DNA from: Bugula neritina
Taxonomy: Eukaryota > Animalia > Bryozoa
Length of the DNA stretch: 64,000 nucleotides
NCBI GenBank assembly: GCA_964035545.1
Contig: OZ037767.1
Location: 16,985,781-17,049,780 of the forward strand
Reading direction: 5' to 3'
In this document: positions 1 through 64,000 of the stretch, one piece after another
Layout: each line of letters opens with the position of its first letter
Position numbering within the stretch: the first letter of the stretch is position 1
Program-made: the position numbers and the translations under genes
The notes under the pieces: model-generated
What the model was told of the DNA's origin: nothing
Database searches by the model: none
What the model saw: the letters and a program-made list of their open reading frames with translations, nothing else

Positions 1-1897
1 TGCTGTATATAGTATTACTACTCTGTGATATACTGTACATAGTATTACTACTCTGTGATATACTGTACATAGTATTACTACTCTGTGATATACTGTACAT
101 AGTATTACTACTCTGTGATATACTGTATATAGTATTACTACTCTGTGATATACTGTATATAGTATTACTACTCTGTGATATACCGTACATAGTATTACTA
201 CTCTGTGATATACTGTATATAGTATTACTACTCTGTGATATACTGTATATAGTATTACTACTCTGTGATATACTGTACATAGTATTACTACTCTGTGATA
301 TACTGTACATAGTATTACTACTCTGTGATATACTGTACATAGTATTACTACTCTGTGATATACTGTACATAGTATTACTACTCTGTGATATACTGTACAT
401 AGTATTACTACTCTGTGATATACTGTACATAGTATTACTACTCTGTGATATACTGTATATAGTATTACTACTCTGTGATATACTGTATATAGTATTACTA
501 CTCTGTTATATACTGTATATAGTATTACTACTCTGTGATATACTGTATATAGTATTACTACTCTGTGATATACTGTATATAGTATTACTACACTGTGATA
601 TACTGTACATAGTATTACTACACTGTGATATACTGTATATAGTATTACTACTCTGTGGTATACTGTATATAGTATTACTACTCTGTGATATACTGTATAT
701 AGTATTACTACTCTGTGATATACTGTACATAGTATTACTACTCTGTGATATACTGTATATAGTATTACTACTCTGTGGTATACTGTATATAGTATTACTA
801 CTCTGTGATACACTGTATATAGTATTACTACTCTGTATATAGTATTACTACTCTGTGATATACTGTATATAGTATTACTACTCTGTGATATACTGTACAT
901 AGTATTACTACTCTGTGATATACTGTACATAGTATTACTACTCTGTATATAGTATTACTACTCTGTGATATACTGTATATAGTATTACTACTCTGTGATA
1001 TACTGTACATAGTATTACTACTCTGTGATATACTGTATATAGTATTACTACTCTGTGATATACTGTATATAGTATTACTACTCTGTGATATACTGTATAT
1101 AGTATTACTACTCTGTGATATACTGTATATAGTATTACTACTCTGTGATATACTGTATATAGTATTACTACTCTGTGATATACTGTACGTAGTATTACTA
1201 CTCTGTGATATACTGTATATAGTATTACTACTCTGTGATATACTGTATATAGTATTACTACTCTGTGATATACTGTACGTAGTATTACTACTCTGTGATA
1301 TACTGTATATAGTATTACTACTCTGTGATATACTGTATATAGTATTACTACTCTGTGATATACTGTACATAGTATTACTACTCTGTGATATACTGTACAT
1401 AGTATTACTACTCTGTGATATACTGTACATAGTATTACTACTCTGTGATATACTGTATATAGTATTACTACTCTGTGATATACTGTATATAGTATTACTA
1501 CTCTGTTATATACTGTACATAGTATTACTACTCTGTGATATACTGTATATAGTATTACTACTCTGTGGTATACTGTATATAGTATTACTACTCTGTGATA
1601 TACTGTACATAGTATTACTGCTCTGTGGTATACTGTACATAGTATTACTACTCTGTGATATACTGTACATAGTATTACTACTCTGTGATATACTGTATAT
1701 AGTATTACTACTCTGTGATATACTGTACATAGTATTACTACTCTGTGATATACTGTACATAGTATTACTACTCTGTGACATACTGTATATAGTATTACTA
1801 CTCTGTGATATACTGTACATAGTATTACTACTCTGTGATATACTGTACATAGTATTACTACACTGTGATATACTGTACATAGTATTACTACTCTGTT
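1..1897. repeat. 30-bp tandem minisatellite (TACTGTAYATAGTATTACTACTCTGTGATA), intronic, ending at a splice acceptor
   Basis: About 63 near-identical units. The last unit runs into TTAACAG (AG 1901-1902), the acceptor of the exon at 1903. The array is truncated by the window start. Confidence 0.97.
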
Positions 1898-1902
1898 AAC
1901 AG

Positions 1903-4900
1903 CCTGGTCGCCAGCTCCAGCTCGACTATAGTGTCCAGCTCAGAAGGGTCAGGGCGGAGGTCAGCTACCTACGTAGTCTCTAGACGGAGCAGCGGGTCAG
2001 AGGTCAGCTTGACTAACACAGTCAGCGAGCTGAGGTCACTGACAGAACTCGAGGAAGGGAGGTAAGAACTCACTACGAGCAAGTGTAGCTTCAGGTTGGA
2101 TATGTATTGTGAGTACTGTGCTACTGTGGGCTCTCGTGTAGAATAATTGTCAGTAAAGAGACGTTACTTTCCTCACACAATTAGTATATATGAGGTGGGT
2201 GCAGTAATGAATGAATTGAGAAAAACTGGTGTTCTAAATTAGAAATGTACCATAAATAATTATGTTCTCACGAGAATTTCAACCTTCGCCCCAAACATAA
2301 ACTTTACATTAAATTTTAAGAACTTGGACTATCTCAATTTCTCCAACTACTGCTCCTAAATGTAGTATATATAGTTTGTAATGCCCCGTTATCAATATGT
2401 TTATTAGCTCAGCTCTCAGTCTCTCCTCCAGCCCACCTCGCAGCCTCTCTCTCAGCCCACCTCTCAGCCTCTCTCTCAGCCCACCTCGCAGCCTCTCTCT
2501 CAGCCCACCTCTCAGCCTCTCTCTCAGCCCACCTCTCAGCCTCTCTGCTCCTATACCTGACACGACACTCAGCTCTAGTCTCTCTCCAGCTTCGAGCTCG
2601 GCTGTAAGGGTTGTCTCGGGTTCCGCTCGCAGCCTCGCTCTCAGTGTGGCTCGCGGATTCCAGCCAGAGATGCCGTCAGCTTTGAGCTCAGCTGCGGCTG
2701 CTCCTGAAGACCAAAGTTCTCTCATAGAGTCAGTGACATATTTGGTCGATACGGCAACACACGACTCTACATGTACACAGAGTGGTGCTTCTTCTGTACC
2801 CAACACCTCCGCACTCAGAGCTCCTCCACTGCTAGTCTTCAGCTCAGCTCTTGGGTTTGTGTCCAGCTCCTCAATAAGTTCAGATTGTAGTCTGGCTCAG
2901 GGAGTGACTACTGGCACGTTTTCAGCCTTGAGCTCCACTTGCAGTTCTTCTATGAGCCCCGCTGATAGCCATGGAAGTCCACCTTCTGCTGCAACACCCT
3001 GTGACTTGAGCTCGGCATGCAGTTCTGTCCATAGTCTCGCTGCCTCCCTTGGACACCCGCCATCTCCTGGCACACCATCTGCCTTGAGCTCGGCCTGTAG
3101 TTCTTCTATAAGCCTCACTGCCAGTCTAGGAGCTCTGCCATCTCTTGGAACTCCATCACTTTTGAGCTCGGCTTGTAGCTCTATTCTGAGCCTTGATGAT
3201 AGCCATGGAGATCCATTGGCTGCTGCAACACCATCTGACTTGAGCTTGGCTTGCAGTTCTGTCCATAGTCTCGCTGCCTCCCTTGGACACTCGCCATCTC
3301 CTGGCACACCATCTGCCTTGAGCTCGGCTTGCAGTTCTTCTATAAGCCTCGCTGCCAGTCTAGGTACTCCGCCATCTCCTGGCACATCATCTGCCTTGAG
3401 CTTGACATGCAGCTCTGTTCTGAGCCTTGATGATAGCCATGGATGCCTGCCATCTCCTGGTACTCCGTCAATCCTTAACTCGGCTTGCAGTTCTACTACA
3501 AGCCTCGCTGCCTCTCTAGGAGTTTCACATTCAGCTTTAAACTTGGCTTGTAGCTCTTCTATAAGTCTCACCGCCAGCCATGGAAGTCCTCCATCTGCTG
3601 CAACGCCATCAGTCCTGAGCTTGGCTTGCAGTTTGGTTACAAACCTCAATGATAGTCATGGAGATCCACTGTCTTTTGCGACACCGTCTGCCCTGAGCTT
3701 AACACCAAGGTCAGTTGACGAGACTGCCTCCAGCTCTTCTTCAACTTCAGCAGGAACTGAATCCTGCTACACATTGCAAGACACTCTCATCCCGACTGTT
3801 CGCCCAACACGCTCTCTATTTTCCTGTGACACTTTCGACTGTGAGATGGATTCGTCGGCCGGGGAAATCAGTAATCATGTCTCTTCATCTCAAAAAAGTT
3901 TGCACAGGTTAGAAAGTAATATTTGTTAGTAAAATTTGTTGAAGTACTGCTAAAATAATTTTACAATTATTCCCCCGATAAATAAAGCTAGAAAACACAT
4001 TTCATCTACTTTAATCTACTTTAATCTACTAAGTTGATGGAAAAAAGCTCTTCTGTCGTCTAGAAGCAGCCACTTATGTGTTTAGCTACTTTCTCAGTCC
4101 CTCCATGTTATTCCTGCTACATACTTCTTATAATAAATTGTACCTTTACAGTGTGACTGTGAGCGTTAGTGATAAGGCCATTCAGGCCGATCCAGTCCAC
4201 CATGACGGTCCAGCCCATAAGGCCATCCAAGCTGACCCGGTTTGCCAGGCTGATTCAGCCCACAAGGCTATCCAGGCCAATTCAGTCCACCAGGTCGATT
4301 CAGTCTACCAGGACAGTCCAGCCCAACAAGCTGGTCCAGCTCATGAGGCCATCCAAGCTGATTCAGTTCACCAAGCTGATCTAGCCCACCAGGCCGGTCC
4401 AGCCCACGGTGATGTCAGACCTACTCAGAGCCACTCTACTCAGTGTGCGCACCATGTTAGTGACACGCTGTCTGCTGCTGTGCAAACTCTAGACAGCAAA
4501 GTTACTGAGGAGAGGTAAGAAAACTCCATATAGTTTATTTGTTGTATTTTCACTTCTTCCTCCATTAATATTCATATTCCGTATTATACATGTATTATCT
4601 CTTTATTTCTTTCAACTTCACTTCTTTACACACGCGTCCAGTTCAGCATTTTGACAGCGTATGCAGTGTACTGCCATCATATCTCTATGCCGTTCTTCAG
4701 CCTCTTTTCTATTTATGTTCAGCTCACCTCCAGCTGGTCCTCCGACACCAGAAGACAAAGCTAGTCCTGCTGGTCTAGACGGTAAGGTGGAGTCTCCAGT
4801 GGCTGTGCCAGGCTGCAGCAGAGAGAGGTGAGTAGCTCGTTGTGTACGGCGTAACTCAGTCTGATGTACTTCAGCTCTACAGAGCTTAGTTGTCCGTGTG

Positions 4901-7260
4901 GAGCCACGTTTAATATATATACTCTTGTCATCTATAGATCTACCACTAGCCTCGCTGTCAGCCACTTCTTATATGGTGACGGTCCGAACTCGAACCGCAG
5001 TTCCAACCTTGACTCTGTTTCCACTTCCTCTCTGGAATCTGTCCATAGCTCGGCTCTCGGCTATACAACCACGACCAGTGTCGATGATTATTCACCTCAG
5101 CCAGATGTCCGGGGATGGACTCTCAGTCCAGTACACAGTTTCACCTTCTCTGGGAGTTCCAACTCTGAGAGTAATCATGAGACTTTCGTCAAAGAACACT
5201 TCGAGCCAAGGTTAGAACCTCACCATATGCTGTTTCCTGCCTGTATCACTTGTCAGCGTAGAGAAAGCTGCTAACAGAAAGTGTAGATAGCATAGCAGCT
5301 GATTCATTATTTCTCATTTTAGTACATCCAGACCACAACCACGCTGGAGAACTCTAATGTCTGGGATGGCTGTTCCTGTTAGCAGACTCATTAGGAGGCC
5401 TGTCACCATTCCTCCCACCGTCAGGTATGTCTACCACCAAGTTATGTAACATTGTCTGGTACGTAATTTTCTCTACAGCTGTATAGTTATGTCAACCACT
5501 AAGTTATGAACTCCCTTCAATGTTGAAGTGAGTTGAGTTGTAGTTGTAGTTGTAGTTGAGTTGTAGTTGAACTTGTTGTTATATTCTCCAGACCGGCTGC
5601 CCACGCTGTGTATGTTGGTGGAGCACCTCCAGCAGTGCAGTGTGTTACCGCTTTCCTGCCCACTCCACGGCTCTATGGAGCACCAGCCATGAGAGCTAGC
5701 TCAAGCAGAGGGTTGAATGGAGCGAGGTAGGACTAAAACATGTACAGTTTTGGTGGGAAAAAGTATTTCATAATAAAATAAGTCTACTGGTGTATTTGAA
5801 ATGTGCTGTGTAGTAAATTATTTACGTCATAAACAGAATCTGGTTATATTTATATTATTATAATACAAACATGATCCAATTATATTCTGTCTTTCACAGC
5901 ACTGTCACCCGATGCCTTTGCCGAAAGGAAGTTCCGGCAAGCTCGATGCTGAAGCGGTATAGCTCAGAGCACGTGTTTGACCTTGGCCCTTCTACTAAGA
6001 GATCGTCTGACACCTATTCGAGATCTAGTAGAAAAGGGTGAGCACATTTTCTCAACTGTGTTTGCGTTTAAGATTCAGAGCTGTGAATTATATAACTTAT
6101 GCTCTCTCAATACATACAACTCTCAATATAGGTGTAATCCATTGGGTGGGTGTACCAATACTTATACTGAAGTTGAGTGTAAACTTGTTCATTCTACTAT
6201 GCTCATGATATATTAGTTTGAGCTGACTACAACTACGTGTCTGTATTTTTAGCGCCAATCTTCTATGTTCATGTCACGGGGAGCACACCGACTGTGAGGA
6301 AAGGTAAGAACTGTAGAGTTTGCTTTCTAATGAGGGATATGTGTTGCAATGGTTGTATTTCATTTCTACCACTGAACCTTTTATTTGTAAAGTTTTCCAG
6401 CTGTTTGTCAGCATGCATTGGAGTTATTTCCTGTTGAGGTACAGCAGCTGAGTAGTCAGTATTGCTGTGAAATCTGAACATCAATAGAGTTGTAATACTT
6501 TAGTTTGATACCTTTTAGCACAATCTCTGAGAGTGAGTCACTGCAAGCCTGTGCTGGAAAGGGTAAGCAGCCGGCTAAGAAACCGCTTAGAAAGGGACCT
6601 CTTAAACAAGGTTCTCTCACAAAAGGACCTCTTAAGAAGGGACCTCTCACAAAAGGACCTCTTAAGAAGGGACCTCTCACAAAAGGACCTTTCAAAAACG
6701 GACCTCCTAAAAAAGGACCTCTTACAAAAGGACCTCTCACAAAAGGACCTCCTAAGAAAGGACCTCTTAATAAAGGACCTCTTACAAAAGGACCTCCTAA
6801 AAAGACACAGCTTAGAAAGTCATTAACTAATGGCAGAGCACCAGCTTCCAACCGCCAAGCTGGAGGTGTTGGAAATCGTCTGGGGCCTCCAAAAAGAGGA
6901 GCTTTGAGCAAAGCACCAAAATTAGGGGCAAAGACCCCTGTAGCTCCTAAAAGAAATGCACCTAGTTCCGGGAGCAAGCTAGGCTCACGTGCTGCAGCGT
7001 CTAAAAAGAAGCAGTCATGTCCTGATGTGTTCACCAGGCTGTCAAGTACACCTCTGCGCGGCGCACCCAGGCGGCTGAACAGCACTCCAGCTGTCAAGCC
7101 ACCAGTCAAGTCAAAAACGTCTCGGCCAGCAACCTTACTTAGTCAGCAGTCCTCTTCTGCCCCACAGCGCAAGATGAGGCAGTTGAATGCCTCGAAAGCA
7201 TCGGCTAATAATCTAGAGAAGCGTTGTCCAGTGCTGGAACAGCGCATTCGCAAATCATAG
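1903..7260 (+). CDS. Uncharacterised low-complexity protein, Ser-rich with a Lys/Pro-rich basic C-terminus; 3' part, 10 exons visible, about 1190 aa
   Basis: Exons 1903-2061, 2408-3907, 4152-4514, 4723-4827, 4938-5210, 5323-5424, 5592-5726, 5900-6037, 6253-6303 and 6519-7260 are all bounded by AG/GT. They splice into one open frame that links ORFs 2397-3929, 4078-4518, 4864-5274 and 6505-7260. Stop TAG at 7258-7260; AATAAA at about 7484. No family recognised. Confidence 0.75.
2420..3700 (+). repeat. Coding repeats in the 1500-bp exon: 24-bp SLSLSPP(R/L) units and about 13 60-bp (20-aa) units
   Basis: SLSLSPP(R/L) about x5 at 2420-2545. Then recurrent units resembling SLAASLGxPPSPGTPSALSSACSS, one Cys each, about 2920-3700. 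Confidence 0.85.
6590..6803 (+). repeat. 15-bp coding repeat giving 14 K-G-P-x-x pentapeptides
   Basis: AAAGGACCTCT(T/C)ACA-type units; translation KGPLK QGSLT KGPLK KGPLT ... KGPPK in ORF 6505-7260. Confidence 0.92.
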
Positions 7261-7721
7261 TCTCCCGAACTTCTCAGTCCGAGTTGTTTGGTGGTAGACT
7301 GTTGTTGGTTGCAGTTATCCTTGTGTAATGTGTCTCATTGTGCAGGTGGAATACAATGTATCTCATCCATTGATGTCTCTGATTCTGTTGGCTTGTACAG
7401 CCGCTACTTCTACTTTTACTGCTACTACTATTACTACTGCGCACACTACTCAGTACACTAAGCCTGAGGATGACTGGATCATCAATAAAGAGCTGGACTC
7501 TACAAATACAGCAAACCTCTGAACGACGTGAATGGTTCATCTACTAAGGGTAGATGCGCCTCGTCCCGTAGTGATGCTGTGGTTCACCAGGCACATCAAG
7601 ACGGTCATCTGATTACTGGTTCTTGAGAAATGGTCAGGTAGCTAGATAGAGACACTAAACTCTGCAGCTCACCAACATTTCTCATTCTCTCCCCTTTCGG
7701 CACATTTTCTTTCGCTATTCA

Positions 7722-10700
7722 AACCTTTATTTCTTCTCCTCTTTGATGAAAGAATATAACTCAATGTGACTGGTGATCTTTATTAGTAAAGGTAAGCTTT
7801 TCTCTCTGTTTGTATTTGTTTATGCTCTTGCTGTTGATTACAAAATCAATATGTATTTAAGTCAATTACAAGATCTGCTAATTTACTAATATAAAGAGAT
7901 ATTTATTAAAGATTAGTGTGAGCAGCAATCTTTTTTTCTGAACAATAGCAGGCCAGCTATGTTTTAAATATATATATATTGTTGTAGATTTATTTCGAAA
8001 AATGAATATTACACTACGGCTGGTGTCCTCACATATTTAGTTGGGTTAAATGAAGATTATTCTCTGAAACAGTTTTGCACCTCAGACCTTTACTAGTTGG
8101 TTCCACTAAAACGCACAAAGAAGTATTGGCCAACAACTTTGCTTAGTCAGCAGTCCCCTTCTGCCCCACAGCGCACGGTGAGGCAGTTGAATGCTTCGAA
8201 AGCATCAGCTGCTGATTGAGAAGAGCATTGCCTTGTGCTGGAAAAGCGCGTAGCAGAATAGAGCAGAGCTGGACTCTACAAATACAGCAAACTCTGAACG
8301 ACGTGAATGGTTCATCTACTAAGGGTAGACGCGCCTCGTCCCGTAGTGATGCTGTGGTTTACCAGGCACATCAAGACGGTCATCTGATTACTGGTTCTTG
8401 AGAAATTATCAGATAGCTAGATAGAGACACCAAACTCTGCAGCTGACCAACATTTCTCATTCTCTCCTCTTTCGGCACATTTTCTTTCGCTATTCCTTCT
8501 TCTCTCTGGTTGAATTTGACTGAGGATCTGTATTAGTGAAGGTAAAGGTAAGCTTTTCTCTAAATTTTAAAACATTATTTTCTGTTTGTATCTTTTTTTA
8601 CTATAGAAACGCCACCTCTTGCTGCTTAGTACAAAACATGCATTTCGGTCAATTGCAAGATTTGCTAACTCACAGATATGAAGGGTTAAATACTAAAGCT
8701 TGATGTCAACAGTAATCCATTTTTCTTTCTTAACAAAAACAGGCCAGCTATGCATATTTTATTATTAAATTATATATTTTGTTGTAGATTTATTTCAGAA
8801 GAATGAATATCACACTAAGGCTGGTATCCTCACATATTTGGCTGAGTTGAATGAAGATTATTCTCTGGAATAGTTTCACACCTCAGGACTTTACAGAAGA
8901 AACAAACGTTCTGTTAAGAACTTCTTTCTGTTGGGCAAATGTCTGAATATTCATCACTCGAGATCACAATTGCACCTGAACTTCTGAATTTCAAGCTGAC
9001 TGCAATACTGACTCAAGCTTGGCAGTGTTCAGGTAAGCTTTTTTAATATTTCTTTTTTCTAATTATCTACATCGTGACTGAGTAAAATTTAGTTAGAATA
9101 CTTTTTATAACTTTTTTGAGCCAATTATGATTACAAGCTTATAGAAAATATACTTAGTTTAATATTTATGCACACTTTTCATCATCATTACCTATACTGG
9201 TAATCAATCTTGTAGATGATACAAATCCTTTTAAGGCTGGTAAAAACACTACTAGGTGTGCATTGGATGAGCAACATATTCCTCATTCTCTACTCTGTAT
9301 GTTGACATTCACACATCTACATCTTAGTAAACTGAAGAGTAGTTTATTAGTGGATCTTCTTAAAAATCCTCTACAATAAATACTCGGCTGGACACACCAT
9401 GTCTTTCACTGTTGGTCAGATGACTCCAAAACTCCATATAGAGGTGAGTCCTTCTTCTATATTCTCTTAGCATTTTGTTTCTTGACTTCCTATAATATCC
9501 GGTTAGAAGGTTTCTCAGCATGTTTCTGTCAGTGTTTTTAAATGCATACTTTTTAACTTTTCTCTCCTATCATGCATAGAACGTTCTTTTAAAGGTTGTT
9601 GATACAATTTTTAGAGAATAGTTTAATTTCTGCACCTAATAGACATATTAAATATTATAGATGGTGATATCACTTGTTGGCTGGTACAATACTACATTGT
9701 TAGTGGGTTCTCAACTCTGCAAATTTGCACTTCTGGTGCATCTCTCCTGGATTTCAAGTAGACGGAACAGTATTTTACTTCTCAAAACATTTACTAGATT
9801 GCATTTCTCAATGAGCCAACAGAACATGTCTCCAATTCTTATTTTCGAATTTGGGGATGGAAGAATTTAGGCTGGAGTTGAGTCAGATGTGGATCATCTT
9901 ACTAACATAGAACATTCTATTCTACCAGAGCAATGGTGAGTTTGTGAAATTCTTCTAAAAACTGTGATCTGCTGTGAGGACAGACTTGTGTGAGTATTCG
10001 ATGGCAATAGTTGACGTAATTCTTTCAAGAGTTAAAGTTGCTGTGGTAAATGATTATTAATATGTTATGATGATTTTTGCAGAGTCTCTCACTGAATCTA
10101 TATTACTTGTCTGACTGGTACAATCAATGATAGATGATGATTCCACTTTCTTCTCCTTATAAATGTCTGGATTCTATTAATAGACTGTCACAGATATCTG
10201 CTGGTCTCAGAGCCTCTCCACTGGCAACTCTGTTCAGAGTTTAACTTCTTCCTATCTTGTTATAATATAGGTGAGTTCATGTAGTAGCAGATAAGGCACA
10301 ATTTAATTTCTCTCATTTCCATTATCATTGCACAATGGTCAGGCTGTCTATAAGTTTGACTATGAAGATGTATTATAAGTTCTATCAGAAACTATTATAT
10401 CTTGCTCAGGCACTTCAGTAAAACAATATTAAGCTAGTTAATATCAAACAGGTTTAAAAGTTTGAGTTGTCTACAGCATTGCTATTTCATCGAAACTTAT
10501 GCTTCAACATTCTTATATGACTTTTTAGTTTCTGCACACATCAGACAAGATCTTCATCTTGATTTCTCACAATACTTGCTGGGCTGAGATAAAACCCGTT
10601 TACATATTCTGTTGAGAACTTCTCACTTTCTGTTCTGCAAGCTTCATCACTCGAGATCACAATTGCACCTGAGCTTCTGAATTTACAAGTAAACTGAGTC

Positions 10701-13700
10701 AACGTTACAGAACTTTATCAAAGTAATATACTCAAGTTTCCACTTGCACTTGGCTCAGGTAAGTTAGTTTTAGTTTTGTTTGCCACAGGTCAATTTTTAT
10801 AGTTTTCAAATTGTTTTAGTAATTTTGTGCGTCAACTTAGATTACAAGCTTTGAGAAGAGATGCTAAAATAAAATATTATGTTAAAAATTATGTTTTATC
10901 ATCACTTATATTCTATAATAATTATATAACATTTTGTAGATGCGGTACAAAATCCTGTTTGGCTGGTAAAAACACTTCCACATTCTTATTGGACTACAAT
11001 TATTTCTGCACTTCTGAATTTTAAGTAAATCTCCATCCTACTGTGTTCAAGCCTGAGAAGTAAGTTCATTTAAAGAGTTATTATTTCTGTTTTCTGAGTT
11101 AATGCAGTTTTGGCACTTCTGGTTAATTAATATGGATCAATGTTCAGTGGCGGAAATATTAAATTAATTCTTTAAACTAGCTTCTAATCATTAGTTATAG
11201 CCAGTTAGGAACTCTTGTAGGTGATACAAAATCTTGGCTGGCTGGTGAAAACAGACAAGATCTTCTCTTTGACATGTCACAATACTGGTTGGGCTGAAAG
11301 CAACACTTTAATGTTCTGCTGAGAATTTTATCATAACTTCCACATGCTTTCTTCAAGTATTCATCACTTGAGAACTTGGCACATTCCAATTTCAAGTCAA
11401 TAAACAGTTCATGTCTACAGTTTTTAAGATATGCAGAACCTTTATTCCTTCTTCTCTCTGGTTAAAGAATATAACTCAATGTGACTGGTGATCTTTATTA
11501 ATAAAGGTTAGCTTTTCTTTCTGTTTGTATTTGTTTATACTCTTGCTGTTGATTACAAAATTAATATGTGTTTTAGTCAATTGCAAGATCTGCTAGTTTA
11601 CTAATATAAAGAGATATTTATTAAAGATTGGTGTGAGCAGCAATCTTTTTTTCTGCACAATAGCAGACCAGCTATGTTTTAAAAATATACATATTGTTGT
11701 AGATTTATTTCGGAAGAATGAATATTACACTAAGGCTGGTATCCTCACATATTTGGTTGGGTTGAATGAAGATTATTCTCTGAAACAGTTTTGCACCTCA
11801 GACCTTTACTAGTTGGTTCCACTAAAACGCACAAAGAAGTATTGGCCAACAACTTTGCTTAGTCAGCAGTCCCCTTCTGCCCCACAGCGCAAGGTGAGGC
11901 AGTTGAATGCCTTGAAAGCATCGGCTGCTGACCGAGAAAAGCATTGTCTGGTGCTGGAAAAGCGCGTAGCAGAATAGAGCAGAGCTGGACTCTACAAATA
12001 CAGCAAACTCTGAACGACGTGAATGGTTCATCTACTAAGGGTAGATGCGCCTCATCCCGTAGTGATGCTGTGGTTTACCAGGCACATCAAGACGGTCATC
12101 TGATTACTGGTTCTTGAGAAATGATCAGATAGCTAGATAGAGACACCAAACTCTGCAGCTGACCAACATTTCTCATTCTCTCCTCTTTTGGCACATTTTC
12201 TTTCGCTATTTAAACCTTTATTCCTTCTTCTCTCTGGTTGAATGTGACTGATGATGTTTATTGGTAAAGGTAAGCTTTTCTCTAAATTTTAAAACATTAT
12301 TTTCTGTTTGTATATTTTTATACTATAGAAACGCCACCTCTTGCTGCTGATTACAAAACACCCATTTTGCAAGAATTGGTAATTCACAGATATAAAGGGT
12401 TAAATACTAAAGCTTGATGTAAACAGCAATCCCATTTTTCTTGCTTAACAAAAACAGGCCGACTGTGCATATTTTATTATTAAATTATAGATTTTATTGT
12501 AGACTTATTTCGGAAGCATGAATATCACTCTAAGGCTGGTATCCTCACATATTTGGCTGAGCTGAATAAAGATTAATCTCTGGAATATTTTCACACCTCA
12601 GGAGTTTACAGAAGAAACAAAACTTCTGTTAAAAACTTCTTTCTGTTGGGCAAACGTCTGAATATTCATCACTCGAGATCACAATTGCACCTGAACTTCT
12701 GAATTTCAAGCTGACTGCAATACTGACTCAAGCTTGGCAGTGTTCAGGTAAGTTTTTTTTAATATTTCTTTTTTCTAATTATCTACATCGTGACCGAGTG
12801 AAATTCATTTGAGATAGTTTTTTTCTAATTTTTTTGGGCCACTTAGGATTACAAGCTTATAGAAAATATACTAAGTTTAATATTTATGCACACTTTTCAT
12901 CATCATTACCTATGCTGTTATTGAATCTTGTAGATGATACAATCCCTGTTTGGCTGGTAAAACACTTCCAGATGTGCATTGGATGAGCAACATATTCCTT
13001 ATTCTCTACTCTGTATGTTGACATTCACACATCTACATCTTAGTAAACTGAAGAGTAGTTTATTTGTGGATCTTCTTAGAACTCCTCTACAATAAATAGT
13101 CGGCTGGACACACCATGTCTTTCACTGTTGGTCAGATGACTCCAAAACTCCATATAGAAGTGAGTCCTTCTTCTTCATTCTCTTAGCATTTTGTTTCTTG
13201 AATTCCTATAATATCTGGTTAGAAGGTCTCTCAGCATGTTTCTGTCAGTGTTTTTAAATGCATACTTTTTAACTTTTCTCTCCTGTCATGCATAGAACGT
13301 TCTTTTAAAGGTTGTTGATACAATTTTTACATAATAGTTTAATTTCTGCACCTATAAATATAGACATATTAAATATTATAGATGGTGATATCACTTGTTG
13401 GCTGGTACAATACTATAACATTGTTGGTGGATTCTCAACTCTGTATCTCTCCTGGATTTCAAGTAGACGGAACAGTATTCTACCTCTCAAAACAGTTACT
13501 AGATTGCATTTCTCAATGAGTCAACAGAACATGTATCCAATTCTTATTTTCGAATTTGGGGATGGAAGAATTTAGGCTGGAGTTAAGCCAGATGTGGATC
13601 ATCTTACTAACATAGAACATTCTATTCTACTAGAGCAATGGTGAGTTTGTGAAATTCTTCTAAAAATCTGTGATCTGCTGTGATGACAATCTTGTGTAAG

Positions 13701-15230
13701 CATTCGATGGCAATAGTTGACGTAATTCTTTCAAGAGTTAAAGCTGCTGTGGTAAATGATTATTAATAGGTTATGATGGTTTTTGCAGAGTCTCTCACTG
13801 AATCTATGTTGATGACAATATCACTTGTTCAACTTGATAGATGATGGTTATAACAGCTGATGATTCCTCTTTCTTCTCTTAAACATCTGCTACTCAATAT
13901 CATAATTATTCTGCACTTTCTTTCTGTATTCTATAAATAGACTGACACAGATATCTGCTGGTCTCAGAGTCTCTCCACTGACAACTCTATTCAGAGTTTA
14001 ACTTCTTCTTATTCTGTTATAATACAGGTGAGTTTATGTAGTAGCAGAAGGCACAATTTAATTATTCTAATTTCTATTGCATGGTGGCAGGGCATATCTA
14101 TAAATTCAATTATGGAGATATATTATAAATTCTATTAGAAATTCTTTACAGATATTTATATCGTGTGCAGGCACTTCAGTTATACAAGATTAAGGTTTTA
14201 TGGCATCTAACAGCTTTAAAAGTAGTTTAAGGTTTCTACAATATTGTCACTTCATTAAAACCTATACCGAAACATTCTTATATAACTTTTAGTTTCGGCA
14301 CACATCAGACAAGAGTTTCATCTTGGTTTGACAGAAATGGGCTGAAAGAAACACATTTATATTCTGCTGAGAACTTTTTCTTTTCTGTTCTCCAAAATTC
14401 TGAATATTTATCATTCGAGATCACAATTGCACCTGAACTTCCGAATCTACAAGTAGACTGAGCTAGTGTCTACAGTACTTACTCAAACTTCCACCTGCAC
14501 TTGGCTCAGGTAAGTTATTTTTAGTTTTTTGTTGCCTATTATCTACATGGTGACTGAGTGAAGGTCAATTTATATAGTTTTTAATATTTTTGGTAATTTT
14601 TTGAGTTAATTAGAATTAGAAGCTTTGAAATGAGATGCTAAAATAAAATACGTTAAAAATTATGTTTTATCATCACCTATATTCTATAATTATTATATAA
14701 CATATTTTTTGTAGATGCGGTACAAAATCCTGTTTGGCTTGTAAAAACACTTCCACATTCTTATTGGACTAAAATTATTTCTGCACTTCTGAATTTCAAG
14801 TAGACTTCCATCCTACTGTGTTCAAGCCTGAAAGGTAAGCTTGATTGAAGAGTTATTTTTCTATTATCTGTGTCATGATAGACTGAGTTGATGCAGTTTT
14901 GGCACTTCTGATTAATATAGGTCAATGTTCAGTGGGGGGGGGGGAAACACTAAATTAGTTATTTAAACTAGCTTTTAATCATTAGTTATAGTCAGTTAGA
15001 AACTCTTGTAGGCAATACAAAACCTTGGCTGGCTGGTAAAAACAGACAAGATCTTCTCTTTGACATGTCACAATACTGGATGGGCTGAAAGCAACACTTT
15101 AATGTTCTGCTGAGAATTTTATCATAACTTCCACATTCTTTCTTCAAGTATTCATCACTCGAGAACTTGGCACATTCCAATTTCAAGTCAATAAACAGTT
15201 TATGTCTACAGTTCTTAAGATATGCAGAAC
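7722..15230. repeat. Tandem segmental duplication, two copies of about 3.7-3.8 kb (7722-11437 and 11438-15230)
   Basis: Collinear matches, e.g. AAGAATATAACTCAATGTGACTGGTGATCTTTA at about 7740 and 11465; ORF pairs 9661/13312 and 11195/14992. Further partial, reshuffled copies at 15400-17500. Confidence 0.93.
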
Positions 15231-17506
15231 TTTAGAACTTTGTAGAGGGTCGAAAGGTGATTTTCTTAGATTGTTGTTTCTGGCTGAAAGTTTGTTGTTG
15301 CAATAATTATTTTGAGTTCTTTTGATTGCTCAAATATATAGCCGAGCTTGAAAATACTGAAACGAAATATTCAAAAGTTCTGTAAATCATTACATATACT
15401 GTTACTGAATCTTGTAGATGGTACAAACCCTGTTTGGCTGGTAAAACACTTCCAGATGTGTATTGGATGAGCAACATATTCCTCATTCTCTACTCTGTAT
15501 GTTGACATTCACACATCTACATCTTAGTAAACTGAAGAGTAGTTTATTAGTGGATCTTCTTAGAACTCCTCTACAATAAATACTCGGCTGGGCACACCAT
15601 GTCTTTCACTGTTGATCAGATGACTCCAAAACTCTATATAGAGGTGAGTCCTTCTTCTACATTCTCTTAGCATTTTGTTTCTTGACTTCCAAATATCTGA
15701 TTAGAAGAACTTAGTAGTTTTCGTTTTTGGATGCTATCCTGTAAAGAGCAGTTTAATTTCTGCACCTATAACCGTTTTTCAAGAATGGTGTAATTTTTGC
15801 TTATGACTGTCATTAAATCTTTGTAGTTGGCTGGTACAAACTTAGAACTCTTCTACAACAAACACTAATCAGACGACTCCAAAACTTTATAATTATAATG
15901 GTGAGTCTTTGTTCTACATTTTCTTAAAATTCTGCTCCTTGACTTCCAATCGTATCTGACTAGAAGGTCTCAGTTAAAGTATTGTTTTTGTCGATTTTTT
16001 GGATGTAAATTTTTATAGAAAAGTTTAATCTTTGCACCTAAACATTTTTGAAGTATGGTATAATTTCTGCACATGACTGTCATTAAACCTTGTAGATGGT
16101 GAGATCACTTGTTGGCTGGTAAAAACACTTCTACATTGTTATTGGAAGATCTGATCCTCTCTGCAAATTCACTTCTGGTGCATCTCTCTTTGATTTCAAG
16201 TAAACAGTAACTCTACTTCTCAGAACATCTCCAAGACTGTTTGTCTTAGATAATTATCCAACACAAATATTTGGAGTGGATCAAGTGAAACACACTTCTA
16301 ATGTATTTCATACTTCAGTTTCTCTATTTTGGAGCTGAATGAATCCCTTCTTGGCTTCAACTGAACACTAGATGTGGCTCAACTGACCATAACTTGGTAG
16401 ACTCTACTCTACTAGGGTAATGGTGAGTTTATGTAATACTTCTATACTATCAGTTTGTATCAGATTATGGAACTCAAGTGGCATGCTTACAGTACGTGTG
16501 TCTAGTTTAGTGTTTGTATGCTGAGATATATAGTAAAATATAGTATAGTAAAATATATAGTAAAACATATTATAGTAAAATATGTAGTAAAATAGTATAG
16601 TAAAATAGTGTAGTAAAACCGTGTAAACTTTGCGTCTTCTGGTTTCAATTTTTTACACTAAATTATCTAAGAATTTACCAAGCAGGGTTTAAAATTTGGG
16701 AAGTCATAGAAAATTTAAAACTTGGCATAGTAATACAATATAAAGCTTCTATTACACCAATTATGTTTACAATAGGCATATATATGTAATGCTTTCAGAA
16801 TATTGTTATTCTAGCAAAACTCCTCTCAGATTCTTTTCATTTGACTTTTTAGGTTCTGCACACATTCCATAAGATCTTCATCTTGACATGTCATAATACT
16901 TGCTGGGCTGAAATAAACGTTTATATGCTGGTAAAAGTTTCTTCCTTTCTGTTCTGCAAACTAGTTGAAGAAGATAACTCAATGTGACTGGTGATCTTTA
17001 CCGGTAAAGGTAAGCTTTTCTCTCTGTCTGTATTTGTTTATACTCTTGCTGCTGATTACAAAATGAAATAAGGCTTTTTAGTCAATTGCAAGGTCTGCTA
17101 ATACACTAATATAGAGGGTTATTTACTAGAGACTGATGTGAACAGCAATTCGTTTGCTTTCTGAACAGAAGCAGACCACCTATGTTATTGAAATATATAT
17201 TTTGTTGTAGAACTATTTAAGAAGAATAAATATCACACTAAGGCTGGTATCCTCACATATTTGGCTGAGTTGAATGAAGATTATTCTGTGGAATATTTTC
17301 ACACCTCAGGACTTTACAGAACAAACAAATCTCCATGTTCTGTTACGAACTTCTTTCTGTTCTGCAAACTTCCAAATATTTATCACCGAGATCACAATTG
17401 CACCTGAACTTCTGGATTTACAAGTAGACTGAGCCAGAGTCTGCAGTACTTGCTCAGAATATTATACCAAAACTTCCACCTGCACTTCTTTGAGCTCTAA
17501 GGTAAG
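7792..17506 (+). ncRNA. Putative multi-exonic long non-coding transcript (or extended 3' UTR) built of about 20 homologous exon+intron cassettes
   Basis: Regular alternation of GTAAG/GTGAG donors (7792, 8548, 9033, 9444, 9936, 10271, 10759, 11060, 11507 [GTTAG], 12270, 12748, 13160, 13641, 14028, 14510, 14835, 15644, 15901, 16423, 17010, 17502) with T-rich YAG acceptors (7987, 8787, 9215, 9660, 10082, 10528, 10939, 11220, 11702, 12502, 12933, 13381, 13788, 14292, 14714, 15011, 15417, 15826, 16095, 16852, 17210). All are on +, and there is no long ORF. Confidence 0.5.
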
Positions 17507-17967
17507 CCTATATAGTTTCTATTATCTATCTTAGTGAAGGTTTAGCATGGATTGTAAATTATTTTAGCTAATCAGACATACCTATTTTTTAAATGTGTTG
17601 TAAATATTTGAAACAATTTTCAGAATGACCTACACTGTTCATGGATGTTTGTTTGTTTCAGTTTATAAAACATTGTTTCCCTATAGAGTTTTCAAACTTG
17701 TTGATATGATCGTTTGATCTCCCTGTGCGTGATGGCGGCATGAGTTATTTGGCAGATGGAGAATATATTTTTTTTATGACGTCTACTAGCTCACTGAATT
17801 TCTGCTCAAACCTTTAATCAAAACCAAAAGTGAGTTATTGGAAAATTGGCATTTTGAGCAGTTTACTTATAGTTATCTACTACTAGATAATAGCATAATG
17901 TATCAATCATTAGATGATATAATTGCTTTTTATGTTCCATTATTTGTATAAAGCCATTTGCAACTAA

Positions 17968-18362
17968 GTACACAGTGTTTTCATGGAGATACTTTGTATA
18001 CATGCGTTGTCATAGTGATACTATGTATACACGTGTTGTCATGGTGATACTATGTACACAGTGTTGTCATGGTGATACTATGTATACATGTGTTGTCATG
18101 GTGATACTATGTATACATGTGTTGTCATGGTGATACTATGTATACATGTGTTGTCATGGTGATACTATGTATACATGTGTTGTCATGGTGATACTATGTA
18201 TACATGTGTTGTCATGGTGATACTATGTATACATGTGTTGTCATGGTGATACTTTGTATACATGTGTTGTCATAGTGATACTATGTATACATGTGTTGTC
18301 ATAGTGATACGTTGTATACATGTGTTGTCATAGTGATACTTTGTATACATGTGTTGTCATGG
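17968..18362. repeat. 29-bp tandem repeat (TGTGTTGTCATGGTGATACTATGTATACA)
   Basis: About 13 copies seen directly. Confidence 0.95.
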
Positions 18363-20449
18363 TAATGAAAGTTTGTTTCTAGAAAGCAGGTACTAGCCAG
18401 GACCACCAGCTGACAGGTGAAGGTAGTAGTAGTAGTCAACAGACATAGTTTGGTCACATGTATTAATACTTCCTGTTACATCTTGCGACAGTTTAAATAA
18501 AATACACTGGTATATTTAGCACTGGGTGAAATTTTAGAGTTCTTAGTTTAAATGTGTGACCGGACAATCTTTGATTTTTGTTAATTTATAATTTTCAGCT
18601 GCTTTTTAATTTACAACATTTATACAATGATTGAGAAAGTCCCAGCAAATTCAGCATAAATTCTTATAATTGGTACCAATTTAGCCGTTAATGAGTTAGC
18701 TAAGCGAAACTCTACAACCTCATGCTTTCCAACTTGGGTAGCTGTTGAGATGCTGGGGGAATCTGATGCATGATTGTAGTTAATGTCTGTTGGAATGTAG
18801 ATAGGCAACTCCTATATTGACGATTCACAAAAGTAAAATGAAGTTTTGATCTAGGAAAGTAACTGTAGAATATGATGATATGTTCTTCAGTCATAAACAG
18901 TGGATAGTGTGTTGTATTTCAGTGACTTCCTTTCACAGTCAGCCACTATCAGAGTAGTCTTCACACCTCATATCAACATCTGTCTCTCTAGAGCAGCTGT
19001 ACATAGTATAACTGAGTGTATTTATTACTCTGGTCTACCATGCAGAGATGGGAATTACCTTTTAATGAGGTGAAGACTTTTACTTTCTAATATGTTACAG
19101 TAACTCTCTGAAGGTATTTTATTGTAACACACTATTGTTTAAAGCTTAAACTCAACCATTTGAGTTCTGTTATTGGTAGTGATCAACGAGCAGAGGTTGA
19201 TTTGATTCTTGATATTTATATACTGAGTTTTAGCAATTATTGAATAACTTTAAATTTGTAGTCATGCACTGCAGGAAAATCAACCACTCGGTTTACGGAA
19301 CTGAAACAGTTTATGAAATAAAATCAAAACCTTTAATTGGCCAGTCATTGACAGCTCTAAAATATCCAACATGGTAGATAAACTTTCCCAGATAATCTCT
19401 CTGCACTGGACAGTCACACAGTACAACCTCTGTGAGCGTCAACCAACTCTGACAGGGACAGATAATTTCTAATCAGAGGTAAATTGGGCTGTTGGTTTTC
19501 CTGTTATTTATATAATAGTTTGCGTGAATTCACATTTGCCCCGCAGATAGCTAAGGCACTACTTATCTTAGAACTGTCAGCATTAACATTACTATCAGCT
19601 ATAATAGTGAAGATTTATTTAGGCTGAGCTCATTTCTATTGTAGAAAATTCCGCAGCAACTTTTATCACAGATCTCTTATCTATTACCTTTTATCTCATA
19701 TAATAGTTTCTTCTGGAGTTCACCAGGAAACTGTTGCTCTCAATGCTCTCTACCATGTCTGTAGACATCAGTGTGAAATGGCCCTCAGCCCTGGTGATAT
19801 ATGCATCAATACTTAACACTTGCTTCATAAACATAAACATAATTTTCTGCATGTTATTTGTTGGCTAAGTTGCAACATTAAGGTCATTAGTTGATTTTTG
19901 TTTAGAATGTAATATTATGGTTTTTAATCGACTTTAAAGTTTGTAAATACTAATTTATATGGCAGATAATTTTTTCATCTTATAAGATTGTGAAGCACAA
20001 CAGAAAATATTAGACTTTTAAGAGACTTTGCTTTATAAGCCTCGTGCAGGTTATTGTAGCCTCAGCTATCCGTTAGGCTTTTGTTTTAAGAAACTTCCTA
20101 ATTTGGATGAACGTAGAGCAAGTAGTGAAATGAAGTTCTCTCAGCAGAACTTGAATCTAATGCTATACACAGTTTTCAAAGGATTGACTCTAATAGGCTA
20201 TATATAACATGGCTTCATTGATGGCCTTAATTTGACAATAATTAGAGTGCTCAGTGAATTTTAGAATGCGAAGTGGCTAAAAGCTGAATGGATTAATTTT
20301 ATTTGGTAACATAACAGAAAATCACTAAAACTACTATTCATAAATAGGCAGTTTTACTTAAAGTAGTAAAAATGGTATCTAGAGTCTAAGAACCAGTTTA
20401 ATTAAACCTTTTCTATTGATTACATCTAAAGCTATTTTCTAGAATAAGT

Positions 20450-22090
20450 TTGCTGTAGCTGTCTAAAATTGTTTATTGGGCTGTTTTAAATTACTACATT
20501 CTAGGATAATTTTACACGCTGTAATATTTGAAATATACACTACAGCTTATTGTAGTAAACTTCTATATAGTCAAACAATTGAGTGAAATTTATTAGCTAA
20601 GTTTTTATCTAAAGTAGGCACTAGAATGTTGAAAAGTAGAGCCAGATATTTAAAGTTTAATGAAAATGATGCCCAATAAGTATATCTTTCAGTAACTAAA
20701 CTAATATCTACAAATACAGCTAACAGCTGCCCACAGCACGAAGGCCTATCAACAGCTAACTAACTGTAACTAGTAGCACTAATTTATCTTTTTTACGGAT
20801 ATTCCAACTCTCATTGGCTATAATAGTAAACAATATACATGTATTTAATTTGCTATATGTTGTATAATTTGAATATGCATATATACCATTGCTTATAACA
20901 CAAACACACACCTACACCACACACGCACCACTCACCTACACTACACACACGCACACTACAGACAGACACCCAGACACCACACACACACAGCTGAAGTACA
21001 TGCGTAACCGTAGCATAAGCCTAGCTGTAATATAGTCATAATTCATAACTGTAGTATAGACATATAACTGTAATATAGACATATAGCTGTAACATAGTCA
21101 TATAGCTGTAATATAGTCATATAGCTGTAATATAGTCATATAGCTGTAATATAGTCATATAGCTGTAATATAGTCATATAACTGTAATATAAACATAGTG
21201 ATAGTAGAAGTATAGCTGTAATATAGTCATATAGCTGTAACATAGTCATATAGCTGTAACATAGTCATATAACTAATATAGTCATATAGCTGTAACATAG
21301 TCATATAGTTACAATATAGTCATATAACTAATATAGTCATATAGTTACAATATAGTCATATAGCTGTAATATAGACATATAGCTGTCATATAGTCATATA
21401 ACTGTAATATAGTCATATAGCTGTAATATAGTCATATAGCTGTAATATAGACATATAGCTGTAACATAGACGTATAGCTGTAATATAGTCATATAGTTGT
21501 AATATAGACATATAGCTGTAATATAGTCATATAGCTGTAATATAGACATAGTGATAGTAGAAGTATAGCTGTAATATAAGCATAATTGTAGTGTAGACAT
21601 AGCTATAGTATAAACTTATATGTATGTATGTAAATAATATATGTATATTCAAATAATACAACATATGGTATCTTATATGTATATTGTTGACTAAAAGCTA
21701 TAATTATTATAGAGCCCATAACAGTTAAAATATCTGTAAGAAATAAATTAGTGCTACTAGCTACTAGTTAGTTAGCTGTTAATATTGGTAATAGTGCTCT
21801 TAGCAGCTGTTAGCTGTATTATTAGACATTAGTTTAGTTACTGAAAGATATACTTATTCATGAGCATCATTATCATTATTATAAACTTTAAATATCTGGC
21901 TCTACTTTTCAACATTCTAGTGCCTATTTTAGATCAAACTTTTGCTAATAAACTCCACACAATTGTTCCACGCTATAGCAGTTTACTCTGATAAGCTCCT
22001 GTGTATATTTTCAAATATTACAACACATAAAGTTATTTTAGCATGTAATAGTTTAATGCAGCCTAATAAACAACTCTAAACAGCTACAAA
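20450..22090. mobile_element. Foldback/MITE-like element: about 440-bp imperfect inverted arms enclosing a CA tract and a 19-bp tandem array
   Basis: Arms at about 20450-20885 and 21635-22090; 20615-20658 is the exact reverse complement of 21883-21926. No transposase, and no TSD resolved. Confidence 0.65.
21020..21600. repeat. 19-bp tandem repeat (TAGCTGTAATATAGTCATA)
   Basis: About 30 variant copies between the inverted arms. Confidence 0.93.
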
Positions 22091-23559
22091 AAATAGAATA
22101 AGTGTCAAGAGTTTAATTAAACTGTTATTGCTATATACATGCATGTGTAAAACTTTAGAGACATAACTGCAGTTTAAGCATAGCTGTATAAGTGTATAGT
22201 ATAGACATATAGCTATATAGTGTAAGTTTAGCTGTATTATATAGTATATACATATTTAACCTGTAAGCTCTTACTTGTACACTTGTATTAAGTTAGTCTT
22301 ACTTATACCCATCTTGGTTAATCAGATACAGATATTTAAGCTGGTCAAATACCAGCAAAATATTGCTAGCACATGTATAAAAAAGTTACTGTAAAATGGA
22401 CCAGTTATAATTTGTAAGTAGCCTATATATTGAAACAGGCCTGTGCTTATGTAGTATGAATATATCAAGTAGTTTTGACCACTTGGCATTCTGATTTCGA
22501 TAAGACCTGTCGCCAGTATTATTACTGATGGTGATTTGTAACTAATATTTTCAAATCTGTGAAAACTTTTCAGTTTAGTTTGGATTAAAATTTCATAAAA
22601 ACCTGTTTACTCCTGACTTCTGATTGAGGTTAATCAAATAACATCTTTATGCATTGCAAAGTCGTTGGAGCCTAAAGGAAAGTTGACATTGCTAGAACAA
22701 CTTAAGATATGAAAGGAACAAAATGTTAGATAACTTTTAGAATCTAATATTTTTTGTTGTGCAAACTGTATTTTTCAATTTATTTTTATTTTCTGTTTAA
22801 GTCATGGTATTTTTATACGAAAAAATAGTCAAGTAGTTTGATTCAGTTTCAATAAAAAATTAAATTAGAACATCCATGAAACAATGCTGAGTTGTATTTG
22901 TTTATTAAATGCAAACTTTTTACAAAAAAACCAATTCAGGGTGACCTGTAATTATTAAGCCCTATGGTTCAAGCAATCTCGACAGGTTGTTGGAGTTGGG
23001 TGCTTATTTTATGAATTGCATCTTCGAAGCTTAAGATGCAGAAACCTTTACAGCATCATTTAGTCACTATTTTTATTGACTACAGACACTAGTCTACCGA
23101 TACTGTAATCACAAAACAATGCTGCATAAGCTATTTAATAGCTAGCCAAAAATTCACCATCACTAAAATATATTATGCTGAAAATGACTTCACATGCAGT
23201 TGCAATCTAAACATAGTCAACTGTCTGTTGTATTTCATTAGCAAAAAGATGCAATTTAAATGACAGCGCGTATAAATAGCAATACTGCTCAATAATTATT
23301 TTTACTCTCTTGGAATTTATTTGCATTTTAATAATGCATGTGTAGGAATATAATGAATGTAAATCGAGAGCACAAGAATAATGTCCTTTTTGTTCGTTCA
23401 GAATTGGGCACATTTTTAATATTTCGAGTTGTCTGTTCACTTTTGCGCATTTATAGACTTGGTTACGACAATTTAATCAATAAAATCTAGGTTGCGCGTT
23501 TGGTAAACTTTTGCTAAACGAAATTTTGCGAGAATCCGGTGAATGGCAACAAGATTGGA

Positions 23560-23887
23560 GCACTATAGTCTATATAAGACCACTATTAGTATTACTATTA
23601 GTAGAAATTGAATAGAACTTTTTGTTTTGGAAATATTTTTAAAGTTTTTATCAAACCTCTGGATTATTGTACGACTGTAATGTGATTTTCTTCAATTTAT
23701 TGCAACTCAAATTTATTGTTATATTATAAATAAAGGTCTTGTGCTGATTTTTATGGCATGAATATTGAATTTAACATTAATGTAAAAGTACTCAAGGCAG
23801 GCGTCAGTGATTAGTCGCTTACAGTTACAGTTGGAGTTAATATTCGAGTCCTCCGTTATCAGTTCAGTTCTCTGCCCGTGGGTAAGT
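23560..23887 (+). promoter_or_regulatory. Candidate promoter and non-coding first exon of the PPP2R5 gene
   Basis: CpG-enriched patch about 23390-23560, TATATAAG at 23571, strong donor G|GTAAGT at 23882, and a candidate acceptor TTTATTCAG at about 25639, upstream of ATG 25747. Confidence 0.35.
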
Positions 23888-25746
23888 ACTACTATTATAC
23901 TACTATAATACTTCTAGTTAATGTTATGCTTTTAGTCATATTCATATTGATATTGAATTTCAATTTGATAAAATTAGGTGTTAACAATAACTAAGTTTAA
24001 GAATAATTGTAAATAGTTAGAGTAATATTGTAATAGTAACTATTAATATTAGTATTACATATACTATCACCATATCAGTACGAGTATTACTGTATTAGCA
24101 TGCGAGTATGTCTATAGCATTACATTTAGTATAACTATAGTCTATAAGTATCACCATTGAGTTTGACTAATTTAACAATTAATGTAAGATTAAGAGTAAG
24201 TGTAACTGAAAGTGTAAGTTTTAAATTTAATTTAGCATATTTAGGTTTTTAAATAATAAATTTATTCACTTGTAGTTTATGTTTCACTTTAAATTTAAAT
24301 GAACGTTGAATTTCTACTTTTTTACTTCTATTGTTTTGTTTGTACTTCTCGCCTTAGGTTCGCAACTTTAGCTAAGTCCTATTATTATTACTATTAGTAT
24401 TATTATGATTATCTTCATTATTATTAGTTTTTTTTCTATATTTAATATTATAATATTGCTATTATCACAATCATGACGGTAATCCTTATTCTAGTCAAAC
24501 TCAAAATGAATGCGGATGCCCTAGTGACCCTAGTGATAATCAATAGTAATACTGATACTGATGATAATAGTCTCAACGTCAATACTATAATAAAATTAAA
24601 TTTAAAATAAGATCTTATTCTTACTATAACCTAAAGTTAAACTTCTTCTCTTACTAAGTCTAATAGTGATAGTAATAGCCAATACCAGTATGAGTATTAG
24701 TATAAGTATGATTGTTATGATTACTAATACTATGGCTAATGGGTAATACTAATAATAATATTGATACTAATAGTCCCTAACTATGCTAATAATAGTAGTA
24801 TAAACATTGTGGTTATAAGTGATGTTACGTTTGTTCTTCACAACGAAATTTTGCCTTAATGCTAATACTAGTAGCCACAGTGACTATCCACATAGTTATC
24901 GTAGTCATAGTCATGATGATAGATAGTCATAGTCATTTCGTTATCAGTATCACAATTATGACCGCCATGATTATCATCACAGTTTCTATCACAACTCTGG
25001 AATGATACTAGCTTGTGTTTTGAATGTTTAACATTTACATGAGCATTCATATAAATATTATTATATATTTATAGTAATAATAATTGAAGGCGAAGGTCGA
25101 TTGGATTGCTTTTGTTTTCATTCATGAAGATGTTCATTGTTATATATCTATTATTAAAAGTCTTACTAGATAAAATTTTGCTATGTTTACTAGTCAAATT
25201 AACTAGAAGTGTATTTAAAGTTTTGTCTATAAGTATATATTATATTTGGTAAGTACCTAACTCCTATAAATTATTCAAAAAGTATAATAGAATATGTTGT
25301 TATGGGGATTTTAGATAGGAATTGTTCTATTGAAAAAACTTTGTATGTGTTCGTGCATGTGTGTGTGTATATAATATAGTTTTACAATAGTCTGGTGACC
25401 AGATAAGGTGTTCATGTATTGTGCTTACAATTGCTGTAGAAATTAAAACCCACAGCTCCCATCAGATCCTTTGAAAACACAAGTTGGTAAATACTTTTTG
25501 TATTTTATTTTCTGGTCTTGTAGTTTGAAGGAGAGTTAAATAGAAGCTTCATGTTTTAAGTTGAAATAGTTTCTTTTAAAGTGGAAGTATACTGTTCTGC
25601 TGTGCAGTGACATTATAGCGTAGTAATATCTTTATTCAGGAATAGAGCTCTCTTTTGTTGGAGATAAATTAGAAGACCTCATATGACCTAGTATATAGAG
25701 CGGCTTTATTCACATCAACGCTGTGAACTTGGTGACTTTAGTTAAC

Positions 25747-26900
25747 ATGGCTTTAAGTACGCCAAAAATGGACAAACTCATGATGGGGACAAAGATGACG
25801 GACGCCGACAATGCCTTCGGCCATAAGCAGGCTCTGAAGGTGAAGAAGCAGAAGAAAAGCCAGGGTTCCTCTCGGTATCGGCCGGTTGGGGCGCAGGAAC
25901 TGGTGGCCCTTCCCCAACTGAGAGGTAGTGTAGCCTCCTATAGCAGAGTGTTATGTGTGTTACGAATCATTCTATAAGTAGCTCCGAGTTGGGAGACTGA
26001 GTGCAGTAGTTTGGGGTTCTAGAGTTTGGAGTTGTGAGCTCCATGTTTCAACTCCCAACTAGAGAATCCCAACTACTGTCTAGTTTAGTGTAGCTTGTGT
26101 TGAGGGTGAGTTAGCACGTAGTACTGGTACTCTTAGATACTCCGCCAACCGAGCAGGAAGAGTTGTTGATAAAGAAGCTCCTGCAGTGCTGCAACGTCTT
26201 CAACTTCATGGACCCTGTGGCCGACCTGAAGAGCAAGGAGATAAAGAGGGCGTGTCTCAACGAGCTGGTGGACTACGTGACGGCTACTCGGGGAATCCTC
26301 ACCGACCAGGTCTACCCAGAGATCGTCAAGATGGTGAGTCACTATGACTACTCCGTTAGTTACTTTGACTACTCTGTCAGTCACTATGACTACTCTGTTA
26401 GTTACTTTACTACTCTGTTAGTTACTTTTACTACTCTGTTAGTCACTATAACTACTCTGTTAGTTACTTTTACTACACTGTTAGTTACTTTGACTCCTAT
26501 CTACTAGTATAAGTAACTCTCAATGTTGTAACATAGTCACTTCATCAGCTGCTACTAGTAAATTATTTGCCTCTTAGAATCTTTTCTACAGATTCTGTGT
26601 CATGTTTTACCTCTAATAGTTTCATTTCTCTTCTGCACAAGTATTCACATATGCTTGTCACTCACTCTTGTGTTCTCTTCTCTGAAAACTATTTTCATAA
26701 TAGGACAACATTAACCCAAACCCCCTCTCTCTCACTCACTCACTCACACACACACACACACACACTCACACACACATACACACACACTCACACACATACA
26801 CACACACTCACACACACACACATACACACATACACACACACACACACATACACACACACTCACACACACACACACTCACACACACTCACACACACACACG

Positions 26901-26937
<37 letters not shown>

Positions 26938-27911
26938 CATCTCATTCTAGCTCTGTACTGCTGACTGGATTTAGTCAATACATGAGTTTATTTACACTAC
27001 CTGTATTTGACCACAGGCACTGCCTGCACTTTACTCTATTATACTCTATAGTGTATTATACTCTATACCCACTAATTATTGGTATTTGCTAGTCACAGCT
27101 TCTATTATATCAGACATACAGACAGACACCTAGCTTACTCATCACATACCTATGTGTGCAGTACTAGGGGAGTTAATTGCACTGTGTAATACTCTATGCT
27201 CTGTTTAATACGTACTATATATACATATTACATATACTCTACTATGTTTAATATGTACTATACTCCGTATAATAGTACTATACATATACTCTATACTCTG
27301 TATAATATATACTATATATATACTATACTCTGCTTAATATATACTATATATACTATACTCTGTATAATAGTTGCTATAGCTGCCATCATTACTTTTTGCT
27401 CAGGTGATCGAATTCAGCAACTTGGGTCGTGAGCTAAGATTTGGAAGTTCAAAATTTTAAGTCTAGTGATAAAACTGTGTGTTGGGCAGCTAAGGATAGC
27501 ATGCAATGAAAGTTAGCAATTATTACTATTTGTCTTATAATACTGTTGACTCCAAACCCTGACAGGGAACTTATCAACATGAGCACAAAATTTATTATAA
27601 AACGAAGTTGTTTGAGGTACACCCCTCAGACAGTCTGTAGATGAAAGCTGAGATATATAGGAATATTTTAATACTGTATACTTAATACATCCTTCATCTC
27701 AGTCACTACTCTCCAGTTCTGTGCACTCATTACTCAAAGTAAATGAAGTCTATTATAGCCATGTTGGTCACACAGCAGTGGGCTTTGTTACTGTTTGAAT
27801 GGATTTCTAATATATCTGATTATCCAACTCTTTGAGCATGAAATTCGGTCATTATTCTGTGAATGTAGACGTCCTTGTTCATTCAATCACTGAGTTGTAC
27901 TACTACTCTAT

Positions 27912-27976
<65 letters not shown>

Positions 27977-28111
27977 GTACTACTACTAGTACTAGTACTA
28001 CTACTACTAGTATTACTACTACTACTACTACTCTATTACTACTACTACTACTACTACTACTACTCTATTACTACTACTACTACTACTACTCTATTACTAC
28101 TACTACTACTA

Positions 28112-28149
<38 letters not shown>

Positions 28150-28156
28150 GCTGCTG

Positions 28157-28204
<48 letters not shown>

Positions 28205-28210
28205 GTGCTG

Positions 28211-28248
<38 letters not shown>

Positions 28249-31200
28249 GCTGCTACTACTACCACTTATATCACTCATTTACCTGTTGATTGCAGGTTGC
28301 ATGCAACTTGTTCAGGACTCTGCCCCCCTGTGATAACCCTGACTACGACCCTGAAGAAGATGACCCGACCCTGGAGGCAGCCTGGCCTCACCTTCAACTC
28401 TGCTACGAGTTTTTCCTTCGAGTTCTCGAGTCTCAGGACTTTATGCCCAACCTAGCCAAGAAATACGTGGACCAGAAGTTTGTCCTAGAGGTGAGAGGTC
28501 ACGCTGTCTCTCTGTCTGTCCAGTAGATGTTAGCGTGTTGTGGGGTAGACAACTTCCTGTACCCTTTCCATAGCTTCACGCGTTGATTATGTTTTCTGTT
28601 TAGCTGCTGGACCTGTTTGACAGTGAAGACCCTCGGGAACGGGACTTCCTGAAGACCTGCCTGCACAGAATATACGGAAAGTTCCTCGGGCTAAGGTCGT
28701 TCATTAGGAAACAAGTTAACAACATATTTCTTAGGTCAGTTTCCGGAATACTCCACGGGGTTGGTTACGTCTGTCGAGTAAAGTTTAGTATTTATGTTTT
28801 CCTTCGTGATTTATTCTGGTATTTCAGCCACTTATATTTAACACTTACATCTGTGATACGTACATTTAACACTTACATCTGTGGTACGTACAATCAACAC
28901 TTACATCTGTGGTACGTAGAATCAACACTTACATCTGTGGTATGTACAATCAATACTATTGTGTAAGTTTGATGAGTTTTAAATCTATTTATAGTCCACA
29001 ACTTTCTGTTGCAGATTTATTTATGAAACAGAAAAGTTTAATGGAGTTGGAGAACTTCTAGAAATCTTGGGAAGGTTTGTTTATAGACACAATACTCTAT
29101 TATTATACTCTGTTTATAGACACAATACTCTACTATTATTCTCTGTTTATAGACATAATACTCTATTAAAGTACTCTGTTTATAGACACAATACTCTATT
29201 AATATACTCTGTTTATAGACACAATACTCTATTAATATACTCTGTTTATAGACAGAATACTCTATTAATATACTCTGTTTATAAACACAATACTCTATTA
29301 ATATACTCTGTTTATAGACAGAATACTCTATTAATATACTCTGTTTATAGACAGAATACTCTATTATTATACTCTATTTATAGACACAATACTCTATTAA
29401 TATACTCTATTTATAGACACAATACTCTATTAATATACTCTGTTTATAAACACAATACTCTATTAATATACTCTGTTTATAGACAGAATACTCTATTATT
29501 ATACTCTGTTTATAGACATAATACTCTATTATTATACTCTGTTTATAGACACAATACTCTATTATTATACTCTGTTTATAGACACAATACTCTATTAAAG
29601 TACTCTGTTTATAGACACAATACTCTATTAATATACTCTGTTTATAGACACAATACTCTATTAATATACTCTGTTTATAGACAGAATACTCTATTATTAT
29701 ACTCTGTTTATAGACTGAATACTCTATTAATATACTCTGTTTATAGACATAATACTCTATTATTATAGCATCATCAATGGGTTTGCTTTGCCTCTAAAAG
29801 CAGAACACAAGACCTTCTTGTTGAAGATTCTCGTTCCTCTACACAAGGCCAAGACGCTGGGACTTTACCACGCTCAGGTGAGTCATTATATACAGGTGAG
29901 TCAGTATATACAGGTGAGTCATTATATACAGGTGAGTCATTATATACAGGTGAGTCAGTATATACAGGTGAGTCATTATATACAGGTGAGTCAGTATATA
30001 CAGGTGAGTCATTATATACAGGTGAGTCAGTATATACAGGTGAGTCAGTATATACAGGTGAGTCAGTATATACAGGTGAGTCATTATATACAGGTGAGTC
30101 AGTATATACAGGTGAGTCAGTATATACAGGTGAGTCATTATATACAGGTGAGTCAGTATATACAGGTGAGTCAGTATATACAGGTGAGTCAGTATATACA
30201 GGTGAGTCAGTATATACAGGTGAGTCATTATATGCAGGTGAGTCAGTATATACAGGTGAGAGAGATACTATATACAGGTGAGAGAGACAGGTATATACTA
30301 TCTGCTATGCTATAGCCTCTGCTCCTATCTTACAGCTGGCCTACTGTGTGGTGCAGTTCCTAGAGAAGGACCCGACCCTCACTGACCCGGTAGTCCGAGG
30401 ACTCCTCAAGTTCTGGCCCAAGACGTGCAGTCAGAAGGAGGTCATGTTCCTCGGCGAGATGGAGGAGATACTAGACGTCATTGAGCCGAGTCAGTTCCAG
30501 AAGATACAGGAGCCTCTCTTTCGACAGATAGCCCGGTGTGTCAGCAGCCCGCACTTCCAGGTACGCTGCTGCTGCTGCTGCTGCTGTTGCTGCCATGTGA
30601 ATTCATTAGACTGACTACAGTGTCACTCAGTGCACCACGTTGTATTGACAGATTTGCCCCCTAGACACAATTTGCCGCACCGTAGGCCGTAATGAAAATG
30701 TCAGCCATTTTTAATGTGTCCGGGCTGAAGTTCTCAAAGTGCAATATTGGGTACGATCTATGACGCCTCATAGAACTTTTATATATTTATATCCAATGAA
30801 TTGACGCAAATGTCTTCCTGTCCAATAGGGGCCCGCCACAACTTTTTGATCCTGACATACCGCAATGCCGTACAGGAAGCTCGGACATTTGTAAAAATGG
30901 CTGACATTTTACGTTACAGCTTAAGGCGCGAAAAAGTGTGTCTGGGGGAGTTTAGCTTCAAGCAAAAAATAAATAGCTCTAAATCATCTACTGGTAATCA
31001 TCGTGTAAAGCATCCCATGGTGTTACATTCTCACATATACGATACACTTGTCATGGTATTGTGTTAAAAGGTGGCGGAGAGAGCGTTGTATTACTGGAAC
31101 AATGAGTATCTCATGGGGCTGATAGAGGAAAACTCCAACGTCATTCTGCCCATCATGTTTCCGGCCCTGTACCGGATCAGTAAGGAGCACTGGAACCAGA

Positions 31201-32684
31201 CCATCATAGCGCTGGTCTACAACGTGCTCAAGACCTTCATGGAGATGAACAGCAAACTGTTTGATGAGTTGACGGCCAACTACAAGGCTGATCGGCAAAA
31301 GTATGCTTCATGTTGCTCTGTATCTATTCTAGTCATATAATGTACTGTCTAGTCATATAATGTACTGTCTAGTAATATAATGTACTGTCTAGTAATATAA
31401 TGTACTGTCTAGTAATATAATGTACTGTCTAGTAATATAATGTACTGTCTAGTAATATAATGTACTGCCTAGTGATATAATGTACTGTCTAGTAATATAA
31501 TGTACTGTCTAGTAATATAATGTACTGTCTAGTAATATAATGTACTGTCTAGTAATATAATGTACTGTCTAGTAATATAATGTACTGTCTAGTAATATAA
31601 TGTACTGTCTAGTAATATAATGTACTGCCTAGTAATATAATGTACTGTCTAGTAATATAATGTACTGTCTAGTAATATAGTGTACTGTCTAGTAATATAG
31701 TGTACTGTCTAGTCATATAATGTACTGTCTAGTAATATAATGTACTGCCTAGTAATATAATGTACTGTCTATTCATATAATGTACTGTCTAGTAATATAG
31801 TGTACTGTCTAGTCATATAATGTACTGTCTAGTCATATAATGTACTGTCTAGTAATATAATGTACTGTCTATTCATATAATGTACTGTCTAGTAATATAG
31901 TGTACTGTCTAGTCATATAATGTACTGTCTAGTCATATAATGTACTGTCTAGTAATATAATGTACTGTCTATTCATATAATGTACTGTCTAGTCATATAA
32001 TGTACTGTCTAGTCATATAATGTACTGTCTAGTCATATAATGTACTGTCTATTCATATAATGTACTGTCTAGTAATATAGTGTACTGTCTAGTCATATAA
32101 TGTACTGTCTAGTCATATAATGTACTGTCTAGTAATATAATGTACTGTCTATTCATATAATGTACTGTCTAGTCATATAATGTACTGTCTAGTCATATAA
32201 TGTACTGTCTAGTCATATAATGTACTGTCTAGCCATATAATGTACTGTATAGTCATATAATGTACTGTCTAGTAATATAATGTAGGTATAATATATTATA
32301 TTATAACATACAGTGTAATATGAGTGTAGTATATCTTGTCATAGTAAACTCTAATATAAATATCATGACATACAGTACAAACTAGGATAATACAGTGAAA
32401 GTATTACCTTGTACATTTTATTTACCTTCACATTGATTATTAACACAATAATTGGTGTACTAATATACTGCTATGCATAAATATTGATTATAGTAGTGTA
32501 TGTGCTAATATGCTGCTATACATTAATGTTAATTGTTATTGTTAATGTGCTAATACTTTACAATATTTTTAGAGAGCGGAGAAAAGAGAAAGAGAGAGAA
32601 GATCTGTGGAAGAAGTTAGATCAACTGCAGCTAACTGCCCTCAACAATGCCACTAACTCTGCTGTCAAGGGAAAGAAAAGATAA
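25747..32684 (+). CDS. PPP2R5: Protein phosphatase 2A B56 (B') regulatory subunit, alpha/epsilon (widerborst-like) class, 478 aa, 9 coding exons
   Basis: Exons 25747-25924, 26137-26333, 28296-28490, 28604-28734, 29015-29074, 29769-29877, 30336-30560, 31071-31300 and 32573-32684 total 1437 nt in frame. B56 motifs: [74 protein letters not shown] matches the alpha/epsilon type. Confidence 0.97.
26334..26495 (+). repeat. 20/21-bp tandem repeat starting exactly at a 5' splice site
   Basis: Units GTGAGTCACTATGACTACTCC / GTTAGTTACTTTGACTACTCT / GTCAGTCACTATGACTACTCT begin at 26334, 26355, 26376, 26397 and onward. Confidence 0.88.
26730..26937. repeat. (CA)n microsatellite
   Basis: Interrupted CA tract in a PPP2R5 intron. 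Confidence 0.95.
27898..28262. repeat. (TAC)n microsatellite just upstream of an acceptor
   Basis: Interrupted TAC/TGC tract ending about 30 bp before AG 28294-28295. Confidence 0.95.
28836..28957. repeat. 28-bp tandem repeat (AACACTTACATCTGTGGTACGTACAATC)
   Basis: About 4 copies in a PPP2R5 intron. Confidence 0.85.
29075..29768 (+). repeat. 33-bp minisatellite forming an entire PPP2R5 intron
   Basis: About 21 units of TCTGTTTATAGACACAATACTCTATTAATATAC, running from the donor GT (29075) to the acceptor AG (29767-29768). Confidence 0.96.
29875..30290 (+). repeat. 18-bp minisatellite made of the exon/intron junction (CAG|GTGAGTCA[T/G]TATATA)
   Basis: 21 consecutive CAGGTGAGT copies at 29875+18n, then two CAGGTGAGA copies (30253, 30275). 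Confidence 0.97.
30657..30948. mobile_element. MITE-like element with about 65-bp imperfect terminal inverted repeats
   Basis: CCCCCTAGACAC...AAAATGTCAGCCATTTTTA (30695-30713) pairs with TAAAAATGGCTGACATTTT (30892-30910)...GTGTCTGGGGG. GC-richer than the flanks and non-coding. Confidence 0.7.
31329..32283. repeat. 20-bp minisatellite (TAGT[A/C]ATATAATGTACTGTC)
   Basis: About 47 copies starting about 28 bp after the donor at 31301. Confidence 0.97.
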
Positions 32685-32780
32685 CTCCAACATAATAAAC
32701 TCATCGCATGGAATGAACAAGCTTTAAGCCGCGCAGCTGTTCTATTTTATTTTATATCATTTATTAGCTGCGACGGCTTC

Positions 32781-32796
32781 CCACCAGAGGGCGCTA
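32781..32796 (+). promoter_or_regulatory. Candidate CTCF-binding site
   Basis: CCACCAGAGGGCGCTA closely matches the CTCF core consensus CCACCAG(G/A)GGGCGC. It is an isolated GC-rich motif in AT-rich 3' UTR. Confidence 0.5.
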
Positions 32797-33324
32797 GCCG
32801 TGCTGTGTGTTGGTAACCAGCTGTTGTGAAGGTGATCAATATATGGCCACTCTCGGTGTATTCTTATATCATGACTCTTAGCAACCACTCAATAGTAACT
32901 ACGTTATCCAAGGAAAGTGTTGCTATGGTGATTATGTAAACAATGTTACTAACTTTCTTTTCAGGAGTTGCCTTTTCATAATATTATATACCTTTTGCTG
33001 CGCACTGCAGGCCACTTGTAATATAATCACCAGTTGCTATCATTTTTATATATTCTAGCGGCCATTTTGGGCTCGCCCATCTGTCGTCAAACCCGTTTTT
33101 ATGTTTCAAAGTTGTTTTTAGTTTTATAATGATAATGGGTTTTACTATATACTTTTTGCTACCCTCTGCCCTTTTGTGCTGTGGAATTTAAGTGTGTACA
33201 TTTTGTTATTTTGGAGTAGAGCCTATGAAATGGTGGTTTATGTTGCGTTGACCGTACCATTTACCTGCATCCGCCATGTTAGTCATACCGTGAATATCAA
33301 CAAGTATAGTATTATATATTCTAC

Positions 33325-33330
33325 AATAAA
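33325..33330 (+). terminator. Candidate polyadenylation signal of PPP2R5
   Basis: AATAAA about 640 bp after the stop codon and before the convergent gene. Confidence 0.4.
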
Positions 33331-33606
33331 TATACCATCTCCAGTATAATTGTTATAATGTATACTCTGATGCAGATATTGTGTGCTGTATCTGTCATCA
33401 CACAGGGTAGGTTATAGCAAAGGGAAGACAACACTGAATTTGTTGATAGACAATACTAAATGTTAGATATACAGCAGCAAAGGAGAGACAACTTACTATA
33501 ACTTCATATTTTAATAGAATTTTGGGTTAATATTGCAGCTAATTAAGCAGCATCAATACTATATAGTCAACACGAGTCATTTAGTTCAGTCATCTCAGCT
33601 TAGAGA

Positions 33607-41315
<7,709 letters not shown>

Positions 41316-41973
41316 CCTTTCTATTTTCCTCAACTAAGAATATTGTACTACTTCTAGACAAGCACTGATGCTAACACTGTCTGAAGCATCTCAACAGCTA
41401 CCTGGATGTGTTACAAGTTTCAGACAAGATGGGTGTATTTCAGTGTAATTAGAGTTGGCCTGGTGTTGAATTGTCCATTAAACAGGTATTACACTCTATG
41501 CTAAAGCTAAGTTGAATGATGGAGCAGCTGTGGGTTTATTGCTGCCAAGTTTCTAGGTCATCATTGCTGGCATTAGACCAAAACCCACACTAATGATGCA
41601 TGCAGCAGTTATTGTGTAGGTTTGTAACCCGCCCATGTTTTTTGAAGATCTGGAAACAGTTGTTTTACTCATCATAACTAGTAAGTTGTTCTGAGAAACA
41701 GAATTTATTTTTGAATGATTACTACAATTCAAATGTAATTACACATTAGAGCTGATGAAAACAATAAATTATCTTCAGCAGCAATATTTAAATAAATACT
41801 TTTTCTTATTTGATAAATTTTATACAAATATAAAAATAAATTAAATATATAGTCAACAGTTACAATACTTTTAGCCTTAGAATCAAGTGAAACTCAAAAC
41901 CGTTACAGGCTGGTCCTGTATAACGCTAGCAAATATATATGGACGGAGAAATGGCTGCGGCTTCAACAGGAAA

Positions 41974-44900
41974 CTAGTTCTCATTGGCTGTCACTAAGAG
42001 ATTTTCGAAGATATTAATGATGCTGGCGAGACCAATGAGGTAGCCGTCTTCGTGATTGCCTCTCTCCCACGCTCTGTCGTGACTGATCACATGACCTCCT
42101 TCCAGACGTCTCGTCTTACCGAAGTCTATCATCCAGACGCCGGCTTTAGTGTCATCGTGCACAAACAGCAGTGAGCTGCCGATGACCTTTAACACACAAA
42201 GGTCAGGGTTAAAAATTTAAGGTCACTTATAAGAGATTAAACATTATTGAACACTGATGTGTTGATCTGTTTTCAATTGACAAAAGTATTTGAAACATAG
42301 CCTGTGGAACTCACTTCATGTTTGCCGAAGAAGGCGGACATCTGAAGAGCCTCCCGTAAGTCTTTCAACCTGTGTAGGTACTGCGCTATGGTGTGTGAGT
42401 CCACCTGTGTGAAGTGTTGGAAAGCTCTCTCCACAGATTTGTAGTCCTTGCAGGTCTTAAAGTCCACACCGCAACAACCACCCTCTGAATTCTACAATAC
42501 AGTTTGCACGTGCTCACTGAGTATATTGCTATGTTCTATACAGTTATATAGGATAACAAAGAGTATATATTGTATTCTCTCATACAGTAAACAACGTATC
42601 AAATACCACACAATGCATAATGCCAGAGTGTTTGGTAACATTTAAATGTGAGTTTCCTAGTTCAGTGGTGATGTTTACATAACATAGCGTGTTTATATGC
42701 AGGTATTAAACTAAACAACAAACATGACACACTATATGCTGTACCATTCAGTACAGAAATGTTGTGTAGGGAAGATGTTGCGTAACAAACCTTAAGTCCT
42801 TCTATCCTGAAGCCCAGAGTAGCAGTAGAGCTGCTCTTCTCCCTGAACTGCATGTATCGGGGTTTAGTGATGGCTCTGGCAGCGTGCTCTTCTGCTGTCG
42901 GCTCGTTGGCATCAACCTTTACCATCTTAGCATACATGTCCTATGGAATACAGAGTAACAGTATACAGTATAGTAATACACTGTATAGTAATATACTGTA
43001 TAGTAATATACTGTATAGTAATATACTGTATAGTAATATACTGTATAGTAATATACTGTAGTAATACACTGTAGTAATACACTGTAGTAATACACTGTAG
43101 TAATATACTGCAGTTACACAGTTATAATACTATTACATAAGAGTGACTGTAACTCACTGGTCTTAGTTCCTGATTTGACTCCAACTTAGTGAGTTCGTCT
43201 TCCAGATAAGTTCTAACTCCCATCTTACAGTCCATAACACAGGGGCGGTTGAACCCGTGCAGTAAGTCATCCATCTCTATGTATTCTGTATGGTATACGT
43301 CAAGGAAATAACATATATTATGTTCATTTTACAGCCTGCTATACTGTATTGTACACTGGATATAATACTGTATTATATACTGTATATTACATTGTATATA
43401 CTGCATTGTGTTGCTTGTGTTATATTATATCTCTCAGTTATATCAAGGGAATTCAGAGGCAGTGAGGTAAAGCAAGGTCGTGTGAAGTTCAACAGATTTG
43501 TTGACAATGGTATGACATAAGAAGGTGGAGGTATACAGAAGATATTCAATACCCCCTGTAGATGTATGACAGGGTGTCGTGATACGTAATGCTAGAGTCA
43601 GGCCTGAGGCGTTGGACAGCTGCCAATAGCTCTGTTATTTAGAAATAAATAAAGGGACTTCAGTAAACATGTTGTTAAGTAAATGAAAACTTTAGAAGGA
43701 GAAAAACAAGGTGAAGCTATGATAAACCTGACTATAGTACAGTGATAAATTATACTATTATAAACTTGATTTTAATTTGACTGATGGTGGAATGGTATTG
43801 CATATTTAATTTGCTCATATAAACACAAATAATGAGGGAGTGGGAGAGACATAAAGGACAAACGCCACGTAATTATTGATGTTCCGAACACAAGATGTCA
43901 GAAATGAGCATATGTCACATCACAATTGTGACGTTATAAGTTGTGTGGGTGGAAATAACTGAATATAGGAAACTTTTATTCTCTTGTAAAGTTTTAGAGC
44001 TGAAATGTAACAGCTGTACTGGATGAAAGAGTTTCCATGTTGAAACAGTAGTAGTAGTTATACCACAGCAATGCAGTTTCAACTTTAGGCAACCAATGGT
44101 GTTGGTTTTATGAAAACGAAAAATGCTTGCAGTTTAATGTAAAATTGTCAGTTTGGAAGAAATGACCTTGAAAAATGGTTAAAGGCACTGAGACCCAATG
44201 CTAAGAGACTTAGGGACGTAACCTCCCCCCCCCCGACTGCCGCAAGAGATGTGAATATAGTTAAAGGATACGTTGTGACTCGTGGGAGACAACTCCTCGG
44301 AACTGTGGCACAAATGGTTTCAGTCTATCTTCCATCAGCTGCTCCAGCGCCTGCCTTTCTATGGGAATCATCTTCTTTAGGATTGTTCCTTCTTCACCAA
44401 CAGCAAAACAGTCTACGAGAAAGAAAGAAAGTATGGCAGCTGTGAGGTGGAACTAATATATCATATATCTCAGTAATATATTATATATATCAGTCATATT
44501 ATACATTGTAGTGCTGTGATGGGATTGAGTGAGAACTGCAGGTAAAGAGTGGCTAGTGCACGCAGGTAAAGAGTGGCTAGTGAGCGCAGGTAATTTACTC
44601 AACACTAAGTGATAGTTGCATTGTACGCAGGTACTTTTAAGCAAACAAGTTGTGTTGAAAGATAAAAATGATATTAATGGTTTTACTTTGCCAGGAAATT
44701 AGATTCATAGTTTATTGATTGATTGATTTATTACATATCACAGACATGAAAACAGCGAGCTTCTTTCACTACACTACATCAGTTACTTTCTATAGCTACA
44801 TAAAACTGACCGACTAGTTGACTGAATGACTGGCTGACTGACTGACTATTTGACAGACTGACTGACTGACTGACTGACTGACGGACTATTTGACTAAAAG

Positions 44901-46924
44901 GTCCAACAAATGACTGTAAGGGTTGAGTGGAGTGATTGTGTGCTGTTGTGGCAACAAATTGTGAAATATTTTCTTAAACGCGCCGTCATTGCTTCATAAA
45001 AATATTATTTATCATCATGCTAGCCAAGAGTTGCAAATGGCACATAATTAAATTTAGAAGGGAAAGTTTGCATAACTCATCGCAACATTCATGTGATGTG
45101 GAGCAACTGGAAAACCCAGTGGAAATTATTTCACGGATACAAAAGGGGATCCTTATATAACCATGGGAATTTTGTGAACACATCCTATTTTTATCTCAAC
45201 TATACAGAAACTGGTTTTTGTTAAAGTTTGAGTGTTGTAAGTTTAAAGACATTCACAATGACAAAGTTCTAACATATTTATATAAATATAACTATCTGTC
45301 CATAACCAAATATTTATACTCCCTAAGCACGTGATTGGTTTACACTGGACCAATAATATGCAGATGTGCGGCAGCTGCTGCTATCATTACATAACACTTT
45401 ATTAGACTGCGTGTAGAGTTATACAGTGTAGACTTAGTGGGGTCAACTAGTCATAAGTATTGTATGATATTAGAAAGGAAACCACAGATAAGCCTTTATC
45501 TTAAGTTGTTAATAAGGGCAAGGGAAGTTGAATGAAATCTAAAGTAAAACTGCTAAATATAGTAAATGTCAGTGAAATCATAACCAACAACAATAGCAGT
45601 AGTTGTTCAGTAATAATTGCTACTTGTTTTCCAAATACTCAGTCATAGTCACCAAGAGAGTGTGAACTATGAGTCATAATGGTGACTCACCTTGGTGACC
45701 AGCTAACTGAACCCACTTCTCTGGCTGATCCTTCAGATCTATTATGGACCGCAAACGTTTAATGGACTGCCATCTCTTCTACAATGATACAACATCACAT
45801 GTCACAATACAGCATGGCTGGTAGACGCATCTATGTGCTGGTATAGATATATGCAACCCGACTACCAGCTTATAGGGCGTACTATTTATAGACTATGGTG
45901 TAGCGGCTGACGTATTCGGCTTAGAAATCTGAGGTATACATATTTGTAATCAAATAGCGAAAAATTCTTGTGAACCAAATTTTCTCTTACATAGAAAAAT
46001 AGCAAAACATTGTATCTGCTTTCATCAACTAAAATGTTTAAAGGAATCTTGCTAAGAAATATAATAGTGATTTGATATAATTTCGGTGTGTGTGTACCAG
46101 TGGTGGGCTCACAGACCCACCCCTGGTATCAGTGCCGGGCCAGGAAAGCTACCCTCCATGATGTGAACTTATTACTAGACAGATACTTAGCAATAGGTCC
46201 ACTTGATTGATCATTAAGTTACAAGGACACTAGCAATTAGGTACTTGGGCTATGGTAATCAAGTGCTAGGTCTATTTTGTGATTAATACAGTGTATGGGT
46301 ACAGGACATCTAATTGAGTTTAGTAGCAGTTGACACTAAGACAGGATGTACGAAAATAGAAATGAGGAAATCATGGTGCCTTTCACTAGTTCTACTCTAT
46401 TTATGTTGTCAACATATCTAGCAATAATCATGTTATGTTATCTACATATCTATCAATAGTTGTGTTATGTTTCTACAGTACCTACTGTATACTTCCTGTA
46501 CAACTAGGTGAAAACAGGATATATAATTTAAGTTATGCATAAATTAAACTTTGTACATAGCATAATTATTTAATAATAATAATATAACACTATAAAGTCT
46601 AAAAGTAAAAGCAAAAGTAAATAGATTTCAACACTAAAGTTATTCGTTGTTAGGAGTTGACGAGAATTAAATGGACACATAAAATGTTTAGTAGCCAAGA
46701 GGTTTCATTACAACCTAATGAACTCTCCTCTGTAATTTTCAAAAGAATATAAATACATCTAGCAGTACCTGTTTGTTATTTCGACTTCTTTTATGTGTAC
46801 TCTCCGTTTCCGTTTCTTGCTTTCTCTGTTGTACTTGATCAACAAATCTCTCCAAAGATTTCTGTAAGTGATGTCTTAACTTTTTCATGTTCAAGCTGCA
46901 GCGTGTTGAATAATCGACTTCCAT
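41974..46924 (-). CDS. ITPK: Inositol-1,4,5-trisphosphate 3-kinase (ITPKA/B/C family), about 350 aa, 7 exons
   Basis: Exons (-) 46924-46769, 45778-45691, 44412-44272, 43285-43158, 42940-42791, 42491-42315 and 42186-41974 total 1053 nt in frame. Motifs [22 protein letters not shown] (PxxxDxKxG), [37 protein letters not shown]. The start codon is less certain. Confidence 0.95.
42960..43110. repeat. 15/13-bp tandem repeat (TATAGTAATATACTG) filling most of a short ITPK intron
   Basis: About 10 copies within intron 42941-43157. Confidence 0.88.
43286..44271 (-). other. U12-type (minor spliceosome) GT-AG intron in ITPK
   Basis: The 5' splice site reads GTATCCTTT, and TTCCTTGAC lies about 12 nt upstream of the 3' AG. 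Both match the U12 consensus. Confidence 0.88.
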
Positions 46925-49727
46925 TCCAATCGTTAGCTCGAACAAACTTGTACTGAGTGACTGCGACTGATACAGCTGAATTAATAACAGGTTCCTGATT
47001 AGCTCGACGCGATGCGATGGGCTGCAGAAGGCAAGTTTCGAGTATACTGTAAATCTTCTACGTAACCCAATGTTTGGCTAAAGTTGGTGAAAACTGTCAA
47101 TATTTTATTGATTATTTTAAACTGAATAATAAATTATTACTCAACTGCTTTCAAGTATTATTTACTACTTATTTTTAAAACATATTATTTGCTCAAAAGT
47201 TTTAAATCAATTTTTTTCATGGGAAAAGAATGGGACTGATGAACAAAAATTTTGCCCTACATGAATAATTTGTTTAAAAAATATCAACTTACATTAACAG
47301 ATGCATATAAAAATTAATTTTTTTGCATAATAGATAGGGTCAAAGGCATACAAGCAATCGAATAGCTACGTGCACCAGTTGGAAAGTGAAGTTATATGGA
47401 TATGGTACCCGGCTCATAGTAGAGGTGTTACAGTGGTATGCAGTGCTATTTGAATTTACGTAGATGGGTTGTAGATATTAGCAGCGTGTGCATGATATTT
47501 GGCACTGAGTGATAACTAATCCGCCATGTGAACGTCACCATATTGTTCTCACTCACAATGATTATTTCACCAGGCTCATCTTCTGTCTCATTCAGCTAGC
47601 AAACTTTCCATCTCGAATCATCACAAGACAGATGAAAAACAGTTTCTATTACAATTCGGGGAAGTTTATTATCATAATTCGGGAAGTTTTTGACTCAATA
47701 ACTATGAGCAATTTTACTTCTAAAATGATGGTGTTGATTTGTCCACAAATTACTTGCATTGACACGATGGTAGAAAGTTAGATAAGTATATAGCTTGAAT
47801 ATCAACACACTACGGGTCCCTAAAATTAGTACAAGTACAATATTATGCTGTTTTTTTTATCTAAATTGGAAACATATTATGTTGTTTTGCCCTTCTTTAC
47901 TCACACTTTAGGTATATTTGTGAGCGTGCAAAAGCTCAGAAGGCAGCTTATTTATGTTAACACAACTCCCAAAACAAAGAACTCAACTGTTCAATTATCC
48001 ATTTTTTATTTTTAAATGCAGAGAAGATGTTTGCCATATAATGAAGTAACAGCTCACTAGTGCATATTATTTACCTCATTTATTACCACTCTACCCTGTG
48101 AATGACCCATAAATCTGTCTGTCTGTGTGTCTGTACACTAAACACTTGATATTATTGTGTTATGGGTTTTGGTTGTTAGTATGAAGTTTATTGAATCTAT
48201 AAATGTGTGCATGCACTAAACACATGGTGTGCAGTTATAGTAACAGACTATAACTACATTGTGAAAGAGCTGAAGGGAATAATCAACAAGAAAGTGTAGC
48301 TAATGCAACATATCTGCCCCCAACGTAGTGTATTTATCTCTTGAAGGTGTGTAGCAGTGCATGTTGTAATCAGTGTTTGGTTCTAAGGCTAAAGAAGGTC
48401 ATGACACTAAAGCTATATAAACCTCACAACAACAACAGTTGGTTATAATATTCCCCTTATCTGCTGCACTTATTCCAATACAATAGAGATATGAGGTAAT
48501 TCTTATATACAATCCACTCTGTTTACAATATCAACTGTTCTATGAAAAACTTACCCATTTTATCTCTTCTTATGTAATAAATAGATTATTTATTTGTATA
48601 ATAGAATGAACAATACGGCTATATAAATAAATTGTTTTTGTTTGTTTTTACTTCTAAAGCACTGGAGTCAGCTGATAGATAGCATATAATTATAGCCTAC
48701 GCTGTAGAATAGTATCTATAACTTGATCCTACCAGTATTCTACACACATAAGAAGTTATCTTCTCTTGAAGTTATAGCTATGAAATGAATAGTTATTATA
48801 TAATCTAGAGCTGATGAGTGGAACTTGGGTTAACTAATAAGCAGCGATTGGCTTAGCATGTTCCAATCATGCATTCAGTTGCTTCTGTGAAACAATGTCA
48901 TTAATTTGATAATTGGCCCAAATCTGATAACATGAAAAGAATATATTAAATCTATACTTTTTATGGTCAGAAGTTGTATTGGAAGACAAATTCCATGTTT
49001 ATGAAAATTTCCAGCAATATATCGTCAAATATCAACAGCATTGCATAGTTTATGCTACAACATGCACTTCTGACGTCATTATTCCCTTTCTCTATAGCGG
49101 AGAAGTTTCTACACATGAGGTGGAGTATTACAGAATTCAAAGTCGAACTGGACTTCAGTTAACTGCACACAATAGACTGGGCACCTACTAGTGCAGATAA
49201 TAGACTGGGCACCTACTAGTGCAGATAATAGACTGGGCATCTATATATACTAACATTTATTTGACATGATAGAAAACAGACGAGTTAAAACTTCTCTGAT
49301 TGGCTGCATTTTATTAACTTTACTAACTGACCAAATAAAAAGCCGTTTTATTTACAGAGTTTGAAAAAAACTTCTGAATTTAATTTACAACTAGAAATAA
49401 ATAAATAAATAGACAGCAAACACTGAGATATTTATGAGATTGCGATGCAAAAGATAAAAATACAGCTAAACTAGCCAAAACCTAAAAACTAACGTCACAA
49501 CTTCTACTCCACTATGAATAAACTTTATTTCAAGAATAGCATAACTAAAGTTAGTTTGACTATCTGTACAGTATGTGTTCTCTAGTGATGACTATACTAT
49601 ACTATAATATATGTCTCTAACAGAAATGTACAACAGTATGACAAATAAGTGTGATTATTTGGTGGGCGAATTAAAATAAAAATGAGTATTTCATAGTCAC
49701 ATAAGTGTTTGTTCTTAATTATTGGCA

Positions 49728-49959
49728 ACTGTTAGTTACTACTAGTACACAGTGACTGTTACTGCTAGTACACAGTGACTGTTAGTTACTGCTAGTACAC
49801 AGTGACTGTTAGTTACTGCTAGCACACAGTGACTGTTACTACTAGTGCACAGTGACTGTTAGTTACTAATATAATACACAGTGAATATTATTTTCTGCTA
49901 GTACACAGTCACAGTTACTGCTAGTACACAGTCAGAGTTAGTTACTGCTAGTACACAGA
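49728..49959. repeat. 23/27-bp tandem repeat whose first unit contains the PTK7 stop codon
   Basis: About 9 units of ACTGTTAGTTACTGCTAGTACACAGTG; the unit at 49937-49959 encodes CTSSN-stop on the minus strand. Confidence 0.88.
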
Positions 49960-52900
49960 GTTAATATTTGACTAAAGTCAGGTCTGTCCTTCAAGCAGGA
50001 CGACCAACACTGATAGGCTATAGACTGCATTTCTTGAGGGATACAGTCCCCGGTGATGGGTTGTAGGTCTCCCTTCTCGTACCCCCTCAACACCTGCTCA
50101 TTGGTCAACTCGGAGTACGGGATATTCCCGCCACTGAACACCTCAAACACGAAACAACCGAAGCTCCAGACATCTGACTTCGTAGAGTAATCATCCTCGA
50201 GCCACGCTTCTGGCGCGGTCCACCTTAGAGGGACCAGTAGGCCGGCCTTGTTCTGCACGTACTCGCTGGCGTAGATGTCCTTAGATAGACCGAGACTCGA
50301 CACTTTGATGTTGAGGTTCGGCTCTATCAGCACGTTGCGAGACGCCAAGTCTTTATGGATGAATCTTCTGCTGGCCAAATAGTTCATGGCAGTAGCAACC
50401 TGCAGCGGAAAGGGGCAAGTAGAAACGGACGTAGCAGTGAATTACAATAGCAATCTGCAGCAGACATCTGATAACCTCCTACCTGGTGACATATGGCCAG
50501 CTTCTGAGCTGTTGTAGGTGGGTCTATCGTTAGTTCCTGCCCACCATTACTGTTACTAGTAGCCAATAGAAATTGCTTCAGATCTCCCTGAATAACAACC
50601 AATGAGCATCAAGGTATCAGTTCATTGACCAATGAACATCAAGCTGACAAAACAATGCAGCAAAAAATTTGAAACAAGAAGCTTTATTTTGTTAATTTGC
50701 ATATTACAGAGATGTCAGAGTAGCAGCTTGAGCACAGCACGTACCCGACTATCCTTTACAGCGTCACTCACCCACTCGCAGTACTCTAGTACCATGTAGA
50801 TGGGATCCATCTCCCGGCACACCGCCAGCAGTCTGGATATCCTGATGTGTCTCAGCTTGTGGTACATCTCCATCTCATACTTGAACTCTGCCCTCACCGC
50901 GTCGTCTCTGCTCGTCAGACGCTTCACACACACCAGCTCCGTCTCGCTGTCGGCAGCAGGGGGGTTGCTCAGTCCGGCAGCCTTCGCCAGGAACACGTCT
51001 CCATACATTCCATTACCGAGGACTCCAATGTTGACGAGCTTAGACCTGTCATACTTCACCATACTGGCTGAGCCCTTAGACACAGAGCTGTCTGCACTCT
51101 CATAGCCCCGAATACGGGGCGTAGTGGTAGGGCCCCGACTTCCAGCATAGCCATTGTGCAGTTGCTGTTCGTGAGATATATACTGGTTTGGGGTGGAGGA
51201 GAGAGAAGCAGCTGCTGCAGTAGTAGAGTCAGCGGTAGTAGACATCAGCCTCTCCGTCTCGTGGGATGCCATCTCTTCGTTCATTGGATGCATTTGTAAA
51301 TTACCTGCATGAGTAGTACAGTTTAGTTATCACTCTATACTGTGTGCTCACTCAACTCTACACTCTATACTGTGTGTTCACTCAACTCTACACTCTACAC
51401 TGTGTGTTCACTCAACTGTGTCACTATTTAGCCCGAGTTCCTCACCTTTCTTATGAACACGGTGACGCCTCTTTCTCCTCACCCTCCTCAGGCTGCAGTA
51501 AGCTATCAGCACGATGACGAGAATAAGGTAGGCAACTGACGCTGACACTGCTATGACTATCGTCTTAGTCATGCCGATGCCGGCTCTGTCACCAACATCC
51601 GGGTATTCCACTGGCGAGGTGCCGTTTCTAGCGTCGGCTAAACCAGCACCATATTGAAGATAAGATGTACATTACATGGGTAATCAGTGATCTCTTATTC
51701 ACATTATATTACAATAAACAGAGGTCAATGGTACTTACCAGAGATGACGACTCCAATCTCCACGCGGTTAAGTCCTCGTATATTACCCACAACGCACCTG
51801 TATATCCCCTGATCACTCTTTACTGCTGAGCCAATGAGGAGAGAGCTGTTGGGAAGTTGCTACAAACACACCAGAGTTAGTAATTGATTACAAATATGGG
51901 TCAAGGAATATAGAAATATCGAAAACTTGACTCAATTTTTCAAGAAAGACAACTCCAAATTTACTAAAAACTCTTGAATGGTAGAGAATGACTATAGGCG
52001 AGTATTTAACAAAATTAATTAATGCCAATGTTAGTTTATACACTAGCCTAGCCCTAGACCCTAACATAGCCCTAGGACTTGGTACATACTTACATAGATA
52101 CGGGATGCAGAGCTGTTAGCCTCAAATATAGCCCCATCTTTGTCCCAGGTGACGTGCGGGGCGGGATCTCCAGCAGCCTCACAGTGCAGCATAGCCGAGT
52201 CTCCAGTAGCTATAGTCTGGTTCTTAGAGCTGTAGGAGATGGTGGGGCTCACCCCCACACTGATGGAGATGGTGGTGTTGATGGAACTGGGGCCATACAG
52301 AGAGTAGAGAGTAGAGTCAGGTACTGAGGCTACACACATGTACTGTCCAACAGCTGAGTTCTGCACGTTGGTGAAGGTGAGGGTACCTGTTGTGTGAGAA
52401 TAATCTACCTGTATATTCTACCTGTGTATTCTACCTATGTATTCTACCTGTGCATTCTACCTGTGTATTCTACCTGTGTATTCTACCTATGTATTCTATA
52501 TATTTTAGTAATGTAAGTATCAGATAAGTTCTGAATGTTGAGAGAATAACCAGCGATTAGCCAATGCTTTTAACACGCAGACACACAGACAGAGTAGAGG
52601 ACACACAGACAGACCTGAATTGCTGGAGACTCCATCAGGGTAGGAATCCCTCACTAAGTTGTTGACCACGTGGTGCCAGGAAACAGAGGGCGTGTCTTGG
52701 GCGACAGCGTGGCATCTTATAGATTGGGTAGATCCTCTCTCAAACACCATGCTTCTGGGTGGAGGGTAAAACCGGAGAAGTTCTGCAAAGAGCACATAAC
52801 TGAGGTGTGCTGACACTTACTGAGGTACGCTGACACAGAGCTGGAGTATGCTGACACTTACTGTGGTATGCTGACACTTACTGTAGCATGCTGACACTTA

Positions 52901-55900
52901 CTGTGGTATGCTGACACTTACTGAGGTATACTGACACTTACTGTGGTATACTGACACTTACTGTGGTGTGCTGACACTTACTGTGGACACTGAGATATGC
53001 TGCCACAGAGCTGACAGAGGGCTGCTGCTGTGTGTAGACAGTGCAGGAGTAGAATCCTTCCATTGAAGACTTGACTTTGAGTATAGTGAGTGTCCCAGAT
53101 GTGTGATCTACTGCAATCTCCTGTCCTCTAATCATGTTGTACTGTATGATAAATCATATCATTATATAGTATATCATATAATTATATAGTATATCGTATC
53201 ATTATATAGTATATCATATCATTATATAGTATATCATATCACTATATAGTATATCATATTATTATATAGTATATCATATCGTTATATAGTATATCGTATC
53301 ATTATATAGTATATCGTATCATTATATAGTATATCATATCAGTATATAGTATATCATATCATTATATAGTATATCATATCATTATATAGTATATCATATC
53401 ATTATATAGTATATCATATCATTATATAGTATATCATATCATTGTATAGTATATCATATCACTATATAGTATATCATATCACTATATAGTGATATGATAT
53501 ACTATATAGTATATCATATCACTATATAGTATATCATATTATTATATAGTATATCATATCATTATACAGTATATCGTATCATTATATAGTATATCGTATC
53601 ATTATATAGTATATCATATCATTATAGAGTATATCCTATCATTATATAGTATATCATATCATTATATAGTAGAGTTTTCTTACCTTCTGGTGAAGTGGCT
53701 GTCCATTGAATAGCCAAGTAACGTTAGTCCAGGGAGGTTTAGACCCAGTGTATTCACAGGGGAGCTGCACCAGCCTCTCCTCCCTAGCTGTCGTGTTTAC
53801 AGGACCACGGGTTATCTGCGGAGTTTCTACATAACCAACAACATGATGTCTAACTATAACCTAACCTCAACCTCTAACTTAACCTCGACATCTAGATAAA
53901 AACCAATGAGATCTAACTACAAACCAATGAGATCTAGACTCACCCGTCACGGCTATCTCAACAGAAAGCTCTCTCGAGCCGACCATGTTCTCAGCTACAC
54001 AAGTATAGTTGTTGGCGTGTTCACTGTGGGCCTCTTCTATCACCAGCTTAGTACCCTCCAGGATGTTGAGGTGAGGGCCATTCTGTACGGGTATCCTCGG
54101 GGATCTGTACAACCACCTGCGCCAACAACACACTGTGTAGTCATGTCATATTCTGACAGCACCTGACATACACTGACAGCACCTGACATACACTGACAGC
54201 ACCTGACATACTCTGATAGCACCTGACATACTCTGACAGCACCTGACATACACTGACAGTACCTGACATACACTGACACACACTGACAGCACCTGACATA
54301 CTCTGACAGCACCTGAGATACTCTGACAGCATCTGACATACTCTGACAGCATCTGACATACACTGACAGCACCTGACATACTATGACAGCACCTGACATA
54401 CTCTGACAGCACCTGACATACTCTGACAGCACCTGACATACACTGACAGCACCTGACATACTATGACAGCACCTGACATACCCTGACAGTACCTGACAGC
54501 ACCTGACATACTCTGACAGCACCTGACATACTATGACAGCGCCTCATGCTGGTTTAAAACAAAAGTTACCTCACAGAGGGTGTTGGAACCCCTTGCGGTC
54601 TCACACAGTCTATTTCTAGCCTTTGACCTTGAGCTATAACCGTAGGCCGGGTGATGCTAACTGCGGGGACGAGATTCTCTTTATTGAACCTCCCCAAACC
54701 TGAAGAGACACAAGTCAATAGAACCCAGGCTACACAACTGACTAGTGAATCAACTCAACATATACAGGCATCATTCATTCTAATAGCCTAATAACTGATA
54801 CTCCAACTCTGTGTGTTGTGGGAGGTACCCCCAGAGCCCTAGTATGTTAGTATATACTGGGTGATAGACTTACGGGCCATCTTCAGCTCCGCAGTAAATG
54901 ATTGAACGCTGCCGTCAGCCCCAACTCCCTGACACACGTACGTCCTTTCATCTGACTTCTTCACAGACTTGATGTACAGCGTACCATTTGGGTAGACAAC
55001 GGACCTGGGAAGTATTACTGTATACTAGAAGTATATTACCTGGTATTACTATATTACTAGAAGTATATTACCTGGTATTACTGTATACTAGAAGTATATT
55101 ACCTGGTATTACTATATACTAGAAGTATATTACCTGGTATTACTAGAAGTATATTACCTGGTATTACTATATACTAGAAGTATATTACCTGGTATTACTA
55201 GAAGTATATTACCTGGTATTACTGTATACTAGAAGTATATTACCTGGTATTACTGTACACTAGAAGTATATTACCTGGTACTATTACATACTAGAAGTAT
55301 ATTACCTGGTATTACTGTACACTAGAAGTATATTACCTGGTATTACTAGAAGTATATTACCTGGTATTACTAGAAGTATATTACCTGGTATTACTGTATA
55401 CTAGAAGTATATTACCTGGTACTATTGTATACAGGAAGCAGACTACTGACTCCCTTCACCCAGCTGATGGACTCGGCGTTGACGAACATGCAGTGTAACC
55501 AGACATCTCTGCCAGGCAGAGTGACCGTAGTCTTGCTGAACAGACTGTCACTCAGATATGGCAGGTTTGGCTCTGTAAAACATAGAGCACCTGTCAACCC
55601 TGCCAGCTATGGTAGCAAAACATTAACTATGGAGTTAAGGTGTGTGTAGAGACAAAGTGAAGTGAAATGTCATTGGTGATAGTTCTGCTGGTGTGTCAAA
55701 GTGTCACTATAGTGCAAGTACCTGCTTATCTGTCAGGGTAGTAGCCTACTATAGAACAAGTACCTGCTGATGAGTAAGGGCACATGCACCTACTTGCAAC
55801 ATGAATCAAGTACTCACCCAAAATGTCAGATATTTTTATCACAGGACAGTAGCTGTTTGTTGAGCAAGCTGTATTTGAAGACCAAACAGTTTTTAGTGAG

Positions 55901-58900
55901 AAATAAAGAAATAGAAATATCCGCATACTAAAAGTGTAACTTAATTCCAAATGTGACTATGTTATAAACTTTAGAGGAAAGCAAGTAACCCCAGGAAAGC
56001 TAATTGAGATAAATAAATATATGCTAACTGAAAGGACCATGATTACTGTGATTTCACTGTGATTAAGGAGCAGGGGATATTGATTATAAGTTATGTTAAA
56101 GTGTGTAGAGGAAGGCAGAGTAGCTGTAAACTAAGATTGTAGTTAGCATGACATTCAGAGATCAAAGTAATTAGACTAGACATCAAATACAGAGCTTAAC
56201 TGTCTCCACATCGCAGTGAATAATCCAAGGTCGCTTAGTTAACAGGGACATTCATTTAGTTAACAGAGGCACACTTGATCAGCTTTAATAGCAAATGCTT
56301 GGAATAGAAAGAAAGCTAGGTTTGTGAATGCCCTGTTTCAGCTCAGCGTATTCTATTAAAGAGTTGTTCAGAGGAGAGATAACTCTGTACCATCAGTTTA
56401 AATGGTAATATTGAATATGGTGACAGTACAGAGAGTGAAAAATTTAATTTGGTTTGATTCAGTATAATGAATTTTAATGCAGTATATAGTGGGGGTGCCA
56501 ACATGCAAAAATGGGCGGGTGGAGCACATCAATACTAACCTTTGTTGCTATATATCACTGCAAAGCTAACATTCTACTGATCTCAGATCTGCGAGTACCT
56601 TTTTTGTATCTGGGGGGGTTCTCTCGTGAGAGGGGTGGATATACAGGGGTTCAGCATTTTTCAAGGGGGGACTATGGAACTCTAAATATTTAATTTTCTG
56701 AGTAGTTTAAGTTTGACATTAAAAATATTTTCAAGGAATGTTGTACACATATGAAACTTTCTCTAACAAAAGTTTTGACCAAAAATAAAAAAGTGGGCGG
56801 AGCCTATAATATGACAAACTACTTTTTTGCATATACCGGATATTCTCTAAACTGCTACTTTTCTGTTCTAGCATTTAGAATGTTGATTTTTGGTATGAAA
56901 ACACTCTATTGTGTTCTAATAATGCTCCCCAGTTTTCATTACATTCTGAACTATATAACTTCTTTCCCAACCATAACAAATAAAAAACATAAAACGGGAG
57001 TTATCTCCTCCGTTATAAATTATTGCATTTCTACCCAATAATATTGCTCTTTGCTGATAGGAACAACATCAGCATGATAAAAATGTATTCTTAGTGTATT
57101 TATATTAGCTTATTGACTTATTTTGAATAACTGATTACAATCAATACTATTAATATTCAATATTTACTGTATAAATTGAGTGTCAGCAATAATTAACAGA
57201 CCACTAATATTCCATTTTTTATCCATAAGTATAGTAACATAAAATATGGTTCATAAAAAAGTAATATTATGATTTCAGCATCACAAGCAATTACTATGCT
57301 CTTTTATATCAGATATTGGTAGACATTTTAATTTTATTTATTTATAAATAAGATGGTATTTAAATTTTAATTTACAATAGATCAAGCTTTATTACAAAGT
57401 TTTGTTATCTCTAGCGCTTATATACCAAATTAAATATATTATAATTCTTCATCAGAACTGTGTTTGTTGCCATCATCATCATAATCAGGCTCTTTGTTTG
57501 AAAAAGAAGACTGGCCACTTTTGTTGTTGCAATCGAAACATTCACATAAACCACAGCATTTCATCATCAGGCGCTTGCATTTGCATGCTTTACTCTTGCA
57601 GCTTGCTTTTTTGTATTTACATGCTGTTAAAATCACATCTGCATTGCTCTCAAAATCATATTTTATTGGAGTCAAGCTAGTGTCCCAACCATGGTCAAAA
57701 ATTGGCTGATGAAGTAAAATAGGTGTTAAAGCAAGTTGCCAAAGTGTAACTTGATAGTTGGCTCGTTTCACGTGATATTCTAAGGAATTCCTGCTAGGTG
57801 GTAGCTGTGCTTCACTGGAGACATTTTTTAAAGCCAATATTTTATATCTTCCTTCAGTGATATCATCATAGGCACCATATAGGTTGGAGACAAATCGTTC
57901 ACACTCTAAGTATGTTTCATCTGATAATGGGGACCAATCATCAGAACCTAAAGACAGATTATAGCGTCCCTTTTCAAGTACCTCCAAAGCACGCTTTTTA
58001 GATATTCGGAAGATAGAACTTACTGAATCCCAACCTGTAAGTGCATGGAGTGATAACAGATTCTTGAGAACTTTTTGTGGAATTTTTTTGGCTAATTCAG
58101 AAAGAGATATATATCTTCTGTGACTCCATATTCCAACAAAGATTACTACATCTTTATTAGCCTGCTCAGTTAAAACATTACTAAAATGATGTTAGGCGCA
58201 ATAATAGCAACATCGGTATCTACTGATCTTATTACTACCAAATCGTAATCACTCAGTGCATTAGCTGCGTGAAGGATTGGTCTGCTTCATCATGATTGGA
58301 TTTCAATTTGTTACAATTGTAACGATAATGGTTTTGCAGAACACAGACTTCTTTGGCACTACACACTAAAAATGTACCAGCTGGAATTTTCTCAATATGT
58401 CTACTCTACACCTTCACTATGTAATCTATACCAACTCATTTTTGTTGTGAATATTGCTCAGAAAAGCACTCCAGTTTTTAGGAACAGGCACGTTGTCATG
58501 AATAATGGAAATAGAGCACATCTGTTGGGCACCCCGTCTAATACGCTCTTGTGTTTTAATTGATGTTTCAGAATACACGTCAAACACTACATCAACCCTT
58601 GTATATCCTTTGCCACATTCAAGAAATACTTCCAACATCTTCAGAGCGTAGTTATAAAAAGTGCCTGATGTTTTTGTCGAGTGAAGTATGCACATACCGT
58701 CAATAATGACCGATTTGTTGGTGGACAGTTGACTATCATCATTGGAGACCCTGTTTCCAAGATATTTCTCTTCCAAAATATGCATTAGTTGCGATATGCA
58801 TATTTTTCTCATCTGTCCGTTTTCAGTAAATAGAGCAAGAGGAATGAGACCAATTTCTTTCTCTAGAACTGTATGCAAATCTACTTCTCGGCTTTTGGCG

Positions 58901-61900
58901 CTTATGAGAAGTTTAGCAAATGATATTTTAGGAACATTTGGTTTAATGGCCGGTTGAAGTGGTTTAGCCACAAAGTCAAAGGAAGGAATTTTAAGCCAGT
59001 GAATAGCAGTGTAAAATGGTTTTATTGCATTCAAAAGTCTATCTTGAAAAAACTTTTGAGCCGTGTCTGCTCCCTGAGCCGTAGCGGTCACTATTGACAA
59101 GGAGGTCTCAGCATCGGGACTTACTCCAGTAGCAATATTAATAAGTTCAGTTGAATTATTGCTAAACAACTTAACATCAAACTGATGTAATGTAAAAAAA
59201 ATTGCTTGTATATCAATCTCATCCTTCATAGTTGTAATGATTGTCTTCCTTGTGTAGTGTTGATGACTGTGAGGTTATTTGGCAAAAATCCTTTTGCAAA
59301 GAGAGCAGTTGGGCTCTGATATGACTAGTTAAGAACCATTTTGTCCGAGCTTCTTCGTGGTTGCTAATGCCAATAATACCTCCAGATGTTTTACTGTCTC
59401 GGTTCAAAGTTTGCTGCAAGACCTGATCTGGAGCCATATCTGCAAATTTTTTTCCTGTCCTTTTTTTTACGGTGAATGAACCCTTTGCAAACATTCCATA
59501 AACTTCCGGAGCAGATTCAGGCAAATTTAGCATATCAATAAGGTATATAGGCAGCCACCTTGAGTAGTTTGTGCCATCATACGCAAAAAATACTGGTAGC
59601 ATTGCCTGCATACTGTCCAAATATAATTGCCAGTTGCCACTATGCTCAGCTCGAATAAATCCCAACATGGCTTCTACTGCATGAAGGTAAGAATTCCAGA
59701 ACATTGAAAGGTTAGATTTTAATTTAGTATCAGAATCAAACTTTTTTATAGCAGTAGCAACTTTATCTGCGACAGTGGTCCGTTCACGTAAGTTATCACC
59801 AATAGAAATATTATGATAATCTAATGGGTCAAACTGCTCATTTTCTTGAAGCCATTCCGAAAGAGATTTTAGTTTCTGCCTTGATATTGCCTCATACAAA
59901 ATCTTGTGTGCCCGTACACCTCTGTTATTATGCTTACCACATAGCACCTGTTTCACTGTAACTTCAGAATATATATCCCTGTGCACAAAAACTTGGGCGA
60001 AGCCGCTTGGTTTTACCATTTTGTCAAGTGCTGCCATGTAATTCATCAAGATATGAAAACCGCCCATTCGAATTATTGCGTTTGAAAATTCAGTTGGTTT
60101 GTTCCATTGAATCTCTTTGGCAATCTTGTAGATAGCTTGGTCAAATGTAATTATTGAATGTTTCTGATTTAAAACTTCCATAGTTTTCTTTAGCTGCAGA
60201 AGAATAGTATAAATTGTTGATGGACCTGTTGATGGTGCATTAATAATTGGGCAATACCCAATGACTGATCTTTTATTATCTTCTGTGGCAACCAAATTTC
60301 TTACATTAAAGCTACTCCAGCTGGGGCAGTTATGTGTAGAAGGATTTATATCCAATTGAAATAGTTTGATTGGGGCAAGTCTTGCCAATAGCCATGCTGT
60401 ATTTAGATTACATGAATCCTCAAGTGACTTTTTCATATTCAGTAATGTCTTTTGACTACGTTTTGTGATAAAATATGATTTTGAGAGCAATGCAGATGTG
60501 ATTTTAACAGCATGTAAATACAAAAAAGCAAGCTGCAAGAGTAAAGCATGCAAATGCAAGCGCCTGATGATGAAATGCTGTGGTTTATGTGAATGTTTCG
60601 ATTGCAACAACAAAAGTGGCCAGTCTTCTTTTTCAAACAAAGAGCCTGATTATGATGATGATGGCAACAAACACAGTTCTGATGAAGAATTATAATATAT
60701 TTAATTTGGTATATAAACGCTAGAGATAACAAAACTTTGTAATAAAGCTTGATCTATTGTAAATTAAAATTTAAATACCATCTTATTTATAAATAAATAA
60801 AATTAAAATGTCTACCAATATCTGATATAAAAGAGCATAGTAATTGCTTGTGATGCTGAAATCATAATATTACTTTTTTATGAGCCATATTTTATGTTAC
60901 TATACTTATGGATAAAAAATGGAATATTAGTGGTCTGTTAATTATTGCTGACACTCAATTTATACAGTAAATATTGAATATTAATAGTATTGATTGTAAT
61001 CAGTTATTCAAAATAAGTCAATAAGCTAATATAAATACACTAAGAATACATTTTTATCATGCTGATGTTGTTCCTATCAGCAAAGAGCAATATTATTGGG
61101 TAGAAATGCAATAATTTATAACGGAGGAGATAACTCCCGTTTTATGTTTTTTATTTGTTATGGTTGGGAAAGAAGTTATATAGTTCAGAATGTAATGAAA
61201 ACTGGGGAGCATTATTAGAACACAATAGAGTGTTTTCATACCAAAAATCAACATTCTAAATGCTAGAACAGAAAAGTAGCAGTTTAGAGAATATCCGGTA
61301 TATGCAAAAAAGTAGTTTGTCATATTATAGGCTCCGCCCACTTTTTTATTTTTGGTCAAAACTTTTGTTAGAGAAAGTTTCATATGTGTACAACATTCCT
61401 TGAAAATATTTTTAATGTCAAACTTAAACTACTCAGAAAATTAAATATTTAGAGTTCCATAGTCCCCCTTTGAAAAATGCTGAACCCCTGTATATCCACC
61501 CCTCTCACGAGAGAACCCCCCCCAGATACAAAAAAGGTACTCGCAGATCTGAGATCAGTAGAATGTTAGCTTTGCAGTGATATATAGCAACAAAGGTTAG
61601 TATTGATGTGCTCCACCCGCCCATTTTTGCATGTTGGCACCCCCACTAATAATACAATACGCACAAAGTACAAAATTGGTTTACCCAATAAAAATGCACC
61701 AAGGTGAACAATTTGACTTGCATTTTGCTGCATAACATAAACGAATTTATTAACCAAACTAACTGAAATTTCTGTTAACATTTGAGTCAATTGACCTCTA
61801 ATATGTTTGGCGGTTTGAGACTCTATGCCATTTCAAAGACGATACAGAAAATTTGCAGGGTTAAAGGTGAGTTACTGAAGCTTTAGAAATGAAACAGAGC

Positions 61901-63078
61901 AGAAAAAGCTTAGTTAAAGCAGAAGTACATATAATAGCAGAAGTACATATAATAGCAGAAGTACATATAATAGCAGAAGTATATATAATAGCAGACGGTG
62001 ACCCTGTAGGCAGTTGCCATAGCAACACAGGAAATGAACTTTTTAATATTCTATTACATATACAATGCATCAACCTACATGGTGACAAATTTCAAGTGTA
62101 TTTATGATTTAACTGTAGAGGTATATGGAATACAAGGCAGCCCAAATTAGTACAAACTGTTGATAGTTTCAAAAGTTGAGTCAGTAGAATTGCATCCAAA
62201 TAGCTGCTTTCTGCCAAGAAATTACTAAAGCATATATAGTGTAATAATTTAGTACAGAAGTTGAGCGCAAGTAGTATTAGTAAAAGAGTGTTTTGTGAAA
62301 AACTGAGTGTGAAATTACTTCGGTATAAAATAGGATTCAAGACTGACAACTCCAAACTAAACAACGTAGACATTTAGTTAATACTTTGAACGACACTAAG
62401 ATGTAGGGAATCGTAACTCCTGTACCTGCTACACTGAGAACGAAGCTGGTGGTGGCTGCAGACGTCCCAGCCTCATTTTCACCTTCACACGTGTAAACAC
62501 CATTGTGTGCAAGGGCAGACAACTTGTGTATCCTCAGCTTGTTGGGTTCCAGTATAGAGTATATATCCTCTAGTAAGAGTGTTATTCTATGAAAAAGGGA
62601 GATAACTCAAACAATTAGCAGTGAGAGTTGCCTTCTCAACAACTAGTGTACTTATCAGCATCAAGAAGTGAAAATATCGATTTTATTTTGTCTAGTTTTA
62701 AAATTAAAATTTTACAAATGCATTCCAGTAAAAGGACACATTTAATTAACAATGACTACTCTGCAATCTTAACAAGCTCTCTTCTACATTATATTCTATT
62801 CAACCACTTTAATGGTTGTTAAACAAATGTAATAATTTATTATTAATCTTTACTAGCTGTGGAAACACTGCATGTAGAAATAACTGTTTATATTGAGAAG
62901 ACAATTGCTAATGATTGATGAGACAAATTAAACTACACTCACGGTTGCTGATTGTGATACCAAGTAACCAGGGGTTGAGGCACGCCATCCACCCCACATT
63001 TCAGAGTTATTTCATCGCCAGATATTAACACACCATCTTTTGGTTTCCTTAGACTGACTTCAGTCTCTTCAGAAATCC
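49938..63078 (-). CDS. PTK7: PTK7 / off-track-like inactive receptor tyrosine kinase; 15 exons visible, 5' end outside the window
   Basis: Exons (-) 63078-62943, 62586-62426, 55572-55416, 55004-54874, 54699-54570, 54116-53944, 53826-53684, 53120-52982, 52782-52615, 52386-52094, 51859-51739, 51637-51446, 51304-50772, 50587-50483 and 50399-49938 splice in frame. They give six Ig domains, a TM helix (TIVIAVSASVAYLILVIVLIAYC) and a kinase with HKDLASRN and SLG in place of DFG, as in PTK7 (HKDLAARN/ALG). Confidence 0.93.
52797..52986 (-). repeat. 20-bp minisatellite made of the exon/intron junction (CCACA|GTAAGTGTCAG...)
   Basis: Nine units fill intron 52783-52981; eight carry GTAAGT on the minus strand. 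Confidence 0.93.
53151..53670. repeat. 20-bp minisatellite (ATATCATATCATTATATAGT) filling a PTK7 intron
   Basis: 26 units, with one half-unit inverted at 53491-53500. Confidence 0.96.
54153..54540. repeat. 20-bp minisatellite (CTGACAGCACCTGACATACT) filling a PTK7 intron
   Basis: About 19 units within intron 54117-54569. Confidence 0.96.
55010..55430 (-). repeat. 31/24-bp minisatellite spanning the exon/intron junction and forming a whole PTK7 intron
   Basis: About 14 copies of TACAGTAATACCAG|GTAATATACTTCTAGTA on the minus strand, from the exon end at 55416 to the acceptor at 55005. Confidence 0.94.
56487..61648 (-). mobile_element. Academ-type (AcademX-like) DNA transposon, rearranged foldback derivative, inside a PTK7 intron
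   Basis: Termini 5'-TAGTGGGGG...CCCCCACTA-3' with a 3-bp TSD ATA (56484-56486 / 61649-61651). Inverted arms at 56487-57666 and 60468-61648. Internal ORFs show a transposase-like region, an XPG/PIN-like nuclease and a Cys-rich C-terminus, the architecture of AcademX. Confidence 0.85.
57439..60467 (-). pseudogene. Disrupted, 5'-truncated Academ transposase / XPG-like nuclease / Cys-rich finger gene
   Basis: Fragments at 60467-59219 (TFDQAIY, RMGGFH, NRGVRAHK, GNWQL, NYSRWLP, DQVLQQTLNR), 59229-58426 (IIDGM, VDVVFDVY, SIKTQERIRR), about 58240-57990 (SVDTDV, HALTGWD) and 57987-57439 (LPPS...HVKRANYQ, CKSKACKCKRLMMKCCGLCECFDCNN). Frameshifts or stops separate them. Confidence 0.85.
61917..61993. 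repeat. 18-bp tandem repeat (AGCAGAAGTACATATAAT)
   Basis: About 4 copies. Confidence 0.9.
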
Positions 63079-63129
63079 CTGCAACAAAAGGGGGGCAGAC
63101 TTGGCTATTGTGTTATCAGGTAACACTAT

Positions 63130-63286
63130 CACTGCGTTTCCATGACTGCGCATAATGCGAATGAATGCTTCGTACGGATTATTTGTGGTTTGCATTACCT
63201 TATAGTTGCGGTTTCATCCGATGTAACTGTTTCCATTAGCTGAATGAAAAAATCCATTCGCATAATGCGATAATGGAAACGCAGTG
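63130..63286. mobile_element. 157-bp MITE with 14-bp perfect TIRs and a putative 3-bp TSD (TAT)
   Basis: CACTGCGTTTCCAT (63130-63143) and ATGGAAACGCAGTG (63273-63286), inner imperfect IR around CGCATAATGCG, with TAT on both flanks. Confidence 0.75.
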
Positions 63287-64000
63287 TATAAAACACGAAA
63301 AGGAATTTAAAACAAATAATCTGTCAAAAATAGAAATTTTGGCCAGCATGAAATTTTAAAATAGTGTTCCATTTGTACACTTGAAACTAAGTTAGGAACA
63401 ATTCTGGTAATAGTAAAAGATACATCTAAAGTAGATATGTAGCTTGCCGGCCTATAATTATAAACATTCTCAACCTGCAGTTAAGTTTATAAATTTGAAT
63501 TGAAAAGCTTTAATTCAACTAAACATTATTGTCACAGCATTACCAACTTTAGAGTGAGGAACCCTTGCCTAGTAATTAGTACATTCTAGCTGTGTTATTA
63601 TTTCTGCAGAGCCTTAACAACATTATACAGCATTAAGATACTTCAAATTGTTATCATGTGACAATTCAGTACTCCATGGTTTCTGTATTATTAGTGGTTT
63701 AGCTGTTTGAATTTTTGATGAGAAGATGCTTTGAAAGAGAAGATGCTTCGAGATGAAGCAGTGAGAAGTGACTCACAGTTCAAAGATATAGACTTCTAAA
63801 GCTTTTTATGTGGTAACGTAACTTGACTACCAATTAGCATGAAGAGATCATTGCTCTTCTGAATATACAGTATTTCAGACAAAGGAAATTATAGGAGAGA
63901 CTGAAGGGGCGTGGCCTCTTTTACAACCAGAAATAAGTTGACTTTTAACTGCTTTTGTAGGCTTGCATCGATCTTTACTTTATTACTGATTCCATTTGAG

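Follow-up and report, generated by a model that had tools for sequence, protein, structure and literature searches.

A putative intron-rich, non-coding RNA tail built of duplicated exon-plus-intron cassettes in the bryozoan Bugula neritina

Introduction

What keeps a long series of splice sites in place in a region of animal DNA that has no usable reading frame? The question is raised by an array of about 10 kb in Bugula neritina, contained in a window of 64,000 nucleotides (contig OZ037767.1 of assembly GCA_964035545.1, positions 16,985,781 to 17,049,780 of the forward strand), which is the whole stretch analysed here and to which all positions refer. A sequence-only reading of the window had described about 20 exon-plus-intron cassettes on the + strand, amplified from one unit and selected for splicing rather than coding, and had proposed a scaffold-type lncRNA, a small-RNA host or an intron-rich 3′UTR as possible identities. 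The array was compared with two paralogous loci of the same chromosome (paralogs A and B) and with a second B. neritina assembly, GCA_010799875.2, which represents a diverged lineage.

Splice layout and coding capacity

Between 7792 and 17661 of the + strand, 22 intron-like segments of 147-430 nt with GT...YAG ends were placed by splice layout, and their homologous sites were then compared with paralogs A and B and with GCA_010799875.2. Introns 1-8 lie at 7792-7987 (aag/GTAAGC...TGTAG/a), 8548-8787, 9033-9215, 9444-9660, 9936-10082, 10271-10528, 10759-10939 and 11060-11220; introns 9-16 at 11507-11702, 12270-12502, 12748-12933, 13160-13381, 13641-13788, 14028-14292, 14510-14714 and 14835-15011; and introns 17-22 at 15257-15417, 15644-15826, 15901-16095, 16423-16852 (with a 13/27-nt minisatellite inside), 17010-17210 and 17502-17661. 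They alternate with 22 exon-like segments of 74-567 nt, without a usable reading frame. Donors are GTRAG in 20/22 cases, the others being the weak GTTAGC of intron 9 (GTTAG, 11507) and the weakest of all, GTGATT of intron 17 (GTGAT, 15257), for which both paralogs have GTAAAT; every acceptor is TAG or CAG, and GTRAGT occurs 15 times on the + strand vs twice on the - strand. The claimed layout of + strand cassettes with GTAAG/GTGAG donors and YAG acceptors is therefore confirmed. Exons are richer in GC than introns (means 0.378 vs 0.291, Mann-Whitney p=4e-8).

Past intron 22, the array may continue with a putative exon 22 of unique sequence (17662-17829, +), the splice sites of which persist in both paralogs at its two ends, a putative intron 23 (17830-18382, +; donor GTGAGT at 17830) that contains a 29-nt minisatellite, and a putative terminal exon (18383-18520, +), with a predicted end point and with an AATAAA at 18496-18501; the acceptor and the hexamer of the latter are likewise kept in paralogs A and B.

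The array exons are without protein-coding capacity, as had been claimed when reading frames were said not to be kept. No frame is free of stops in any exon of more than 74 nt, and the longest stop-free run measures 74 codons; a Pfam search with 10 array ORFs gave no match, and no 3-nt periodicity of substitutions was detected in the 19 exons tested, the exons being searched singly. A protein search with the exon-4 ORF returned no homologue. As a search for RNA evidence, look-ups in contigs of protein collections were blank for the exon-4 ORF, for a 3′UTR ORF (exact) and for a B. neritina array ORF, and two metagenome scans with the cores of the conserved exonic elements U and M3 (see below) found no match.

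Three coding candidates were rejected. A cluster of mutually exclusive exons of the Dscam type is incompatible with exon lengths of 74-567 nt and with the stops that interrupt every frame. On the minus strand, an ORF ('MNHSRRSE...') stays open wherever a copy retains that part of the 3′UTR; since its substitutions show no codon bias and mostly change the amino acid, it is considered a chance ORF. Nine-codon micro-ORFs (ATG...GGC TGG TAA) open many exons, and their ATG is not kept in GCA_010799875.2.

The upstream gene and the duplication history

The array begins directly downstream of gene X, coding for a low-complexity protein with KGPL repeats, whose last coding exon spans 6519-7260 (+; ORF 6505-7260, stop TAG at 7258-7260). 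The sole protein homologue is B. neritina EB796_001983, and the gene is bryozoan-specific. Differences in its coding exons are distributed over the three codon positions as 93/90/159, with an excess at the third position, vs 7/10/8 for the last part of the CDS (7112-7257, +), which is thus free of coding constraint. This CDS tail forms the 5′ edge of a duplicated unit, with copies at 8116-8249 (+; in exon 1, E1, with a premature stop) and at 11832-11965 (+; in E9).

E0 (7261-7791, +), a putative 3′UTR, occupies the interval between the stop codon and the first donor, and its first 120 nt or so (7261-7378) are almost identical to GCA_010799875.2. The first donor is located 531 nt past the TAG of gene X, and the one indication here that both belong to the same mRNA is the missing conserved poly(A) hexamer: the single AATAAA of E0, at 7484, is present in the window and in the paralogs and reads AATCAA in 4/4 copies of GCA_010799875.2, where no AATAAA or ATTAAA occurs in the 978 nt from the stop to the first donor.

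The first cassettes of the array are tandem copies of the gene X CDS tail, 3′UTR and first downstream intron. Indeed, in both E1 and E9 the opening part of the next exon is joined to copies of the CDS tail and of the 3′UTR, with a donor at the end; in GCA_010799875.2 there are four such CDS-tail/3′UTR units, the first copy having an earlier stop and a 10-nt deletion. A pseudogenised coding gene can be dismissed, as only 134 nt each of E1 and E9 stem from the neighbour's CDS tail and the splice sites and conserved blocks are not decaying.

On a larger scale, the segment 7722-11442 (+) was duplicated as 11437-15233 (+), with 86.5% identity over 3875 aligned columns, in agreement with the proposed 3.7-kb higher-order unit. 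Homologous exons of the two copies differ in length by -7, 0, 2, 16, -51, 13, 0 and 41 nt, so that frames are broken. The proposal that one single unit was amplified holds for the exons, 20/23 of which fall into one homology network, but not for the introns, which make up six families and two singletons.

Gene X and the array have been triplicated together on the same chromosome, as the window locus, paralog A and paralog B, in which 22, 14 and 13 intact donors were found, respectively. In paralog B, a 7.5-kb LTR element is inserted antisense in the equivalent of intron 6, within an intron and not an exon. An orthologous array is present in GCA_010799875.2, where the part of the locus within a 10-kb flank was seen. 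The origin of the first cassettes from gene X, the triplication and the orthologous array had all been missed by the sequence-only reading. A dispersed transposable element or satellite is ruled out, because four different queries match only the three tandem paralogous loci (contig C3).

Conservation of splice sites

All 38 alignable splice dinucleotides are kept in GCA_010799875.2, vs 59% of control GT/AG from the same alignments (Fisher p=3.6e-9); relative to paralogs A and B the figures are 44/44 vs 83% (p=4e-4). Since a single B. neritina site can be the counterpart of several window sites, these counts are not independent; for distinct sites, 27 donors and 28 acceptors of paralogs A and B and 12 donors and 12 acceptors of GCA_010799875.2 are all intact, and for these 24 distinct B. 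neritina sites the chance expectation is still about 0.59^24 = 3e-6. The conservation profile against GCA_010799875.2 follows the splice consensus: conservation falls to 31% three bases ahead of the donor G and four bases ahead of the acceptor junction, beside bases that are kept in 96-100%. Splice dinucleotides are thus better conserved than control GT/AG, and these findings show purifying selection on the canonical splice sites, in line with the selection for splicing claimed by the earlier reading.

The array could instead be a decaying by-product of a segmental duplication of the gene X 3′ end, with splice-like signals as mere relics; much exon sequence does drift, two donors are weak, the copy number differs between paralogs and the CDS-tail copies are broken. 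However, a divergence of about 21-27% predicts changes in about 40% of GT/AG, with 0/38 observed, the conservation profile tracks the splice consensus base by base, and long perfect blocks exist, which makes such a relic very improbable.

Conserved blocks in the exons

Exon interiors are 83.5% identical to GCA_010799875.2, vs 72.7% for intron interiors, the least conserved class. Three kinds of module recur, each conserved in GCA_010799875.2: the array of the window has three copies of element U, 13 of GGCTGGTA and five of M3. Element U, of about 125 nt, is located at 7515-7640 in E0 (+), where a 61-nt stretch (7553-7613) matches B. neritina perfectly, at 8291-8415 in E1 (+) and at 12007-12131 in E9 (+); its column identity is 93% across 10 copies, among which no compensatory pair was found, nor was a stable structure (z -0.65 and -1.39 for the two strands).

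The 13 copies of GGCTGGTA in array exons lie 2-31 nt past the acceptor; the whole 64 kb contains 14, and none of the reverse complement. It is kept in 12/13 copies in GCA_010799875.2, vs 27% of background exon 8-mers. GGCUGGUA recurs about 20-30 nt inside many exons, and TCATCACTCGAG...TTTCAAG lies at 8950, 10643, 12665, 14410 and 17387; the shared exon motifs previously claimed are therefore present, in 13 copies and at five sites. The motif M3 (about 45 nt) is found, always on the + strand, at 8950-8995 (E2), 10643-10684 (E6), 12665-12710 (E10), 14410-14446 (E14) and 17387-17419 (E21); its core is invariant in both lineages and occurs nowhere else in the 216-Mb genome.

Selection for splicing rather than coding thus describes the array in part: splice sites are kept and exons are non-coding, but the exons also hold conserved blocks. 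If a single transcript is assumed, the same conserved module would be repeated across several of its exons, as in FIRRE. Gene conversion, and not selection, may account in part for the high identity that old copies of U and M3 show inside a single genome.

Introns

The motif ATTATCTAC...GACTGAGT, said to be shared by the introns, does not have this distribution: it was found in 4/22 (introns 3, 11, 15 and 16), partially in intron 22, and not in the array of GCA_010799875.2. A selector or docking role is rejected for the same two reasons. The Rfam scan that had been suggested gave nothing at gathering thresholds over the whole window and, with E<=1 on 7000-18700, two sub-threshold matches (E about 0.1); when all 44 exons and introns were folded against shuffles, z averaged about 0 in the exons and +0.39 in the introns. 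Thus, a host gene for intron-encoded snoRNAs or miRNAs, with disposable exons, is the least probable of all identities considered: non-coding exons and conserved splice sites do resemble snoRNA hosts, but the Rfam and folding results, the weak conservation of intron interiors and the scarcity of the common motif argue against it.

Interpretation of the array

Since splice signals and a few short exon motifs have stayed intact in all three copies of the gene and in a diverged lineage of Bugula, the array very probably represents a genuine non-coding RNA tail that is heavily spliced. It is best read, with a probability that we consider fair though well short of certainty, as a + strand RNA that continues the gene X transcript as an intron-rich 3′UTR isoform; the linkage to the gene X mRNA is suggested by the position of the array next to the gene, by their joint duplication and by the missing conserved poly(A) hexamer. 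The array grew as exon-plus-intron cassettes were duplicated in tandem. Cassettes of the youngest type comprise the gene X CDS tail, 3′UTR, first downstream intron and start of the next exon, so that each duplication adds an internal exon already equipped with a functional acceptor and donor. Selection retains every splice site and a few exonic blocks (element U, GGCUGGUA and M3), the remaining sequence being left to drift and the cassette number to change. As sites and blocks are retained, the mature RNA would concatenate several copies of the same short modules in series, forming a multivalent platform for putative binders, and an exon-junction complex would be deposited past the stop codon at each junction. 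The two weak donors, at 11507 and 15257, sit uneasily with this scheme; moreover, a transcript with a stop codon followed by 22 junctions is an expected target of decay, an odd condition for a main isoform.

Among the other explanations, the one that survives best is a separate lncRNA of many exons, started between the gene X stop and 7792 and acting as a repeated-motif scaffold; it is possible, and clearly less probable than a continued gene X transcript. The conservation of splice sites and motifs fits it equally well, the AATAAA at 7484 could end the gene X mRNA before the array in the window and in the paralogs, and the 120 nt past the stop, near-identical between lineages, could be promoter-like. 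It is contradicted by the replacement of that hexamer in all B. neritina copies and the lack of another canonical one before the first donor there, by the absence of an acceptor between the stop codon and the first donor, and by the inclusion of the CDS tail in the duplicated unit.

Somewhat less likely still is an intron-rich 3′UTR in which the act of splicing is all that matters, exon-junction complexes past the stop holding the gene X mRNA under nonsense-mediated decay (NMD) and exons serving as splicing enhancers at most. The distance of the first junction from the stop, the perfectly kept splice sites, the resemblance of GGCTGGTA, at its fixed distance from acceptors, to a splicing enhancer, and the free variation of cassette number, as judged by the intact donors of the three loci, would all agree with it. 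However, one downstream junction should suffice for decay, and therefore the retention of all 22 would be left unexplained; furthermore, U and M3 are much longer and better conserved than any splicing enhancer requires.

The array may tentatively be regarded as an evolvable "cassette RNA", an idea that we consider rather unlikely as it stands: as splice-competent exon-plus-intron cassettes were gained and lost, the valency for putative binders would be adjusted, splicing would concatenate the modules, and U and M3 would change in concert across the old cassettes of each lineage because they co-evolve with the binder.

Comparison with known systems and significance

In lncRNAs of the FIRRE type, a repeated domain is spread across several exons. 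Similarly, short modules recur in many array exons, which suggests multivalent binding; unlike in FIRRE, with which the array shares no sequence, the repeated unit is a whole exon-plus-intron cassette and three different modules are involved. Host genes of snoRNAs, such as GAS5 and the SNHG type, have non-coding exons and conserved splice sites, as the array does, but the array introns are the least conserved class and contain no recognisable small RNA. To our knowledge, 3′UTRs that trigger NMD have one or few introns, unlike the array, with 22-23 that would belong to the same transcript. The array introns are located well over 50 nt past the stop and on the same strand, like 3′UTR introns that elicit EJC-dependent NMD, a subject of, e.g., bioRxiv 10.1101/677666.

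Multi-exonic intergenic lncRNA loci have GC-richer exons and are constrained at splice sites and enhancer-like motifs, other exon bases being free to drift, and their accurate splicing is apparently required (Haerty and Ponting 2015, PMC4338330). The array resembles them in the higher GC content of its exons, in the constraint on splice sites and enhancer-like motifs, in the drift of most other exon positions and in an apparent need for correct splicing. Unlike in those loci, its exons arose as tandem copies, both of one another and of the 3′ end of a neighbouring gene, the cassette number changes between paralogs and lineages, and it begins directly past a stop codon, without an evident separate start.

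If RNA data confirm it, the locus would be an unusually clear case, at the level of genome sequence, of a transcript without coding function that is retained because of its splicing and of a few repeated modules. It would also indicate a route by which such RNAs grow, as tandem duplication across a 3′UTR intron makes ready-made internal exons, and 22-23 junctions past a stop codon would represent an extreme 3′UTR architecture. The differing cassette numbers of the three paralogs and of the diverged lineage offer a natural experiment, and 22 precisely predicted junctions together with three defined motifs may be of practical value in a little-studied animal phylum.

Gene X and its downstream array

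The 22 intron-like segments placed at 7792-17661 on the + strand, downstream of the stop of gene X, very probably form a real and spliced array. Gene X itself is a multi-exon gene on the + strand, which enters the window (C3:16985781-17049780, C3 being contig OZ037767.1, within a 216-Mb animal assembly) from upstream; its last coding exon lies at 6519-7260, with a TAG stop at 7258-7260. The product is low-complexity and Ser-rich with KGPL repeats, a Pfam search of the protein gave no real domain, and its sole protein homologue comes from Bugula neritina. The exons are truly coding, since substitutions relative to the diverged B. neritina lineage (assembly GCA_010799875.2, contig VXIV02000218.1, handle L032) number 93/90/159 at codon positions 1/2/3 (p=1.6e-6). 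The tail of the CDS, with 7/10/8 differences by codon position, is without coding constraint, and in the first copy of the diverged lineage the stop comes earlier and 10 nt are deleted.

One intron of gene X (window 1-1896 and C3:16984433-16985780) is occupied by a minisatellite with a 30-nt unit, repeated more than 60 times; all three paralogs and the diverged lineage (L032:5192-5505) have it in the equivalent position, with a copy number that is very different among loci and an extent of about 5 kb in paralog B. Non-LTR retrotransposon fragments are also present in an upstream intron of the gene (L025:1980-3377, L025 being the handle of that locus), including one ORF that is endonuclease-like and another whose Cys/His pattern is PHD-like.

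Among the donors in the array, GTRAG accounts for 20, and GTTAG and GTGAT for one each; the acceptors are TAG or CAG without exception. Introns measure 147-430 nt and exons 74-567 nt, and the predicted junctions run from 7791|7988, 8547|8788 and 9032|9216 to 17501|17662. The strand bias of GTRAGT (15 on the + strand vs 2 on the - strand), the GC contrast between introns and exons (0.29 vs 0.38, p=4e-8) and the excess of T over A on the + strand, strongest in introns, fit an exon/intron layout on the + strand. The exons are non-coding, because each one longer than 74 nt is interrupted by stop codons in every frame, the Pfam search of the array ORFs returned 0 matches and codon periodicity of substitutions was seen in none of the exons. 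The array of exons and introns without reading frames proposed by the sequence-only reading is thus recovered, as 22 GT..YAG segments between non-coding exons; the motif that it considered common to the introns occurs in only 4 of the 22. Searches for transcript evidence in protein collections, made with array ORFs of both lineages, returned nothing, and neither did one exact look-up or two metagenome scans, each exon being searched individually by reference.

Copies of the array and retention of splice sites

Four different queries located copies at only three loci of C3, each on the + strand. They correspond to a unit of about 50 kb triplicated in tandem, which holds gene X (including the 30-nt minisatellite in its intron), the array and some 6 kb of downstream sequence; the PP2A-B56 gene starts only at about 23.8 kb, outside this unit. 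The paralogs share about 92-94% identity across the exons and introns of the array, and 96.7% across coding exons. In paralog B, the equivalent of intron 6 contains a 7.5-kb Ty3/gypsy-like LTR element in antisense orientation; the retrotransposon, at L023:3509-9974 of this paralog (C3:16939509-16945974), has long, open minus-strand ORFs of 354, 1437 and 357 aa, which are gag-like and protease-RT-RNaseH-integrase. The diverged lineage carries the orthologous gene and array (VXIV02000218.1, about 33,205-43,850, reverse strand); the cassette types there are the same but differently arranged, the CDS-tail/3′UTR unit has four copies, and identity over the aligned array is 79% overall.

No homologous splice site has been lost in paralogs A and B (27 distinct donors, 14 in A and 13 in B, and 28 distinct acceptors) or in the 10 kb of the diverged array that the count covers (12 distinct donors and 12 distinct acceptors). 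With one best alignment per window position, splice dinucleotides are kept in 44/44 cases against the paralogs, vs 83% of other GT/AG (p=4e-4), and in 38/38 cases against the diverged lineage, vs 59% of the remaining GT/AG within those alignments (Fisher p=3.6e-9); the sites are not fully independent, and with only the 24 distinct sites of that lineage the chance is about 3e-6. The per-position conservation profile matches the splice consensus: in the comparison with the diverged lineage, the intron GT, the A at the fourth intron base, the acceptor AG and its preceding pyrimidine are 96-100% kept, vs only 31% for each of two bases, one lying 3 positions before the donor G and the other 4 positions before the acceptor junction. 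Splice sites no better conserved than neighbouring bases had been named beforehand as grounds to abandon the array, and the opposite is clearly observed.

Conserved modules in the exons

Identity to the diverged lineage is 83.5% in exon interiors and 72.7% in intron interiors, and the excess in exons, concentrated in four kinds of blocks, suggests that the exons are under constraint also beyond their splice sites. The repeated modules are element U, GGCUGGUA and M3. The core of element U (7515-7640, + strand) includes a 61-nt block identical in the two lineages; over ten copies of both, column identity is 93%, with flanks at about 77%. Its six copies in the window genome all fall within the three arrays. 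It shows neither a significant fold nor covariation, and neither of its strands has a conserved ORF. In each of the four 3′UTR units of the diverged lineage, element U is separated from the donor-proximal part by about 320 nt that are absent from the window genome (L032:11152-11471 and equivalents).

GGCTGGTA has 13 copies in array exons, 2-31 nt past acceptors, and nine in the diverged array; 12/13 are kept, vs 27% of background exon 8-mers, and its fixed position relative to acceptors suggests a splicing enhancer. M3, of about 45 nt, is present in five exons; its 3′ core, CACCTGAACTTCTGAATTT, shows no variation across the two lineages and genome-wide is found only in the three arrays. The 5′ half of M3 has lineage-specific changes common to cassette classes older than the lineage split, which suggests that the copies evolved in concert, through gene conversion or co-evolution with a putative binder. 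A 37-nt perfect block is shared by E3, E11 and E17. A minus-strand ORF beginning MNHSRRSE (75-88 codons, window 7274-7540) is open in every 3′UTR copy of both lineages, including the four L032 copies; it was rejected as coding on its substitution pattern and probably stays open by chance, the stretch being richer in GC.

Origin of the cassettes

The array is built from the 3′ end of gene X itself. Self-comparison shows the final 134 nt of the coding sequence (7112-7245) repeated at 8116-8249 and 11832-11965, and the 3′UTR segment 7489-8093 repeated at 8265-8894 and 11981-12609, a source of the cassettes that the sequence-only reading overlooked; the 3.7-kb higher-order unit that it described is confirmed (7722-11442 vs 11437-15233, 86.5% identity). 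E1 (560 nt) and E9 (567 nt) each combine the opening part of the next exon with copies of the CDS tail and of the 3′UTR and with a donor, exactly the outcome expected of a tandem duplication that reached from the tail of the last coding exon, across the first downstream intron, into the opening part of the exon after it. Amplification of a single exon+intron unit, as first proposed, is supported in part: 20/23 exons belong to a single homology network, but the introns form six families and two singletons; no exon-to-intron homology was found within the array.

Nature of the transcript

Interpretations of the array as a dispersed repeat, a frame-preserving cluster of alternative exons or a decaying pseudogene were rejected. 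The small-RNA host suggested at the outset was likewise discarded: no Rfam match was obtained, folding z is about 0 and introns are the least conserved class.

A 3′UTR extension of gene X appears somewhat more likely than a separate lncRNA. No acceptor intervenes between the stop and the first donor, the CDS tail is inside the duplicated unit, and gene and array always travel together. In the diverged lineage AATAAA and ATTAAA are absent from the 978 nt before the first donor, and the sole AATAAA ahead of the array in the window (7484) is AATCAA there. The 3′ end of the array plausibly comprises a putative exon at 17662-17829, an intron at 17830-18382 and a last exon from 18383 onward with AATAAA at 18496, all on the + strand and with signals kept in paralogs A and B. 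The putative last intron holds a 29-nt minisatellite of 14 copies (17963-18363), minisatellite arrays being present in many introns of the window. Downstream of the array, an inverted repeat of about 400 nt (arms 20454-20884 and 21713-22092, about 80% identity), either a foldback or MITE-like, flanks a 19-nt minisatellite at 21045-21610 and is also present in paralogs A and B.

Splice sites and a small number of repeated modules are in all likelihood what the array has been preserved for. This agrees with what is known of multi-exonic lncRNA loci on which selection is related to splicing (PMC4338330), to which the array would add a tandem-cassette architecture with changing copy number.
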